A stretch of 64,000 nt of DNA, from the NCBI GenBank assembly GCA_943354745.1, contig CALRDB010000001.1:203-64202 (forward strand), read 5' to 3'. This document shows positions 1 to 64,000 of the stretch, in pieces; position 1 is the stretch's first letter, and each line of letters begins with the position of its first letter. Below the pieces are notes generated by a model. The model saw only the letters and a program-made list of their open reading frames with translations. It was not told the origin of the DNA and did no database searches. The stretch is from Candidatus Nomurabacteria bacterium. Its GTDB lineage: Bacteria; Patescibacteriota; Minisyncoccia; Phycocordibacterales; UBA10002. The position numbers and the translations under genes were made by a program.

Positions 1-1
1 T

Positions 2-889
2 GGAACAACGTGGGTGTATAAACCACAGATATATGTAAGTGCGCTTGTTCCCCTAAAAGGGGTTGCGGGAGCTCCGGTATTGTTCGATGCGGTCGCGGTC
101 GGCTTGAAAAAGGAGCCCTTACCAAATGCAAAATATCTTTGGAGTTTTGGTGACGGAGGAACTGCGGAAGGGAAGAAACTTTCTCATACGTATCACTATC
201 CTGCCACCTACACGGTTTTAGTCGATGCTTCGTCTGGAGAATGGAGCGCTATGGATAGAAAGGAGATTATGATTCTTGATCCTGAGCTGGTTATCTCGAA
301 TATTAAAGAAGGTGGAGATGGGTTCATTGAGATACAAAATGAAGGGAAAAATGAAATTGATCTTTCTCTCTGGCTCTTAAAAACGAGTTCGGGTTTGTTT
401 ACGATTCCACAAGGTACGGTCATAGGTGCGAGAAAAGTAATTCCTTTTCCAGCCGCGATTACTCATCTCTTAGCGGATGCGGGGAATATCGCTCTACTAT
501 ACCCAAACGGGAATTTTGTGGTTGCTTATGTGGAAAAACAAAATACTTTGGAACCCGCACCTGTCAGGAGACAAGAATCTCAAGTTATTTTGATGTCGAC
601 ACCCAAAGAAGTTGAACCTAAAAAGTCGGTTTCTGTCCCTCCATCAAAACCAGCAGAAAAAGAGTCGATTGCTCCGGCCATGTATGTTCCTCCTGTCGCT
701 TCAAGTACAGAGCTCATCGGGGCCGTGGGGGCGGTGGATGGTCGTGGTATGATGCCCTGGCTAGGAGGAGTAGGGGTGCTTCTTGTTGTCGCTGTGGGAG
801 GGTACCTACTGATGCTTCGCCCTAAGCCGGAACAGAGCCCTGCGGATATACTAAGGAGGGAAGCGGCGAAGTTCGATATCATTGAGTAA
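2..889 (+). CDS. Cell-surface protein, 5'-partial: PKD domain, Pro/Ser/Lys-rich linker, C-terminal transmembrane anchor
   Basis: The reading frame is open back to the window edge and the first internal start is GTG at 14. It carries a PKD signature (WSFGDGGTAEGKKLSHTYHYPATYTVLV), a low-complexity stalk (PKEVEPKKSVSVPPSKPAEKESIAPAMYVPPVASS) and a hydrophobic C-terminal helix (GVGVLLVVAVGGYLLML) followed by basic residues. Confidence 0.6.
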   Translation, partial: GTTWVYKPQIYVSALVPLKGVAGAPVLFDAVAVGLKKEPLPNAKYLWSFGDGGTAEGKKLSHTYHYPATYTVLVDASSGEWSAMDRKEIMILDPELVISNIKEGGDGFIEIQNEGKNEIDLSLWLLKTSSGLFTIPQGTVIGARKVIPFPAAITHLLADAGNIALLYPNGNFVVAYVEKQNTLEPAPVRRQESQVILMSTPKEVEPKKSVSVPPSKPAEKESIAPAMYVPPVASSTELIGAVGAVDGRGMMPWLGGVGVLLVVAVGGYLLMLRPKPEQSPADILRREAAKFDIIE

Positions 890-939
890 CACGAATGCAA
901 CGAATTATCATGCGAATGCTACTAATCCACAAATCCTGT

Positions 940-983
940 ATCTTTTCTTCAGTCGCATATTCGCATAATTCGTATGTTCGTAT
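940..983 (+). promoter_or_regulatory. Tandem TCG(C/T)ATA repeats directly upstream of a GT4 gene; 19-bp inverted partner at 2812-2830
   Basis: The sequence tcgcatattcgcataattcgtatgttcgtat sits immediately before the ATG at 984, and cataattcgtatgttcgta matches the reverse complement of 2812-2830 at 18 of 19 positions. Confidence 0.35.
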
Positions 984-2111
984 ATGAAAAAGATTCTTAT
1001 TTTCACAACTGCCTATCTCCCGTTCGTCGGCGGAGCGGAGCTTGCGATCAAAGAGATAACCGATCGGTTGTCATCGAGCGAATTTTCGTTTGATTTAATC
1101 ACGCTCAATCTAGACGGAAAACAAAAGGCGGAAGAACAAATGGGGAATGTGCGAGTCATCCGGCTTTCATGCTCTAAAGTACTTTTTCCGTTTCGAGCGT
1201 CTTCTCGAGCGATAGTACTACATCGAGAAAAACCATATGATCGAATCTGGTCGGTGATGGCTTCCTACGGGGGATTCGCCGGACTATTTTTCAAGCATCA
1301 TTTCCCGAAAGTCCCCTTTATCCTCACCTTGCAAGAAGGCGATTCCTTCGCTCATATCTACCGACGCGTCTTTTTCATCTGGCCACTTTTCAAAATGATT
1401 TTTACTAGGGCTGACCATATTACCGCTATTTCAAATTACTTGGCCGATTGGGCAAGGAGAATGGGTGCAACCTGTCCTGTTGAGGTGATACCGAATGGGG
1501 TATCAATCAAGAATTTCGAGTATCAAATCTCGAATATCGAAAAAGAAGAAATAAAAGAGAAATTAAATATAAAACCAGAAGATAAAGTCATTATTACCAC
1601 CTCTCGGCTCGTGGAGAAGAATGGGGTGGGGGATTTGATTGAGTCGATGCGATATCTTCCCGAAAATGTAAAACTTATTATTTGTGGTTCTGGTTCTCTT
1701 GAAAAAAGCTATAAGTTAAAAGCTATAAGCTATAAGCTGGAAAACCGTACTCGGTTTATCGGTTTTGTGCCACATAGCGAACTTCCACAATACCTTCACG
1801 CTTCTGACATCTTCTGTCGCCCGTCGCTCTCCGAAGGTATGGGGAGTTCATTTGTAGAAGCGATGGCGGCGGGGCTTCCTGTTATCGCGACGCGCGTCGG
1901 CGGTATACCTGATTTTCTCAAGGATGGCGAGACGGGCCTCTTTTGTGAGGTACAAAATCCAAAAAGTATCGCCGAAAAAGTAACTCTGCTCTTGTCGGAT
2001 ACGGCACTTAGGGTCAAAATTATTGCCAACGCTTCCGCCCTAGTTCGGGAGGATTACGACTGGGATTTTATCGCGGGAAAGATGGAAAATGCCTTTGTTG
2101 ACAAAGAATAA
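984..2111 (+). CDS. Glycosyltransferase, GT4 family
   Basis: It has the GT-B retaining signature SEGMGSSFVEAMAAGLPVIATRVGGIPDFLKDGETGLF (E-X7-E). It also contains an internal short tandem repeat (gctataag) at 1706-1740. Confidence 0.8.
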   Translation: MKKILIFTTAYLPFVGGAELAIKEITDRLSSSEFSFDLITLNLDGKQKAEEQMGNVRVIRLSCSKVLFPFRASSRAIVLHREKPYDRIWSVMASYGGFAGLFFKHHFPKVPFILTLQEGDSFAHIYRRVFFIWPLFKMIFTRADHITAISNYLADWARRMGATCPVEVIPNGVSIKNFEYQISNIEKEEIKEKLNIKPEDKVIITTSRLVEKNGVGDLIESMRYLPENVKLIICGSGSLEKSYKLKAISYKLENRTRFIGFVPHSELPQYLHASDIFCRPSLSEGMGSSFVEAMAAGLPVIATRVGGIPDFLKDGETGLFCEVQNPKSIAEKVTLLLSDTALRVKIIANASALVREDYDWDFIAGKMENAFVDKE

Positions 2112-2224
2112 GGAAACCGTACTATATGAGTATGCAGAAGCATACAGTCATGAACGTTGTGCCGCCGGCGACCGCCCTCTAATCGGGTTGGTTGTTTCTT
2201 CGTATCCTTTGAGAACTTAGAAAA

Positions 2225-2250
2225 ACTGCCCCGATCGGGGTGGTTTTTTG
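2225..2250 (+). terminator. Intrinsic terminator
   Basis: ctgCCCCGATCGGGGtgg is a GC-rich palindromic stem followed by TTTTTTG, lying downstream of the GT4 gene. Confidence 0.55.
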
Positions 2251-2408
2251 TTATAACTTCCATAATCGGCGCATTTCTTTGTTGCTTCGCTCGTTTGCTC
2301 CCGCAATGTATAAAGCATACATTTTGGTCGCAAGTCTCACTCGCATCTCGAACTGCATCCGATTTTGAAAGTTCTAATGTATCGCTTTATCAAGTTAATC
2401 AATAACAT

Positions 2409-2744
2409 ATGGAAACAATATCGTGGAAAGAGTTTGAGAAAGTAGAGCTTCGGGTGGGGACGATTATGACCGTGGAAGATTTTCCCGAAGCGAGAAAGCC
2501 TGCGTATAAGCTGACAATAGACTTCGGCGAGTTCGGTGTTAAGAAATCAAGCGCGCAAATTACCAAGCATTACAAGAAGGCGGAGCTTATCGGGAAGCAG
2601 GTTGTCGGGGTTATCAACTTTCCTCCTAAGCAAATCGGACCCTTCATTTCAGAATGTCTGACGACCGGCTTCGCGGATGAAAATGGTGATGTAGTGCTCA
2701 CGATGCCAGAGCGACACGTTCCTAATGGCTCAAAGATGTTCTAA
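2409..2744 (+). CDS. tRNA-binding protein (CsaA/Myf-domain family)
   Basis: It is 111 aa with an OB-fold tRNA-binding domain pattern ([31 protein letters not shown]...[21 protein letters not shown]). Confidence 0.65.
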
Positions 2745-2914
2745 ACAATACGCATACATACGGCCTGCTGGCCTTTAGTATTTCGTCGCCTTCGCGCCTC
2801 AATTACAAACCCGTACGAATATACGAATTATGAAGAGTAGAAATAAATACAGCAACATAGTGCCGCCACCGTCTCCGAACCCATAACTCCGGAGCAGATT
2901 TTTTGCACATAAAA

Positions 2915-2950
2915 ACGCTCCGGTTTCGGGGCGTTTTTAATTTTCCTGTG
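2915..2950 (+). terminator. Intrinsic terminator
   Basis: AAAACGCTCCGG-TTT-CGGGGCGTTTTTAATTTT forms an 8-bp stem with one G-U pair plus a T-run. Confidence 0.55.
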
Positions 2951-3040
2951 AGAGTTCGAAGTGCTGCGGATTTTCATAGGAGCGGTAACTACACCCTCCG
3001 AAATCGCATAGTGCGATGCAGAGTTCGTTAACAACTACAT

Positions 3041-3865
3041 ATGCCTATGATACACATCAAAAACAACCTCCTTGTGATAAAGGAAGGCACCGAAAGTCTC
3101 CGAAACGGAGGACAACATCTTGACCCGGCAGTCGCTGATGATACCGTGTCACAAATCGCCGAACTGTGGGAGCGGGGAATAGTAACGGTACTCGTCACTT
3201 CCGGCGCCATAGCGATGGGCCGTTCGCACTGCCAGTCTCATTGGAGAGACGACCGTCCTTTTACAAAGAGCGCCCTCGCGAGTATTGGTGCGTGGCCTCT
3301 TCTCTCGTACTGGGGAAATGCCTTTCTCAAGTACAACTTGCTTATCGGGCAAGGCTGGGTCACCTACGCTTCGCTCAATAACATGTGGGAGCGTGGGATG
3401 TTCGTCAAAGGAGTGCGTACACTTCTTGGTTTGCGCACGGTTCCGGTCATAGACGAAAATGATTTTCTCGCCGACGAAGAGATTCGCGCGCTTGAAAAAG
3501 GTTTCGGAGATAACGACAGTCTCGCGTTCAGAGTAGCCATCCATATACAGGCAGGAGCGATTCTGTTCATTTCGGATACCGACGGCTTCTACACGGAGGA
3601 TCCGAAGCTGAATCCAGAAGCGAGGCGATACAAAACCATCAACGCACGCCGTATCCCAGCTCATCTCATGGAAGGACGTACAGCTGACGGTGTATCGCGA
3701 GGAGGTGTACAGTCAAAAATCCTTTCTGCGGCAAAATGTGCGAAAAATGGCATGTATGTCGGCGTTTCCCGCCAGTCTGTGGGGAAGCGGACGATTGTAG
3801 GCTTCATGGAAGGAAAAACGACGGGGACGTTTGTAAGGGCGCGTGGCAACACGACGCTTGCGTAG
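3041..3865 (+). CDS. proB: Glutamate 5-kinase, short form without PUA domain
   Basis: It has amino-acid-kinase family motifs that align to ProB: VLVTSGAIAMGRSH, VPVIDENDFLADEEI, GDNDSLAFRVA, FISDTDGFYTEDPKLNPEA and GGVQSKILSAAKCAKNG. Confidence 0.7.
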   Translation: MPMIHIKNNLLVIKEGTESLRNGGQHLDPAVADDTVSQIAELWERGIVTVLVTSGAIAMGRSHCQSHWRDDRPFTKSALASIGAWPLLSYWGNAFLKYNLLIGQGWVTYASLNNMWERGMFVKGVRTLLGLRTVPVIDENDFLADEEIRALEKGFGDNDSLAFRVAIHIQAGAILFISDTDGFYTEDPKLNPEARRYKTINARRIPAHLMEGRTADGVSRGGVQSKILSAAKCAKNGMYVGVSRQSVGKRTIVGFMEGKTTGTFVRARGNTTLA

Positions 3866-3867
3866 TT

Positions 3868-3903
3868 ATCAGGGGCTGTCCTAACGGATAGCCCTTTTTA
3901 TTT
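3868..3903 (+). terminator. Intrinsic terminator, followed by a TGTTATAGT promoter-like box
   Basis: GGGGCTGTCC-TAAC-GGATAGCCC is followed by TTTTTATTTGTTATAGT. Confidence 0.55.
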
Positions 3904-3914
3904 GTTATAGTAAA

Positions 3915-4006
3915 GACACGGAATCGACACAGAAGAAGAACACGGAACGGGACGGAACCATTCCGAGTCAGTTCCGTGTTGGCTTCGTTCCGCGTAAGTT
4001 CCGTGG
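3915..4006 (+). promoter_or_regulatory. Cluster of six CRCGGAAC / GTTCCGYG half-sites in an extended imperfect palindrome upstream of a GT4 gene
   Basis: CACGGAAT, CACGGAAC and GACGGAAC are followed by GTTCCGTG, GTTCCGCG and GTTCCGTG, arranged roughly symmetrically about position 3965, and the ATG is at 4013. Confidence 0.4.
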
Positions 4007-4012
4007 TTTTTT

Positions 4013-5050
4013 ATGAAAATACTTATCGCTACAGGCATTTATCCACCCGACATTGGAGGACCGGCGCAGTACGCGCGGGGAGTAGAGGAAGCGTGGAAGA
4101 AAGAAGGGCACAGTGTGAAAGTGCTCGCCTTTCGGTTTGAGCGGAGACTCCCAACGGGCGTACGGCATTTGTACTATTTTTTGCGTGTACTTTTCTCACT
4201 CCGTGGTGTTGATTTCGTCTTTTCTCCCGATACCTTTAGCGCCGCTTTGCCTGCGCTTCTCGCGTGCAAACTTTTTGGGAAGAAGATCATTATTCGAACC
4301 GGCGGAGATTTCCTGTGGGAATCGTATGTAGAGCGAACGGGGGATTTGGTGCTCCTGAAAGATTTTTATACGACAAGTGTAAACAAGTTTAATAGGAAAG
4401 AACGGATAGTTTTTGCCTTACTCAAATTTTTGTTCCGTCACGTGGGCGCCATTATTTTCAGTACGGCATGGCAGAAAGATATTTTTGAGAAGCCGTACGG
4501 GCTTGATGTGAAGAAATGCTGTATCGTTGAGAACTTTTACGGTCGTCAAGAACATTCCAACATTCTCAAGAATGTTGGAATGTCGGAGAAGGTGTTTGTG
4601 GGAGGGACGAGAGAATTGCATTGGAAGAATCTTCCACGAGTCGAAGAAGCATTTAAACGTGTACAAGAAAAGGACACGTCAATTACGTTTCATCTGCAAA
4701 CCAGCGACCGAGCGAAATTCTTGGAGGATATACAGTCCAGCTATGCGGTTATCATCGCCTCTCTTGGTGATATTTCACCCAACACGATCTTGGAAGCAAT
4801 TTCATTCGGTAAGCCATTTATTCTGACGCGCGAGACCGGACTGTATGAAAAATTGAAAGACATCGGCGTGTGGGTGAATCCCGAAGACGTGAACGATATT
4901 GCAGAGAAGATATCGTGGCTTTTAGATGAGAAAAATTACGCGGAGCAGTGTAAGAAAATAACGGGATTTACTTTTACGCACAGCTACGAGCAAATCGCAG
5001 ACGAACTACTGGAGATACATAGCAAGTTGCGGCAGTACGGTGTACGGTAG
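4013..5050 (+). CDS. Glycosyltransferase, GT4-like
   Basis: It has an N-terminal GT-B signature (MKILIATGIYPPDIGGPAQYA) and a C-terminal nucleotide-sugar binding half. Confidence 0.7.
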   Translation: MKILIATGIYPPDIGGPAQYARGVEEAWKKEGHSVKVLAFRFERRLPTGVRHLYYFLRVLFSLRGVDFVFSPDTFSAALPALLACKLFGKKIIIRTGGDFLWESYVERTGDLVLLKDFYTTSVNKFNRKERIVFALLKFLFRHVGAIIFSTAWQKDIFEKPYGLDVKKCCIVENFYGRQEHSNILKNVGMSEKVFVGGTRELHWKNLPRVEEAFKRVQEKDTSITFHLQTSDRAKFLEDIQSSYAVIIASLGDISPNTILEAISFGKPFILTRETGLYEKLKDIGVWVNPEDVNDIAEKISWLLDEKNYAEQCKKITGFTFTHSYEQIADELLEIHSKLRQYGVR

Positions 5051-5121
5051 TGCCACGCGTTACATCAAACGTCGGTCGATGCGCGTTGCGCCACCGAATA
5101 ACGAGTTACGATTCTAAAAAT

Positions 5122-6249
5122 ATGCGCGTATTAAATCTTAGTTTAGACAGTCAGGTTTTAGAGAAAGACTCCGCCGTACAGCGAAGGCTTCTTGCGTTTG
5201 CCGAGAAGATTGGCAATACAACCCCCGCCCTCGCCGACTCGGGCACCCCCTTTAATAAGGGGGAACTTACCGTTTTTGTTCCTGCCGGACGAAGCACCGT
5301 AGAGTCACTTTCACCGAATCTGACAGTGCAGGGTTTTGGGGGTCCGAAACTGTTTCAATTTTTTAGAATGTGGAGCAGGGCAGTAGAGGAAGTGAAAAAG
5401 AACCGATACGATTTGATTACCGTACAAGATTCCTTTTTCCTTGGATTTCTTGGAGTACAGCTCGGAGAAAAGTGTAAGATTCCTGTGGAAATACAGGTGC
5501 ATGGGTTTGAGAAGATGGTTGGCGGAAGGAAACAACTCGCACGTTTCGTGCTAGGAAAGGCGACGAAAATTCGTGTGGTGAGCGAGAGATTGAAAAGGGA
5601 ACTGAACTCCATATTCCATATCCCGCACTCCAAAATGTATGTTCTTCCTGTGTATACGCAGATAGATACCACGCAACGAATCTCAAAACGGAAAACCGTT
5701 CCATATCCCTTCACCTTTCTCATGGTTGGACGGCTCGTGGCCGTGAAGAACATTGGTTTGCAAATACGAGCAATAGCTGAACTCATAAAACAGATACCGC
5801 ACGTTCGTTTAGTTATCGTCGGTGATGGACCGGAGAAGGCAAGTCTAAAGTTGCAAGTTAACAGTCTAAAGTTAGAAGATAAGATATTGTTTGAGGGCAG
5901 ACAAGAAAATGTAAGCACGTACTACGGAGAAGCCGATGCGTTTTTGCTTACTTCCGACTATGAAGGATGGGGGCGTGTCGTACTCGAGGCAGCAGCCAAT
6001 AAACTCCCAAGTATCATGACCGATGTTGGGCTAGCCCAGGAAGTGATAAAAAACAATGAGAACGGATTTGTTATTTCTGTCGGTGACCAGTCTGAACTCG
6101 TACTTGCCATGAAAGAACTTATCGATAAGCCGGAACTTCGTGAACGACTTGGCGAAGCGGCGCTCCGTACGTTTAGGTCACTCCCTACTCAAGAAGTACA
6201 GATTCAGAAACAAGTTACTGAGTGGCAAACGCTTATAAGCAGAAAATAG
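5122..6249 (+). CDS. Glycosyltransferase, GT4 family
   Basis: I place the start at MRVLNLSLD; the ORF listed from 5050 is an upstream extension lacking an in-frame stop. It has the E-X7-E region EGWGRVVLEAAANKLPSIMTDVGLAQEVIKNNENGFV. Confidence 0.75.
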   Translation: MRVLNLSLDSQVLEKDSAVQRRLLAFAEKIGNTTPALADSGTPFNKGELTVFVPAGRSTVESLSPNLTVQGFGGPKLFQFFRMWSRAVEEVKKNRYDLITVQDSFFLGFLGVQLGEKCKIPVEIQVHGFEKMVGGRKQLARFVLGKATKIRVVSERLKRELNSIFHIPHSKMYVLPVYTQIDTTQRISKRKTVPYPFTFLMVGRLVAVKNIGLQIRAIAELIKQIPHVRLVIVGDGPEKASLKLQVNSLKLEDKILFEGRQENVSTYYGEADAFLLTSDYEGWGRVVLEAAANKLPSIMTDVGLAQEVIKNNENGFVISVGDQSELVLAMKELIDKPELRERLGEAALRTFRSLPTQEVQIQKQVTEWQTLISRK

Positions 6250-6250
6250 G

Positions 6251-6335
6251 TACGATCGTACCTATTTTCTTGCCACTCTCATTTAAGCAATAGTATACGG
6301 CCGTACACTATTGCTTAGTGGTAAAGAAAATGTGG
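6251..6335. repeat. Two long perfect or near-perfect palindromes in an intergenic region
   Basis: GGTACGATCGTACC is a 14-bp perfect palindrome, and AAGCAATAGTATACGG/CCGTACACTATTGCTT is a 32-bp palindrome with one mismatch. Confidence 0.5.
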
Positions 6336-6394
6336 TGGCTAACATAGCCTCTCCTTTTTCGGTTCAAGTTGTACAGCCCTTAATTTAAGGTAAA

Positions 6395-7309
6395 ATGAAC
6401 GCCATTATGCACATGGGGAAAAGAGAGTCTTCGAAACCACTTATTGGGTTTGTCGGACAAGGATTCATCGGCAAGAACTATGCCGATGATTTTGAGAAGC
6501 GCGGATTTACCGTGACGCGGTACGCCATGGAGGAACCGTACCGACAGAACAAGGAAAAAATTAAAGCGTGCGATATTGTCTTTATTGCGGTGCCGACTCC
6601 AACCACTACAGACGGGTATGACTACTCAATCATTGAAAAAGTGCTTCCGCTTATCGGCAAGGGAAAGATAGCGGTGATCAAATCGACGATGCTTCCGGGG
6701 ACTACTGAAGAACTCCAAAAACTTTTTCCCGATATTTTTGTCTTTCATTCGCCGGAGTTTTTACGCGAAAAAACCGCTTCGTACGATGCGGCACATCCTG
6801 ATCGAAACATCATTGGTGTTCCTGTCGAAAACAGCAAGACTCGTGATGCAGCGAAGAAGGTGCTCTCGGTCTTACCTAAGGCTCCGTTTGAGGCAGTACT
6901 GTCCTCTGCTGAGGCCGAACTGGTGAAATATGGAGGGAATGATTTCTTCTATGTGAAAGTTGTCTACATCAATATGCTCTATGATGTAGCGAAAAAGCTT
7001 GGCTGTCGCTGGCAGCAGGTTCGTGATGCGATGATGGCCGATCCTCGTATTGGGCCTTCTCATATGGACCCGGTACACAAAAGCGGACATCTTACGGACA
7101 CTGATGAAGGCGGGCGGGGAGCTGGAGGGCATTGCTTCATTAAAGATTTCGCCGCTTTCACGTTACTCTACGAAAAACTGGTCGGAGATAAAACAGGTAT
7201 TGATGTGCTGCATGCCTTTGTTGAAAAGAACAATGAGCTTCTACGAGCAAGTGGGAAAGACCTTGATTTGTTAGAAGGAGTATATGGAAAAAAAATGAAA
7301 CGTTCGTAA
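6395..7309 (+). CDS. UDP-glucose/GDP-mannose dehydrogenase family protein that appears C-terminally truncated and may be a pseudogene
   Basis: It has the NAD-binding motifs GFVGQGFIGKNYA, ACDIVFIAVPTP and KSTMLPGTTE and the catalytic Cys motif GGHCFIKDFAA. The ORF stops about 55 aa after that Cys, and no UDP-binding domain follows in any frame before the AT-rich spacer. Confidence 0.55.
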   Translation: MNAIMHMGKRESSKPLIGFVGQGFIGKNYADDFEKRGFTVTRYAMEEPYRQNKEKIKACDIVFIAVPTPTTTDGYDYSIIEKVLPLIGKGKIAVIKSTMLPGTTEELQKLFPDIFVFHSPEFLREKTASYDAAHPDRNIIGVPVENSKTRDAAKKVLSVLPKAPFEAVLSSAEAELVKYGGNDFFYVKVVYINMLYDVAKKLGCRWQQVRDAMMADPRIGPSHMDPVHKSGHLTDTDEGGRGAGGHCFIKDFAAFTLLYEKLVGDKTGIDVLHAFVEKNNELLRASGKDLDLLEGVYGKKMKRS

Positions 7310-7349
7310 TTACCAAGTCTCAATTATCAATTTTCAATCAATTTTTTAA

Positions 7350-7390
7350 TTCCTTACTTTTGAATCTCATAATTAGGAATTCTTTGAAAA
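7350..7390 (+). promoter_or_regulatory. AATTCCT ... AGGAATT inverted repeat (TTAGGAAT motif) upstream of the GtrA-like gene
   Basis: The sequence is taattccttacttttgaatctcataattaggaattc, and the same TTAGGAAT word recurs three times at 34716-34775. Confidence 0.35.
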
Positions 7391-7406
7391 GTGAAGATTT
7401 ATTTTT

Positions 7407-7883
7407 ATGATCCATTTACTGCGAACGTGGGAGGAAAAGTGTTTTAAAATATGTGATCGATACATACCTCGGTTTGCGCCACATCTCCGTAAACGGGCAC
7501 GATTTTTTCGGTATCTCGTCGCCGGAGGGACAGCAGCTTCGGTTGATTTCTTTTTTCTCTACACGTTTACCGAGAAGGTCGGATTACACTATCTCGTCTC
7601 GGCGGCTCTTGCCTTTGTGGCAGCATTTTGTGTGAGTTTCTTATTGCAAAAATTCTGGACGTTTCAAGACGACTCTATAGAGCGTGTTCATACGCAGGTC
7701 GCGCTGTACTTTATATTTGCTCTTATGAATCTTGGTATTAATACAGCACTCATGTACCTCTTTGTCGATGTTATGGAAATCTGGTATATGGGAGCGCAGT
7801 TCCTTGCTTCTGGTCTCATAGCCTTTGAAAGTTTCTTTATTGGTCGCTACTTCATCTTTACTAATAAGACAAGTACGACATAG
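7407..7883 (+). CDS. GtrA-family membrane protein (polyprenol-linked sugar translocation)
   Basis: It is 158 aa with four predicted transmembrane helices and RFxRYLVAGGTAASVDFFFLY, a GtrA-like signature. Confidence 0.6.
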   Translation: MIHLLRTWEEKCFKICDRYIPRFAPHLRKRARFFRYLVAGGTAASVDFFFLYTFTEKVGLHYLVSAALAFVAAFCVSFLLQKFWTFQDDSIERVHTQVALYFIFALMNLGINTALMYLFVDVMEIWYMGAQFLASGLIAFESFFIGRYFIFTNKTSTT

Positions 7884-7931
7884 GACTTTGCTGTTTCGTA
7901 TTCTCGTTTTGGTTTTGAAGCTTACTCCGGT

Positions 7932-8957
7932 ATGAAATTACTTATTGTTACGCAAAAAGTCGACGCAACCGACAGCAACCTCGGGTTCTTTATCCGTTGG
8001 CTTGAAGTATTTTCAAAAAGTGCTGAGATTGTAGTTATTGCAAACGAAGTGGGTTCTCACTCACTTCCATCTTCCGTACGTGTGTACTCGTTAGGAAAAG
8101 AGACAGGGGCGTCGCGCTTCGCAAAACTGATACGGTATCAGCGGCTTCTCCTTAAGATTCTTCCGTCCGTGGACGGTGTCTTTTTTCATATGTGCCCAGA
8201 GTACGCGATTGCGGCTCATGTACTTCCCCGGCTTTTAGGTAAGCGAACCGCGATCTGGTATGTGCATAAGAGTGTTCATCTTCCACTGCGGATTGCAGAG
8301 AAATTAGTCCAGAAAGTATTCACCGCATCGAAGGAAAGCTTTCGACTTCAAAGCTCTAAAGTCGCTATCGTCGGTCACGGGATCGATACTGAGCTTTTTT
8401 CCGGTACACAAGAAAATGGAAATGCTTTACGTCTGTTGTCGGTAAGTCGCATTTCTCCGGTGAAGGATCTCCGCACGTTACTCATTGGATTCTTTAAATT
8501 GCAAAAGAAATTTGTTGACGCTACGTTGTCTCTTGTCGGAGTACCGGTCACCGCACAGGATGCTTCCTATCAAGGAGAACTTGAGCGAGCTATACAGACG
8601 CATGGCCTTGGTACGAAAGCGCACTTCTTAGGGAAAAGACTCTATACCGATCTCCCGTTGCTTTATCATGCACACACGGTATTTGTACATGCGAGTCGGA
8701 CGGGGAGTTTGGACAAAGCCGTGCTTGAGGCACTTGCGGCAGGGCTTATTGTGGTGACCTCAAGTGAGGCTTTTACCGCTGACATTCCTGGGGTAAAGAA
8801 GTTTCGGGAGGGTGACGCCTCGCAGCTTGCTGAGGTGCTCGTCGAAGCCTCTAGTAGCGGGAAAGTCGTATATAATGAAGAGGGAAGAGAGTGGGTAGAA
8901 AAACATCATAGCCTTACGAAACTCGTCAAAAAGATACTCGCATTTTATACAAAATAA
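7932..8957 (+). CDS. Glycosyltransferase, GT4/GT1-like
   Basis: It has a GT-B C-terminal motif (GSLDKAVLEALAAGLIVVTS). Confidence 0.6.
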   Translation: MKLLIVTQKVDATDSNLGFFIRWLEVFSKSAEIVVIANEVGSHSLPSSVRVYSLGKETGASRFAKLIRYQRLLLKILPSVDGVFFHMCPEYAIAAHVLPRLLGKRTAIWYVHKSVHLPLRIAEKLVQKVFTASKESFRLQSSKVAIVGHGIDTELFSGTQENGNALRLLSVSRISPVKDLRTLLIGFFKLQKKFVDATLSLVGVPVTAQDASYQGELERAIQTHGLGTKAHFLGKRLYTDLPLLYHAHTVFVHASRTGSLDKAVLEALAAGLIVVTSSEAFTADIPGVKKFREGDASQLAEVLVEASSSGKVVYNEEGREWVEKHHSLTKLVKKILAFYTK

Positions 8958-8979
8958 TTTTTATGAACTAGTTTTTACT

Positions 8980-9669
8980 ATGTTTGAAATAGTACCGTAC
9001 AAACCGACTCTAAGGGGTGTTCTTGTGGAAGCTTTACACGGAAAAGCTGTCACAAGGACGCTCACCAACATGTTTTGGCGTGGTCGCGTTCGACTTGCCG
9101 GCAATGTCCTTGATATCGGCGGAGGCAGTCAAGGAAGTCATTATCGCTTTTTGGAACGAGACCAAACAACGGTACTCAAGGTCGCGGATATCGTCTCGCG
9201 CAACGGTACCGATTTTGTGCTTGATATCACCAAAGAAAGAGTTCCACTCTCCGACGGTTCGCAAGAGTTTGTACTCATGTTCAATATTCTTGAACATCTT
9301 TTTGAACACGGAACAGTACTCGATGAAGTAAGACGACTTCTCGCTCCGGGAGGGAAGTTTGTTGGTACCATTCCATTCTTGGTAAATGTGCATCCTGATC
9401 CTCATGACTATGTACGCTTTACCAAAGAAGCGCTTGAACGCATTTTTACTGAACATGGTTTTTCGATAACGGTAATTGAGCCGATCGGGAAAGGGCCTTT
9501 TCTTGCAGGATATGAACAGCTGGACATGCTCATACATCCATGGATGCATCTTGTATTTGTTCCGGTCATTTGGTGCCTTGATAGTCTGCTTTCCCTGCTC
9601 AGGCCGAAGAGAAACTTCACTGCTCAATTTCCTCTGGCATACAACTTCATTGTTGAAAAAAGGGTTTAA
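8980..9669 (+). CDS. Class I SAM-dependent methyltransferase
   Basis: It has motif I (VLDIGGGSQ) and a Methyltransf_11-like region (FVLMFNILEHLFEH...LLAPGGKFV). Confidence 0.7.
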   Translation: MFEIVPYKPTLRGVLVEALHGKAVTRTLTNMFWRGRVRLAGNVLDIGGGSQGSHYRFLERDQTTVLKVADIVSRNGTDFVLDITKERVPLSDGSQEFVLMFNILEHLFEHGTVLDEVRRLLAPGGKFVGTIPFLVNVHPDPHDYVRFTKEALERIFTEHGFSITVIEPIGKGPFLAGYEQLDMLIHPWMHLVFVPVIWCLDSLLSLLRPKRNFTAQFPLAYNFIVEKRV

Positions 9670-9675
9670 TATCAT

Positions 9676-11571
9676 ATGTGTTCAATCAACGGTTTTACAT
9701 GGAAAGATACGGAGCTCATTACGAGAATGAACTCGGTTACGGCACACAGGGGTCCTGATGGAACGGGTGTGTTTACTGACCAAGGTGTCTCTTTAGGTCA
9801 CAATCGTCTTGCCATCATCGACCTTACGCCGACTGGAGCACAGCCGATGACTACAAGTGATGGGCGCTATACGGTTGTCTTTAATGGCGAAATCTATAAT
9901 TTTAAGGAGCTCAGAAGTGAACTCGAGCCACACTTTCAATTTCGTTCTACGAGTGATACCGAAGTTATCTTATACGCCTACGCGAAATATGGGGCGGAAT
10001 GTGTGAAAAAGTTCAATGGAATTTTCGCGTTTGCCATTTGGGACGCACAAACGAAAGAATTATGTTTGGCACGCGATCAGAGTGGGGTAAAACCCCTTTA
10101 CTATTTTTGGGACCCTTTGACGGGGTCAGGGCAACCACGACTCATTTTTTCTTCCGAAATAAAGGCCATTCTTGAACATGACATAGTGCGTGGAGTTGAT
10201 AGTGATGCTTTCGCTCTTTATATGCGGATGCTCTATGTTCCGGAACCGTATACGATGTTTCAAAATGTTAAAAAACTTCCCCCCGCACACTATCTACTAT
10301 TTCGCGATGCGAAACTTTCTTTAAGAAAATATTGGGAAGTCTCTGATTTTTCTGATATCTCGTCAAGGGAAGAAGCTCTACAGGGTATTCGTTCACTTTT
10401 TGACGATTCGGTGAAAAGGCAGCTTGTATCCGATCGGCCAGTGGGAGTGTTCCTTAGTGGGGGATTCGATTCGAGTGCCATACTAGGTGCCGTAACAAAA
10501 CACACTTCGAGCAAAGTCAAAACCTACTCCGTTGGCTTCGATGTCGATGTGCAGCGAGAGAAATTCAACGCGGATTTTGCGCTTGCAGAAAAAACTGCGA
10601 ATCATTATCACACAGACCACCGTACGCTTATGATTTCAGGGAAAGATATCGTAAATGAGCTTCCCAAAATCGCGTGGCATCTCGATGAGCCTAATGCTAA
10701 TCCGACCGCGGGCGCCATCTATTTTCTTTCGCGCTTAGCTAAGAAAGATGTCGCTGTCGTGTTGGGAGGTGACGGTGCGGATGAACTCTTTGGGGGATAT
10801 CGGCGCTACGCACTTTCTCGTGTCATTCGGCGTTTCGGAAAACTCCCGAGTACGATACGTCACTCCATTATGTATCTTCTCCGGCAAGGGAAACGAGCGG
10901 AGATAATCGAGAAGTTCTCTTTGAATAATCCTACCGATCTCTTTCTTTCATTTCTTTCTCAAAAAGAGACCGAAGTCTCTGCTGTGATCCGAAAGGATAT
11001 GCAAACAAATCTCTTGCCGAAAAAACATTTTTCACGTTATTTTACTTCTGCAGATTTCTTAGACGATTTTGAAAAGAAATTTATGAATGTGGATCGTCAG
11101 AGTTGGCTTACCGACGAGTCACTTCTCCGGAGCGATAAAATGACCATGGCTTTTGGGCTTGAAGAGCGAGTTCCAATTCTCGATTACCGATTGGTCGAAC
11201 TTTCGGCGCGTATCCCAACAAAGTGGAAGATGACGCACTCCGGTTTACGTTCCGATTCGTTTAAAGGGAAAGATATTTGGCGCGAAGCGATATCGGAGTA
11301 TCTTCCGCGGCATGTTCTACGCGAACCTAAGCGAGGATGGTTCACGCCGATGGCAAAATGGCTTCGCACAGACCTTAGGAGTCATGTCTCTGAGATTCTT
11401 TCTTCCGCCCATCTTAACCCTGATTTCTTTAACGCAAAGGAAGTTCAAAGAATGTGGCAAGACCATCTAGAGGGTAAGAGGTATAACCTGAATCTCATTT
11501 GGGCTATCGTCATGTGGCAGTTGTGGTACGATACCTTTATAAAAAATAATGATACAGGGAAAAAACTATGA
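9676..11571 (+). CDS. asnB: Asparagine synthase (glutamine-hydrolysing)-like amidotransferase
   Basis: It begins MC(S)ING with the Cys2 nucleophile and has a PP-loop (SGGFDSSAIL). It is 631 aa and sits inside a glycan cluster. Confidence 0.8.
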   Translation: MCSINGFTWKDTELITRMNSVTAHRGPDGTGVFTDQGVSLGHNRLAIIDLTPTGAQPMTTSDGRYTVVFNGEIYNFKELRSELEPHFQFRSTSDTEVILYAYAKYGAECVKKFNGIFAFAIWDAQTKELCLARDQSGVKPLYYFWDPLTGSGQPRLIFSSEIKAILEHDIVRGVDSDAFALYMRMLYVPEPYTMFQNVKKLPPAHYLLFRDAKLSLRKYWEVSDFSDISSREEALQGIRSLFDDSVKRQLVSDRPVGVFLSGGFDSSAILGAVTKHTSSKVKTYSVGFDVDVQREKFNADFALAEKTANHYHTDHRTLMISGKDIVNELPKIAWHLDEPNANPTAGAIYFLSRLAKKDVAVVLGGDGADELFGGYRRYALSRVIRRFGKLPSTIRHSIMYLLRQGKRAEIIEKFSLNNPTDLFLSFLSQKETEVSAVIRKDMQTNLLPKKHFSRYFTSADFLDDFEKKFMNVDRQSWLTDESLLRSDKMTMAFGLEERVPILDYRLVELSARIPTKWKMTHSGLRSDSFKGKDIWREAISEYLPRHVLREPKRGWFTPMAKWLRTDLRSHVSEILSSAHLNPDFFNAKEVQRMWQDHLEGKRYNLNLIWAIVMWQLWYDTFIKNNDTGKKL

Positions 11572-12425
11572 AATTTCGAGAAGGTAAGAGTGTCGAACTC
11601 ACAGGAAAAGTGAAGGAGTGGTGGGACAAAAATCCATTTACGTATCTTATGGATAATAAGCAAATCACTCCAGATTGGGCGTTTTTTCGCAATATAGATC
11701 GAAAAATCATCAAATGGATGCCCTGGGCGCAGAAAGGGTATCCGCTTCTTTCGAACGTAATTGACTACGGAGCTCTCAAGGGTAAGAAAGTACTTGATAT
11801 TGCGGTGGGTACCGGATGGAGCACCGAGCAATTTGTCCGTAGTGGTGCCGAGGTAACTGCGGTCGATCTTACTCCAGCGGCCGTGGAACTTACTAAGAAA
11901 CGACTGGCGCTGTACAATCTGTCCGCTACTGTTCAGGTAGCCGATGCGCAGCAGTTGCCGTTTCCCGACAACACCTTCGATTTCGTACTTGCGTTTGGTT
12001 GTCTCATGCATATGCCTGATACGAAGAAGGCAATCGATGAGATTTGGAGAGTGTTGAAGCCGGGAGGACGTGCTTCTGCGATGATGTACTACAAACATTC
12101 ACTCCATTGGTGGTACTACATCTTTTTCGGGAAGGGGATAGTGCGGGGGAAATTGTTTTCAATGAGTGTGCAAGAACTCTCCAATCGCTATACCGACGGC
12201 GCATACGAAGAAGGGAATCAACTCACGAAGTTTTACAGCAAGAAGGAAATTAGAAAGCTGTTTTCTCAATTTCCCACCATATGTATACGAGTGTTTGATG
12301 TGGCAACGCCAATTAATCATCTCCCGCACCGATTCTTTCCATTGGGGATGCTTATTCCGCCTCCAATAAAGAGATGGCTCACCACTAAGGTGGGGCAGAC
12401 ACTTTGGATCGATGTACAAAAATGA
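11568..12425 (+). CDS. Class I SAM-dependent methyltransferase
   Basis: It has VLDIAVGTGWSTE and LKPGGRA motifs and overlaps the previous gene by 4 bp. Confidence 0.7.
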   Translation: MKFREGKSVELTGKVKEWWDKNPFTYLMDNKQITPDWAFFRNIDRKIIKWMPWAQKGYPLLSNVIDYGALKGKKVLDIAVGTGWSTEQFVRSGAEVTAVDLTPAAVELTKKRLALYNLSATVQVADAQQLPFPDNTFDFVLAFGCLMHMPDTKKAIDEIWRVLKPGGRASAMMYYKHSLHWWYYIFFGKGIVRGKLFSMSVQELSNRYTDGAYEEGNQLTKFYSKKEIRKLFSQFPTICIRVFDVATPINHLPHRFFPLGMLIPPPIKRWLTTKVGQTLWIDVQK

Positions 12426-13510
12426 GCACGACCAAAGTCTATATCATCGATACAAAAGACGTTCCGGAGTGGCTCCCTCTTTCGCTTGTCTTTTGGCCGA
12501 ATTACCGTTTTGAGATTCCGGAAAAACGTCTCTTTCTTAAGGAGATTATGGCTCCGTATACGAAGCCTTTTCTCGATATCGTTTCAGATATCGAGGAAGC
12601 TGATTTTATCGCCGTGCCGGTCGATTATTTTTTCGTCTTGGAGCACGCACCGGAATATCTCGCACGAGTGTATACTTTCGCGAAGGAATTAGGGAAGAAA
12701 GTACTTCTTTTTGATTATACTGACTATGTTGACCGCGTACCAAAACTCCCTGCCCACGCGGTACTTTTTCGAGTGTCGGTGTATCGACACCATAAACAAC
12801 CGAGTGAAATTGTAATGCCGTATTTTGTTGAAGATTTGGGTACGAACTATGCTATAACACCGAAAGAGCGAGGGTCCTCTCTTATTGTGGGATACTGCGG
12901 ACAAGCGCGGTTTGGAAGTATCGCAAAGAAATGGAAGGCCGTCGCAAAACGGATAGCTCAATCAATTCTTTTACGCCTCCGGCGTGATGTAAGACCGGCC
13001 GTGCATATCCGAGGTATCTTCTGGAGAAATCAAGTCATACGCGCTCTACGGAAAGGCGGAACCGAATGCCGAATCATTGAGCGCGCATTCTATTCTCTGC
13101 ACCAATCTGGGGTAGTGGCTGATCCGAAAGATATTCGGCGAGACTACGTGGAGAATTTAAAAGAATGTGATCTTGCTCTTTGCGTGCGTGGTGATGCAAA
13201 TGCATCGCAACGCTTTTTTGAGGCACTTTCAGCTTCTCGTATTCCACTCCTTCTTGATACTGACGTTGTACTCCCTCTCGAGGGTGTCGTCAGTTATACT
13301 GACTGTGTCGTTCGGATTCCTTTCGATGACATAAAGTGCATCTCACGACACGTTGATGTGTGGAGCAGTACACATGAATCTTCTGTGTTTGTGGAAATGG
13401 AACAAAAAGCTCGCAAGACATACGAGAGTTTCCTCCGTCTGGACCAATATTTCGATCTTGTCTTTGATCGAGAACGAAGTCCTTATAAAACTATTCTTTA
13501 TGACGCATAA
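12422..13510 (+). CDS. Exostosin (GT47)-like glycosyltransferase
   Basis: Its C-terminal region (LALCVRGDANASQRFFEALSASRIPLLLDTDVVLPLEGVVSYTDCVVRIPFDD) matches the GT47/exostosin core pattern. ATGA start/stop overlap at 12422. Confidence 0.5.
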   Translation: MSTTKVYIIDTKDVPEWLPLSLVFWPNYRFEIPEKRLFLKEIMAPYTKPFLDIVSDIEEADFIAVPVDYFFVLEHAPEYLARVYTFAKELGKKVLLFDYTDYVDRVPKLPAHAVLFRVSVYRHHKQPSEIVMPYFVEDLGTNYAITPKERGSSLIVGYCGQARFGSIAKKWKAVAKRIAQSILLRLRRDVRPAVHIRGIFWRNQVIRALRKGGTECRIIERAFYSLHQSGVVADPKDIRRDYVENLKECDLALCVRGDANASQRFFEALSASRIPLLLDTDVVLPLEGVVSYTDCVVRIPFDDIKCISRHVDVWSSTHESSVFVEMEQKARKTYESFLRLDQYFDLVFDRERSPYKTILYDA

Positions 13511-14621
13511 CAAAATCTTCTACATCGCAAATGTCCGCCTTCCAACGGAGAAAGCCCATGGTATGCAGATCATGAAGTCTTGTGAAGCTTTTGCTCGTGC
13601 GGGTATGGACGTTGAGCTCGTTGTTCCTCGTAGAAGAAATCTCTTTGCCGATGATCCCTTTGAGTATTACACGGTAGAGAGAAATTTTACAATCACGCCG
13701 ATCTTGGTAATTGATACCGTCCGTTTCGGACGTCTCGGATTTCTCGTTGAACTCTTTAGTTTTCTTATTGTAGCTCGGCTGTACCTGCGAGCTAAAGACG
13801 CTATTGTGTACACAAGAGAGGAGGCAGTGGGTTTTTTCTTCAAGGATTTTGTTCTAGAGATGCATGCTATTCCTGAACACGTAGGCAACCTGCGTTTATA
13901 TCTTTGGAAGAAGGCAAAGGGACTTACGGTTCTTACGCGTTTCATAAAGGATAGGCTGGTACAAAGTGGTGTTTCTGAGCAACGAATCTTCATTTCTCCC
14001 GACGCGGTGGATTTACGTTTGTTTGATCTCCCACTTTCTAAAGAAGCAGCTCGGGAGAAATTGAGTCTTCCTTTAAATCGGAAGATTGTACTGTATGCCG
14101 GCAGTTTCTTTTTATACGACTGGAAAGGCGTGGACATACTCCTTGAGTCAGCAAAGCAGTTCGAAGAGCCTCACCTTTTTGTTTTAGTTGGGGGAAGTAA
14201 AGAGGAAGTGAATAAGGCAAGGGCAAGCTGGGGTAGAGACAATATTCTTTTTCTGGGTCACCAGCCACCTCGAACTATTCCTACGTATCTTAAGGCGGCA
14301 GACGTGCTTGTGATTCCTAATAAAAAGGGGTCAACTACTTCAGAGTACTATACCTCTCCTCTGAAACTCTTTGAGTATATGGCTTCAGGGAGACCTATTA
14401 TTGCTTCGAGGATCCCATCCTTAGAAGAGGTTGTTAGCGCTAAGGAGGTGTTGTTCTTTGAGCCAAATAATGTAGAGGACCTTGTGCTTGGTATTCGTCA
14501 GATTTTTCAAGATGAATCATTTGCTCAATCGCTCGCGTGTAGTGCTCGAAAACAGGTTGAGGGGTTTACTTGGGACATGCGTATGAAAAAAGTACTCGAG
14601 AAGATAATGCTGTTATGTTGA
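13500..14621 (+). CDS. Glycosyltransferase, GT4 family
   Basis: I place the start at MTHNKIFYIANVRLPTEKAHGMQ, a typical GT4 N-terminus; the ORF listed from 13353 is an upstream extension. Confidence 0.7.
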   Translation: MTHNKIFYIANVRLPTEKAHGMQIMKSCEAFARAGMDVELVVPRRRNLFADDPFEYYTVERNFTITPILVIDTVRFGRLGFLVELFSFLIVARLYLRAKDAIVYTREEAVGFFFKDFVLEMHAIPEHVGNLRLYLWKKAKGLTVLTRFIKDRLVQSGVSEQRIFISPDAVDLRLFDLPLSKEAAREKLSLPLNRKIVLYAGSFFLYDWKGVDILLESAKQFEEPHLFVLVGGSKEEVNKARASWGRDNILFLGHQPPRTIPTYLKAADVLVIPNKKGSTTSEYYTSPLKLFEYMASGRPIIASRIPSLEEVVSAKEVLFFEPNNVEDLVLGIRQIFQDESFAQSLACSARKQVEGFTWDMRMKKVLEKIMLLC

Positions 14622-14667
14622 ACCTCTTGGCTAAACAGTTTATAGTAGGATGACGTAGTATATCTAT

Positions 14668-15288
14668 ATGAAACCTTGGGATACATTTTTTAAAGAGCGG
14701 ATGATGAGGATATTGAAAGAGAAGAAATCACTTATTGATATTGGTGGTGGTTTACGCATTTCGAGGGAAAAGGGAAATCGTTTTGAACCTAGAAATGCGT
14801 GGATTATCGAAACGATTCAAGCTAATAAAATCGAGTACAAAATTCTTGATCCGGTACCGGATTATGCTCCTGATATCGTGGGTGATATTCATAATCTGCC
14901 TTTTTTAGATGCGTCGCAGGAAGCAATTGCCTGTATTGCTGTACTCGAGCATGTCACCGACCCATTTAAGGCACGAGACGAAATGTTTCGTGTTCTCCAG
15001 TCTGGCGGAATGTGTATTATCTATGTCCCGTTCCTCTACTATTTTCATGCCGAGAAAGGATATTACGGTGATTATTGGCGGTTCACCAAAGAAGGATTAG
15101 CTCTCATGTTTAAGAATTTTTCCTCGGTTGAAATACAAGCCGTTCGTGGGGCCATCGGTACACTCATACGACTTACACCACTCGGGCGGTATCGATGGGT
15201 GGAACAGTTTGCCTACTATCTTGACCTTCTTTTTCATAAGATTTCAAGTAATCAGGTGAGTGGCTACTCTGTTTTCTTGATCAAATAA
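14668..15288 (+). CDS. Class I SAM-dependent methyltransferase
   Basis: It has LIDIGGG, VLEHVTDP and LQSGGMCIIYVP motifs. Confidence 0.65.
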   Translation: MKPWDTFFKERMMRILKEKKSLIDIGGGLRISREKGNRFEPRNAWIIETIQANKIEYKILDPVPDYAPDIVGDIHNLPFLDASQEAIACIAVLEHVTDPFKARDEMFRVLQSGGMCIIYVPFLYYFHAEKGYYGDYWRFTKEGLALMFKNFSSVEIQAVRGAIGTLIRLTPLGRYRWVEQFAYYLDLLFHKISSNQVSGYSVFLIK

Positions 15289-15289
15289 G

Positions 15290-16156
15290 ATGTCTTCACT
15301 TAAAAAAGTTCTCATAACTGGTGCAAATGGCTTTACGGGGAGAGAGATGGTGCGGGTACTTTTAGCTGACTCTTCAAAAGAGATTTATCTAACTGATCGA
15401 ACAGAGACTGAAGTGTCTTCACTTCGAGTCAAAAAGTGTGATCTATCAGACCTTCCTTCTGTTGAGGCTTGTATTGAAAAAATCCAACCGAATGAGATTT
15501 ATCATTTAGTGGGTAGCTACACCAACGTCTACGATGTGGATTATATATCTAATGTTACCACCACAAAAAACATTTTGGATGCGCTTCGCAGTTTGGGTCT
15601 GAAGACTCGCGTCCTTTTGGTAGGAAGTTCGGCGGAATATGGATTTCCTCTAAATCCTTCTAAGGGAGTTGGTGAAGATCACCCTCTTTTGCCGGTATCG
15701 GTGTACGGGCTCGTCAAAACATATCAGCACATGCTTATGGGGACGTATGTTCGTTTATACGGTCTAGATCTTGTAGCGGTTCGGCCGTTCAATCTCCTTG
15801 GGAACGGTGTTTCTCCGGTACTGTTTGCCGGAAAAATGAGGCAAGAAATACAACGGTACAAAAAAGGCGAAATCAAGAGTATTGTTACTGGGGATCTTTC
15901 GGTCGAGCGGGATTATATTGATATTAGGGAAGCGATAACGTACTATCGATTGGTCATGGAGCAAGGGGCTACGGGAGAAGTGTATAACGTAGGGAGTGGT
16001 AAAAGTATACCTCTTCGGACACTCATGCAGAACATGCTTGTATCGGAAGGATTGTCATTCAATAGTGTGGAAGAAGGAGTACATCACATACCAGGGAAGA
16101 TCGTAGTTCCTAAGATATGTGCCGACATAACAAAGATAAAGAGACTTAACGTATGA
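15290..16156 (+). CDS. NAD-dependent epimerase/dehydratase (extended SDR, nucleotide-sugar reductase-like)
   Basis: It has ITGANGFTG Rossmann and YGLVK catalytic motifs. Confidence 0.7.
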   Translation: MSSLKKVLITGANGFTGREMVRVLLADSSKEIYLTDRTETEVSSLRVKKCDLSDLPSVEACIEKIQPNEIYHLVGSYTNVYDVDYISNVTTTKNILDALRSLGLKTRVLLVGSSAEYGFPLNPSKGVGEDHPLLPVSVYGLVKTYQHMLMGTYVRLYGLDLVAVRPFNLLGNGVSPVLFAGKMRQEIQRYKKGEIKSIVTGDLSVERDYIDIREAITYYRLVMEQGATGEVYNVGSGKSIPLRTLMQNMLVSEGLSFNSVEEGVHHIPGKIVVPKICADITKIKRLNV

Positions 16157-17103
16157 CAACAAGCAAACACAAGAAAACACTCACGGTTGTTGCGCCGGTA
16201 TACAACGAGGAAGAAGTGATACGAGATTTTTATCAAGAGCTGAAAAACACGCTTCTCACTCTGTCTGAGTACCGCTCGACAATGCTCTTTGTGGTTGGAC
16301 GGGGAACCGATCGTACCTTTCCAATCCTGAAAGAAATCGCCACGGCGGACTCTTCGCTTCGCGTTCTGTACCTCTCTTCTCGTTTTGGACATCAAATGCA
16401 ATTACTCGCCGGTATCGACCATGCAGATTCCGATATCGTCATTATGATGGATTCGGATTTGCAACACCCTCCGGAAATTATTCCAACACTCCTTGCGGAA
16501 TATGAAAAAGGGAATGACGTAGTCTATACCGTTCGCGAGAAGACCTCCGATCAGGGTGTACTCCGGAAATGGTGTTCCGATATGTTCTATTGGTTTCTCA
16601 ACAAAATCTCCGATGTCCGCATAAGCGGTAATGCCGCCGATTTCAGGCTTATTTCACGAAAGGTGGCAGAGGTATTGAGACGTGAAATCCGGGAACGTAA
16701 TTTATTCCTGAGAGGGATCATACCGTGGCTCGGGTTTAATCAAATAGGAGTTTCTTTCGTCGCGAACCCTCGGCGGGCAGGGAAGAGTAAGTATTCATTT
16801 TCTCGCCTGATTACCTTTGGTCTCTCTGGGGTTGTTTCGTTCAGTAGAAAACCACTTCGCGTAGCTATCGTTGTTGGTCTCTTCGTTGCAAGTCTCGGTT
16901 TTCTGTATGCACTAACGGTTATTGCACAATCCTTTTACAATAGATCTTTACCCGCAGGCTGGGCGACCGTTATTGTGCTTTTGTCTATATTTGGCGGATT
17001 GCAACTCATTTTCTTGGGGATTCTTGGTGAATATATTGGCGCGATATTTGACGAAGTAAAGAAGCGTCCACATTATATTGTCGATCAGAAAATTAATTTT
17101 TAA
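16153..17103 (+). CDS. GT2 polyprenol-phosphate glycosyltransferase (GtrB/DPM1/ArnC-like)
   Basis: It has a GT2 N-terminal domain (VVAPVYNEEEVI, MDSDLQHPP) plus two C-terminal transmembrane helices. Confidence 0.75.
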   Translation: MTTSKHKKTLTVVAPVYNEEEVIRDFYQELKNTLLTLSEYRSTMLFVVGRGTDRTFPILKEIATADSSLRVLYLSSRFGHQMQLLAGIDHADSDIVIMMDSDLQHPPEIIPTLLAEYEKGNDVVYTVREKTSDQGVLRKWCSDMFYWFLNKISDVRISGNAADFRLISRKVAEVLRREIRERNLFLRGIIPWLGFNQIGVSFVANPRRAGKSKYSFSRLITFGLSGVVSFSRKPLRVAIVVGLFVASLGFLYALTVIAQSFYNRSLPAGWATVIVLLSIFGGLQLIFLGILGEYIGAIFDEVKKRPHYIVDQKINF

Positions 17104-17105
17104 CT

Positions 17106-17930
17106 ATGAACTGTCATATTTGTAACAGCTCCAACACTCGGGTCCTCGATTCCCGATACGAAGTGTATTTCTGTAGAACCTGCGGTCATGAATTCAGTGC
17201 CTTGCCTCCCGAACGACAGGAAACCTACAGCCCGGAATATTTTCGTGAAGCGCACAAGAAATGGTTTGAAAATCCAAACGCCGTTTTGTTTCAGTGGATA
17301 CACACCATAGTGGAGGCGACAACACGCGGAAATCCGAGTGCCGCCTCGTTTCTTGACGTTGGGTGTGGCCAAGGAGATCTCCTTCGCTACCTGCGGGATG
17401 CGGGGAGTACCGTCAAGCTTTTCGGTGTTGATCTTGTACAGAATGCCGACGAGAGAATCACCTACTATCGGGGGGATTTCGTTTCCTTCCCGTTTGCAGA
17501 ACGGTTCGATGTGATTTCCGGGCTTATGGTCATCGAACACGTCGGTGGCCCGCACCAGTTTGTGCGCAAAATCAGTTCGATACTTAAGCCCGGAGGCATC
17601 GTCATTATGAATACCGTGAACGCGGGCGGATTTTTGTACACGCTGGCACGGGTGCTCCGCAGGGCGGGTCTTCGTGGCCCGTTCGAACGGCTGTACGACA
17701 AACATCATCTTGAGCACTACCGCGTCGCCTCACTTCGTAAACTGTTCGAGCTTGAAGGGTATCGCGTCATACGCATCCGCACGCATAATTTCCCGCTACG
17801 GGCTCTTGACGTGCCGGAAGGAAACGCACTTCTTGCGCGTATCTACCGAATCGGTATCGCCTGCGTGTTTTTTCTGACATCGCACTGGGGTGGGGTACAC
17901 GAAACCATTATCGTTCAAAAAGACACATGA
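17106..17930 (+). CDS. SAM-dependent methyltransferase with N-terminal zinc ribbon
   Basis: It has CHICNS...CRTCGH followed by LDVGCGQGDL and LKPGGIVIM. Confidence 0.65.
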   Translation: MNCHICNSSNTRVLDSRYEVYFCRTCGHEFSALPPERQETYSPEYFREAHKKWFENPNAVLFQWIHTIVEATTRGNPSAASFLDVGCGQGDLLRYLRDAGSTVKLFGVDLVQNADERITYYRGDFVSFPFAERFDVISGLMVIEHVGGPHQFVRKISSILKPGGIVIMNTVNAGGFLYTLARVLRRAGLRGPFERLYDKHHLEHYRVASLRKLFELEGYRVIRIRTHNFPLRALDVPEGNALLARIYRIGIACVFFLTSHWGGVHETIIVQKDT

Positions 17931-19405
17931 GCGCGCCTGCGAAGATACGGGATCTTATACGGACACGGCCGGAAGTACTCGCGCTTTTCGGTGTCCTCTT
18001 GTTCATGAATGTATACGCCTTTTCCGGTCTCAAAGAGCGGCCGGAGTATTGGTACGATGAAGGACTTAATGTCGAACTTTCCCGGAGTGTCGCAGAGTTC
18101 GGCATTCCGGATATCGTCATCGCGCCCGATACGCTTTCGGAAAGCGGCGCGAGGATCGGATCGACCGGCTACCCAATCACCGTTCTGCTCGGAGGGGTAT
18201 TCAAAATCTTCGGTGTCGGGGTGGTGCAAGCCCGGCTGTGCATGTTGCTGTGGATGAACGCCCTGGTTATTTCACTTTTTTTTGCGATTCGGAAACGGTG
18301 GGGGAGTCAGGAGGCTATTGGTACCCTGCTTCTCTGTACCACCTTCGCTCCTTTTTACGGGAACGGTCTTACGGTCATGGGAGAAATTCCCGGTCTTTTC
18401 TTTCTCCTTTGGTCGTTTTATTTTTTTGAACAAAAGACCTATTGGAAATCCGGACTGTTGCTCGGCCTCTCGGTTGTTTCGAAGCCGTCGGTCTATCTCT
18501 TTTTTATTCCCGCGTTCACGGTCGCGCTCCTGTTCGGGAAAGAAACCGGGCGCGAAAAGTTGAAAAATCTCTGTAAACTCGGCGTTACTTCAATCGCCGC
18601 CCTTGTTCCTTGGGTGCTAATTTACCGTGACTCAGTCAGCCGTGTTTCTTTCTGGGAGGGGTTATTCTCGCACTTCAAAAATCCATACGGGGATTTCGGA
18701 TTCTCGGTCTGGGGAAATATTCAGAACAATCTCGGAGGATTCTTCCATTCGTCCACGCTTATCTATTTTTCCTTACTCACGCTCGCTGTACTCTGCGCGC
18801 TTGCCGCAGAGCGCTCGCTCGCGCGTGAACACCGAACACTTCTCGTTGTCGCGCTTGTATACCTTCCCCTTTCATTTTTTCAGTATCTGAAAAGTCTCGG
18901 ATATCTTCGCTATCTTATCGCCACAGAATTTTTACTTTTCCTTCTGTTCGTTTTAGTGCTACCGACACTTACCCGGTTTGCACTGAACTACGTCCCCTTT
19001 TTATCTGTCAGGGTTTCCCGTGCCGCGGGCGCCGTTCTCACAGTCCTCATACTCTTTCAGGCCGTTCATCTGTTTTGGTTTTCCGACCTGTACTCCGGCA
19101 GGAGCGCGGAAATGACCGTGGCATACATACAGCTTGTCTATCCTGAAGGTGTAATCGGCATTATCAATGCGCCACAGGTGGGGAGTCTTATCTCACCGCA
19201 CCGGAAGTACCAGTATCTATCAACCTTCGGTCTCACGAAGTTCGGAGTGAATCCTGTCTTTCTTGCGCCTGAGAAAATGCCCGTCGCTATCGTTACCGAC
19301 GGGAAGAACAATATACTTTCTCTCGAAGAACAGGAGTTGCTCCTAATGCGGTATGCGCCGGACGTAACATTCACCGAAGATTTTTTGGTGTACAAAAAGA
19401 AGTAA
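17927..19405 (+). CDS. Polytopic membrane protein, putative GT-C fold glycosyltransferase (PMT/ArnT-like)
   Basis: It is 492 aa with at least ten predicted transmembrane helices and lies next to GtrB-like synthases. Confidence 0.5.
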   Translation: MSAPAKIRDLIRTRPEVLALFGVLLFMNVYAFSGLKERPEYWYDEGLNVELSRSVAEFGIPDIVIAPDTLSESGARIGSTGYPITVLLGGVFKIFGVGVVQARLCMLLWMNALVISLFFAIRKRWGSQEAIGTLLLCTTFAPFYGNGLTVMGEIPGLFFLLWSFYFFEQKTYWKSGLLLGLSVVSKPSVYLFFIPAFTVALLFGKETGREKLKNLCKLGVTSIAALVPWVLIYRDSVSRVSFWEGLFSHFKNPYGDFGFSVWGNIQNNLGGFFHSSTLIYFSLLTLAVLCALAAERSLAREHRTLLVVALVYLPLSFFQYLKSLGYLRYLIATEFLLFLLFVLVLPTLTRFALNYVPFLSVRVSRAAGAVLTVLILFQAVHLFWFSDLYSGRSAEMTVAYIQLVYPEGVIGIINAPQVGSLISPHRKYQYLSTFGLTKFGVNPVFLAPEKMPVAIVTDGKNNILSLEEQELLLMRYAPDVTFTEDFLVYKKK

Positions 19406-19417
19406 TGTAATTAAAAA

Positions 19418-19448
19418 AGTAGCCGCCACTCTCGAGGAGTTGGCGGCT
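19418..19448. terminator. Bidirectional terminator hairpin between convergent genes
   Basis: AGCCGCCACTC-TCGAG-GAGTTGGCGGCT is flanked by A-runs on the left and a T/G-rich run on the right. Confidence 0.5.
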
Positions 19449-19477
19449 GTGTGTGAAATCGCTGAGCTTGTGTAGGG

Positions 19478-20137
19478 CTACCTTGTGTCCCTCTGTCTGA
19501 GGTACGCAAGTGCTTCTGCGTACGACACCAATGGCACGGGGGTGCCCGTTGTCATGTACTTTTCGATACTCTCGAGCTCCAGACCTGGGATGTCACTCCG
19601 GTCTTTAAATCTCCGTGTCTGTGAATGCTCCACGTCTGCTTCATACAGTGGCAGACGGGTTCCAACCTGGGCGAACACCTGTAGGTCTGCTCCAAGCTTG
19701 ATTATTGCGGTGATTATGGAGAGCACACACCTTACTAGGTGAAACTCAGGCGCAAGAACAATGAGTCCCTTCCAGCTTCTTTTTTGCGCGAGTTCAACCA
19801 TTGAGAACGCTTCAGTAAGCGTGGTTAGTAATTGACCGTCGAAAGGAACGAGGGAGATATGCTCCCGTTCTACACGAAGATCTTTAAGTACTCGAATCCA
19901 GGCTTCCGCTCCGGGATAGCCAGGACGGCTCGGGCCTTGGTTATCGATGATGCAGATCGTGGATGTGGCACACACTGTGAGAAACTCGGCTGCCCTGGTA
20001 AGGGAAGAACGTTGGTTATCGGGAGTCTCGGTGGGAAGGAAGAGGGGAAGTGAGTCCCCTCTTGGTACAACATCGGTGAGCACAATGGTCGTGAAGCGCT
20101 GCCGCTGCCTTTCTTTTTCGGTTGTAAAATCTGCCAC
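19478..20137 (-). CDS. DUF218 (YdcF/ElyC/SanA-like) domain protein
   Basis: It has DUF218-like motifs EREHISLVPFDGQLLTTLTEA and LIVLAPEFHLVRCV and starts at GTG. Confidence 0.45.
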   Translation of the reverse strand: MADFTTEKERQRQRFTTIVLTDVVPRGDSLPLFLPTETPDNQRSSLTRAAEFLTVCATSTICIIDNQGPSRPGYPGAEAWIRVLKDLRVEREHISLVPFDGQLLTTLTEAFSMVELAQKRSWKGLIVLAPEFHLVRCVLSIITAIIKLGADLQVFAQVGTRLPLYEADVEHSQTRRFKDRSDIPGLELESIEKYMTTGTPVPLVSYAEALAYLRQRDTR

Positions 20138-20271
20138 AATGCACCTTTCGGTAAATTGTTTGGTTGGACAACAAAGAATATTCCCACGTCTCCGCAGGCT
20201 TTGCTCAGCTGTTTTTTGAGAAGGAACAGCTCGTATTATATAAGCATATTTATTTCACTATGTCAATTAAT

Positions 20272-21645
20272 TCAGTCCGTCTTTTCTGCTTTGTTTAACA
20301 AAACTTTCGCTTTGCTGCCAATCCCATAAGCACCATATACCGCAAAGATAAGAATAAGAGCGTCCACAGGCATCCTGAATCGTGCATTAACTGCAAGACC
20401 CACTGCTATCGTCGTCAGTGCGAAATAGGCGATAAGGAGAGAGATGAAGATACCTCTGGTCCTATACTCTGGTATCTTGATATACCTAAATGCACCATAA
20501 AAGAAGCACAGCGAAATGAGTATCCATGCGATTCTTCCAAAGATCACAAAGAGTATCGGACTTGTAAGGAGTGGGACGATGAAATTGAGCGTTTTTACTG
20601 GAGATTCTAAGAAGAGGGTAAGTGCTGGACGATCCATTTGGAGAGAGGGAGAAATTTTCAATTGCTGTAAAACATCCATATAGCCGTCATGTGAAAAGAA
20701 AGTCAGAAATGTTGTGATAACGGATTTCAGTATACCCATTGGATGTTCCCTAATTATCGGGAAAATGCGCTTTTTGTATTCCTCGGCATTTGTTAGGGTA
20801 ATGTCCTCTACACTTGTGATGTTACCTTCGCCTATGTAGAACTCACGTTTGGCTTGTTCGAACCCGATGTGCTTTTCCGCCGCGAGTACCGAAGGTATAA
20901 GATATCCAAAAGGGACACTCGCATATTGGACTGATAATGACGGATTCCCAAAACGTATGAGGTTTCGAATGCACCACGGTGCAATTATAAGGAAAAAGAT
21001 TCCTCCCATGATTAACGAATGAAGACCGGCCTGCCGTGATCTTTTCAAAAGTAGGAACACTATACCGATAAGTAAAAAAGGTAGAAACTGAATAGTTGGT
21101 CGCGTAAGAGTCGCAAATGCGAAGAAACCAGTCGCATAAGCAAGGGTAGCCATCTTTTGTTCTTGTATGTAGTCTAAGAAAAAGGTAACTCCCGCAAGGA
21201 GGAGGACCGTAAATAGTGTTTCACTAATCAGTATTGTCGCCAGCAAGATATTGAGTGGTTCGAATGCGAGTAGAAGAGCAATGCTATTTGCAGTTCGTTT
21301 CCATGCAGGCAACAGTTGAAGTGAAATACGATAGGCGAGTAGTGGGATAAGACCGCCAAGGATAATCTGCGCAAAGAGGGCGATGTAGTAGTTTTTGAAA
21401 ATAAGGACAAACGCTGCTAAGAAAAGCGGATAAAAAGGGGTCCGTACGGATCCTGGAATAAAAGGTGGTTGTACTGCGTGTGAGAACCCGTTACCTAACA
21501 ATAAATTTTCTGCGATCTCATAATATCCATCAAGATGGGGAATAGGCATGACAGACTTCTGGTCTGACTGCATAAGTAATACATAAAAAAAGAGCAACCG
21601 TGCTAGAACGGCAAGAGAAAAAAACAACCACATTTTACGGGACAT
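20272..21645 (-). CDS. Polytopic membrane protein, putative GT-C glycosyltransferase (GT39/GT83 PMT/ArnT-like)
   Basis: It is 457 aa with about twelve transmembrane helices and an N-terminal loop after the first helix typical of the GT-C family. Confidence 0.55.
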   Translation of the reverse strand: MSRKMWLFFSLAVLARLLFFYVLLMQSDQKSVMPIPHLDGYYEIAENLLLGNGFSHAVQPPFIPGSVRTPFYPLFLAAFVLIFKNYYIALFAQIILGGLIPLLAYRISLQLLPAWKRTANSIALLLAFEPLNILLATILISETLFTVLLLAGVTFFLDYIQEQKMATLAYATGFFAFATLTRPTIQFLPFLLIGIVFLLLKRSRQAGLHSLIMGGIFFLIIAPWCIRNLIRFGNPSLSVQYASVPFGYLIPSVLAAEKHIGFEQAKREFYIGEGNITSVEDITLTNAEEYKKRIFPIIREHPMGILKSVITTFLTFFSHDGYMDVLQQLKISPSLQMDRPALTLFLESPVKTLNFIVPLLTSPILFVIFGRIAWILISLCFFYGAFRYIKIPEYRTRGIFISLLIAYFALTTIAVGLAVNARFRMPVDALILIFAVYGAYGIGSKAKVLLNKAEKTD

Positions 21646-21686
21646 AATATGTTTACTTTTATTTTAAGAGACACTATAATCACTCA

Positions 21687-22457
21687 ATGTCATTTTTTGG
21701 CGGAAAACCGAAGATCATAGGAATGATTCCTGCGTACAACTGCGCGCATCTCCTTAAGAAGGCGTATGAGCAAGTCCCGAAAGAATACTTTGATGATATC
21801 ATTGTGGTTGATGATGGGTCAACGGACGAAACACTCACTGTCGCTAAAACTCTCGGTGTAAAAGTGTTTACACATCCGCACGCAGGCTATGGGGGGAATA
21901 TTAAGTATGCTATCAAGCAAGCTCTCTCACTCGGAGCAGAGTATATGATTGAGATTCACGGAGACGGGCAGTATGACCCTGCCAACATCCCGGAGGCCAT
22001 AAAAAAGATACACACAGGTAACTACGATTTTCTTCTTGGTTCCCGTTTTACCTCACTCCTTCAGCCACTTCGCGACAGGATGTCACTTGTTCGGTATGTA
22101 GCAAATCTAGGCATGAGTTTTATTGATCGTCTGGTGTTACGTCTTCCACTTTCCGAGTTTCATCAAGGATTTCGTGTTTACTCGAGGAATCTTATCGAGT
22201 CAGTCGGTCTCGATCACACCAGCGATGATCATCTGTTCAGCTTTCAGATTATCGCGAAAGCCGCATTTGCACGAATGCGAGTGGGGGAGATATCTGTTAG
22301 GTGTAACTACGCCGAGGAACATACGTCTATAAATCTACGACGATCAGTTGTGTACGCAATACTTACCTTTGGCGTTCTTCTGCAGTACATTCTTGCTATG
22401 GTTGGATTTCACTCGCTGCTTTTTCGGAAAGAGAGCAAGAATCGCATCACTGCATAG
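21687..22457 (+). CDS. GT2 glycosyltransferase (dolichol-phosphate-mannose/glucose synthase-like)
   Basis: It has a GT2 signature (IPAYNCAHLLKK...IIVVDDGSTDETL) and a C-terminal hydrophobic helix. Confidence 0.7.
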   Translation: MSFFGGKPKIIGMIPAYNCAHLLKKAYEQVPKEYFDDIIVVDDGSTDETLTVAKTLGVKVFTHPHAGYGGNIKYAIKQALSLGAEYMIEIHGDGQYDPANIPEAIKKIHTGNYDFLLGSRFTSLLQPLRDRMSLVRYVANLGMSFIDRLVLRLPLSEFHQGFRVYSRNLIESVGLDHTSDDHLFSFQIIAKAAFARMRVGEISVRCNYAEEHTSINLRRSVVYAILTFGVLLQYILAMVGFHSLLFRKESKNRITA

Positions 22458-22460
22458 TGT

Positions 22461-23714
22461 ATGAGAATCAAAAGTAGTCACATAACACACCGATCAACGT
22501 GTAGAATTTGCGGAGGCATGAAACTTTCTCGAATTCTTTCGCTCGGTCCGACACCGCTTGCAAACGCGTTTCTCCTCGAACATGAGCGGCACCTTCCTGA
22601 ATCGTATTTCCCTCTTGATGTGTACGTGTGTAAAGCATGCAGTCTTGTGCAACTTATCGATGTTGTTGACCCACGTATTTTGTTTAAGGATTATGTGTAC
22701 GTGTCCTCGACGTCTCCCGTCTTTGTAGCGCATTTCGATACGTTTGCTCGACAGGTCTTTGATAGATTCCATCTCTCAGCACGTTCGCTCGTTATTGATA
22801 TCGGCTCAAATGACGGCATACTCCTCAGGCCCTTTAAACAACTTGGTGCTCGTGTACTCGGAGTAGAACCGGATCGTTCGATTGGAACGATAGCGCGGAA
22901 AGCGGGAGTAACAACCATCTCCGAATTTTTCAGTCTTATTGTCGCAAGGAAAATTCTGAAGAAGTATGGTGAAGCTTCTATTGTTACGGCAACCAATGTC
23001 TTTGCGCATGTTGATGACATTCACGGTTTGGTGAAAGGTGTCAAGCATCTCTTAACGAAAAATGGTGTATTTATCATAGAAGTGCCGTATCTGGTGGATT
23101 TTCTTGAGAAGAACCTTTTTGACACGGTCTATCACGAGCATCTGTCCTATTTTAGTGTGACCGCACTACACTATTTTTTTGAGCAGTTGGGGATGGCTAT
23201 CATTGATGTAGAGCGAGTCGCAACTCACGGCGGATCGCTTCGTGTCTTTATTGCTCGAGCAGGATCAACCCACAAGAAAGAATCTTCGGTACAGTCGTTT
23301 CTCACGAGCGAAAAAAAGATAGGACTACAAGAGGAAAAAATATACCACGAATATAAAAAGAAAATTGAGCGAAATAAGGTTACACTACATACGTTACTTT
23401 CGAAGTTAAAAGAGAAAGGTAACAGTATTGCGGGATATGGGGCTCCGGCGAAAGGGAATACGTTACTCAACTTTTTTGGAGTAGGGGATGAACTACTCAG
23501 TTATATCGTAGATGATAGCCATCATAAACAAGGGCGATATACTCCTGGGAAGCGAATACCGGTTGTATCGAGTGAAAAACTGAAGACACATCCCCCTGAC
23601 TACCTCCTTATTATTGCGTGGAACTTTGCAGAGTCAATAATGAAGAAAAACGAAGAGTTCAGAAGGCATGGCGGGAAGTTTATAATACCCGTTCCTTCGC
23701 CCAAAATTATATGA
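22461..23714 (+). CDS. NDP-hexose C-methyltransferase family (TylCIII/TcaB9-like)
   Basis: It has an N-terminal Cys zinc ribbon (CRICGG...LGPTPLANAF), a SAM fold (VIDIGSNDGILL) and the diagnostic YHEHLSYFS motif. Confidence 0.65.
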   Translation: MRIKSSHITHRSTCRICGGMKLSRILSLGPTPLANAFLLEHERHLPESYFPLDVYVCKACSLVQLIDVVDPRILFKDYVYVSSTSPVFVAHFDTFARQVFDRFHLSARSLVIDIGSNDGILLRPFKQLGARVLGVEPDRSIGTIARKAGVTTISEFFSLIVARKILKKYGEASIVTATNVFAHVDDIHGLVKGVKHLLTKNGVFIIEVPYLVDFLEKNLFDTVYHEHLSYFSVTALHYFFEQLGMAIIDVERVATHGGSLRVFIARAGSTHKKESSVQSFLTSEKKIGLQEEKIYHEYKKKIERNKVTLHTLLSKLKEKGNSIAGYGAPAKGNTLLNFFGVGDELLSYIVDDSHHKQGRYTPGKRIPVVSSEKLKTHPPDYLLIIAWNFAESIMKKNEEFRRHGGKFIIPVPSPKII

Positions 23715-23819
23715 TATGTTTGTCCCAAACGTTACTTTTTGTTATAGACGCAAGGGAAAATAGCTAGGCGGGAAAAGCGAATAAACGGAAAAGTACATGA
23801 TACTGTTTACAGTAACCAT

Positions 23820-24896
23820 ATGAAATCAACCATTATTCAGGAAGATATCGAGACCATCGCGCAATCGCTTGGGCGTGAGATTCGGGCGTTGGAGGGTAAG
23901 ACCATACTTATTTCAGGGAGTTCAGGATTTCTTGGTAGCTATTTTTCCGTTCTGCTCCAATATCTTAATAAGACAGTATTTAAGAAACCGTGTTCTGTTA
24001 TTGCCTTGGATAATCAAATCACAGGCATTTTGGCTAATGCGCTTGGAGATATAACCGACAAGCATTTTTCAATCAAAAAATTTGACATCTGCACCCCGAT
24101 TTCAATTCAAGGTCCTATTGACTATATTATCCATTTGGCAGGGATTGCGTCGCCTGTCTACTATATGAAATTTCCACTGGAAACAATAAAGACCGCAACT
24201 ATAGGCACGCAAAATCTTCTCGAGTTGGCTAGACTCAAGAAAGTAAAGAAATTTCTCTTTTTTAGTTCAAGCGAAATTTACGGCGATCCAACGCCGGATG
24301 CCGTGCCAACTAAGGAAAGCTATAAAGGTAATGTTTCTTCAATCGGTCCGAGAGCGTGTTATGACGAATCTAAACGTCTTGGTGAGACCTTTTGCACGGT
24401 GTATCACACTTTATACAACGTACCGTCTCAAATCGTTCGGCCATTTAATGTGTATGGACCAGGTATGAAGGCTGACGATCGGCGTGTAATTCCACAATTT
24501 CTATCCTGTGCTTTTGACGGAAAACCGCTTCCTGTTCACGGTAATGGACTGCACACTAGAAGTTACTGCTATATAACTGATGCTATCGTCGGGTTTCTTA
24601 AGGTGCTCCTTTCGAAAGACAGTGGTGAAGTCTACAATATTGGCAATCATAAAAGTGAAACAGATCTGGTCAGTTTGGCGAAGCTGGTAATCGAACTTAC
24701 CAAACAACCGGTTACTATCGCTAAAATACCGTATCCTCCCGAGTACCCCGCGGATGAACCAAGTCGTCGTTGTCCAAATATCGGAAAAGCAATGCGGAAT
24801 TTGGCGTTTGTACCAAAAGTAAATCTCCGCACGGGCCTCAAACGAGTAATTGCTTGTCGAGTGATGCCACATGCTCCGTTACTTCCGAAGAAATAA
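23820..24896 (+). CDS. UDP-glucuronate decarboxylase (UDP-xylose synthase/ArnA-decarboxylase family)
   Basis: It has ILISGSSGFLGS, GPRACYDESKRLGETFC, VRPFNVYGPGM and RVIPQF, which closely match UXS motifs. Confidence 0.7.
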   Translation: MKSTIIQEDIETIAQSLGREIRALEGKTILISGSSGFLGSYFSVLLQYLNKTVFKKPCSVIALDNQITGILANALGDITDKHFSIKKFDICTPISIQGPIDYIIHLAGIASPVYYMKFPLETIKTATIGTQNLLELARLKKVKKFLFFSSSEIYGDPTPDAVPTKESYKGNVSSIGPRACYDESKRLGETFCTVYHTLYNVPSQIVRPFNVYGPGMKADDRRVIPQFLSCAFDGKPLPVHGNGLHTRSYCYITDAIVGFLKVLLSKDSGEVYNIGNHKSETDLVSLAKLVIELTKQPVTIAKIPYPPEYPADEPSRRCPNIGKAMRNLAFVPKVNLRTGLKRVIACRVMPHAPLLPKK

Positions 24897-24967
24897 AACA
24901 TAAATACCAAGTTCTTGTATCTAATTACTCTTAGTTTACTTCTAGTTTTCCACACACTTTTTGTTAT

Positions 24968-25708
24968 ATGGGAAAATGGCCCAAATACATTCCTCCTCTC
25001 ACTGCAGAGCAGAAAGAGATTAGTAATGACTTCATGAAATATTGGCATGAAGTCCTTCCTAGTAGATTTGGGATTATAGAAAAGTTTAATCAAGGCTTTC
25101 CCGTGTGGAATACCAAAAATTTCACGACAACATTAGAAATTGGAGGCGGACTAGGAGAACACCTCTTGTACGAGAAACTTTCTCCTTTACAAGAGCAAAA
25201 TTATTATGCTATGGATATTCGGGAAAACATGGCAACAGAGATTCGACGTCGGTTTCCCTTGGTAAAGACTATTGTCGGAGATTGTCAGAAAAAGCAAGAT
25301 TTTCCTGATAAATTTTTTGATCGAATACTCGCCATTCATGTCTTGGAACATCTTCCAGACCTTCCTCAATGTTTGAAAGAAATGCACCGACTACTGTGTA
25401 AGGACGGTACGTTTCTTGTGGTAATTCCAACAGAGGGAAGTCTGGCATACTCTCTTGCGCGTAAGGTTTCTGCCGAGCGTATTTATCGTAAACGGTACAA
25501 AGGAACTAACTATCCTGCCTATACGTGGTTTTATACCAGGGAGCACATAAACTTCCCCTCAGAGATCTTTAAAGAGTTGGCTTTATATTTTGAAATTGAA
25601 AAATCATCATACTTTCCGTTTCGGGTCCCGTTGTTGTTTTGCAATTTAGCGGTAGGTCTTGTGCTTAAACCGAAAGTAATAAAAGAAGATGAGATGGTTG
25701 ACAAATAA
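24968..25708 (+). CDS. Class I SAM-dependent methyltransferase
   Basis: It has LEIGGGLGEH and HVLEHLPD motifs. The start is uncertain because the ATG lies inside a TGTTATATG box; MKYWHEV is an alternative start. Confidence 0.6.
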   Translation: MGKWPKYIPPLTAEQKEISNDFMKYWHEVLPSRFGIIEKFNQGFPVWNTKNFTTTLEIGGGLGEHLLYEKLSPLQEQNYYAMDIRENMATEIRRRFPLVKTIVGDCQKKQDFPDKFFDRILAIHVLEHLPDLPQCLKEMHRLLCKDGTFLVVIPTEGSLAYSLARKVSAERIYRKRYKGTNYPAYTWFYTREHINFPSEIFKELALYFEIEKSSYFPFRVPLLFCNLAVGLVLKPKVIKEDEMVDK

Positions 25709-25760
25709 TCTCTTAATGGTTCAGTTTGATTTGTCTGACAAAAAAGGTTAAAATCGCAAC

Positions 25761-26687
25761 ATGATTTCCGTAGTATTCCCAGCCTATAATGAAGAAAAAA
25801 ATTTAGCTGAATTACATCGGCGGTTGCTTGTGGTACTTAAAGCCATGAACGAACCCTTTGAAATTATAGCAGTCAATAACGCTTCGACTGATGGAACGCT
25901 TTCGGAGCTAAAAAAATTATCGCCTGTTAAGATCATTACGATTGCGTATAATATTGGTCAAACGGCAGGTCTTGATGCAGGGATTCATGATGCAGAAGGG
26001 GAGGTGATTATTACCTTAGACGCTGATCTTCAGAATGACCCCGCTGATATTCCTTTGCTTGTTGCAAAAATAAGGGATGGGTATGATGTTGTGTCAGGGT
26101 GGCGACAAGACCGACAAGATTCAATGGGTCGACGTATACTCTCGCGCCTCGCAAATTGGCTTACGTCTCGTGTAACGGGATTATACCTGCATGACTCCGC
26201 TTGTGCATTGAAGGCTTACCGAAAGGAAATGATTTCACCAATTCATCTTTACGGTGAAATGCATGTCTTCTTGCCGGCTCTGCTTTTTATGCGTGGGGCG
26301 AAAGTAGCTGAAGTTCCTGTACGTCATCATGCAAGGAAGTTTGGCATATCCAAACATTATTTCTTTAAGGCAGTCAAAGATATCTTTGATTTATTAACTA
26401 TTAAATTTTTGAGTGGATTGTCCGGTCGTCCTTTGGTTTTTTTTGGCGGGATTGGAGTCGTATCGGCACTTCTCGGATGTCTTTCAGCTATCGTTGCGAT
26501 CTATCTTAGATTGGCCGGCATCTTGCATCTTGGTCAAACACCCCTCCCCATTTTTGCCGTCTTTCTTGTTTTGGCTGGTATCTTGTTCTTTATGATGGGT
26601 TTCCTTGCGGAGCTCATGCTTCGAGTATATTTTGAGACAAATCAAAAAACTCCTTATACTATCTCTGAACGTATTGAGATAAAGTGA
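25761..26687 (+). CDS. GT2 polyprenol-phosphate glycosyltransferase (GtrB/ArnC-like)
   Basis: It has VVFPAYNEEKN, LDADLQNDP and two C-terminal transmembrane helices. Confidence 0.75.
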   Translation: MISVVFPAYNEEKNLAELHRRLLVVLKAMNEPFEIIAVNNASTDGTLSELKKLSPVKIITIAYNIGQTAGLDAGIHDAEGEVIITLDADLQNDPADIPLLVAKIRDGYDVVSGWRQDRQDSMGRRILSRLANWLTSRVTGLYLHDSACALKAYRKEMISPIHLYGEMHVFLPALLFMRGAKVAEVPVRHHARKFGISKHYFFKAVKDIFDLLTIKFLSGLSGRPLVFFGGIGVVSALLGCLSAIVAIYLRLAGILHLGQTPLPIFAVFLVLAGILFFMMGFLAELMLRVYFETNQKTPYTISERIEIK

Positions 26688-26736
26688 AATTTCTTTGTAG
26701 CTTGCTGTAATCTATTTTTTGTTGTATAAATAGGTC

Positions 26737-27744
26737 ATGATTTTAACCCGAACACCATTTCGTCTGCCACTTGGCGGAGGCTCGACCGATTTACCCGCGT
26801 ACTTCGAAAAGCACGGGGGTTTTATTTTTGCCGTTGCCATTAATCTCTATATGTATATAGGAGTAAATCGTCCTCCAGTAGATGATTTAATTCGTCTAAA
26901 ATATCGGGATAGTGAAGAAGTCTTCAGCATCAATGATCTTAAGCATAGTATTGCCAAAGCAGCGCTTAAACGGACAGGCATTGACCGTATGGTTGAAATT
27001 TCCTCAAAGGCCGATGTTTCTGATGGTACCGGCATGGGCAGTTCGGCAAGTTATCTCATCGGACTTCTTAATGCTCTGCATACCATAAAAGGGGAGAACA
27101 TATCACGAAGACATCTTGCCGAGGAAGCCTATGAGATCGCTACTCACGATCTCGGTCTCCCAGATGGTAAACAAGATTTCTACCTTGCTTCTTTTGGAAA
27201 CTTTTGTGTACTCGACATTGCGCGAAACGGGTCAGTAACCGTCTCAAACGCGAACATTTCAAAGGCAGTCCAGACCGAATTTGAAAAACGTACCCTTCTC
27301 TTTTATACCGGAGTACGCCGATCGAGTACAGAACTTCTTAAGGATCAAGAAAAGAAACTCCGGAATAATAAAAAAGATGCTGTGGAGTTAAAGCATGAGA
27401 CAAAACGTATCGGCAAAACTATTTTAGACGTATTTGAATCAGGAAGACTCAATGAGTTCGGCCGTCTTCTTGATGAGCATTGGAAACTTAAGAGAAAAAT
27501 GTCTGCAAAGATGAGTACCGATAAGTTTGATGCACTCTATGAAAAAGCAAAAAAGGCGGGAGTGCTTGGGGGAAAGATTGTTGGCGCCGGAGGCGGAGGA
27601 TTTTTTATGGTATTTTGCAAAGACGGAAAACAAAACGCGGTCCGGAAAGTTTTTAAGAAGGAAGGAATGCGTGAGGTGTCATTTTCGGTAGATTCTGCAG
27701 GTACGCAGGTGTTGGTTAATAAACCTCGGTCACACACTCTGTAA
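26737..27744 (+). CDS. GHMP-family sugar kinase (D-glycero-D-manno-heptose 7-phosphate kinase HddA-like)
   Basis: It has PFRLPLGGGSTD and a GHMP motif (GTGMGSSASYLIGLLNAL). Confidence 0.65.
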   Translation: MILTRTPFRLPLGGGSTDLPAYFEKHGGFIFAVAINLYMYIGVNRPPVDDLIRLKYRDSEEVFSINDLKHSIAKAALKRTGIDRMVEISSKADVSDGTGMGSSASYLIGLLNALHTIKGENISRRHLAEEAYEIATHDLGLPDGKQDFYLASFGNFCVLDIARNGSVTVSNANISKAVQTEFEKRTLLFYTGVRRSSTELLKDQEKKLRNNKKDAVELKHETKRIGKTILDVFESGRLNEFGRLLDEHWKLKRKMSAKMSTDKFDALYEKAKKAGVLGGKIVGAGGGGFFMVFCKDGKQNAVRKVFKKEGMREVSFSVDSAGTQVLVNKPRSHTL

Positions 27745-27748
27745 TATA

Positions 27749-29080
27749 ATGTCTAAGAAACCACTTACCATTGGCGTGGTCGGACTCTGGCACCTCGGAA
27801 GCGTCTACGCTGCCGGTCTTGCCGAGCTTGGTCACCAGGTAGTTGGCTTCGATTCCGATGGTTCGGTTGTAAAGAAGTTTGCGAAAGGGATTCTTCCGGT
27901 TAGTGAAGAAGGTCTAAGTCAGTTAACATTGAAGAATATTAAGGCGGGAAGACTTGAGTTTACGAACAGTCTTCAAAAGCTTGCGTTATGTGATATTGTT
28001 TGGATTACAATTGACACTCCTTGCGATACGCATAACCTTCCCAATACATCTTCTATTTTGAAACTCCTCTCTTCTCTCGCACCGCTGCTAAGTAATGATG
28101 TTTCTATAATTGTTTCGAGTCAGGTCCCAGTAGGAAGCGGGGACATGCTTCGCCTCCGTATTCAAAAAGCAAATCCAACACTTCGTTTTTCGTATAGCTA
28201 TCAACCGGAGAATTTACAACTTGGGAAAGCGCGGCACAGTTTTTTTCACCCTGCGCGCATTGTGGTAGGAGTTGAAACGAAAGAAACGGAAGCACTTTTC
28301 GAAAGTATTTTTAGGAACGTTGATGCTCCAAAGCTCTATATGAGTGTTCCTTCTGCGGAGATGGTAAAGCACGCGGTAAATGCATTTCTCGCCACTTCAC
28401 TTAGTTTCATCTATGACATATCTGACATGTGCGAGGTTTTCGGCGCGGACGTGCTTCGTGTTTCCGAAGCATTGAAGAGTGATTTACGTATTGGGAAGTC
28501 CGCCTACCTTGATTCTAGTATTGGATTCTCCGGCGCGACGCTTGGTCGCGATCTCTCGGTACTTGTCGATAGGTCAAGAGAAAAGAACGTACTACTCCCG
28601 GTTATTGCTGGAGCCCGGCTTAAAAATGAAAAACGTTGGCAGATGGCACTACCCATTCTTAAAAAAGAGCTCGGAGATTTGTCTAAGGTAACTATCGGTT
28701 TTCTTGGGATTGCGTACAAGCCGGGGACGTCTACCGTGCGGGATTCGCTCTCGCTCAAACTTATGCGTACACTCTCACCTCTCGCTAAGGAAATATGTGC
28801 GCATGATCCTTTGGTTCCTAAAGAGGCGGTTCTTGCCGCGGGTCCCTATCGGTTCTGCTCCGACCCCTACAAGCTCGCACAAGGCTCATCGGCGCTTATC
28901 CTCATGACCGCCTGGCCAGAGTATAGTAAGCTTGATTTTAAGAGGATTAGGCAGAGCATGAAAGGCCCAAAGCTTTTCTTTGACGCCAAAAATGCGCTCT
29001 GGCAAGAAGAGGCTCGCATAACCGCAGCTGGCCTTCGCTACATCGGCATCGGCCGTGGACGTACTAAGGTAACATCATGA
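27749..29080 (+). CDS. Nucleotide-sugar dehydrogenase (UDP-glucose/UDP-ManNAc/UDP-GlcNAc 6-dehydrogenase family), full length
   Basis: It has an N-terminal Rossmann fold (IGVVGLWHLGSVYAAGLA) and is 443 aa including the C-terminal UDP-binding domain. Confidence 0.7.
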   Translation: MSKKPLTIGVVGLWHLGSVYAAGLAELGHQVVGFDSDGSVVKKFAKGILPVSEEGLSQLTLKNIKAGRLEFTNSLQKLALCDIVWITIDTPCDTHNLPNTSSILKLLSSLAPLLSNDVSIIVSSQVPVGSGDMLRLRIQKANPTLRFSYSYQPENLQLGKARHSFFHPARIVVGVETKETEALFESIFRNVDAPKLYMSVPSAEMVKHAVNAFLATSLSFIYDISDMCEVFGADVLRVSEALKSDLRIGKSAYLDSSIGFSGATLGRDLSVLVDRSREKNVLLPVIAGARLKNEKRWQMALPILKKELGDLSKVTIGFLGIAYKPGTSTVRDSLSLKLMRTLSPLAKEICAHDPLVPKEAVLAAGPYRFCSDPYKLAQGSSALILMTAWPEYSKLDFKRIRQSMKGPKLFFDAKNALWQEEARITAAGLRYIGIGRGRTKVTS

Positions 29081-29928
29081 GACGTGCACCTATACATGTC
29101 GTCATAACGGGAGGGACCGGAGGAATAGGTAAAGCTATTGCCTCGCGTTTTTTGCGTGAGGGTGCGGAGGTGCTCGTGGTCGCGAGGAGTGCGGGAGAAC
29201 TTGAGGCGATACGGCAAGAATTTTCAACGTATGGCAGTGCGCTTACTACGGCAATGTGTGATGTATCAAAGGCAGAGGAGGTACGTTTGCTCGGAGAAAA
29301 GATACAGGAGCGCTTCGGAGAGAAGGTCGATGTGCTCATAAATGCGGCGGGAATTTACGGTCCGAAAGACCTCCTGGAAAATACCGATGAAGAAGCGTGG
29401 AAGGAAACCCTTTTGGTGAATCTCTACGGTACAATGCTTATGACGCGGCTGGTGTTGCCGTCAATGAAGAAACAAAAAACCGGCACTATTATTAATTTCT
29501 CCGGTGGCGGAGAGGGAGCGTTCCCACGTTTTAGTGCGTACGCAGCGTCAAAAGGTGGCATTATCCGTTTCACCGAAAGTGTTGCGGAAGAGGTGCGGGA
29601 CTTCGATATTTGTATTAACGCCATCGCTCCCGGAGCGGTAAATTCGGGTCTACTCGATGAGGCAATCGGGGCAGGTCCAGAGAAGGTTGGTGACGCAACC
29701 TATCTTAAATTACTTACACAGAAGAAAGAGGGAGGTGTATCTCCCGACCTCGCCGCAGAACTTTGTGTTTTTCTCGCGCGCGACACGTCAGGTGTTACTG
29801 GTCGGGTACTGAGTGCCGTGTGGGACAAACAGAGCAGTATTCTGAAACACTCCGCCGAAATTATGAACACAGACATCTATACCTATCGGCGAATTAAACC
29901 TCAAGACCGTGGTTATGACTGGAAATAA
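29077..29928 (+). CDS. Short-chain dehydrogenase/reductase (SDR)
   Basis: It has VVITGGTGGIGKAIA and YAASKGG motifs. Confidence 0.75.
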   Translation: MRRAPIHVVITGGTGGIGKAIASRFLREGAEVLVVARSAGELEAIRQEFSTYGSALTTAMCDVSKAEEVRLLGEKIQERFGEKVDVLINAAGIYGPKDLLENTDEEAWKETLLVNLYGTMLMTRLVLPSMKKQKTGTIINFSGGGEGAFPRFSAYAASKGGIIRFTESVAEEVRDFDICINAIAPGAVNSGLLDEAIGAGPEKVGDATYLKLLTQKKEGGVSPDLAAELCVFLARDTSGVTGRVLSAVWDKQSSILKHSAEIMNTDIYTYRRIKPQDRGYDWK

Positions 29929-30922
29929 AAAATATCGCATCGCTTTAATCGGGGCCGGGCGTATGGGCGCACGGTGGGCTAGTGTTATTGCTACGTCCAA
30001 AAGCGTAGCGCTCGCGCTTGTCGTTGACAAAGACGTCTCACTCGCGGAAAAAGTGGCGAAGATGTACGGAGTAACGTCGGAAGCGGACCACCAGTTGGCT
30101 CTCCGTGACGATGTAGATGCGGTAGTTATTGTCGTACCTCACAAATTCCTCTACCCACTTGCTAAAGAGGCGCTTCTTGCGGGTAAACATGTGTTCGTCG
30201 AAAAGCCGGGGAGTAAAACGGAGGAAGAGATGCGAGAGCTGGTGCGGATTGCAAAAGAGAAACAGTGTACACTTATGGTCGGGTTCAACTATCGCTTCTT
30301 TGATTCGATTCGGCAAGTCAAAGAGATTGTTCAGAGTGGGGAGATTGGAGAAATTCACGCTATTCGAATAGTACACGGACATCCCGGACGGGTCGGTTAT
30401 GAAAAAGAGTGGCGTATGCAAAAAGATCTGGCGGGAGGCGGCGTACTTATGGACCAAGGGCTCCACGTGATTGATTTGGCGCGATGGTTTTTGGAAGATG
30501 AAGTTGTGCAGGTTTCCGGTGTGACGAGTAACGAAGTATGGAAAGCCGAGGTTGAGGACACCGCTTCTCTGGTTCTCAAAACCAGGAAAGGCAATGTCGC
30601 TTCGCTTCAGGTCAGTATTTCGGAGTGGAAGCCGGTGTTCTCGTTTCAGATGAGTGGTGAGAAGGGATCTATTTCCATAGAAGGGCTTGGCAGAAAATAC
30701 GGAAACGGAGAGAGTTTTTCCGTCGGGAACTACGACAGGAAGACGGAGAAGCTACTTGAAAGACAGATAGTGTGTGACCCTGATGCGGATAAGGCTCTCG
30801 CGCGGGAGTTTGAGGCGTTTGTAGAGGCACTCTCTGCCGGCGCGTGCGAAAATCATAGTGCGAAAGATGCATTAGAGGTTTTAAAGATTATTAATGCGGT
30901 ATACCAACAAGCGCAACTATGA
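29909..30922 (+). CDS. Gfo/Idh/MocA-family oxidoreductase
   Basis: It has KYRIALIGAGRMGARW and a C-terminal GFOR domain. Confidence 0.7.
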   Translation: MVMTGNKKYRIALIGAGRMGARWASVIATSKSVALALVVDKDVSLAEKVAKMYGVTSEADHQLALRDDVDAVVIVVPHKFLYPLAKEALLAGKHVFVEKPGSKTEEEMRELVRIAKEKQCTLMVGFNYRFFDSIRQVKEIVQSGEIGEIHAIRIVHGHPGRVGYEKEWRMQKDLAGGGVLMDQGLHVIDLARWFLEDEVVQVSGVTSNEVWKAEVEDTASLVLKTRKGNVASLQVSISEWKPVFSFQMSGEKGSISIEGLGRKYGNGESFSVGNYDRKTEKLLERQIVCDPDADKALAREFEAFVEALSAGACENHSAKDALEVLKIINAVYQQAQL

Positions 30923-31614
30923 AAGCCATCGTACTCGCAGCCGGAGAAGGAAAGCGGATGTTACCACTGACACTCACAGTGCCTAAGCCCATGCTTATGA
31001 TTGGCGGGCAGACTGTCCTTGATCATATCTTTGAAGGGTTTCCGGAAGAAATTACCGAGGCAATAATCGTGGTGCGGTATCTCGGAGAGAAGATACGGGA
31101 GTATTGCGGGGATATGTTCCATGGAAGACCAGTACGCTATGTGGAAGGGAGCGAGAAGGGAAACGCGTATAGTTTTCTTGCCGCTTCACCGTTTGTTGCG
31201 CCACAGGAGCGAGTGATGGCACTGTACGCCGATGAAATGCCGAGTCGAGAGAATATGGAGAAGTGTCTTTCTCACGAATACAGCTGGCTCGTAAAAGAAA
31301 CACTTCGTCCGAAGGCGGCAGGAGTCGTGGAGCTTCGTCCTGACGGAACCATAGAGCGTATTGTCGAGAAATCGGAGAACCCTCCTTCAAATATGGCGGC
31401 AATCGGACTTATGGTGCTCCCCGGCCCCATCTTCGCCATACAGCCCGAACAAAACCACAATGGCGAGTATTATTTTACCAGTATGGCGAACAAAATCTTT
31501 CCGAAAACGAACGTCTATGCCGTTCTGACATCCGGAGGATGCTCGCTCACCAAACCTGAGGACATACCGAAGGTGGAAGCGTTTCTTGCCACGCGAAAAA
31601 ACAATCATGTCTAG
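30919..31614 (+). CDS. Sugar-1-phosphate nucleotidyltransferase (HddC-like D-glycero-alpha-D-manno-heptose-1-P guanylyltransferase)
   Basis: It has the NTP_transferase motif MKAIVLAAGEGKRMLPLTLTVPKPM. Confidence 0.65.
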   Translation: MKAIVLAAGEGKRMLPLTLTVPKPMLMIGGQTVLDHIFEGFPEEITEAIIVVRYLGEKIREYCGDMFHGRPVRYVEGSEKGNAYSFLAASPFVAPQERVMALYADEMPSRENMEKCLSHEYSWLVKETLRPKAAGVVELRPDGTIERIVEKSENPPSNMAAIGLMVLPGPIFAIQPEQNHNGEYYFTSMANKIFPKTNVYAVLTSGGCSLTKPEDIPKVEAFLATRKNNHV

Positions 31615-32740
31615 TAAAAAAACACAATCCAAAAACGAATTGGTGCTGGTTACCGGAGGTGCCGGGTTTATCGGCGGACATCTCGTCGACGCGCTTTTGG
31701 AGCATGAATATCGGGTGCGAGTGCTCGACAACCTCGCTCCTCCGACGCATAACGGGAAGTTGCCGAAATGGTTCAACAAAGAAGCGGAGTTTCAGAAAGG
31801 AGATGTCCGGAGCAAAGAGGATTGGGAAAAAGCCCTTGATGGCGTTTCGTTTGTCTTCCATCTCGCGGCGTATATGGACTTCCATCCCGACTTCAGTACC
31901 TATATTGATACGAATGCAAAGAGTACGGCGCTTCTCTACGAGGTCATCGTTGAGAAAAAATATCCGGTTAAAAAAATTATCGTCGCATCGTCGCAGTCCG
32001 TGTATGGCGAAGGCGTCTACTCGTGCACCATGGACGGTATCGTGCATCCATTGCCCCGTAGTGAAGCACAGCTAAAAGCGGGGGAGTGGGAGATGAAATG
32101 CCCAATTGACGGTGCACCGCTTATGCCGGTCGCACAAAAAGAAACCGATCGACTCTCGCCGACTATTCCGTACGGCATTTCAAAAAAGACTTCTGAAGAG
32201 TTACTTTTCTCCCTCGGACGGCTCTACGGCATTCCTTCAGTCGCGCTCCGTTACACCATCGTACACGGCGCACGCCAGAGCTTCAGACATTTCTATTCGG
32301 GAGTGCTTCGTCAAATCGCGGTGATGGCACTCGCGGGACAACCCCTCGAACTGCACGAAGACGGGAAACAGGTACGCGACTATATAAACGTGCATGATGT
32401 GGTGGACGCGCACCTCCTTGTACTTGAGTCTCCAAAAGCCGACTTCGAAGCGTTTAACGTCGGCTCAGGACGCGCGACAAAGGTTCGTGAACTCGCAGAG
32501 ATAATCGCTACAGAAGCGGGAATTCCTGCTTTCATCAAAACGTCCGGACTCTACCGCCTTGGTGCGCCCCGGCATTCACCTTCCGATAATTCAAAACTTA
32601 AGGCGCTTGGCTGGAATCCGACGCGGACCATCGCGGACGGCGTCCGCGAGTATATTGCGTGGATTCGTCAGTTCCCTGAAGCGAAACAGTTTTTGGCAGA
32701 CACGCTGCGTACGATGAAGGAAAAGAGACTTTTACGCTAA
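31607..32740 (+). CDS. NAD-dependent epimerase/dehydratase
   Basis: It has LVTGGAGFIGGHL and YGISK motifs. I place the start at MSSKK, giving an 8-bp overlap with the previous gene. Confidence 0.7.
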   Translation: MSSKKTQSKNELVLVTGGAGFIGGHLVDALLEHEYRVRVLDNLAPPTHNGKLPKWFNKEAEFQKGDVRSKEDWEKALDGVSFVFHLAAYMDFHPDFSTYIDTNAKSTALLYEVIVEKKYPVKKIIVASSQSVYGEGVYSCTMDGIVHPLPRSEAQLKAGEWEMKCPIDGAPLMPVAQKETDRLSPTIPYGISKKTSEELLFSLGRLYGIPSVALRYTIVHGARQSFRHFYSGVLRQIAVMALAGQPLELHEDGKQVRDYINVHDVVDAHLLVLESPKADFEAFNVGSGRATKVRELAEIIATEAGIPAFIKTSGLYRLGAPRHSPSDNSKLKALGWNPTRTIADGVREYIAWIRQFPEAKQFLADTLRTMKEKRLLR

Positions 32741-32749
32741 TTTTTTACT

Positions 32750-33286
32750 ATGTCAGAAAGAAAACGAGCCGTATTTTTTGACCGTGACGGAGTGATTCTC
32801 ATGGCCATCGTGATGGACGGAAGACCTCGTCCGGCGCGTAGCATTGCCGAATACAAGGCGCTCTCCGGCATTATGCCCGGTGCGAAAGAAGCGGTGGAAA
32901 AAGTGAAAGCCGCCGGTTTTCTTGCATTTCTCATTTCCAACCAGCCGGATATTGCTTACGGTGTTATTTCAAAAGCGGAATGGCAATGGATTCAGGACCA
33001 GACCAAAGACATTCCGTTTGACGATATTTTTATCTGTTTTCATCGGAGGGACGATAACTGTGACTGCATGAAGCCGAAACCGGGGAAACTGCTGGAAGCC
33101 GCGGAAAAATGGAATGTAGATCTTGCCCGTTCGTTTCTGGTGGGGGATACCAAGGACGACGTCGCAGCAGCAAAGAATGCTGGGTGCAAGAGCGTCCTTC
33201 TTGACGCTCCGTACAACAGGGAAATAGAGAGTGACATGAAGATTCAATCACTGATCGAACTTTTAGGTACCCTGCGGGAGTTTTAG
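32750..33286 (+). CDS. gmhB: D-glycero-D-manno-heptose 1,7-bisphosphate phosphatase
   Basis: It has HAD motif I (FFDRDGVI) and the GmhB zinc motif CFHRRDDNCDCMKPKPG. Confidence 0.75.
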   Translation: MSERKRAVFFDRDGVILMAIVMDGRPRPARSIAEYKALSGIMPGAKEAVEKVKAAGFLAFLISNQPDIAYGVISKAEWQWIQDQTKDIPFDDIFICFHRRDDNCDCMKPKPGKLLEAAEKWNVDLARSFLVGDTKDDVAAAKNAGCKSVLLDAPYNREIESDMKIQSLIELLGTLREF

Positions 33287-33395
33287 TTGGAGCAACAGTA
33301 TCTATCGAGGCCATCTAGGCTAAGACATCTCTTTCCATTGTTAATTTGTGAGGGTGAGTATACAATTTCTTAGGTCCATGCGGAGTTATAGAGTC

Positions 33396-34112
33396 ATGAT
33401 AACGGTTACGAAGTTAAAGGTGAAGATTTTTGCTGATGGGGCGGAAAAGGCCTCCATGTTAGACATGTCTGCAAAACCCTTTATTAAGGGATTTACGACA
33501 AATCCAACACTGATGAGAAAGGGGGGTGTGAATAATTATGCTGAATTCGCAAAAGAAATTCTCGCTTCCATTAAAGATCGGCCAATTTCTTTTGAAGTCT
33601 TTTCAGATGATTTTACTGAGATGGAACGGCAAGCAAGGGTAATCGCCTCGTGGGGGAAAAATGTGTATGTGAAGATTCCCATTACGAATACAAAAGGTGT
33701 GTCATCCCTTCCGCTCGTTATGAGACTTACTGCGAGTGGAATTAAAGTGAATGTCACGGCAATTCTTACTTTGGCGCAGGTTCAAGCAACCGTCAAAGTT
33801 CTTTCGCCACACGTTGCATCTGTCGTCTCAGTCTTTGCTGGACGCATTGCGGATACCGGAGTTGATCCTGTTCCACTTATGAAGAAGTCGAAGACACTTC
33901 TTTTGAAAAATAAAAAGGCGGAACTTCTCTGGGCAAGTACACGAGAGGTCTTTAATATTATGCAGGCAGAAAACGTTGGATGTCACATTGTGACCGTTTC
34001 GAATGATATCTTGAAAAAACTCGATAAATGGGGGTACGACTTGGAAAGACTTTCGCTCGATACAGTGAGAATGTTTTATGAAGATGGAAAACAAGCAGGA
34101 TACAGTTTGTAA
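33396..34112 (+). CDS. Transaldolase/fructose-6-phosphate aldolase family
   Basis: It has KIFADGAEKA...GFTTNPTLM. I place the start at MITVTKLKV; the ORF listed from 33348 is an extension. Confidence 0.7.
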   Translation: MITVTKLKVKIFADGAEKASMLDMSAKPFIKGFTTNPTLMRKGGVNNYAEFAKEILASIKDRPISFEVFSDDFTEMERQARVIASWGKNVYVKIPITNTKGVSSLPLVMRLTASGIKVNVTAILTLAQVQATVKVLSPHVASVVSVFAGRIADTGVDPVPLMKKSKTLLLKNKKAELLWASTREVFNIMQAENVGCHIVTVSNDILKKLDKWGYDLERLSLDTVRMFYEDGKQAGYSL

Positions 34113-34124
34113 CGTTAGCCTAGT

Positions 34125-34690
34125 TATTTTAATAAGCCCAATTCAAATCCCCCGACTCTGTCGGGGGATGTAGGGGCGTCCAGACGACACCTCGTCATGC
34201 TAGACTGTCCCAATGCGGTTTCGGAAAAGTAGCCACGCAGTATATAAAACGGAGTATCACGTCGTCTGGACTCCTCGATATCGGAGAAAGATATTCGTAC
34301 CCGGTGTACGCACCTATGTTGAAAAACTCATCGGACATCTCGATGGGCTCGACCCCGATATCGAGGTAGTAAAGGTGAACGCGCCCCTCGACCACGTGCA
34401 TATGGTCATTGTCATCCCGCCGAGAGCTTCAGTTGCCGAGGTCATGCAGTTCATCAAATCTCAAACTGGGAAACTACTTAAGGCGAGATTTCCTTTTCTC
34501 CACAAAACGTTCTATGCTAAGGAAGGCATCTGGTTGCGAGGTTACTGTGTGTCCACCGTAGGACTTAATGAAAAGGAAATCCTCGCTTACGTCAGCTACC
34601 AAGACCGCGAAGACAGGGGGCAACTGAAGCTCGACCTCAAGTAGCGGGTCGGGGAAGCCACCAGCTCTGCTGGTGGAGATTCACTTGATC
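34125..34690 (+). mobile_element. IS200/IS605-family insertion sequence (tnpA only)
   Basis: A Y1 HUH transposase ORF is flanked by subterminal hairpins: CCCCCGACTCTGTCGGGGG on the left and CCACCAGCTCTGCTGGTGG on the right. Confidence 0.7.
34213..34644 (+). CDS. tnpA: IS200-like transposase TnpA (Y1/HUH)
   Basis: It has the HUH motif HVHMVIVIPP and the catalytic Tyr region YAKEGIWLRGYCVSTVG, and is 143 aa. Confidence 0.85.
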   Translation: MRFRKSSHAVYKTEYHVVWTPRYRRKIFVPGVRTYVEKLIGHLDGLDPDIEVVKVNAPLDHVHMVIVIPPRASVAEVMQFIKSQTGKLLKARFPFLHKTFYAKEGIWLRGYCVSTVGLNEKEILAYVSYQDREDRGQLKLDLK

Positions 34691-34715
34691 TAAAGAATGC
34701 TGAAATACTCAATCT

Positions 34716-34775
34716 CAATTAGGAATTTAAAAGTTAGGATTCCCTTAAAATAATTAGTGCACTTAGGAATTAGTA
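34716..34775 (+). promoter_or_regulatory. Three direct TTAGGA(A/T)T repeats upstream of gmhA, next to the IS200 right end
   Basis: The words ttaggaatt, ttaggattc and ttaggaatt occur in turn, followed by agTATAATttttt 11 nt before the ATG. Confidence 0.35.
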
Positions 34776-34788
34776 TAATTTTTTCACT

Positions 34789-35400
34789 ATGTATTTACCA
34801 TATATAGAACAATATCTCGCTGAGACAAAGAGAATCGTCGATGGACTTGATCACGCCTCTATTGAACGAATGATTGAGATCCTAAAATCAGTACGTGATG
34901 TTCGTGGAAGATTGTTTATTCTCGGTGTTGGTGGTGGAGCAGGACATGCAAGCCACGCTGTAAATGATTTTCGCAAAATTGCCGGTATCGAGGCGTATAC
35001 ACCTATGGACAATATTTCGGAGTTTTCAGCCCGGGTAAACGATGATGGGTGGGAGAGTGTCATGTCTAACTGGCTAAAGGGAAGTTTCCTTTCCGCTAAG
35101 GACGCAATACTTGTTTTCTCAGTTGGTGGTGGAAATGCAGAGAAAAAAATAAGTCTTAATATTGTCGAAGGCGTACGATACGCAAAGGAAGTCGGCGCAA
35201 AAATACTTGGTATTGTTGGACGGGACGGTGGGTATACCAAGCAAGTTGCAGACGCCTGTGTAGTTGTACCGACAGTGAACACCGAAACCGTGACGCCGCA
35301 CACTGAAAGCTTTCAGGCTGTGGTATGGCACCTTATTGTTAGTCATCCCCTCTTTTTGAAACAAAAAGGGAAGTGGGAATCTATCGAACAGACAACATAA
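34789..35400 (+). CDS. gmhA: Phosphoheptose isomerase (sedoheptulose-7-P isomerase, SIS domain)
   Basis: It has SIS motifs GRLFILGVGGGAGHASH and ILVFSVGGGNAEKKISLN. Confidence 0.75.
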   Translation: MYLPYIEQYLAETKRIVDGLDHASIERMIEILKSVRDVRGRLFILGVGGGAGHASHAVNDFRKIAGIEAYTPMDNISEFSARVNDDGWESVMSNWLKGSFLSAKDAILVFSVGGGNAEKKISLNIVEGVRYAKEVGAKILGIVGRDGGYTKQVADACVVVPTVNTETVTPHTESFQAVVWHLIVSHPLFLKQKGKWESIEQTT

Positions 35401-35403
35401 AGA

Positions 35404-36294
35404 CTACGACTTTTTCTCCCCTATGTAGTAAATTATAGCGGACACCTCAATGGAGCGCGGAAAGAGATAAAAAATAAGATCAAGGAATCGAAGGGGTGAT
35501 AGAACGGCCATAAAGAAATACGTAGCGACGTTGTACATCGCTTCGGAAATTATTGAGAAAGGTAGCGCAAAAAAGTACATAAGTAATGTAACCAACGCTG
35601 AAGCTGGACCACCCAAGGCTCCTATTTTTTTCGGGGTAAAGTCGTAAAACTGTTGTTTCAATCCCTCGTGGGTGAGTCGTGTGTAATCGTTCGGTGATGC
35701 ATGGAACGGGACAAGAAAGGGGATACTTATATACACAAAGCCACCAGGTCTCACGACGCGTCGCATTTCCTTTATCACCTTCTCAAAGTTAGGCGTGTGT
35801 TCAATGGTGGATTCGGAAATGATCATATCCACAGAATTGTCTTTAAAGGGGAGTGTTGCTGCGTCCGCCACGATGTCTACATTTTTAAAGGGGAAAATAT
35901 CAAGATTAATAACGTCCGGATGGACTCGTGTAATTCCAGAACCTATATTAATAAGTATCTTTTCCTCTGACCGATCACCGAAAACCTTTCTAATTGTCTT
36001 GTTCGGTTTTTGTCCCAAATAAGAAATATTACCTATCGCGTACGTGAGGAATACAAAAAGTGAAGGCCATTTCTTAATGAACGCTTTTAAAAGATTTATG
36101 AATGTACCCGCTTCTTTAGTATATCGCTGGATAGTGCCGTCATCTGAAGAGGTGAAATGTAGTGCAGAATTCTTGATTGGGTAGAGGGCGCGACACGTGG
36201 GACAGTGCATCCCATTTTCGGCGGATAACATGTTCTTACTTGCACATTGTGGGCAAGAAAGTATCTCGGTAAATGTCTTCGCGTGTATGTTCAT
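35404..36294 (-). CDS. SAM-dependent methyltransferase with N-terminal zinc ribbon and C-terminal membrane helix
   Basis: It has CPQCAS...CPTC, INIGSGITRVHPDVINLD and VRPGGFVYISIP motifs. Confidence 0.6.
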   Translation of the reverse strand: MNIHAKTFTEILSCPQCASKNMLSAENGMHCPTCRALYPIKNSALHFTSSDDGTIQRYTKEAGTFINLLKAFIKKWPSLFVFLTYAIGNISYLGQKPNKTIRKVFGDRSEEKILINIGSGITRVHPDVINLDIFPFKNVDIVADAATLPFKDNSVDMIISESTIEHTPNFEKVIKEMRRVVRPGGFVYISIPFLVPFHASPNDYTRLTHEGLKQQFYDFTPKKIGALGGPASALVTLLMYFFALPFSIISEAMYNVATYFFMAVLSPLRFLDLIFYLFPRSIEVSAIIYYIGEKKS

Positions 36295-36350
36295 ATTCCT
36301 TCAAAATAAGTAACTTTACAAGTATACGGCATCAGCCTACAATGTAAAAT

Positions 36351-38132
36351 GTGGCACCTTTTTTCAAGAAACATGTAGTAGCGATAGTGTTCGCTTGCGT
36401 AATAGGTGCAATCTACGGACTACCCAACGTCCTATTTGTTCTGTCTTTGGGGGATGTCTATCAAGGTATCCCGATGATGCAAACACCAAATGAAGATGCG
36501 TATTTGGCTCGGATTCAAGAAATTCTCGATGGTCATCCTACGCTCGGTTCACCCTATTTTTTCGAATACAAAGAACAGTGGCCGATTACTCCTCCAACGG
36601 GTGAATTCTTTTACGCGCTTCCTAGTTTGTTGTTCAATCTTTCTACTTCGACCGTTTTGATAGTGAGTAAATTTATTTTACCCGCGATATTATTTTTCTT
36701 AGTTTATTTACTCGTGTTACGTCTTACGGGGGAGGAGGACATATTCAAGAAAAGTAATGCAATTGTGGGCGGTGCATGGGTCGTTCTTGGCTATGACCTC
36801 ATTGATTATCGAACTGTTTTCTCGTATCTCTTGGGGACCATCTCACCTGAATCATTTCTACTCTGGGCGCGGCCGGTTAACCCAATTCTCGGTGCTCTAT
36901 TTTTGTTTTCTTTTTTATTGTTCGTGTTGGCACTTGTCCAAAATACGAAATGGAAAAAGAGCACACTTATTGGGGCGGCCGTTTTTCTCGCACTTATGTT
37001 CGGGAGTTACTTTTTTAGTTGGGGTCTGGCGCTTTCGATTCTCGTCATGCTCGTTGTGATCTGTCTTTTTTCCAGAGAGTATGAGGTTGCGAGGACGCTT
37101 GCGCTCATTGCTCCCTTAGGTGTTTTATTCGCAGCCCCTTATTGGTATGTCGTGTGGCACGCGAGTCAAAGCCCTTGGTACGAAGCGTCGGTGCTTCGAA
37201 GTGGTCTTTTTTTAACGCATTATCCACTTCTCAACAAACTCCTCCTTGTCACCTTTGCGCTCTACCTCACTGTATTGTTTGCTGATCTTTTGTGGAAGCG
37301 AAACAAACATATTGAATATCGCTTCGAGATCTGGCATCGGTTTACGCTCGCTCTTTTGCTTGGAGGTCTATGGGTTTACAGCCAGCAAATGCTGACGGGT
37401 CGGACTCTTTGGCCGTATCATTTCGTCCAATACACCATCCCACTTTCTATGGTGGTCTGCATGGTCTTGCTTTATAACGTTGTACGAAAATGGAGTTATC
37501 TCGTTTGGTCGGCGATGGTTGGTATAATTGCCGTATCGTCCATGTGCTTTGGTGTCTACACACAAGTAAGTACATACAGAGGTTCCTACGCCCGTTACGC
37601 GCACATACAAGGCTATGCACCCTTGTTTGCGTGGCTTAACGAACAAAAGAAAGACTGCGTCGTGCTCCAAATTGACTCTGAGACAGGCATTGGAGGTCTT
37701 GATGTGGCCATCCCCGCCTTTACACATTGTAATTTGTATAATTCAGCAACCGCACCTTCGCTTTTACCAGAGGAACGAATTTGGCATAATTACTTTGTCC
37801 GCCTTTTTATGAACGGGGTTACTCCAGCGACACTTACCTCATATCTAGATGGTCATCTTTCTGAAGAGCGCACGTATCTTTCTTCTAACTGGAAAGGAAT
37901 CTTCGGTGTCAGAGAATTTCCGGACTTTAGTGACCCCTTATTGGCAAAACGGCTCATGATGGTACCCGAAAAATACCGAGAATTTTTCGGGAAAGAAATT
38001 GTAGCAGAGCTCAAAACATATCGTCTCGACTTTATCGTATCTGTTGGTCCTTTGGCGGAAATGGTTAAGAAGCGGTTGCCGGGTGTTACGCTAGTACAAT
38101 CATTTAATGACGTGCTTCTCTATAAGCTTTAA
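36351..38132 (+). CDS. Large polytopic membrane protein (possible GT-C glycosyltransferase or polymerase)
   Basis: It is 593 aa with more than ten transmembrane helices and a C-terminal soluble domain; I see no recognisable catalytic motif. Confidence 0.35.
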   Translation: MAPFFKKHVVAIVFACVIGAIYGLPNVLFVLSLGDVYQGIPMMQTPNEDAYLARIQEILDGHPTLGSPYFFEYKEQWPITPPTGEFFYALPSLLFNLSTSTVLIVSKFILPAILFFLVYLLVLRLTGEEDIFKKSNAIVGGAWVVLGYDLIDYRTVFSYLLGTISPESFLLWARPVNPILGALFLFSFLLFVLALVQNTKWKKSTLIGAAVFLALMFGSYFFSWGLALSILVMLVVICLFSREYEVARTLALIAPLGVLFAAPYWYVVWHASQSPWYEASVLRSGLFLTHYPLLNKLLLVTFALYLTVLFADLLWKRNKHIEYRFEIWHRFTLALLLGGLWVYSQQMLTGRTLWPYHFVQYTIPLSMVVCMVLLYNVVRKWSYLVWSAMVGIIAVSSMCFGVYTQVSTYRGSYARYAHIQGYAPLFAWLNEQKKDCVVLQIDSETGIGGLDVAIPAFTHCNLYNSATAPSLLPEERIWHNYFVRLFMNGVTPATLTSYLDGHLSEERTYLSSNWKGIFGVREFPDFSDPLLAKRLMMVPEKYREFFGKEIVAELKTYRLDFIVSVGPLAEMVKKRLPGVTLVQSFNDVLLYKL

Positions 38133-38136
38133 GAGT

Positions 38137-39126
38137 ATGGATATAGTTAAGAAAAAATTACGACAAGTGCTCTCTTTTAATAAACCAATTCAGGCTCTCA
38201 TTGAGGGAGTCGTTCTGGTTTACCTGCTCCAAAAGACAAAAAACAATATTGAAGACAATAAGAATAGACATATACGAGTTCGGATACTTAGGCGCGGAAT
38301 CGAGAAATTAAAAAAGGCAATGTCGGATGTTCATTACAAACAGGGAATCCTCATTGTAGGCGAAGAAGCCTACGCGTCTTTTGAAGGCATTTTCCTCAAT
38401 GTTCGCGGTACGAACCGGTATCTTAAAGTGACAGGGGATGCTTTTGGTAACGAAGGGAAGCCGATACTTGATTTTCTGCGCTCAAAAGGAGTCGAGGTTG
38501 GTACAATGATTGATCTAGGAGCTAACTTTGGGGAGATAAGTTTGTACATGAGTAAACAGTATCCGCGTGCGAAGATTTTGGCTGTTGAGGCGTCGCCAGA
38601 TAATTTCCGACTTTTGGAATCAAATATTCATTTCCAGCAATTTTCCACCGTGAATCTCTCGCTTCTTTGTGAAGCTGTGAGTGATCGAAAGGGTTTCGTA
38701 GAGATAACTAAGGGAGTAAATCCTGAAAACATCATCGCGCACCCCAGCATCCATCTTAAGGAATCAGATCTTGGGAAAAAGATAGAAACAGTCCGCGTCC
38801 CCTCTGACACACTGGAGTCAATCATGTCCCGTTTTAACTTTACCACGCTCGATTTCCTGAAGGTTGATATCGAGGGTTCTGAGCCACTCCTCTTTGAATC
38901 ACTTCGAATGTGCGCTCGAAAGATTCGAGCCATACTCATTGAGGTGGGGGATAAGGCGGATCACCACACGTACCTTCCGCTTATGCGGTTTTTATTCGCG
39001 GAATATCATGTAGCCTACGATGCTGGGACAGGAAGCAAATGGACATCATTTGAATCGTTTGAAAAAAGTATGTTATCTTCATATGCACAGGATATTTGGT
39101 TTGTTCGGGAAGAGAAGAAACTTTAA
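38137..39126 (+). CDS. FkbM-family methyltransferase
   Basis: It has DLGANFGEISLYM and LKVDIEGSE motifs. I place the start at MDIVKKK, after the stop of the previous gene. Confidence 0.65.
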   Translation: MDIVKKKLRQVLSFNKPIQALIEGVVLVYLLQKTKNNIEDNKNRHIRVRILRRGIEKLKKAMSDVHYKQGILIVGEEAYASFEGIFLNVRGTNRYLKVTGDAFGNEGKPILDFLRSKGVEVGTMIDLGANFGEISLYMSKQYPRAKILAVEASPDNFRLLESNIHFQQFSTVNLSLLCEAVSDRKGFVEITKGVNPENIIAHPSIHLKESDLGKKIETVRVPSDTLESIMSRFNFTTLDFLKVDIEGSEPLLFESLRMCARKIRAILIEVGDKADHHTYLPLMRFLFAEYHVAYDAGTGSKWTSFESFEKSMLSSYAQDIWFVREEKKL

Positions 39127-39181
39127 GACCGCTTTTTGAGTTACAAGTTGGTACTATGGGCATTTCTAGCAGATTGTACGT

Positions 39182-40303
39182 ATGGAACAGAACATAAAGA
39201 AAACAAAATTGGCCTCCTCCCGCAAAGGTAAAAAGGCACTCCTTACCGGAGTAACGGGGCAGGATGGTTCGTATCTCGCCGAACTACTTTTAGAAAAAGG
39301 GTATGAAGTGTATGGCCTCCAGCGGCGTGCCAGTATGCCGAATACCTTTCGTGTGGACCATCTCACTGGCGAAAAAAATGGGGACCGTTTTTTTATGACA
39401 TACGCCGACCTCTCTGACAGCTCAAATCTGCTTCGTGTCATTAATAAAGTACAACCCGATGAAATTTACAACATTGGCGCGCAGAGCCATGTGGGCGTGA
39501 GCTTTGATATCCCCGAATACACCGCGAACATTAATGCACTCGGTCCACTGCGGATTCTCGAAGTCCTTAGGAACCTCCACCTTCCCGCAAAATTTTATCA
39601 AGCAAGCTCTTCTGAAATGTTTGGTGACGTACTTGAAACACCTCAGAAGGAAACGACGCCATTCAATCCGCAGTCGCCGTACGGTCTTTCAAAAGTATTT
39701 GCGTTCCATATCACGAAAATTTTTCGTACCGGATACGGTATTTTCGCCTCCAATGGAATTCTCTTCAATCATGAGTCGCCACGGCGTGGATTCAACTTCG
39801 TAACTCGTAAAATCACCCTTGGCCTTTCCCGCATCAAGCTCGGTCTCTCGGGAGAACTGCATTTGGGAAATCTTGATGCGAAGCGGGATTGGGGCTTTTC
39901 TAAAGATTACGTGGAAGCAATTTGGTTGATTTTGCAGCATGAAAAGCCGGATGATTTCGTTATTGCGACGGGGGAAACGCACTCGGTCCGCGAGTTTGTT
40001 GTGGAAGCAGGGAAGCATCTTGGTATGGATATTGAGTGGAAAGGATCAGGTATTAAGGAGATTGGCATTGACTGTAAAACAGGGAAGACAGTTATTCGGA
40101 TTGATCCACAATATTTCAGACCGAATGAGGTCAATTTTCTGCAAGGTGACTCCTCAAAAGCGCGGAAAATGCTCGGCTGGAATCCGAAGACAACTTTTAG
40201 TGCCCTTGCCAAACTAATGGCGGAAGAAGATTTGCATTACGTTGAGCGTGAATCATCGCTTGGACGGCAGGATGTTTCGGCACGAAAGTTCTCCGTGAAG
40301 TAA
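39182..40303 (+). CDS. gmd: GDP-mannose 4,6-dehydratase family (possibly a GDP-manno-heptose 4,6-dehydratase)
   Basis: It has [27 protein letters not shown] and [11 protein letters not shown], the classic GMD motifs. Confidence 0.8.
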
Positions 40304-40317
40304 GTCGGTCTCACAAA

Positions 40318-40698
40318 ATGGAACATATCAGTTACAAAGGAGAACTTGTCGCAATACTCATTCGTTCCTATTCGCATGGGTCACATCCTGTTACGGCTCC
40401 CGGGGAAGTGTTACAGATGATGACAATTAAGCGCGAAGCGGGGGAGAAAGTGACACCGCACCTCCATGTTCCTCGGGAAAGAATAACCGACCGTCTTTCA
40501 GAGTGTTTAGTTGTTCAAAAAGGAAGAATTAAGGTCAGTCTCTATGGAGATGACGTAGGGCCATTTACCGTGGTGGAAGTAAGGGAGGGGGAGGCCATTT
40601 ATATCCGTTCTGGCGGTCATGCCGTTCAGTATCTTGAACCGACTGAGATACTAGAGTTCAAAAACGGACCGTATGAAGACGATAAAAGAATGATCTAA
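40318..40698 (+). CDS. Cupin-domain protein (possible sugar epimerase/isomerase)
   Basis: It is 126 aa with a two-His cupin core (VTPHLHVPRERITDRLSECLVVQKGRIKVSLYGDD) and sits immediately after the GMD-like gene. Confidence 0.4.
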   Translation: MEHISYKGELVAILIRSYSHGSHPVTAPGEVLQMMTIKREAGEKVTPHLHVPRERITDRLSECLVVQKGRIKVSLYGDDVGPFTVVEVREGEAIYIRSGGHAVQYLEPTEILEFKNGPYEDDKRMI

Positions 40699-40710
40699 TC
40701 TATCTTCTGT

Positions 40711-41892
40711 ATGCGTGTCTGCATTATTACAACGAAGTATAACTTCAAGACCTCTGGTGGTTCCGTCGGTGATATTGATTTGCGCGCGCGAGTTCTCACC
40801 AGCCTCGGTCATAAAGTTACGGTCGTCAGTGCGTTTTCAAAATTCAATAGCGACCTTCCCGAGTTTCCCTATCGTTTCCTGGCGGATGAGATTGGAAGCG
40901 CAGGCCTTCTTGGTATACAAATAGGGATATACCGTCTCCTTAAGAAATACGAATACGAGGTAGACATTTTCCATGTGGATGGGCAAGTGTTTCTCTACGG
41001 CGCTGGTCTGTATCGCCTTCTTGGGGGGAAGGCGAAGGTTCTTGGGTTTTTTAATCACTGGCCGAATGCTTGGGCCGATGAGACGGTGGGAGTTACTCAG
41101 AGGATAATTCCGATGTTGCGACCGATTAAGGCGATCAAGAAGCGAGTACGTTTTTTTCTTGAGCGATGGTTTGGGGTCCCCCTTGCCAACTATATGGATG
41201 TTATTATCTACAATACGCCCCCGCTTGCAGCAAAATTCATGAGTTTCGGATTCAAGAAAGGAGATATACTTCCGGACTTTGTTGATACCGAAGGATTGCG
41301 CAAGCAAGAGGATATGGATGTGGAAAAGATTCTCTCCCGGCAAAATCCTTCCGGAGGAATTATCACCTTATTATGTGCCGGTAGGATGTTGCCGGAAAAA
41401 GGGTTTGATATGGTTGTCCGCGCGTTTGCTCAGATTCCTCATAAAGAGAAGTACCGAGTTATTTTAAGTGGTACGGGACCGGAATTCAATTCTCTTAAAA
41501 AACTTATTTCCGACACACATCTTGAGGCGTTCTTTCAGATGCCTGGTTGGGTGGAAAGGAAGACGTTGCTTGGTTTTTTTCGTAAAGCACAAGTTTTCAT
41601 CTTTCCGAATTGGTGGCCGGAGTACGGAGCGATAGTTCTCGAGGAAGCGATGTCGTTCGGTTTGGCTAGCATTATCCCAAGCGGGGGGGCCCTTGAATGG
41701 CTTTCCGGGGGGACCGCCCGTACTTTTAAAAACAGCAGTGTAGATGATCTGGCTCGAGTGATTCAAACCCTCGGAGACAATGTCGGCTTAAGAATTACTA
41801 CAGCCCAAAACGGATTTAAGCACAGTGCCTCACTTGATTATCGGATTCTTGGAGTAAGACTAGAGAAGATACTCCAGTCATCTGTGGCTTAA
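40711..41892 (+). CDS. Glycosyltransferase, GT4 family, with its 3' end clipped by a MITE insertion
   Basis: It has a GT4 N-terminus (MRVCIITTKYNFKTSGGSVGD) and contains a G7 tract at 41683-41689. Its last codon and stop (GCT TAA) are supplied by the terminal repeat of the inserted element. Confidence 0.7.
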   Translation: MRVCIITTKYNFKTSGGSVGDIDLRARVLTSLGHKVTVVSAFSKFNSDLPEFPYRFLADEIGSAGLLGIQIGIYRLLKKYEYEVDIFHVDGQVFLYGAGLYRLLGGKAKVLGFFNHWPNAWADETVGVTQRIIPMLRPIKAIKKRVRFFLERWFGVPLANYMDVIIYNTPPLAAKFMSFGFKKGDILPDFVDTEGLRKQEDMDVEKILSRQNPSGGIITLLCAGRMLPEKGFDMVVRAFAQIPHKEKYRVILSGTGPEFNSLKKLISDTHLEAFFQMPGWVERKTLLGFFRKAQVFIFPNWWPEYGAIVLEEAMSFGLASIIPSGGALEWLSGGTARTFKNSSVDDLARVIQTLGDNVGLRITTAQNGFKHSASLDYRILGVRLEKILQSSVA

Positions 41893-42477
41893 TGGTACTT
41901 TTGTAAGGCTACAAGGCTCCGCCAAGTAATGTTTTAACCATCTTCATTTTTTGATCACGGGACAAACCCGCATGTACGGCGATTGAGTTCTTGATTTTCG
42001 TAAATGAACCGTCAAGTGAATTGGTGGTATTTGGGATATTGAGTTCGGGGTAACGTTCAAACGTGAACAAATACGGCAGATGCCGTTTAATGCTGTCCCT
42101 CGCGCTCCGTAGTTTTCGGTGCGTGTAGGTGTATCGGTTACTTTTTTCATTCAAACTCTTTTCTTTCAGGAACGTCTCCCACTTTTCCGAACGATGATAG
42201 TTTCTCGTTAGTGTCGCTACGGTTGCGTACTGAAAACAAAAATCAAACCAGAGCTTCTTTCTGATTCGAGAGAGGATATCCTTCTTCTTGGTTACTTGAA
42301 ATTGAGTGTTGCACCGGAGGCATTTGTATCCTTGTATACCTCGAAAAAATCCATTCTTTTTTACCAACAACGCCTCACAGCGAGGGCAGGAAATCGTTTT
42401 TTTTGCTCATGCTATTCAAATTACGGCTTACTAAAAGCCTATGTTAGCATTCCAGCCTTACAAAAGTACCATTAAGC
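41886..42477. mobile_element. MITE-like non-autonomous IS derivative with 25-bp perfect terminal inverted repeats and an 8-bp target-site duplication
   Basis: The left repeat GGCTTAATGGTACTTTTGTAAGGCT (41886-41910) is the exact reverse complement of 42453-42477. The direct repeat TCATCTGT flanks the element at 41878-41885 and 42478-42485. Confidence 0.8.
41909..42370 (-). CDS. Truncated transposase-like ORF (zinc ribbon plus DDE C-terminal motif remnant)
   Basis: It is 153 aa with a YKCLRC zinc finger at the N-terminus and NTTNSLDGSFTKIKNS, which resembles the C-terminal signature of ISL3/IS1595-type transposases, but has no DDE core. Confidence 0.4.
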   Translation of the reverse strand: MLVKKNGFFRGIQGYKCLRCNTQFQVTKKKDILSRIRKKLWFDFCFQYATVATLTRNYHRSEKWETFLKEKSLNEKSNRYTYTHRKLRSARDSIKRHLPYLFTFERYPELNIPNTTNSLDGSFTKIKNSIAVHAGLSRDQKMKMVKTLLGGAL

Positions 42478-42534
42478 CTCATCTGTTGCCTTGGGCTCAC
42501 ACACCTAAACGGGTAGTGCTTCTGGCTCGTGGAA

Positions 42535-44037
42535 CTATAAATATGCTTTTTGCGCAATGAGGTCAGCAAGAGGCTCTAGTTCATGGGCACGCTTTTTGAG
42601 TGTTGAACCACCTTCGATATCCCAGATTTGAACGAGGTCAACGTCGACACTAGCCTTGAACACGGCGGTTAAGTAGTCAGTTAATTCTCTTTCGTTATGG
42701 ATGAATGTTGCTAGATGTTCTTTTATTGTCTCGGCAAGAAATTCTGGCGCGATGCATTTTCGAGCCATCGATAGTTTATTGTAGGGAACATCGCCGAAAG
42801 TGATAACTGGCTTTTTAAATAGGAGTGCTTCCCAGCCGACGCTGCTTGAGATTGTAATAATCAATTTAGCCCGTGCAATCAAATCATAACTGACGACCGT
42901 GGGGGATAGCAGTCTTACGTTGGGAATCTTCTTTAGTTCCTTGTAGTATCTGCGGGATCGTTTCCCGTACATGGTTGGGTGTTCTTTCACACACAACACG
43001 TAATCGATCGGTAGCGACTTGGCGATTTGCCTAGCCAGCCATAGCTGATCGGTATAAAACGGGGCGAAAAGAGCAGTGGAATTTTCGGGTTCAAGTTGAA
43101 GCGGGTAGAATACGAAATTCTGATCCAAAGTAAGGGTGTCGTATAAATCATCAAAACCAATAAATACGCGCACCTTCTGTCTTATTTTATCGATAAAAAA
43201 ATGCCACGGCGTTATTGTACTATAGTCGCCACGTTCGGCGCCGGCCAGGTATTGGTAGGTACTAACAAAAAGCCACTGAATCGAACGCCAGAAATTTCGG
43301 GGCAAAAGAAAGCTAAATTGACGTTTCCTGTTTATGGCTCGAGTGTTGGGCGATTCACCCAACGTATAGGGGAAAGGGCTCTTTCGAAAACGCTGTAAAA
43401 ATTTTTCTGCTTCCTCGCGTTCCTTTGGGAAGTCCATTCCCCGATTTTTTATCTTTTCAAAGAATTCATCCACGTCCGATAACGTTTTGTAGTCGTCAGT
43501 TATCGAATGTTTTGTTCCGATTCGAGTAAGAGTGATGATTTGTATCGGAATGTTCCGCTTTTTGGCGATGCTGTACAGCAGGTAGCTACTTAGCGAACAT
43601 ACAATAGAGAAAATAAGTACATCGGGTTTTTCTTCATCAAGGAACTTGAGCACCGCTTTAGCCGTGCGCTGTAATATTTGTAGCATTTCTTCGTGGGAGT
43701 ATTTCGGTGTATCGTGAGGATATTGGCGCACATGCTGACCGTGGCGGATAATGCGGTCAACTTCAATATGTGGCCACAGGTAGGGAATGCCGTAGTCTTT
43801 TTCCAACTGTTTGAGGAATGCCCAATCGATTATTTCGTCTTTGTAATTTCGCAAAACATCTTCTTCTAAGACGAGTTGTGTGTAAGAAATCTCCTTCTGT
43901 TGATTCAGAAAATCAAAGCTCCGGCGCGTCTGCACGAAACCACAGAATTTTGCGGTTGGATGTTTGTGGTAGATTGAACAGGCGAGTGAGTGCGCGATGA
44001 GTGCAAATCGCCGTTGCATGAAAAAGCAAAGTTTCAT
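42535..44037 (-). CDS. Large GT-B-like 'capsule polysaccharide biosynthesis' family protein with an HP motif (candidate nonulosonate/Kdo-type glycosyltransferase)
   Basis: It is 500 aa with the C-terminal block YVLCVKEHPTMYG...LIITISSSVGWEALLFKKPVITFGDVPYN, and it is paralogous to 56951-58399. Confidence 0.45.
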   Translation of the reverse strand: MKLCFFMQRRFALIAHSLACSIYHKHPTAKFCGFVQTRRSFDFLNQQKEISYTQLVLEEDVLRNYKDEIIDWAFLKQLEKDYGIPYLWPHIEVDRIIRHGQHVRQYPHDTPKYSHEEMLQILQRTAKAVLKFLDEEKPDVLIFSIVCSLSSYLLYSIAKKRNIPIQIITLTRIGTKHSITDDYKTLSDVDEFFEKIKNRGMDFPKEREEAEKFLQRFRKSPFPYTLGESPNTRAINRKRQFSFLLPRNFWRSIQWLFVSTYQYLAGAERGDYSTITPWHFFIDKIRQKVRVFIGFDDLYDTLTLDQNFVFYPLQLEPENSTALFAPFYTDQLWLARQIAKSLPIDYVLCVKEHPTMYGKRSRRYYKELKKIPNVRLLSPTVVSYDLIARAKLIITISSSVGWEALLFKKPVITFGDVPYNKLSMARKCIAPEFLAETIKEHLATFIHNERELTDYLTAVFKASVDVDLVQIWDIEGGSTLKKRAHELEPLADLIAQKAYL

Positions 44038-44167
44038 TTTTGGAAATCCTTATAAAACATTGTATGCTAGTATCAGGTTGACTGTATATCAAACTGTTCC
44101 AGCAGTCAAAAAGTTCTGCTGGCCAGGGGTTAAAACAAGCCATTATTCACTCTAAAATATACGAAAC

Positions 44168-44863
44168 ATGAACAAACATAGTAATTTCCACATAAAGAAA
44201 GATAACGTCTTCGAGGTCAAGGAACTATTCAAGGATATTTCTAAGTTGGTGAAGGTGAAGTACAGGAATAAAACGAGTGAGCTTGATATTTTGGATTTGG
44301 GTTGTGCGTCTGGCGAATTGGCCTACTTCCTCAAAAATGATTTGCAAAGCTCTGGAAAAGTGTGGGGTTTAGACATTTCTCGAGAATTGATAAAAAACGC
44401 CAAACAACGCTTTGGCGGATCTAATGTAAAATTTTTTGCTGCAGACGCTTATAATTTTAAGACCGATGTAAAATTTGATGTGGTGACTATGACATCGGTT
44501 CTTTCTTATTTTGACGATCCTTTCCCAGCTATAAAGAATTTGCTCAATCTTTTAAAAGATGATGGTATCGCTGTAATATCCGGCATCTTTAATCCTTGGA
44601 ATATAGACGTTAAGTTGAACTTTAGGGTTCAAGGTGACACAGGGTGGGAGAATTTTCATCAGTTTTCTCTAAGTCGTATTCAGAAATTTATAACTGATGC
44701 CGGCTACGTCTGTAGGATTTCGGAACAGATTATGCCGTTTGATATTCCAATGAAGGAAAATCTTCTCAGATCCTGGACGGTAAACTTGGACGGTAACAGG
44801 TATATGATGAACGGGCTACAGTTGGCCTACAACATTCGTATACTTCAGATAACAAAAAAATAA
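44168..44863 (+). CDS. Class I SAM-dependent methyltransferase
   Basis: It has ILDLGCASGELA and LKDDGIAVISG motifs. Confidence 0.65.
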   Translation: MNKHSNFHIKKDNVFEVKELFKDISKLVKVKYRNKTSELDILDLGCASGELAYFLKNDLQSSGKVWGLDISRELIKNAKQRFGGSNVKFFAADAYNFKTDVKFDVVTMTSVLSYFDDPFPAIKNLLNLLKDDGIAVISGIFNPWNIDVKLNFRVQGDTGWENFHQFSLSRIQKFITDAGYVCRISEQIMPFDIPMKENLLRSWTVNLDGNRYMMNGLQLAYNIRILQITKK

Positions 44864-44875
44864 GAGAATATTTCT

Positions 44876-45424
44876 ATGTTTTTAAAAGAATGTATACAGC
44901 GGATTCGCTTTTGGCGTCGAGCTGACCGTATTGGTCCAGACATGCCGTGGACACACTGGCGACTCTTTTTTCCTTCAAGGATGAAGAATCTTTGTCAGAA
45001 AAGATTTCGTCACTTTGACCCGACTGCTGAAATACGCCCTGGTTCCTACATCCTCGCTTGTTCCAAGATAAGTATCGGTAAGCGCGTAGTTGTTCGTCCT
45101 GGCAGTGTATTTGAGGCCGATCCGCGAGAAGGTGAACACGGGATCACTATTGAGGATGATGTGCTTCTTTCTCCCGGAGTACACCTCTATGTGAATGACC
45201 ATGCGTTTGAAGATACAAGTATGCCAATCTTTGACCAAGATCATAAGCCATCTAAACCGATTACGATCAAACGAGGTTCGTGGATTGGTGCCAATGCTAT
45301 TATTTTGGCGGGAGTGACGATTGGAGAGAACAGTGTTGTGGGGGCGGGGAGTATCGTTACTAAAAATGTACCGCCTCGCGTTGTAGTGGCGGGTAGCCCC
45401 GCCAAGATTATACGTGTTCTGTAG
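44876..45424 (+). CDS. Hexapeptide-repeat (LbH) acetyltransferase
   Basis: It has left-handed beta-helix repeats (ITIKRGSWIGANAIILAGVTIGENSVVGAGSIVTKNV). Confidence 0.7.
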   Translation: MFLKECIQRIRFWRRADRIGPDMPWTHWRLFFPSRMKNLCQKRFRHFDPTAEIRPGSYILACSKISIGKRVVVRPGSVFEADPREGEHGITIEDDVLLSPGVHLYVNDHAFEDTSMPIFDQDHKPSKPITIKRGSWIGANAIILAGVTIGENSVVGAGSIVTKNVPPRVVVAGSPAKIIRVL

Positions 45425-45447
45425 TCTTCATCCTTTCTCGTTATCCA

Positions 45448-46209
45448 ATGAAAGATATCCGAATCATTCCACTTCTGCACATCAAGAGCGAGAACGTCGT
45501 TAAACCCGTGCATACCGAAGCTCTTCGGGTCGTGGGTTCTCCGAAGTCACTCTCGACACGCTATTACGCGGAAGGCGCCGACGAGCTCATTTATCTTGAT
45601 GTTGTCGCCAGTTTGTACCAGAGGAATTTTGATTTTGAGCTTTTGCGCAGTGTGACCGAGAATATATTTATTCCCGTGACAGTCGGTGGAGGCATCCGCT
45701 CAATTACCGATATAAACAATGCCTTGCGAGCCGGCGCGGATAAGGTGGCTATCAATACATACGCTGTACGCCACCCTGTCTTTCTTAAAGAAGCGGCAAA
45801 AGAATTCGGATCTCAATGCATAACGCTGTTCATCGAAGCAAAGCAACGTCCAGATGGTTCTTATGAAGTGTACACCGACGGTGGACGTGAGTGGACCGGT
45901 AGTGACGCAATCGAGTGGGCGAAGCAGGCGATCGATCTCGGAGTCGGTGAGATTCTTATATCCTCCATCGACCGCGACGGAACGAAGCGCGGGTATGACG
46001 TAGAACTGATACGAAAAATAAGTACATTTGCCCCCATCCCCATCATTGCTCACGGTGGAGCCGGTACCAGCGAATCGATACGTGAAGTGATCTGTGAAGG
46101 AAAAGCGGACGCAGTAGCCGTTTCCTCGGTGTTTCACTACGGAGAACTCTCAATCCAGAATGTAAAACGATATTTGGTCGAACGGGGGATTGCGACAAGA
46201 GAAATATAG
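45448..46209 (+). CDS. HisF-like cyclase subunit (WbuZ-type, glycan acetamidino formation)
   Basis: It is a (beta/alpha)8 HisF homologue (IPVTVGGGIRS...IIAHGGAGTSESI) located in a glycan cluster beside a HisH-like gene and a WbuX-like amidotransferase. Confidence 0.7.
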   Translation: MKDIRIIPLLHIKSENVVKPVHTEALRVVGSPKSLSTRYYAEGADELIYLDVVASLYQRNFDFELLRSVTENIFIPVTVGGGIRSITDINNALRAGADKVAINTYAVRHPVFLKEAAKEFGSQCITLFIEAKQRPDGSYEVYTDGGREWTGSDAIEWAKQAIDLGVGEILISSIDRDGTKRGYDVELIRKISTFAPIPIIAHGGAGTSESIREVICEGKADAVAVSSVFHYGELSIQNVKRYLVERGIATREI

Positions 46210-46282
46210 ATATTGTTTTCTGCTGATTCGCGCACTTAGATTTCACGATTATTCAAGAAGCGGAAGAAAGTAAATACACAAC

Positions 46283-46918
46283 ATGAATCACCGAATAGTC
46301 ATCATTGATTACGGAGTCGGCAATCTTTTCAGTTTGCAACGGGCCTTTCGCGCCGTTTCGGGTGAGGCTCTGATCGCGAGTGATGTTGATACGATATACT
46401 CTGCGGACGCGCTGGTCCTTCCGGGGGTCGGGTCATTTGAAGCGGGTATGCGGGGACTGCGGCTCCGCGGGCTGATTGATGTTGTTAAAAATGCCGCTAC
46501 GAAGGGCACGCCTATACTCGGTATTTGTCTGGGCGCTCAACTGCTTCTTTCTGAGGGACATGAGTTCGGTGTGCATCAAGGACTCGATATTATTCCTGGG
46601 AAAGTACTTAAGTTTGAAGGACTGACGCAAAATGAAAAAATCCCGCATGTCGGTTGGAATAACATCTCCCCGCCTGAGGAAGTAACGTGGAAGGGGACTG
46701 TGTTAGATCTCGTCGAGAAGGCTTCCAAAGTGTATTTCGTACACTCATATATCTTGGCACCGAGAAACAAAGAACATACATTCGGGTTAACAACTTACGG
46801 TGGTAAAGAGTTCTGCTCGATAGTCAAGAAAGGTAAGATAATTGGGGTGCAGTTTCATCCTGAGAAAAGCGGAGAAACAGGACTGCGAATCATTAAAAAT
46901 TTTGTTTCAGCCTTGTAA
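46283..46918 (+). CDS. HisH-like glutamine amidotransferase subunit (WbuY-type)
   Basis: It is a class I glutamine amidotransferase with PILGICLGAQLL, HVGWN and VHSY motifs. Confidence 0.7.
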   Translation: MNHRIVIIDYGVGNLFSLQRAFRAVSGEALIASDVDTIYSADALVLPGVGSFEAGMRGLRLRGLIDVVKNAATKGTPILGICLGAQLLLSEGHEFGVHQGLDIIPGKVLKFEGLTQNEKIPHVGWNNISPPEEVTWKGTVLDLVEKASKVYFVHSYILAPRNKEHTFGLTTYGGKEFCSIVKKGKIIGVQFHPEKSGETGLRIIKNFVSAL

Positions 46919-46954
46919 TAAGTCGACCGGCTTTGGAGTTATAATGGATGCCAT

Positions 46955-48139
46955 ATGGTCGTTAAATTAGATAAACAACTTGGTGTACAACCGAAGGAGG
47001 TAACTTTTTGTACTCGGTGTGTTGTATCAAACCAGAGACCCCGCACTGTGTTTGATGCCGAGGGAGTTTGTAGTGCATGCAGATATGTGGAGCAAAAACG
47101 TAGCCATATTGATTGGGAGAAACGGGAGCGGGAACTTCAGGCACTTTGTGACAAACATCGCTCAACAAATGGAGATTTCGACGTGATTGTGCCGTCGAGC
47201 GGCGGGAAGGATAGTGGATACACGGCCCATCTCCTTAAGGAGAAATATGGTATGCACCCGCTCTGTGTTACGTGGGCACCGTTTATCTACACCGATATCG
47301 GCTGGAAGAATTTTCAGGATTTCGTGAAATCTGGATTTACGGTAATAAATTGCTTTCCAAACGGTGTCGTGCATCGAAAACTCGCGCGTGTCGCCTTTGA
47401 ACAAAAAGGAGACGCGTGGGATCCGTTTACTTTCGGGCAGAAAGCGTACGCGTTTCATGTCGCGCTTAAATGGAAAATCCCGCTCATTTTTTACGGAGAA
47501 AATGGGGAAGTGGAATATGGCGGTTCGATGCAAAATGCCACTAAACCGTTTGAATCAGTTTCGGATTGGGAAGCACTCTACTTCAAAGGTTCCGGAATCG
47601 ATACACTGCTCAAAACCGGGGTTGACATGAACATTTTGTCAAAGGATGAAGCTAACGATCCTGTACTTAATCTGTACCGCCCTCCCGCGCTCCGCGATAT
47701 CGAACAGCTTGGAGCCGAAATGCATTGGCTTTCGTATTACCGAAACTGGATACCGCAAGAGAATTTCTATTACGCGCAGAAACACACCGGTTTTACGGTG
47801 AATGAGGACGGCCGTTCAGAGGGTACCTATTCAAAGTACGCTAGCTTGGACGACAAAACGGACGGATTCCATTTTTATCTCGGTTTTATAAAATTCGGCC
47901 TGGGACGAGCAACAAGAGACGCTATGATGGAAATTCGTTCGGGGCATATCACAAGAGAGGAAGGGGTCGCGCTCGTGCGTCGTTTCGACGGCGAGTTTCC
48001 CAAGAAATATCTTAAGGATTTTTTGGAGTACCTCGGTATTACCGAGAAACATTTCTGGGAAGTTGTGGACTCGTACCGTCCTCCTCATCTATGGGAAAAG
48101 ATCAATGGCGAATGGAAGCTTAAATATCAAGTAACATAA
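46955..48139 (+). CDS. N-acetyl sugar amidotransferase (PP-loop ATPase, WbuX/WbpG family)
   Basis: It has an N-terminal Cys cluster (CTRC...CSAC) and a PP-loop (VPSSGGKDSGY). Confidence 0.7.
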   Translation: MVVKLDKQLGVQPKEVTFCTRCVVSNQRPRTVFDAEGVCSACRYVEQKRSHIDWEKRERELQALCDKHRSTNGDFDVIVPSSGGKDSGYTAHLLKEKYGMHPLCVTWAPFIYTDIGWKNFQDFVKSGFTVINCFPNGVVHRKLARVAFEQKGDAWDPFTFGQKAYAFHVALKWKIPLIFYGENGEVEYGGSMQNATKPFESVSDWEALYFKGSGIDTLLKTGVDMNILSKDEANDPVLNLYRPPALRDIEQLGAEMHWLSYYRNWIPQENFYYAQKHTGFTVNEDGRSEGTYSKYASLDDKTDGFHFYLGFIKFGLGRATRDAMMEIRSGHITREEGVALVRRFDGEFPKKYLKDFLEYLGITEKHFWEVVDSYRPPHLWEKINGEWKLKYQVT

Positions 48140-48142
48140 TAT

Positions 48143-48856
48143 ATGAACGTCCTTGCGTATATTCCAGCCCGTGGCGGGTCCAAACGAATCCCGAATAAAA
48201 ACATTCGAGATTTTTGCGGCAAGCCACTTATCGCCTACGCTATCGAGCAAGGCAAGGCGCACCCGCGCGTCGACCGCGTGATAGTCGATACGGACGATGA
48301 GGAAATCGCCACTGTCGCAAAAAAATATCAAGCCGACGTCCCGTTTTTGCGTCCCAAAGAACTTGCCACCGATACCGCACAGGCGTCCGACGCGCTTCTG
48401 TATCTTTTGGAACGGCTGAAAAAGGATGAAGGATATGAGCCGACGCATATTCTGCTCTTGCAAACCACCTCGCCCCTTCGTGAAATGCGCGATATCGACG
48501 CCTGCTTCGAAATGATGGATAAAACGAATGCCGCGACGGTGCTTACGGTCGCCTCAACCCACCCCCGCATCTATTTCCTTGATTCCGAAAACCGCCTTAT
48601 TCTCGCCAATAAAGAGATACACGATTCAAGCAACATGCAGGCGTGGCCGAAAGGGTATCTCCTCAACGGCTGTTTTGTGTATATCATTACGGTTTCGGCG
48701 TTCCTACAAAATAAGAAAATCCTTGCGGACGATACCCGCGGAGTCGTTTGCGATAGGTGGCGCTCGGTGGACCTCGACGAACCGGAAGACTTTGTACTCG
48801 CAGAACTTTTGTATAAGCACAAGAAAGAAATAGAAGCTAACATAAAAAAAATATGA
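48143..48856 (+). CDS. Acylneuraminate cytidylyltransferase family (CMP-nonulosonate synthetase, NeuA/LegF-like)
   Basis: It has YIPARGGSKRIPNKN and a downstream QTTSPLR motif. Confidence 0.75.
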   Translation: MNVLAYIPARGGSKRIPNKNIRDFCGKPLIAYAIEQGKAHPRVDRVIVDTDDEEIATVAKKYQADVPFLRPKELATDTAQASDALLYLLERLKKDEGYEPTHILLLQTTSPLREMRDIDACFEMMDKTNAATVLTVASTHPRIYFLDSENRLILANKEIHDSSNMQAWPKGYLLNGCFVYIITVSAFLQNKKILADDTRGVVCDRWRSVDLDEPEDFVLAELLYKHKKEIEANIKKI

Positions 48857-49824
48857 GGTTTTTTGTCGTCGGCTTAGGCTCGATGGGGAAACGGCGTGTC
48901 CGCAACCTTCAGGCAAACGGTGAAAAAGATATCACCGGTTTTGATATTCGTCCCGACCGTATCGCGGAAGCGAAAGAAAAGTACGGCATCAAAACGGTAG
49001 ACGCACTCGCGGACATGCCTCCGAGTGATTTTGATGCATTGATTATTTCCGTGTCTCCCGATGTGCACGGAGACTACATCCGGTATGCGCTGAAACACAA
49101 AAAACACTTCTTTGTGGAGCACCCGACCAGTGACGATGGCTACAAGGAAGTCATCGCGGACAGGAGCGCCATCGTAAAGGCGCCATCGTGCACGTTCCTA
49201 TTCAACCCCGCTATAAAAATAATGAAGCAGATTCTAGAGAAGGGAACGATAGGAAAAGTGCTCGCGTTTCAATATCATATGGGACAGTATCTTCCCGATT
49301 GGCATCCGTGGGAAGATTACCGCGACGTCTATTTTTCTAAAAAAGAAACAAGCGCGTGTCGTGAAATGTTTTGTTTCGAACTTATCTGGCTCAATTCGCT
49401 TATTGGCGCGCAGGTGAAGGAGGTACGTGGCACCATCACGAAACTGACTGACCTCGACATGGATGCCGATGACACCGTCACGGCGACCCTTCTCTACGAG
49501 AACAACGTGCATGGCACTCTACTCATCGATGTCATATCACGAAAACCTTTTCGCACGCTCCGCACCCTCGGTTCCGAAGGGGTGCTTGAGTGGGAGAGGT
49601 TTGACTACGCGCTTAAAGTTTTTAACGTGGGCACCAAAAAAACCGAGGTTATTCCCATTCCCAAAGGCAATCCCGAAAAAGGCTATGTGAACGAAGAGGA
49701 GATGTATGTCGATGAGATTAAGGCATTTTTGGACGCAATCAAAGAGCGGAGGATATACCCATATTCATTCGAGGAAAACCTAAGAAAACTGGTACTGCTT
49801 GAAAACCTCAAAAAGCAGTCCTAG
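48853..49824 (+). CDS. Gfo/Idh/MocA-family oxidoreductase
   Basis: It has a Rossmann-fold start (FFVVGLGSMGKRRV) and a GFOR C-terminal domain. Confidence 0.65.
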   Translation: MRFFVVGLGSMGKRRVRNLQANGEKDITGFDIRPDRIAEAKEKYGIKTVDALADMPPSDFDALIISVSPDVHGDYIRYALKHKKHFFVEHPTSDDGYKEVIADRSAIVKAPSCTFLFNPAIKIMKQILEKGTIGKVLAFQYHMGQYLPDWHPWEDYRDVYFSKKETSACREMFCFELIWLNSLIGAQVKEVRGTITKLTDLDMDADDTVTATLLYENNVHGTLLIDVISRKPFRTLRTLGSEGVLEWERFDYALKVFNVGTKKTEVIPIPKGNPEKGYVNEEEMYVDEIKAFLDAIKERRIYPYSFEENLRKLVLLENLKKQS

Positions 49825-49860
49825 AACTAAGAGTGCCTCTTTCGGGTTATCAAAGGTATC

Positions 49861-50928
49861 ATGAAAAGAAATATCCTTAGCATTGGTAATAAAATTGTCG
49901 GAACAGGACACCCTGTGTTTATTATTGCCGAGGCTGGGGTGAACCATAACGGGAAACTCTCGCTTGCAAAAAAACTTATTGATGCCGCCGTAAAGGCTGG
50001 CGCTGATGCCGTAAAGTTTCAGACCTTCGACCCCGATACGCTTGTGACCAAGGGGGCTTCGAAGGCAACCTATCAGGATAAGAACGAAGAAACAGAGGGT
50101 GCAGGAGAAACCCAATACGCGATGCTGAGGCGCCTCATGCTCAAACGCGAGTATCATCCTGAACTCAAAAAATACGCGGAGCAAAAAGGCATTATGTTCC
50201 TCTCCACGCCGTTCTCGCTCTCCGACGCGGAGTTTTTGCGGGACCTCGGCATCGTGGCACTCAAAGTCGGTTCAAGTGATACGAACAATATCCCGTACCT
50301 TCGCACTATCGCGAAGTGGAAGCTCCCGATTATTCTTTCGACCGGCATGTCGGATTTACCCCTTCTTCACGAATCGATTACAGCGATACGGAAAGCGGGG
50401 AATAATGACCTTATTGTTCTGCACTGTACCACCAATTATCCTACGCCTATCCAAGAAGTGAATTTGCGAGCAATGCAAACGCTCGAACAAGAACTCAACG
50501 TTACTGTCGGATTTTCCGACCACACGGAAGGTATCGTTGCTCCGGTTCTTTCTGTCGCTCTGGGTGCGTCGATGATCGAAAAGCACCTGACGCTCGACAA
50601 GACCATGCCGGGACCAGATCATAAAGCTTCGCTTGACCCGAAAGGGTTTAAGGAAATGGTTACTGTTGTTCGCGATGCAGAGCAGGCACTGGGTACGGGG
50701 AAAAAGAATCTCTTTGCAAGTGAAATGGAAATAGCCAAAGTTGCTCGCAAGAGTTTGGTGACTTTGCGTCCGGTCAAAAAAGGTGAGAAGTTCACCGAAA
50801 AGAATCTTACTGTCAAACGTCCGGGGACTGGACTCCCTCCAAGAGATTTTGACAAGGTCATCGGTACAAGAGCAACAAAGGATATTAAGGCAGACTGCCT
50901 TCTCATTGTTCATGATTACTCCGCTTAA
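49861..50928 (+). CDS. neuB: N-acylneuraminate-9-phosphate/nonulosonate synthase (NeuB/LegI family)
   Basis: It has an N-terminal TIM barrel (FIIAEAGVNHNG, KFQTF) and a C-terminal SAF/antifreeze-like domain. Confidence 0.8.
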   Translation: MKRNILSIGNKIVGTGHPVFIIAEAGVNHNGKLSLAKKLIDAAVKAGADAVKFQTFDPDTLVTKGASKATYQDKNEETEGAGETQYAMLRRLMLKREYHPELKKYAEQKGIMFLSTPFSLSDAEFLRDLGIVALKVGSSDTNNIPYLRTIAKWKLPIILSTGMSDLPLLHESITAIRKAGNNDLIVLHCTTNYPTPIQEVNLRAMQTLEQELNVTVGFSDHTEGIVAPVLSVALGASMIEKHLTLDKTMPGPDHKASLDPKGFKEMVTVVRDAEQALGTGKKNLFASEMEIAKVARKSLVTLRPVKKGEKFTEKNLTVKRPGTGLPPRDFDKVIGTRATKDIKADCLLIVHDYSA

Positions 50929-52066
50929 GAAAATAGCATACATTTCCGGAACCCGAGCCGACTTTGGTCTAATGACCCCGGTGCTTCAGGTCATCGAAAA
51001 AAGAGAGAAGCACTCGCTTCAGGTCTACGCAACCGGCATGCATCTTATGCCACTCTTTGGGGAAACGATACACGAAGTTAGGAAACTATTTCCGAATGTA
51101 AGGCGTATCGAAGGAGTTTTTGAAAGTGATGAACGCGCCGGTATGGCGCGATTCGCCGGCGCGTTTCTCCCTAATGTCGTGGAAGCTCTGATTACCGAAA
51201 GGCCGGATTTTGTACTGATTTTGGGTGATCGAATAGAAATGCTCGTCGTTGCCGTTGCTTGTTTGTATCTAAGTATTCCCACCGGGCATCTTCATGGCGG
51301 GGAACGGACCGCCACCGTTGATGATGTGGCGCGTCACGCTATTTCAAAACTAGTCTCTTTGCATTTGACGACCACGGAGGATTCCGCAAAACGCCTGCGG
51401 AACATGGGGGAGGAAGAGTGGCGCATTCACATTGTCGGAGCTCCCGCCTTAGATACGATACGTCTTGCGACGCTTCCCACACGGAAAGAATTATGTGAAA
51501 GATTAAAACTTGATTCATCTAAACCTTTTATTTTACTTGTGCAGCATGCAGTAAGCGACGAGACGAAAAAAGTGGGGGAGCAGATACTGGAAACACTCGC
51601 CGCGGTAAAGTCGTTTTCACTACCGGTTGTCGCGATATATCCAAATGCCGATTCCGGTGGCATGCGAATTATCGCTGAAATCGAGAAGGAGAGAGGGAAT
51701 CCGCTCTTTTCCATTTTTCCGAACATATCACATACCGATTTCCTCGCGCTTGAACGCGAGGCGGCAGTTTGGGTCGGAAATTCAAGTGGGGCACTTATCG
51801 AATCATCTTCTTTCGGAACTCCCGTCGTTAACGTGGGAACACGGCAGAAGGGAAGAGTCCGTGGAGAAAACGTCATTGATGCCGGCTACAATAAAATAGA
51901 AATACAAAACGCTATCCAGAAATCTCTACATGACGAGAACTATAGACGGTATCTCAAGACTATTTCGAATCCCTGGGGCGACGGGCATACCGGTGAAAAG
52001 GTGGCCAACATACTTGGGAATCTTGAAGAACCGGCAAAGCTTTTATCGAAACAAATAGCGTATTGA
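50912..52066 (+). CDS. neuC: UDP-N-acetylglucosamine 2-epimerase (hydrolysing), NeuC/LegG family
   Basis: It has KIAYISGTRADFGLM, HLHGGER and NSSG motifs. I place the start at MITPLKK, giving a 17-bp overlap with neuB. Confidence 0.75.
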   Translation: MITPLKKIAYISGTRADFGLMTPVLQVIEKREKHSLQVYATGMHLMPLFGETIHEVRKLFPNVRRIEGVFESDERAGMARFAGAFLPNVVEALITERPDFVLILGDRIEMLVVAVACLYLSIPTGHLHGGERTATVDDVARHAISKLVSLHLTTTEDSAKRLRNMGEEEWRIHIVGAPALDTIRLATLPTRKELCERLKLDSSKPFILLVQHAVSDETKKVGEQILETLAAVKSFSLPVVAIYPNADSGGMRIIAEIEKERGNPLFSIFPNISHTDFLALEREAAVWVGNSSGALIESSSFGTPVVNVGTRQKGRVRGENVIDAGYNKIEIQNAIQKSLHDENYRRYLKTISNPWGDGHTGEKVANILGNLEEPAKLLSKQIAY

Positions 52067-52085
52067 TACTGTTATAGTAAGCACA

Positions 52086-52901
52086 ATGAACGGTGGTGAA
52101 CAAAAGAAAATACGGCGGGCAATCTTGCTCGGAAGGAAAGAAGGAGCAGCGGACGCTCTCTCTTTTTTGCTTGAGCAAGGTGTTACTGTTCCTTTAGTTG
52201 TTGCACAGAAAGATGAGCTAGTGGGACGTTCTCTCGCTAAAGAAGCCCAACGGAGACACATTCCGGTTTTCGGAAATACTCACGACGTCTACGCGCTCTT
52301 AGAAAAAAACGATCCGCTGGTGCAAGACATTGATCTCGTCATCTCTTTTCTATTTTGGCAGAAGATACGGGAGCCCGTCATTAAACTCGGGAAACAGGGG
52401 TGTATTAATTTCCACCCCGCCCCGCTACCTGACTATAAAGGAAGAGCAGGGTATAATACGGCGGTTCTTGATTGTCGGAAAACATTCGGAGTGAGTGCTC
52501 ACTTCATTGATGCCGAAGAATTTGATACTGGTCCGATTATCGAGGTCTTGACATTCCCGCTCGACACTAACTTAGCAACGGCGCTTTCGCTGGAACGGGA
52601 ATCGCAAAAACATCTTCTCTCACTTTTCAAGAAGGTACTAAATCGCTTCATAATGGGTTTGACAATACTGACCACACCTAACATCGGTGGATTGTATCTC
52701 AACAGCGTTGAGCTTGAAGCACTGAAACAAATTGATCCAGAGAATGATTCTGCGGAAGAAGTCGAAAGAAAAATACGGGCGTTCTTCTTCCCTCCGCATC
52801 ACGGAGCGAAGATTACAATTCAAGGGAAGTCCTTCACTCTAATTGATGAGAAAATATTGAAATGGTTAGCGGACATACTTGCGAAGCGTACTGATGTATA
52901 A
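52086..52901 (+). CDS. Sugar N-formyltransferase-like (formyl_trans_N family)
   Basis: It has INFHPAPLPDYKGRAG, which matches the formyltransferase HxSLLPxxRG motif, followed by FIDAEEFDTGPII with the catalytic Asp region. Confidence 0.6.
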   Translation: MNGGEQKKIRRAILLGRKEGAADALSFLLEQGVTVPLVVAQKDELVGRSLAKEAQRRHIPVFGNTHDVYALLEKNDPLVQDIDLVISFLFWQKIREPVIKLGKQGCINFHPAPLPDYKGRAGYNTAVLDCRKTFGVSAHFIDAEEFDTGPIIEVLTFPLDTNLATALSLERESQKHLLSLFKKVLNRFIMGLTILTTPNIGGLYLNSVELEALKQIDPENDSAEEVERKIRAFFFPPHHGAKITIQGKSFTLIDEKILKWLADILAKRTDV

Positions 52902-52915
52902 AATCACTTTTTTCA

Positions 52916-54043
52916 ATGAAACAGTACCCTCTCGCAAAACCTCATATCGGTAAAAAAGAAGAACGTGCGGTACTCGAAGTACTGCGTTCGGGTGTCTTAA
53001 GTATGGGTCCAAAAGTAGAAGCTTTTGAAAAACGTTTTGCTCGTTTTGTCGGCACTAAGTATGCCGTTGCTGTTTCAAGCGGAACTGCCGGCCTTCATCT
53101 AGCCCTTATTGGCGCAAATATCGGTCATGGCGACGAAGTGATTACCACTCCCTTTTCCTTTATTGCTTCTGCAAACGCTATTTTATATGTTGGTGCAAGA
53201 CCGGTATTTGTCGACGTCGATCCCGTGACCTATAACATGGATCCGAAAAATATTGAAGCAGCCATTACTTCAAAGACAAAAGCGATACTCGTTGTGCATA
53301 TTCTTGGGCAGGCAGCTTCAATGAACGCGATATGTGCCATTGCCCGAAAACATAACTTAAAAATCGTCGAGGATGCCTGCGAAAGCATAGGCGCCACCTA
53401 TAAGGTTGGAAAAAAGCTAGAGCAGACAGTTGGGACTTTTGGAGAGTCAGCGGTCTTCGCCTTTTATCCCAATAAGCAGATGACAACAGGGGAAGGTGGT
53501 ATGATAGTGACGAACGACCAGAAGCTCGACGCTCTCTTTCGAAGTTTGCGAAATCAGGGGCGTTCGGCCGATATGAACTGGCTGGAACACCAGCGACTTG
53601 GTTACAATTATCGTCTTGATGAAATGAGTGCCGCACTCGGACTTGTACAGCTCCAAAATATAGAGACGTGTATTCGTGAACGGCAGAAAATTGCAACGTG
53701 GTATCAAGAGTTTTTGTCTCCATACTCAGCGTGTGTCACACCCCCGGCAACCGCCGCTGAAAATACGCATACCTGGTTCGTGTACACAGTTCTCCTTCCG
53801 AAAGATGTTTCGCGCGAAAAAGTGATGAAGCGGCTTGAAGCGGAAGGCATTGCCACTAAACCGTATCTCCCTTCTATACATCTTTTCAGTTTTTATCGAG
53901 AGCAATTCGGCTTTTCCCCAGGTAACTTCCCGGTCTCCGAATTAGTTAGTAATAGGGCATTGGCGTTACCGCTCTATATCGGCCTCAAGAAGACTGAGAT
54001 AGCTTTTATTGTGAAAAAATTAATCACCTGTATTTCTAAGTAA
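52916..54043 (+). CDS. DegT/DnrJ/EryC1/StrS-family aminotransferase (sugar 4-aminotransferase, LegC/PglE-like)
   Basis: It has AVAVSSGTAGLHLAL and PLP-lysine region motifs. Confidence 0.8.
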   Translation: MKQYPLAKPHIGKKEERAVLEVLRSGVLSMGPKVEAFEKRFARFVGTKYAVAVSSGTAGLHLALIGANIGHGDEVITTPFSFIASANAILYVGARPVFVDVDPVTYNMDPKNIEAAITSKTKAILVVHILGQAASMNAICAIARKHNLKIVEDACESIGATYKVGKKLEQTVGTFGESAVFAFYPNKQMTTGEGGMIVTNDQKLDALFRSLRNQGRSADMNWLEHQRLGYNYRLDEMSAALGLVQLQNIETCIRERQKIATWYQEFLSPYSACVTPPATAAENTHTWFVYTVLLPKDVSREKVMKRLEAEGIATKPYLPSIHLFSFYREQFGFSPGNFPVSELVSNRALALPLYIGLKKTEIAFIVKKLITCISK

Positions 54044-54055
54044 TCTTTTATCTCA

Positions 54056-55102
54056 ATGGGTGCCGCATTTAAAGGTAAAAATATATTGGTAACCGGTGGT
54101 ACCGGATCAATCGGTTCGGAAATCGTCCGACAGATCTTGCCGCATAAGCCAAAAACTATCAGGGTCTTTGCTCGTCACGAAGATCGCCATTTTCAACTTA
54201 TGCAAGAGTGGGCCGGACATGAGGGTGTTATCCGCTTTATCGTGGGTGATATCAGAGACAAAGAACGGTTGGCGCTGGCCATGGAGGGTATAGATATTGT
54301 GTTCCATGCGGCTGCGCTCAAACATGTTCCGCTGTGCGAATATAATCCGTTTGAAGCCGTCAAAACAAATATTATCGGAACACAAAACGTGATTGAAACG
54401 GCTCGGAGTGCGCAGGTAAAGCAAGTCATTGGCATTTCGACCGATAAGGTAGCAGAACCGGAAAGTGTCCTCGGTGTCTCCAAGCTCATGGCAGAGAAAT
54501 TATTTTTAGCCACCTACTTTTACAAGGGCAATACGCATACAAAGTTCACCTGTGTTCGGTTTGGTAACGTGTTAGGAAGCCGCGGTAGTATTCTTTCGCT
54601 CATTAAGTCGCATGTGGTCAATGGTACGCCTGTTCCGGTAACTGATCCGGCCATGACTCGTTTCTTTATGACGATCCCCGAGGCGGTGAAATTGGTTCTT
54701 GACGCCTCGCTTCTCGGTAAGGGACAAGAAGTGTTTGTGCTTAAAATGTCTGCTGCGCGTCTCGGCGATGTGGTTAAGGCCGCTCTTTCTTACTACGCCC
54801 CTCTTGTCGGTAAAAAACCTGATGATATCCCCACCACGATTATCGGAAGACGAAAAGGAGAGAAAATGCATGAAAAGATGCTAGCGGATTATGAAATCTC
54901 AACAGCGCTCGAAACTGAGACAATGTACATCCTCACTCCTCAAGGAAATGCGTTTTCCGAATATACTACGACGTACGCGGCCTCCCCAGTGCATATTTCA
55001 AAGAAAAGTTTTTCCTCAGAATTTGCCACCAAGCTTTCTGTACAGGAATTGCGGTCTCGAATTGAAAAGGCAGACATGGATCAGGCGAAAGAATCCCATT
55101 AA
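54056..55102 (+). CDS. UDP-GlcNAc 4,6-dehydratase, Polysacc_synt_2 family (PseB/PglF/CapD-like)
   Basis: It has ILVTGGTGSIGSE, FVGDIRD, HAAALKHVP and STDKV motifs. Confidence 0.75.
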   Translation: MGAAFKGKNILVTGGTGSIGSEIVRQILPHKPKTIRVFARHEDRHFQLMQEWAGHEGVIRFIVGDIRDKERLALAMEGIDIVFHAAALKHVPLCEYNPFEAVKTNIIGTQNVIETARSAQVKQVIGISTDKVAEPESVLGVSKLMAEKLFLATYFYKGNTHTKFTCVRFGNVLGSRGSILSLIKSHVVNGTPVPVTDPAMTRFFMTIPEAVKLVLDASLLGKGQEVFVLKMSAARLGDVVKAALSYYAPLVGKKPDDIPTTIIGRRKGEKMHEKMLADYEISTALETETMYILTPQGNAFSEYTTTYAASPVHISKKSFSSEFATKLSVQELRSRIEKADMDQAKESH

Positions 55103-55109
55103 ATCTCCT

Positions 55110-56891
55110 ATGAACATTATCCGTACACTCGCTAATACGCTCTCGCTCTTTCGTCGCGCCTTTGGGGGGTACACATGGAATATTACCCTTATGGCTGTTC
55201 TCAGTTTTGTAAGTGGCCTTCTGGAGGGGCTTGGCGTTACTGCAGTGATTCCGCTTCTTTCGTTTATCGGCGGCGGCGAAAAAGCAACTGACGCCATCTC
55301 GATCGCCATTGCGGGACTATTCCGGTATTTTAATATTTCTTACACCGCAAAATTTCTTTTGTTATTTATTATTCTTCTCTTTCTAATCAAAGCGGTATTT
55401 TCTTTTTTGTCGCAACAAATCACCGCGCACATTATGGCGGATTTTGAGAAAAAGATGCGAATCAAACTTCTCGCTTCGACGTTCGCCACACGCTGGTCGT
55501 TTCTTTCTTCTCAAAAAGTCGGCCATCTGGACCAGATGCTTACGACTGAGGTTGCTGCAAGTTCATCGATTCTCTATTACCTCAGTAGTTCGATATTGGT
55601 CATCGCAAACCTCGTGGTGTACAGCGCTTTGGTCTTCAATATATCATCCAGCGTTGCTCTCCTTGCTATTTTTTCTGGGATGGTAATTTTCCTCGTTTTT
55701 CTTCCTTTGCTCCGACGCGCCAAGATTATTTCGATCGATATGGTACGGGAGAATAAGAGACTTGCTCATTTTGCGAACGAACATATTATCGGTGCGAAGA
55801 CGATTAAGGCTATGCATCTTGAACGGGCTGCACTTGAAAAGGGTGTGATGCTACTTACGATAATGCAGAAATTATATTTGAAGACCTCTCTTCTAAAAAA
55901 TATGACAACCGCTCTCATTCAGCTTTCAGGTGTCTTTTTCATCATTGGCCTGTTTGCTTTTTTGTATAAGACTTCCGCCTTTCAGTTCGCTTCTTTTGCT
56001 GTCGTGGTCTACGCTCTGAATAAGGTAATTACCAACGTTCAATACGCTCAAAATCAAGCCCATGTCATAAGTTCGCAGACACCATACTTGCAAAGTATCT
56101 TACGATATCAAGATGATGCTTCGGATAATCTTGAGTCCGACAAGGGAACCATGCCTTTTTGTTTTGAGAAAGAAATCGTCTTTTCCAAAGTACAGTTTTC
56201 ATATCGCCCGGGGGAATCAGCTCTTTCCTCTGTGGATTTTTCAATTAAAAAGGGAGAGGCAATCGGTCTCGTTGGCCCCTCCGGATCCGGTAAGACAACC
56301 ATTGTGGATTTGTTACTTCGACTTATTAGTCCAGACAGTGGAGGTATTCTGATTGATGGTAAGAATGTGACCGATATAAGTTTGGATGAGTGGCGAAGTC
56401 ACATCGGTTACATGTCTCAGGATGTATTTTTACTTAATGACACAATCGAGAATAACATTAAATTTTACAGTTCATCAGTCACCAATCACGACATGATACA
56501 CGCCGCCAAGATGGCAAACATCTATGACTTTGTGATGACGCAGCCAGATGGATTTAAGACTGAAGTAGGAGAGCGTGGTCTCGCGCTTTCGGGCGGGCAA
56601 CGTCAGCGCATCGCGCTGGCGCGTGTTCTTGCAAGGAAGCCTGAGCTTCTCATTCTTGATGAGGCAACAAGCGCACTCGACAGCGAATCGGAAGCACTTA
56701 TTCAAGAATCCATCTCCGGTCTAAAGGGAGAACTGACGGTTGTGGCAATCGCACACCGACTCTCAACAATCATGAACTCAGATCGTTTGTTTATTTTGGA
56801 AAAGGGTCGAATACTCGAAGAGGGAACTCCTTCCGAATTGTCGGTTAATGTGGAATCCAGGTTTGCCAAACTGTACAATCGTGAGGTTTAA
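55110..56891 (+). CDS. ABC transporter, fused permease/ATPase (type I exporter, MsbA/PglK-like flippase candidate)
   Basis: It has six transmembrane helices followed by Walker A (GPSGSGKTT), the signature LSGGQRQR and Walker B (ILDEATSALD). I place the start at MNIIRTL; the ORF listed from 54891 is an extension. Confidence 0.8.
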   Translation: MNIIRTLANTLSLFRRAFGGYTWNITLMAVLSFVSGLLEGLGVTAVIPLLSFIGGGEKATDAISIAIAGLFRYFNISYTAKFLLLFIILLFLIKAVFSFLSQQITAHIMADFEKKMRIKLLASTFATRWSFLSSQKVGHLDQMLTTEVAASSSILYYLSSSILVIANLVVYSALVFNISSSVALLAIFSGMVIFLVFLPLLRRAKIISIDMVRENKRLAHFANEHIIGAKTIKAMHLERAALEKGVMLLTIMQKLYLKTSLLKNMTTALIQLSGVFFIIGLFAFLYKTSAFQFASFAVVVYALNKVITNVQYAQNQAHVISSQTPYLQSILRYQDDASDNLESDKGTMPFCFEKEIVFSKVQFSYRPGESALSSVDFSIKKGEAIGLVGPSGSGKTTIVDLLLRLISPDSGGILIDGKNVTDISLDEWRSHIGYMSQDVFLLNDTIENNIKFYSSSVTNHDMIHAAKMANIYDFVMTQPDGFKTEVGERGLALSGGQRQRIALARVLARKPELLILDEATSALDSESEALIQESISGLKGELTVVAIAHRLSTIMNSDRLFILEKGRILEEGTPSELSVNVESRFAKLYNREV

Positions 56892-56950
56892 TGTCTCAGG
56901 CTTTTTTACAACAGCCACCTCTCAATAAGAATATATGAAGTAATATACAT

Positions 56951-58399
56951 ATGAGATTATTTTTTATTGGATGGTCAGGAAAGGAGTTAGGTCTTATCGA
57001 TGTTATGGTAAGGCTGAAGAAGACTCATGACATCGTCTATTGGAGCGGCGATCGAAAAGAGTTCGAGTCCTACAAACATGAACTTCCCGGAGTTATTTTT
57101 CATGAACACTTCGATGCGCTTTATGGAATTCCGGCAGAGGGGGTAGATACTACCGTCTTTCTTCCTCCTGGTGATGCGCTCCTACGGACACTTTTGGAAA
57201 CAGAATCAACTGTTCTCACTATGATGAATAAGCGATTTGAGGGGGTGCTCGTCAGCGAACGCAAGCATCTCTATTATCGTCATGTTCGTTACTGGAACGG
57301 GGTTCTCGAAACTCTTCGGCCAGACGCCATTATATTTCCCTGTGCTCCGCATACGGTATACGACTTTGTTCTTTATAGTCTAGCCAAGATAAGAGGCATT
57401 CCCTGTATCTTTTTTGAGTTGACGGTTATTGGTGGGCGATCACTCTCGATGAAGGATTTTGTCACTGGTAATGACGCACTGGCAGAAGCGACAAAAGCCA
57501 ATGCCCACACATCAGTTCGGAAAGAAGATCTTCACGTCGATATTCGGGAGTATTATGAGTGGCAGATAAATAAACGCGCAAGTCACACTCCCGCGTATCT
57601 TACAAAACAAATCGCCGACAATTCGGGGGTGCAGAAGATGATAATCAAATTAAAATCGGTTTGGTTAAATGTGTGGGTACATCGAAACTTCGGCGCGTTT
57701 GTTAAAGTCCTGACACATATTCCGCGCAAATTCATACCAAACATGAGAAAGGAGTATTCCTCCGCGACATCTCTTCCGGATTATTCGAGGCCTTTTCTGT
57801 ACGTCCCTCTTAATTATCAGCCTGAACGAACGTCAAGTCCCCAGGGAGGGTTCTTTGTGGATCAGCTCCTCATGGTTGAAATCTTGTCGGCGTGCCTCCC
57901 ATCCGATTGGCTGATCTACGTAAAAGAACATCCCGCGCAGTGGATGCACCGCGGGCCGGATTTCTTCAGTTATCGGTATAAAGGGTTTTACCAGAGTCTG
58001 GCTACATTGAAGAATGTCAGATTGGTGCCCATGGATACGAGTACCTATACACTGATGAGTAAGGCGGTAGTCGTGGCAACCGTGACCGGCACTGCGGGTT
58101 TCGAGGCTGTTATGCGTTCGAAACCGGTTATCATATTTGGATATCCTTGGTACCAACATGCTCCGGGTGTCCTCAGAGTTTCCGACGTCCCGACTGGCAA
58201 AGAGGCGCTAAAGAAAATAGCGCACGGCTTTGCTCCTTCGCAAGATGACGTGCTACAGTACCTATTCAACTTCCAGGATACGAGCTTTATCGGGTATTGC
58301 GAACCTCACGGGCACGAGGTGGCAAACATAGGCGCGGCTAAAAACACGGAACGTATTGTTAAAGCGATTGAAACAGAATTGAGTGCAGTGAGGTTATAG
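56951..58399 (+). CDS. Paralogue of 42535-44037: GT-B-like HP-motif protein (candidate nonulosonate transferase)
   Basis: It has WLIYVKEHPAQWMHRG...VVVATVTGTAGFEAVMRSKPVIIFG, which aligns with the block in 42535-44037. Confidence 0.45.
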   Translation: MRLFFIGWSGKELGLIDVMVRLKKTHDIVYWSGDRKEFESYKHELPGVIFHEHFDALYGIPAEGVDTTVFLPPGDALLRTLLETESTVLTMMNKRFEGVLVSERKHLYYRHVRYWNGVLETLRPDAIIFPCAPHTVYDFVLYSLAKIRGIPCIFFELTVIGGRSLSMKDFVTGNDALAEATKANAHTSVRKEDLHVDIREYYEWQINKRASHTPAYLTKQIADNSGVQKMIIKLKSVWLNVWVHRNFGAFVKVLTHIPRKFIPNMRKEYSSATSLPDYSRPFLYVPLNYQPERTSSPQGGFFVDQLLMVEILSACLPSDWLIYVKEHPAQWMHRGPDFFSYRYKGFYQSLATLKNVRLVPMDTSTYTLMSKAVVVATVTGTAGFEAVMRSKPVIIFGYPWYQHAPGVLRVSDVPTGKEALKKIAHGFAPSQDDVLQYLFNFQDTSFIGYCEPHGHEVANIGAAKNTERIVKAIETELSAVRL

Positions 58400-58408
58400 T
58401 AATTACAT

Positions 58409-59413
58409 ATGGCTACAGATATATTAAAAGGGAAAACAGTTCTAGTGACCGGAGGAACGGGATCTTTTGGTAAGAGTTTTGTGCGTGAATTATTCGCTCG
58501 GCATGCCGTCAAAAAAGTTATTGTATTCAGCCGGGACGAATTCAAGCAGCATCATATGGAAAAGGAGATGCAAAGCGAGAAGCGTCTACGATTCTTCTTG
58601 GGTGACATCAGAGATATGTCTCGTTTAAGGCGAGCGTTCGCTGGAGTGGATGTCGTGATACACGCTGCCGCGCTTAAGCAAGTTCCGGCACTTGAGTACA
58701 ATCCGTTTGAAGCCATTAAAACAAATGTGATCGGTACGCAAAATGTTATTGAGGCAGCTCTCGATCAAAAGATAAAAAAAGTGGTGCTTATTTCAACCGA
58801 CAAAGCGGCCTATCCTGGAAACTTATATGGCGCAACCAAACTTTGTGCTGAACGGCTCTTCGTTGCGGCTAACTCATACGCGGCAAGACAGACTATTTTT
58901 TCTGTTGTCCGTTACGGGAATGTGCTCGGAAGCAGAGGAAGCTTCGTTGAGACCTTGCTAAAAAATAAAAAGGAAGGAAAGAAAGTTACCATCACCGATC
59001 CTAACATGACACGATTTTGGATTGGTTTAGAACAAGCATACGAACTTGTTGTGTTCGCGCTTCGCCATATGGAAGGAGGAGAGATTTTCATTCCGAAAAT
59101 CCCTAGTATGAATATAGGTGATGTAGTAGAAGCTATTTTCCCTCAAGCAAAAAGAGAAATTGTCGGTCTTCGAGCGGGAGAAAAATTGCATGAGGTCTTA
59201 TTGACCGACCAAGAATCCAGGCATGCTGTGGACTTTAAGCATTATTACGTCGTTCTTCCGGAATTTCATTTCTGGTCGGGTTCTGAGCTCTATCACAACT
59301 ATTTTCAAGTCGGAAAGAAGCTTCCTCTCGGGTTTTCGTATGAAAGCGATACCAACAAAGAGCGTTTAACTATTCAGTCGTTGCGCGATCTTCTCAATGA
59401 TGAACTTATATGA
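58409..59413 (+). CDS. pseB: UDP-N-acetylglucosamine 4,6-dehydratase (inverting), PseB/FlaA1
   Basis: It is near-collinear with Helicobacter PseB over KTVLVTGGTGSFGK, HAAALKQVP, STDKAA.P.NLYGATKL, RYGNV.GSRGS, TDPNMTRFWI, GGEIF.PKIPSM and GEKLHE. Confidence 0.85.
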   Translation: MATDILKGKTVLVTGGTGSFGKSFVRELFARHAVKKVIVFSRDEFKQHHMEKEMQSEKRLRFFLGDIRDMSRLRRAFAGVDVVIHAAALKQVPALEYNPFEAIKTNVIGTQNVIEAALDQKIKKVVLISTDKAAYPGNLYGATKLCAERLFVAANSYAARQTIFSVVRYGNVLGSRGSFVETLLKNKKEGKKVTITDPNMTRFWIGLEQAYELVVFALRHMEGGEIFIPKIPSMNIGDVVEAIFPQAKREIVGLRAGEKLHEVLLTDQESRHAVDFKHYYVVLPEFHFWSGSELYHNYFQVGKKLPLGFSYESDTNKERLTIQSLRDLLNDELI

Positions 59414-60546
59414 TTCCGTACAGTCGTCAATCTGTTGATAAACAAGATGCGGTTGCGGTACAAAAAGTACTACGTTCTGATTGGCTGACACAGGGTCCTG
59501 TAGTGAAGAAATTTGAGGAAGCCTTAGTTGCACAGACAGGTGCTCGGTTCGTGGTAGCATTTTCCTCAGGAACAGCAGCACTCGAGGCTGCCTATTTTGC
59601 GGCGGGAATCAAGAAAGGTGATGAAGTTATTATGTCTCCTCTTACGTTTGCAGCAACAGCGAACGCTGCATTGTGGGCGGGAGCAAAAGTTGTGTTTGCA
59701 GATATCGAAAGCGAGACAGGGAATCTGGATCCGGATGAAGTGATAAGGAAAATTACTACAAGAACAAAGGCAATAGTGCCGGTTGATTACGCGGGACTTC
59801 CCGCAAGACTTCGCGAACTAAAGACTATCGCGAAAAACCATGGAGCCATTCTGATTGAAGATGCGGCGCATTCCCTCGGTGCAAGTTATAGCGGCAAAAG
59901 CATCGGAAGTCTCGCGGATATGACAACATTCAGTTTTCATCCCGTTAAGTCCATCACCACGGGAGAAGGTGGAGCCGTTTCAACAAATAATAAAGCTTTT
60001 TTTGAACGATTGGTACTTTTTCGCGAACACGGAATAACGAAGCATTCCGAAAATTTCGTACTGAAAAATCAAGGAGACTGGTATCACGAGATGCAGGAAC
60101 TTGGGCATAATTATCGACTCACAGATATTCAAGCTGCACTTGGCCTCTCTCAACTCAAGAAGTTGTCGGCTTTTATATCCCGCCGTCGCGAGTTGGCTGC
60201 TCGTTACCAAAAAGCATTTGCGGGTAATACGAGTGTTATTGTCCCGCTTGAGTATTCAGGGGCACTGTCCAGCTGGCATCTCTACCCACTGCGGCTTACT
60301 AGGGATAGGAAAGAACAAAAGACGACTCTTTTTAAAAAATTACGCTCTTTAGGGATTGGAGTTCAGGTACACTACATACCGGTGTACTTGCATCCGTATT
60401 ACCAAAAAATAGGGTATAAGAAAGGCCTGTGTCCGAACGCAGAAGCTTTTTATGAAGCCGAACTTTCTATTCCACTCTATCCTGATTTGTCCCGAAAGGA
60501 CCAGGATTTCGTCATCAAAACAATAAACGAATTGACGGGGTTATAG
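59410..60546 (+). CDS. pseC: UDP-4-amino-4,6-dideoxy-N-acetyl-beta-L-altrosamine transaminase (PseC-like DegT aminotransferase)
   Basis: It has IPYSRQSVDKQDAVAV.KVLRSDWLTQGP and the DegT fold, with a 4-bp overlap with pseB. Confidence 0.75.
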   Translation: MIPYSRQSVDKQDAVAVQKVLRSDWLTQGPVVKKFEEALVAQTGARFVVAFSSGTAALEAAYFAAGIKKGDEVIMSPLTFAATANAALWAGAKVVFADIESETGNLDPDEVIRKITTRTKAIVPVDYAGLPARLRELKTIAKNHGAILIEDAAHSLGASYSGKSIGSLADMTTFSFHPVKSITTGEGGAVSTNNKAFFERLVLFREHGITKHSENFVLKNQGDWYHEMQELGHNYRLTDIQAALGLSQLKKLSAFISRRRELAARYQKAFAGNTSVIVPLEYSGALSSWHLYPLRLTRDRKEQKTTLFKKLRSLGIGVQVHYIPVYLHPYYQKIGYKKGLCPNAEAFYEAELSIPLYPDLSRKDQDFVIKTINELTGL

Positions 60547-60552
60547 GAGGAT

Positions 60553-60801
60553 ATGATCCCGTTAGAGATCAAAAATGTCACTTGGTATGTTTACGTGCTG
60601 CGAAGCGAGAAAAGCGGTTATTGGTATACTGGAAGTACAAAGGATTTACGGAAACGTTTTAGACAGCACAACGAGAATAAATCAACGTATACCAACCAGC
60701 GCGGACCATGGGAGCTTATCTATTATGAATGGTGTAAAGACGAGGAAGATGCTCGGTCGAGAGAATTATACTTAAAATCCGGGATGGGGCGTTACCTGTA
60801 A
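60553..60801 (+). CDS. Small GIY-YIG nuclease-superfamily protein
   Basis: It is 82 aa with WYVYVLRSEKSGYWYTGSTKDLRKRFRQHN (GIY...YIG with conserved Arg) and a conserved Glu later. Confidence 0.65.
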   Translation: MIPLEIKNVTWYVYVLRSEKSGYWYTGSTKDLRKRFRQHNENKSTYTNQRGPWELIYYEWCKDEEDARSRELYLKSGMGRYL

Positions 60802-60833
60802 AATCGTCTAAAACGTTTCCTATCTCTAACGGG

Positions 60834-61796
60834 ATGAAGAAAGCAAAGATCCTAATTGTAGGGGCAGGTTCCATTGGTACCCGGCATATCCGGAACCTTC
60901 TTTCTTTAGGCTATCGTAATCTAGTAGTGTGTGACTCCTCAAAAGAAAAAGTAAAGGAAATTTCTAAACTCGGAATACTTCGAATGTACGAAGATGTTCA
61001 TAAAGCATTAGCTACTGAAAAGCCGGACATAGTCTTCGTTTGTAACCCCACCCATCTCCACATACCTACTGCCGCTCTTTCTCTCGATGCGGGCGCACAT
61101 ATTTTTATTGAAAAACCAATCTCGCACACCCTTCAAGGGGTTGATGCCCTTCATACTGTTGTTACTACAAATAAAAAAGTTGCGATGGTTGCGTGTAATT
61201 TTCGATTTTCGAAAGGATTCCGAAAGTTGGAAAACATTTTACGGAAGCATGTATACGGCACTCCGCTTCTGTGCAGGGTTGCCTTAGGGTATTATCTTCC
61301 AACTGCGCGTAAGGGAGTCTCGCACACGACAACCTATGCAGCAGGCAAAATAGGCGGAGGAGTAGTGCTTGATTCTGGTTCCCATGTCGTTGAGTATCTT
61401 GCCGACTTGTTCGGAAGCGTAAAAGTGAGCAATGTCGTAAAGGGTACGACTCGCACCATTGGCATAGAAGGTGAAGAAACGGCGGGGATGCTTCTCAAAC
61501 ACGCTAATGGTGTTTTAAGTTCGATATCACTTGATTACGTCTCACGTAAATCAATTCACCGACTTGAAATCCTTACCGAAAAAGGGACACTTGTATTAGA
61601 TTTTCGAGGCGATACACTGGTCTATGAAGCAGAAAATAAAACAAGGTTGCTTTATAAGGGAGATGGTGATCTGAATCTGATGTTTTTGGAGGAGGTAAAG
61701 CATTTCATGAAATGTATAACCGATGGGTCTAAACCAAAACAAGACATCTTGGAGGCGAAGAAAACATTGAAAGTGTTGTTAGGCGATATTGACTAA
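60834..61796 (+). CDS. Gfo/Idh/MocA-family oxidoreductase
   Basis: It has KILIVGAGSIGTRH and a GFOR domain. Confidence 0.65.
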   Translation: MKKAKILIVGAGSIGTRHIRNLLSLGYRNLVVCDSSKEKVKEISKLGILRMYEDVHKALATEKPDIVFVCNPTHLHIPTAALSLDAGAHIFIEKPISHTLQGVDALHTVVTTNKKVAMVACNFRFSKGFRKLENILRKHVYGTPLLCRVALGYYLPTARKGVSHTTTYAAGKIGGGVVLDSGSHVVEYLADLFGSVKVSNVVKGTTRTIGIEGEETAGMLLKHANGVLSSISLDYVSRKSIHRLEILTEKGTLVLDFRGDTLVYEAENKTRLLYKGDGDLNLMFLEEVKHFMKCITDGSKPKQDILEAKKTLKVLLGDID

Positions 61797-63126
61797 AATG
61801 AAAAAAAAGACGACAACAAGAAAGGGATCTGTGCTGTGGAATAAAGCCAAAGTGCTTATTCCTGGAGGAAGTCAGCTTCTCTCCAAACGCTCGGAGATGC
61901 TTCTTCCGGGAAGCTGGCCTTCGTATTATGAGAAAGCAAAAGGTATCGAGGTGTGGGACCTTGATGGTAAGAAGTACATCGATTTCTCGACAATGGGAGT
62001 AGGGGTGTGTACGCTTGGCTATGCCGACAGGGAAGTAAATCATGCGGTTAAGTCGGCTATCGATCGGGGTTCTAGTGCCACCTTGAACTGTCCTGAAGAG
62101 GTTGAACTTGCAGAGCTTCTCTGTGAACTTCATCCATGGGCTCACATGGCGAGATTTGCGCGAACCGGTGGTGAGGCGATGGCTATAGCGGTACGCATCG
62201 CGCGAGCCCACACGGGAAAGGAGAAAGTGGCATTTTGTGGGTATCATGGTTGGCATGATTGGTATCTAGCCGCGAATTTGGGAGATACGAAACAGCTAGA
62301 CGGCCATTTGCTTCCCGGTCTTGATCCGGCGGGAGTGCCGCGCTCTCTTAAGGGGACAGCACTTCCTTTTTCGTATAATCATATCGAGGAACTTGAACGT
62401 ATTGTTTCCGCGAACAAGGATATAGGAGTCATTGTTGTAGAACCGCTGAGACATCAAGAACCGAAAGATAATTTCTTACAAAAAGTTGCGGCTATCGCAC
62501 AGAAGAGTGGAGCGGTGTTGATATTTGACGAGATCTCCATAGGTTGGAGGCTTACGGTAGGTGGAGCTCATCTTATGTACGGCGTACACCCTGATATTGC
62601 TGTGTTTGCGAAGGCTATGGGGAATGGTTTTCCTAGCGCTGCAGTCATAGGAACAAAGCATGTTATGGACTCAGCACAAAAGACCTTTATTTCAAGTACG
62701 TATTGGACCGACCGAATTGGTTCGGTCGCGGCTCTTGCTACTATTAAAAAAATGAAGAGGGAACATGTTCCGTTACATCTAAAAAAAATTGGTGGTCTGA
62801 TAAAAGAAGGGTGGGAAATGCTCGCGAGAAAGCATTCCCTTGATATCACGGTACTTGGCCCCGAAGCTCTTGTTACGTTTGTTCTTAATTATGGGGAGAA
62901 AAGCCAAGCACTTCGAACGCTTTTCACGCAAGAAATGCTTGCCCGAGGATATCTTGCTGGAGCAAGCGTCTATGTTTCCTATGCTCATAAAGAGCGTCAA
63001 GTGAAATCGTATCTTAAAGTGGTTGACGAAGTATTTGGAATAGTAAAAAAAGCACAGGAAAGCAAATCTGTCATCCCGTTTCTTAAAGGAGAGGTTGCGC
63101 ACTCTGGCTTTAAGCGCTTAACGTAA
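61789..63126 (+). CDS. Class III PLP aminotransferase (glutamate-1-semialdehyde 2,1-aminomutase-like)
   Basis: It has LIPGGSQLLSKR and an AT-III fold. An alternative start ATG lies at 61798. Confidence 0.65.
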   Translation: MTKMKKKTTTRKGSVLWNKAKVLIPGGSQLLSKRSEMLLPGSWPSYYEKAKGIEVWDLDGKKYIDFSTMGVGVCTLGYADREVNHAVKSAIDRGSSATLNCPEEVELAELLCELHPWAHMARFARTGGEAMAIAVRIARAHTGKEKVAFCGYHGWHDWYLAANLGDTKQLDGHLLPGLDPAGVPRSLKGTALPFSYNHIEELERIVSANKDIGVIVVEPLRHQEPKDNFLQKVAAIAQKSGAVLIFDEISIGWRLTVGGAHLMYGVHPDIAVFAKAMGNGFPSAAVIGTKHVMDSAQKTFISSTYWTDRIGSVAALATIKKMKREHVPLHLKKIGGLIKEGWEMLARKHSLDITVLGPEALVTFVLNYGEKSQALRTLFTQEMLARGYLAGASVYVSYAHKERQVKSYLKVVDEVFGIVKKAQESKSVIPFLKGEVAHSGFKRLT

Positions 63127-63141
63127 TATCTTGATCACTCT

Positions 63142-64000
63142 ATGATCGTTGCAATTATTCAATCTAGAATGGGCTCGACACGCCTTCCCGGTAAGATGCT
63201 TAGAAAAATCGGAGATAAAACGCTACTCGAGCATGTAGTGCTCCGTGCGACGCATGCCAAGACAATTTCCTCTGTGGTGATTGCTACCACTGATCAGCCA
63301 GAGGATGATGTGCTTGCGAGTATCGCCAAGAAGCTCGGTGTAGTGTGCTTTCGAGGTTCAGAGCATGATGTCCTCGACAGATATTATAAAGCAGCCAAAC
63401 AGTACAGAGCGGATACCGTTGTCCGTCTTACTGGTGATTGTCCGTTCATTGATCCGGAAATCATAGACCGAGTGGTTAATGCATACCTAAAGAGTAAAAA
63501 GAAAGTGGACTATGTGAGTAATGTTCATCCTCCCACATTTCCCGATGGAATGGATGTGGAAGTATTTTCTTTTTCCGCGTTGGAGCGCGCGTGGAAAGAA
63601 GCAAAGCTCCCCTCTGAGCGCGAACACGTTACCCCGTTTTTCTACGGCCACGGACTCTTTCGTGTGAAAAATGTACGTGACCCCAACGATAACTCTGGTA
63701 TTCGTCTTACGGTTGATACGCATGAAGATTTTCGGTTGGTAAGAAAGATATATGCTGAACTTTTTACGAGCAATAGGTCTTTCGACCTCAAAGATATTCT
63801 AGCGCTGCTTAAACAACGACCGGAATTGGCACTCATTAACGGTCATCTCTTGAGGAATGAGGGATACGTGAAATCGATTCGAAAAGACAGTACAGAGGTT
63901 TACCTCGTATTGGGGGGTACTGCAAGGAAGGGGGGAGACCGTTGGTGTACGACATTGTTTGAGCATAAAGGAGATCTCGGTGATCGGCTGCGGGTCACTG
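63142..64000 (+). CDS. Cytidylyltransferase, CTP_transf_3 family (FlmC/SpsF/PseF-like CMP-sugar synthetase), 3'-partial
   Basis: It has IVAIIQSRMGSTRLPGKML and TGDCPFIDPEIID motifs, and the frame is open to the window edge. It was absent from the supplied ORF track, presumably because no stop codon falls inside the window. Confidence 0.7.
   Translation, partial: MIVAIIQSRMGSTRLPGKMLRKIGDKTLLEHVVLRATHAKTISSVVIATTDQPEDDVLASIAKKLGVVCFRGSEHDVLDRYYKAAKQYRADTVVRLTGDCPFIDPEIIDRVVNAYLKSKKKVDYVSNVHPPTFPDGMDVEVFSFSALERAWKEAKLPSEREHVTPFFYGHGLFRVKNVRDPNDNSGIRLTVDTHEDFRLVRKIYAELFTSNRSFDLKDILALLKQRPELALINGHLLRNEGYVKSIRKDSTEVYLVLGGTARKGGDRWCTTLFEHKGDLGDRLRVT

Follow-up and report, generated by a model that had tools for sequence, protein, structure and literature searches.

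Gene content of the locus

The end of the window (the whole stretch of DNA that was analysed, 64,000 nt long) carries six genes, all of them on the + strand and at the positions given by the first-pass annotation, preceded by genes for an ABC exporter and a capsule-synthesis protein (Table 1). PseB and PseC both score above their NCBIfam equivalog cut-offs, in keeping with their initial description as textbook members of their families. The reading frames of pseB and pseC share 4 nt, and the tight packing of the genes of this module (gaps of -4 to 32 nt) is consistent with a single operon. As had been noticed, the last gene, which encodes a cytidylyltransferase (CT), is cut by the window edge, with 286 of its 446 codons inside. 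A metagenome contig, L001, matches the window with 100% identity across 12,203 nt, and could therefore be used to extend it.

Table 1. Coordinates of the features discussed, in the window or, where stated, on contig L001
Feature	Position	Strand	Evidence
Module 1, legionaminic-type	about 44168-55102		
PseF/NeuA-like CT of module 1	48143-48856		TIGR03584 166 bits, below cut-off of 205.7
MsbA/PglK-like ABC exporter, 593 aa	55110..56891 (L001 3313-5094)	+	PF00664 and PF00005
Capsule_synth (KpsC/KpsS-like) protein, 482 aa	56951..58399	+	PF05159 E 1e-10; immediately upstream of pseB
PseB, inverting UDP-GlcNAc 4,6-dehydratase, 334 aa	58409..59413	+	TIGR03589 444.9 bits, above cut-off of 407.75; PF02719 E 1.2e-98
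PseC, UDP-4-amino-4,6-dideoxy-N-acetyl-beta-L-altrosamine transaminase, 378 aa	59410..60546	+	TIGR03588 495.5 bits, above cut-off of 423.5; PF01041 E 2e-120
Small GIY-YIG domain ORF, 82 aa	60553..60801	+	PF01541 E 3.6e-20
Gfo/Idh/MocA NAD(P)-dependent oxidoreductase, 320 aa	60834..61796	+	PF01408 and PF22725
AT3, class-III (GSA-aminomutase-like) PLP aminotransferase, 442 aa	61798..63126	+	PF00202 E 2.9e-41
SpsF/FlmC-type CT, N-terminal part	63142..64000	+	CTP_transf_3 PF02348 E 4e-38
End of the full CT~DUF218 fusion	L001 12685		
GNAT~PseI fusion	L001 12682-14247		TIGR03586 (PseI half) 410.3 bits, above cut-off of 340.25; PF13302/PF00583 (GNAT half)
Second GIY-YIG copy	L001 17727-18017		35% identity to the first

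The oxidoreductase displays the N-terminal Rossmann domain, EKP motif and C-terminal alpha/beta domain of the Gfo/Idh/MocA family, and the motifs GAGSIG, FIEKP and D-x3-H are readable in its translation; its best PDB match, 3ezy, is uncharacterised. For the aminotransferase, designated AT3, the public gene call starts at ATG 61798 and a mechanical ORF list at TTG 61789. AT3 scores 142 bits on PF00202, and its best NCBIfam matches are models of glutamate-1-semialdehyde aminomutases (GSA-AMs), every one of them under its cut-off. It is about 30% identical to GSA-AMs in the PDB, and its catalytic Lys, its Asp and its Arg for carboxylate binding all line up with theirs; K272 (the Schiff-base Lys) and D244 (the PLP-binding Asp) match GSA-AM catalytic residues and do not vary across the family alignment. 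Conservation within the family is high, the best 120 database matches all being at least 65% identical, and relatives at 51-61% identity also occur in loci devoid of nonulosonate genes. An assignment of AT3 as HemL was rejected on its scores (TIGR00713, 204.5 bits against a cut-off of 527.3; NF004856, 272.6 against 486) and its glycan-synthesis context.

The assignment of the CT to the SpsF/FlmC type is borne out by its close relatives, which carry the source name SpsF. It combines a PF02348 fold with an SpsF-specific C-terminal region, is tied to nonulosonate synthases in clusters lacking PseF/NeuA, and gave no match to the PseF model TIGR03584. The small GIY-YIG ORF between pseC and the oxidoreductase gene has no counterpart at this position in L006 and L086, the loci nearest in synteny, and a second copy lies 9 kb downstream; it is probably a selfish or unrelated insertion rather than a pathway enzyme. 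Upstream, the ABC exporter has HepA/MsbA/PglK-type NCBIfam matches, all under cut-off, and the Capsule_synth protein is, judging from its family, a candidate CMP-ulosonate-dependent transferase. The order ABC exporter, Capsule_synth, PseB is found again in L006 and L022, and Capsule_synth adjoins the oxidoreductase-CT-AT3 cassette in L085 and L087.

Continuation beyond the window

On L001, the full CT proves to be a fusion with a C-terminal DUF218 domain, and is followed by a GNAT~PseI fusion, then by a Wzy_C/TPR protein. The PseI half, which lies outside the window, is at equivalog level like PseB and PseC, so that the second, Pse-type nonulosonate module proposed at first stands, with its synthase downstream. 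The GNAT half, N-terminal to PseI, shares 29-39% identity with its counterparts in PseG~GNAT fusions, and no NCBIfam PseH model matched it at E <= 1e-8. A NeuB-like synthase downstream had been set as the check on the pathway, and finding one places the oxidoreductase and AT3 in a nonulosonate pathway rather than in heme synthesis. The idea that other genes had taken the place of pseH, pseG and pseI holds for pseG, which is missing, but not for pseI or for a pseH-like gene, both of which are present directly downstream as GNAT~PseI; the real gaps in the module are pseG and a PseF-type gene. The best explanation is a single operon for a CMP-activated Pse-type sugar, of which the window holds the 5' two-thirds.

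With 26 PseG-family proteins as tblastn queries, no PseG domain was detected in the window and L001 (about 73 kb), and PF04101 was absent from the gene lists. In our locus survey (see below), a PseG-like gene was present in 25 of 77 loci overall; none of the nine loci with DUF218 has one (L001, L006, L008, L035, L048, L079, L085, L086 and L087), these loci being few and partly related, and PseG may sit elsewhere in their genomes. In triple fusions, DUF218 stands between CT and GNAT, the position held by PseG in PseG~GNAT fusions. Replacement of PseG by DUF218 is thus a possibility suggested by position and co-occurrence, which we nevertheless consider rather unlikely.

A widespread cassette

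AT3 relatives are found in at least 598 species genomes, and we surveyed 77 AT3 loci from many phyla. The oxidoreductase and aminotransferase had been viewed as an unusual local substitution; this view does not hold, as the cassette is among the commonest accessories of Pse clusters in both bacteria and archaea. The usual order is PseB-PseC-[AKR or Gfo]-CT-AT3-PseG(~GNAT)-PseI, where AKR is an aldo/keto reductase. An SpsF-type CT lies within 7 kb of AT3 in 58/77 loci, and in 18 of these the two are fused (CT~AT3). A nonulosonate synthase is present in 48/77 loci, nonulosonate biosynthesis being the conserved context of AT3 in these. A PseF/NeuA-type CT accompanies the SpsF-type CT in 2 of the 58 loci, none being found within 7 kb in the other 56. 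Two nonulosonate synthases in one locus, as here with the legionaminic-type module upstream, are indeed uncommon without being exceptional: two within +/-10 kb were counted in at least 3 of the 77 loci.

The redox slot is filled by a Gfo protein in 21 of the 77 loci, by an AKR in 38 and by both in 2, so that either is found in 57; SDRs fill it in a further set. The redox partner is thus interchangeable (Gfo, AKR or SDR) while the aminotransferase is highly conserved. A parallel triad, in which an SpsF-like CT and a Gfo protein are joined by a DegT-type aminotransferase, is present in L028, L029, L061 and L082. Among carriers of the cassette are archaea, many uncultured phyla, Aeromonas, Legionella and probably Shewanella. 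Published cluster maps of Aeromonas (PMC7874193), Legionella (PMC3694923) and Vibrio (PMC7371886) already show it, without a function. The window does not represent a new kind of system.

The cytidylyltransferase as probable CMP-sugar synthetase

Several observations point to the SpsF-type CT as the enzyme that activates the Pse-type sugar. In relatives, it is fused to AKR, DUF218, DUF218~GNAT, GNAT, or GNAT plus NeuB, in addition to AT3. A PGAP-annotated isolate has the order pseB-pseC-AKR-GNAT-hypothetical gene-CT~AT3-pseG-pseI and no pseF. In Caulobacter, FlmC, described as having 'no homology to PseF', completes a set of six enzymes that suffices for flagellin to be glycosylated in a Pse-dependent manner in E. 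coli (PMC7591256), and SpsF of B. subtilis is required for the transfer, not the synthesis, of legionaminic acid (PMC7439481). A Pse-type pathway with an SpsF-type CT as its CMP synthetase is, in our view, probable. The first-pass annotation had also considered a different CMP-activated sugar; given the near absence of PseF-type genes from loci with an SpsF-type CT, it is likelier that the Pse-type sugar itself receives the CMP. Some loci have two SpsF-like CTs, and not every member of the family need therefore be a CMP-nonulosonate synthetase. The PseF/NeuA-like CT of module 1 could in principle serve both modules.

A proposed pathway and the possible role of the oxidoreductase and AT3

By family, PseB and PseC would convert UDP-GlcNAc to UDP-4-amino-4,6-dideoxy-L-AltNAc, the GNAT half of GNAT~PseI would N-acylate the PseC product in the role of PseH, the PseI half would condense the freed hexose with PEP, and the SpsF/FlmC-type CT would form the CMP-sugar in place of the PseF absent from the module. 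Release of UDP, usually the PseG step, would fall to another enzyme, for which the DUF218 domain on the CT is a candidate. The oxidoreductase and AT3 may be a tailoring pair whose substrate would be the nonulosonate, either as the free acid or as the CMP-sugar: the Gfo protein would oxidize a secondary hydroxyl to a keto group, only C8 or C4 being possible in a 9-deoxy sugar, and AT3 would convert the keto group to an amine, making the Pse-type sugar a tri-amino one. Transfer of the product could fall to the nearby Capsule_synth or Wzy_C/TPR proteins, and its export to the ABC transporter. Taken as a whole, with the tailoring pair and the DUF218 step, the pathway is a tentative proposal for which the balance is nearly even.

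Oxidation followed by transamination is the most plausible chemistry for the pair, and the gain of an extra amino group is a distinct possibility that falls short of being probable. In its favour, the oxidoreductase and aminotransferase are near-obligate partners across the AT3 loci, the parallel triad described above joins a Gfo protein to an aminotransferase of another type, and amination pairs of this kind are known in WbpB/WbpE, GnnA/GnnB and, upstream of KdsB for Kdo8N, KdnB/KdnA. Aeromonas hydrophila AH-1 belongs to subgroup IA of the flagellin glycosylation islands, whose sole extra genes are those for an AKR and a class-III aminotransferase, and its flagellin carries a single Pse-like glycan of 403 Da (PMC4691044), an odd nominal mass that would imply an odd nitrogen count. 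Against it, most cassette loci have a single N-acyltransferase, so that an added amine would remain unacylated unless an enzyme encoded elsewhere modified it. Aldo/keto reductases normally reduce carbonyls rather than oxidize alcohols, and the commonest redox partner thus also counts against an oxidation role. We found no tri-amino nonulosonic acid in the searchable literature. In Vibrio sp. B9-25K2, which has an SpsF-like CT~AKR fusion, the sugar has the mass of di-N-acetyl-Pse and differs in chromatography and fragmentation (PMC7371886), suggesting an isomer rather than an extra nitrogen. The cluster of this strain may be without AT3. The broader reading, that the trio represents an undescribed, very widespread nonulosonate branch of bacteria and archaea making tri-amino (8- or 4-amino) Pse or Leg sugars, with DUF218 as a hydrolase replacing PseG in some lineages, is unlikely.

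Rather than aminating the backbone, the pair might assemble or modify an N-acyl group destined for N5 or N7, glutamyl or another aminoacyl residue for instance, leaving the nine carbons unchanged. Clostridium botulinum is known to have legionaminic acid with an N-methyl-glutamyl group, AT3 is nearest to GSA-AMs and has retained their Arg for binding of the substrate carboxylate, and its relatives occur near amino-acid-related genes, including those for glutamate dehydrogenase and a peptide transporter. Furthermore, subgroup IA islands lack pseH, and the 403 Da of the AH-1 glycan is the sum of mono-N-acetyl-Pse (274) and 129, the residue mass of glutamyl. We nevertheless hold this to be quite unlikely: the cassette has no ligase or acyl-carrier function, the fusion of AT3 and AKR to the CT favours the ulosonate, free or as CMP ester, as the substrate, and the PseH-like GNAT of the window locus would occupy N7.

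Alternatively, the pair could alter stereochemistry or swap a functional group with no net gain of nitrogen, giving an isomer of Pse or Leg; conceivable routes are oxidation plus reduction, epimerisation mediated by transamination, and deamination with subsequent reduction of the carbonyl. The typical carbonyl reductase activity of AKRs, the Vibrio compound described above, the absence of a consistent third N-acyltransferase across AT3 loci, and the existence of epimerising class-III enzymes, such as the GenB-type 6'-epimerase/aminotransferase among the PDB matches, all fit this scheme. An epimerase route, however, would not need a highly conserved aminotransferase, the backbone amines are all acylated by the stage at which the CT acts, and the odd-mass AH-1 glycan would be left unexplained; we judge it improbable.

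More improbable still is that the product of the trio is a compound other than the nonulosonate, activated with CMP or CDP, which decorates the same glycan, with the PseF/NeuA-like enzyme of module 1, itself a sub-cut-off match, activating the Pse-type sugar. Reductase and cytidylyltransferase pairs make CDP-ribitol elsewhere, and the loci with two SpsF-like CTs would agree with such a division of labour. Yet this conflicts with the 56 loci without a neighbouring PseF/NeuA-type gene, with the isolate whose CT~AT3 fusion is the only CT beside pseB, C, G and I, with the FlmC and SpsF genetics, which favour CMP-nonulosonate synthesis, and with the fusion of the CT to PseH-like and PseI domains in some organisms; to our knowledge, characterised PF02348 members all activate ulosonic acids. 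Finally, that AT3 is HemL and the oxidoreductase a housekeeping enzyme, in a coincidental pse neighbourhood, is barely credible: GSA 2,1-aminomutases are the best NCBIfam and PDB matches, but all HemL models score far under their cut-offs, linkage to the SpsF-type CT is kept across phyla, with 18 gene fusions, and no heme genes were found in the neighbourhood.

Comparison with known systems

Pse- and Leg-type sugars decorate flagella, capsules, LPS and S-layers, and are virulence factors and targets for vaccines and diagnostics. A three-gene cassette without an assigned reaction is present in at least about 600 species-level genomes, which leaves predictions of these sugars from gene clusters systematically incomplete. 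The window offers a clean minimal example of the cassette, and DUF218 is a testable candidate for the missing PseG step; if DUF218 (YdcF/SanA/ElyC family) were a new UDP-sugar hydrolase, this would be the first biochemical function of the family.

Compared with the canonical CMP-Pse pathway of Campylobacter and Helicobacter (PseB, C, H, G, I, F), the locus has PseB, PseC and PseI at equivalog level and a GNAT in the PseH position, and its expected end product is likewise a CMP-activated nonulosonate of the 5,7-diamino type. It differs in that the PseH-like and PseI domains are fused, the Gfo protein and AT3 are extra, no PseG-like gene is present in 73 kb, and the SpsF-type CT~DUF218 stands in for a PseF-type gene in the module. 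HemL shares with AT3 the fold, the PLP-binding residues, about 30% identity and the conserved carboxylate-binding Arg, whereas sub-cut-off scores on every HemL model, the glycan context and CT fusion in many species set AT3 apart. FlmC of Caulobacter crescentus and SpsF of Bacillus subtilis belong to the same PF02348 subfamily as the CT, by family and by the 'SpsF' names of its relatives, and they fill the CMP-nonulosonate synthetase step in clusters without PseF or LegF, as the CT would here; according to published accounts, these organisms have no class-III aminotransferase or oxidoreductase partner, unlike the present locus.

The closest parallels are the Aeromonas group I flagellin glycosylation islands (pseB-pseC-AKR-'pseF'-class III aminotransferase-pseG-pseI; PMC7874193) and the L. 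pneumophila Sg6/Sg12 O-antigen cluster (PMC3694923), where the cassette likewise lies between pseC and pseG/pseI. Here, a Gfo/Idh/MocA protein replaces the AKR, DUF218 is present, PseG is absent, a GIY-YIG ORF is inserted, and the host is Patescibacteria-like, without a flagellar context. With WbpB/WbpE and GnnA/GnnB, which act on UDP-sugars, and KdnB/KdnA, which make 8-amino-Kdo before KdsB, the pair would share a common logic of NAD(P) oxidation, PLP transamination and a link to nucleotide activation. WbpB and GnnA are Gfo/Idh/MocA enzymes, like the oxidoreductase of the window; the aminotransferases of those systems are of the DegT type or other families, whereas that of the cassette is class III and is combined with an interchangeable redox partner.

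The Pse-type module and its downstream end

The second module of the window (module 2, pseudaminic or Pse-type) is a standard example of a widespread architecture, whose redox slot is here filled by a Gfo/Idh/MocA oxidoreductase (Gfo). All six genes named in the first-pass annotation were recovered in the ORF list and by profile searches: pseB, pseC, a small GIY-YIG ORF, Gfo, a class-III, GSA-aminomutase-like aminotransferase (AT3) and an SpsF/FlmC-type cytidylyltransferase (CT), of which 286 codons precede the window edge. Since the gaps between them are only -4 to 32 nt, a single operon is plausible. An exact-sequence look-up of AT3 gave a match from the ATG at 61798, and none from the TTG at 61789.

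The look-up led to ENA contig ERZ27280297 k141_1260869 (84,356 bp; hereafter L001), 100% identical to window positions 51798-64000 across 12,203 nt. On L001 the complete CT carries a DUF218 domain and is followed by a GNAT~PseI fusion (~ denotes fusion), whose PseI half passes its cut-off. The annotation would have been refuted by a downstream region without any NeuB-like synthase; such a synthase is present, so module 2 is a nonulosonate pathway. A tblastn search of the window and L001 (about 73 kb) with 26 PseG-family proteins detected no PseG domain; it matched only the GNAT half of GNAT~PseI, which is PseH-like given its identity of up to 39% with the corresponding part of PseG~GNAT fusions. 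Of pseG, pseH and pseI, proposed for a downstream search, PseI and a PseH-like domain were found in this form and PseG was not. The proposal that an unusual Gfo-AT3 pair replaces all three was wrong: a PseH-like GNAT and PseI lie directly downstream, and the cassette of oxidoreductase, CT and AT3 is common. Module 2 does lack two canonical functions, a hydrolase of the PseG type and a synthetase of the PseF type.

The GIY-YIG ORF is a genuine domain match. L001 carries two such stand-alone ORFs, 35% identical, one wedged inside the pse operon and a diverged one 9 kb downstream, after murB. Because it is missing at that site from the closest syntenic loci and has this diverged second copy, we read it as an unrelated insertion, outside the pathway.

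Features of the locus, its extension L001 and related loci (module 2 on the + strand; other L-numbers, further loci analyzed)
Feature	Position	Details
Capsule_synth (KpsC/KpsS-like)	window 42535-44037 (-)	
Module 1	window about 44168-55102	methyltransferase, hexapeptide acyltransferase, HisF/HisH-like proteins, WbuX amidotransferase (acetamidino formation), PseF/NeuA-like CT, second Gfo, NeuB passing TIGR03569, NeuC-type hydrolysing epimerase, formyltransferase, DegT aminotransferase, PseB/LegB-like dehydratase
MsbA/PglK-like ABC exporter	window 55110-56891	593 aa
Capsule_synth (KpsC/KpsS-like)	window 56951-58399	
PseB	window 58409-59413	TIGR03589, 444.9 bits (cut-off 407.75)
PseC	window 59410-60546	TIGR03588, 495.5 bits (cut-off 423.5)
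GIY-YIG ORF	window 60553-60801	82 aa; PF01541
Gfo	window 60834-61796	PF01408 + PF22725
AT3	window 61798-63126	PF00202
CT	window 63142 to window end	PF02348; no PseF match
CT~DUF218	L001 11345-12685	full length 446 aa; DUF218 C-terminal
GNAT~PseI	L001, next after CT	521 aa; PseI half TIGR03586, 410 bits (cut-off 340)
Wzy_C/TPR protein	L001, after GNAT~PseI	729 aa
MurB, second GIY-YIG ORF, SecA	L001, in this order after Wzy_C/TPR protein	GIY-YIG ORF 17727-18017, 96 aa
DUF218, other loci	L006 13285-13917; L008 1222-1788; L035 9524-10120; L048 12391-12987; L079 7941-8534; L085-L087	
SpsF-like CT + Gfo + DegT-type aminotransferase	L028 13645-16184; L029 11337-14313; L061 10071-13974; L082 13567-16662	aminotransferase 424-445 aa
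RmlD-like SDR~PseC	L019 6929-9181; L027 7430-9583; L031 2189-4387; L075 1062-3206; L076 6889-9135	714-750 aa
AT3 relatives, no nonulosonate genes	L051, L068, L073 (about 7.4-13.7 kb); L010 8923-12558; L014 7839-12433	51-61% identity

Upstream module and export genes

Module 1 is legionaminic-type, so that the locus holds two nonulosonate pathways, one with NeuB and one with PseI, as the annotation had stated. Its Gfo is 23% identical to that of module 2. Next after it come an ABC exporter and then a Capsule_synth protein. The mechanical ORF for the exporter (54891-56891, 666 aa) begins about 210 nt inside the end of the preceding dehydratase gene; the true start is likely that of the public gene call. 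The Capsule_synth proteins are candidate CMP-ulosonate transferases, and the ABC protein a candidate exporter of the product. The order ABC, Capsule_synth, PseB recurs in two Patescibacteria loci (L006, L022), and Capsule_synth adjoins the cassette in L085 and L087.

Distribution of the cassette

AT3 is part of a very large family with strong conservation. Its best 120 database matches were all at least 65% identical, and included Patescibacteria and Halobacteriota; the closest loci among the matches listed are from Patescibacteria (Giovannonibacteria, Saccharibacteria). When each GTDB species was represented by a single genome, at least 598 AT3 relatives were confirmed, from dozens of phyla and from archaea. 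For synteny, ORFs were called in 80 fetched loci and L001 and clustered, and cluster representatives were annotated with Pfam; counts cover features within 7 kb of AT3 in the 77 loci where an AT3 gene could be called.

An SpsF-type CT was present in 58/77 loci, in 18 of them as the N-terminal part of a CT~AT3 fusion. An aldo/keto reductase (AKR) was found in 38 loci and Gfo in 21, both together in 2 and either one in 57; FabG-like SDRs occurred in 17. Nonulosonate synthases were present in 48 (PseI-like in 30 of these), PseG-like genes, often PseG~GNAT, in 25, and a PseF/NeuA-type CT in 7, alongside an SpsF-type CT in 2. The usual order, PseB-PseC-[GNAT]-[AKR or Gfo]-CT-AT3-PseG(~GNAT)-PseI, recurs across the set, which makes the window arrangement standard. 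Two annotated isolates illustrate it: plasmid pSMR1-1 of Pseudosulfitobacter pseudonitzschiae carries pseB-pseC-AKR-GNAT-hyp-CT~AT3 (677 aa)-pseG-pseI and no pseF, and a Halorussus aquaticus plasmid carries Gfo-CT-AT3 adjoining DegT and NeuB genes. RmlD-like extended SDRs are fused N-terminally to PseC directly upstream of AT3 in 5 loci.

Some AT3 relatives reside in loci devoid of nonulosonate genes, either with a DHDPS-family (NanA-like) lyase, a ROK kinase, an M81 peptidase and a peptide-type ABC transporter, or with Amidohydro_2, AKR and glutamate dehydrogenase. The family may have substrates beyond nonulosonates.

DUF218 and the absence of PseG

Besides the CT~DUF218 fusion of this locus, at least 10 other protein clusters (36-67% identity) join the two domains, two of them (P0123, P0125) as CT~DUF218~GNAT. 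DUF218 also forms a separate 188-210-aa gene adjoining the CT or the synthase in five loci (L006, L008, L035, L048, L079). All nine DUF218 loci (9/9) are without a PseG-like gene, and DUF218 was seen only in such nonulosonate loci. DUF218 as a stand-in for PseG is a lead.

Role of the cytidylyltransferase

Several lines point to CT as the CMP-nonulosonate synthetase of module 2: PseF is missing from cassette loci; CT is fused to GNAT, GNAT + NeuB, DUF218~GNAT, AKR or AT3; its AlphaFold model has a mean pLDDT of 85.6; and a rough NJ tree built from CT domains places the window CT within the AT3-associated clade. A caveat is that 4 loci encode a second, more divergent SpsF-like CT beside Gfo and a long DegT-type aminotransferase. 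This second triad stands beside the AT3 cassette, and its CTs branch away from the AT3-associated ones. Further SpsF-type CT fusions (P0132 and P0137, 567 aa; P0127 and P0129, about 503 aa; L046/L083 8688-10004) involve a radical SAM/SPASM domain, DUF2064 (PF09837) or, in Thermotogaceae, an N-terminal GNAT.

Possible roles of the Gfo-AT3 pair

We tentatively favor amination of the sugar, in which the oxidoreductase would oxidize a hydroxyl, at C4 or C8 only in a 9-deoxy sugar, and AT3 would transaminate the resulting keto group. AT3, whose identity stays above 50% even between domains of life, is nearly always accompanied by an NAD(P) oxidoreductase of exchangeable family (AKR, Gfo or SDR). 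This constancy, the parallel triad with a DegT-type aminotransferase, and the fusion of CT to AT3 or AKR in many species, which links the pair to the ulosonate/CMP stage, argue for coupled oxidation-transamination. The same logic governs the established pairs WbpB/WbpE, GnnA/GnnB and KdnB/KdnA (ahead of KdsB). In AT3 the Schiff-base Lys and the PLP Asp are retained, as is an Arg that lines up with the one binding the carboxylate in GSA aminomutase; judged from this alignment, a substrate with a carboxylate, for instance a nonulosonate, would fit.

One experimental hint comes from Aeromonas hydrophila AH-1. It belongs to subgroup IA, which has no extra genes besides an AKR and a class-III aminotransferase, and it bears one Pse-like sugar of 403 Da on its flagellin (PMC4691044). 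This odd nominal mass implies an odd nitrogen count; it is equally compatible with an added nitrogen and with an amino-acyl substituent (274 + 129 = 403).

Two other readings, each unlikely in our view, are side-chain chemistry and isomerization. The Vibrio sp. B9-25K2 product has the mass of PseAc2 with different chromatography and fragmentation, suggesting an isomer (PMC7371886).

Our literature search found no tri-amino nonulosonate, and a third N-acyltransferase, sought in the 77 loci as an indirect sign of a third amine, showed no consistent pattern. These results, the fact that AKRs usually reduce carbonyls, the Vibrio isomer data and the non-nonulosonate AT3 loci count against amination; weighing both sides, we hold it as possible rather than probable. 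PDB sequence searches with Gfo, a cassette AKR and an associated methyltransferase returned uncharacterized or generic matches only; as the methyltransferase has no detectable TylM1/DesVI likeness, an argument from N,N-dimethylation of a new amine was dropped.

That the trio makes a separate CMP/CDP-activated product seems quite improbable. The identity of AT3 as HemL, which the first-pass annotation named as a refuting alternative, is rejected, since its top NCBIfam matches, GSA-aminomutase models, are each far under their own cut-off and the genomic context is contrary.

Comparison with described clusters

Although common and drawn in earlier cluster maps, the cassette is biochemically uncharacterized; our literature search found descriptive mentions and no published function. 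The window adds one more instance of this known architecture, and what interest remains attaches to the unsolved role of so widespread a cassette and to the lead that connects DUF218 with PseG. In the Legionella pneumophila Sg6/Sg12 O-antigen cluster, CapD, DegT, an aryl-alcohol-dehydrogenase-like oxidoreductase, a cytidylyltransferase, a "GSA aminomutase", PseG and GNAT are listed (PMC3694923). Vibrio sp. B9-25K2 has an SpsF-like CT~aldo-keto reductase fusion, "possibly replacing NeuA" (PMC7371886). Shewanella oneidensis SO_3269, noted as "much larger than canonical" for a cytidylyltransferase and then not yet analyzed (bioRxiv 10.1101/2023.12.03.569772), is, we infer, a CT~AT3 fusion. Genetic evidence on this type of CT comes from Caulobacter and Bacillus subtilis: FlmC, without homology to PseF, completes a set of six enzymes that suffices for flagellin to be glycosylated in a Pse-dependent manner in E. 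coli (PMC7591256), and SpsF is required to transfer legionaminic acid but dispensable for making it (PMC7439481).
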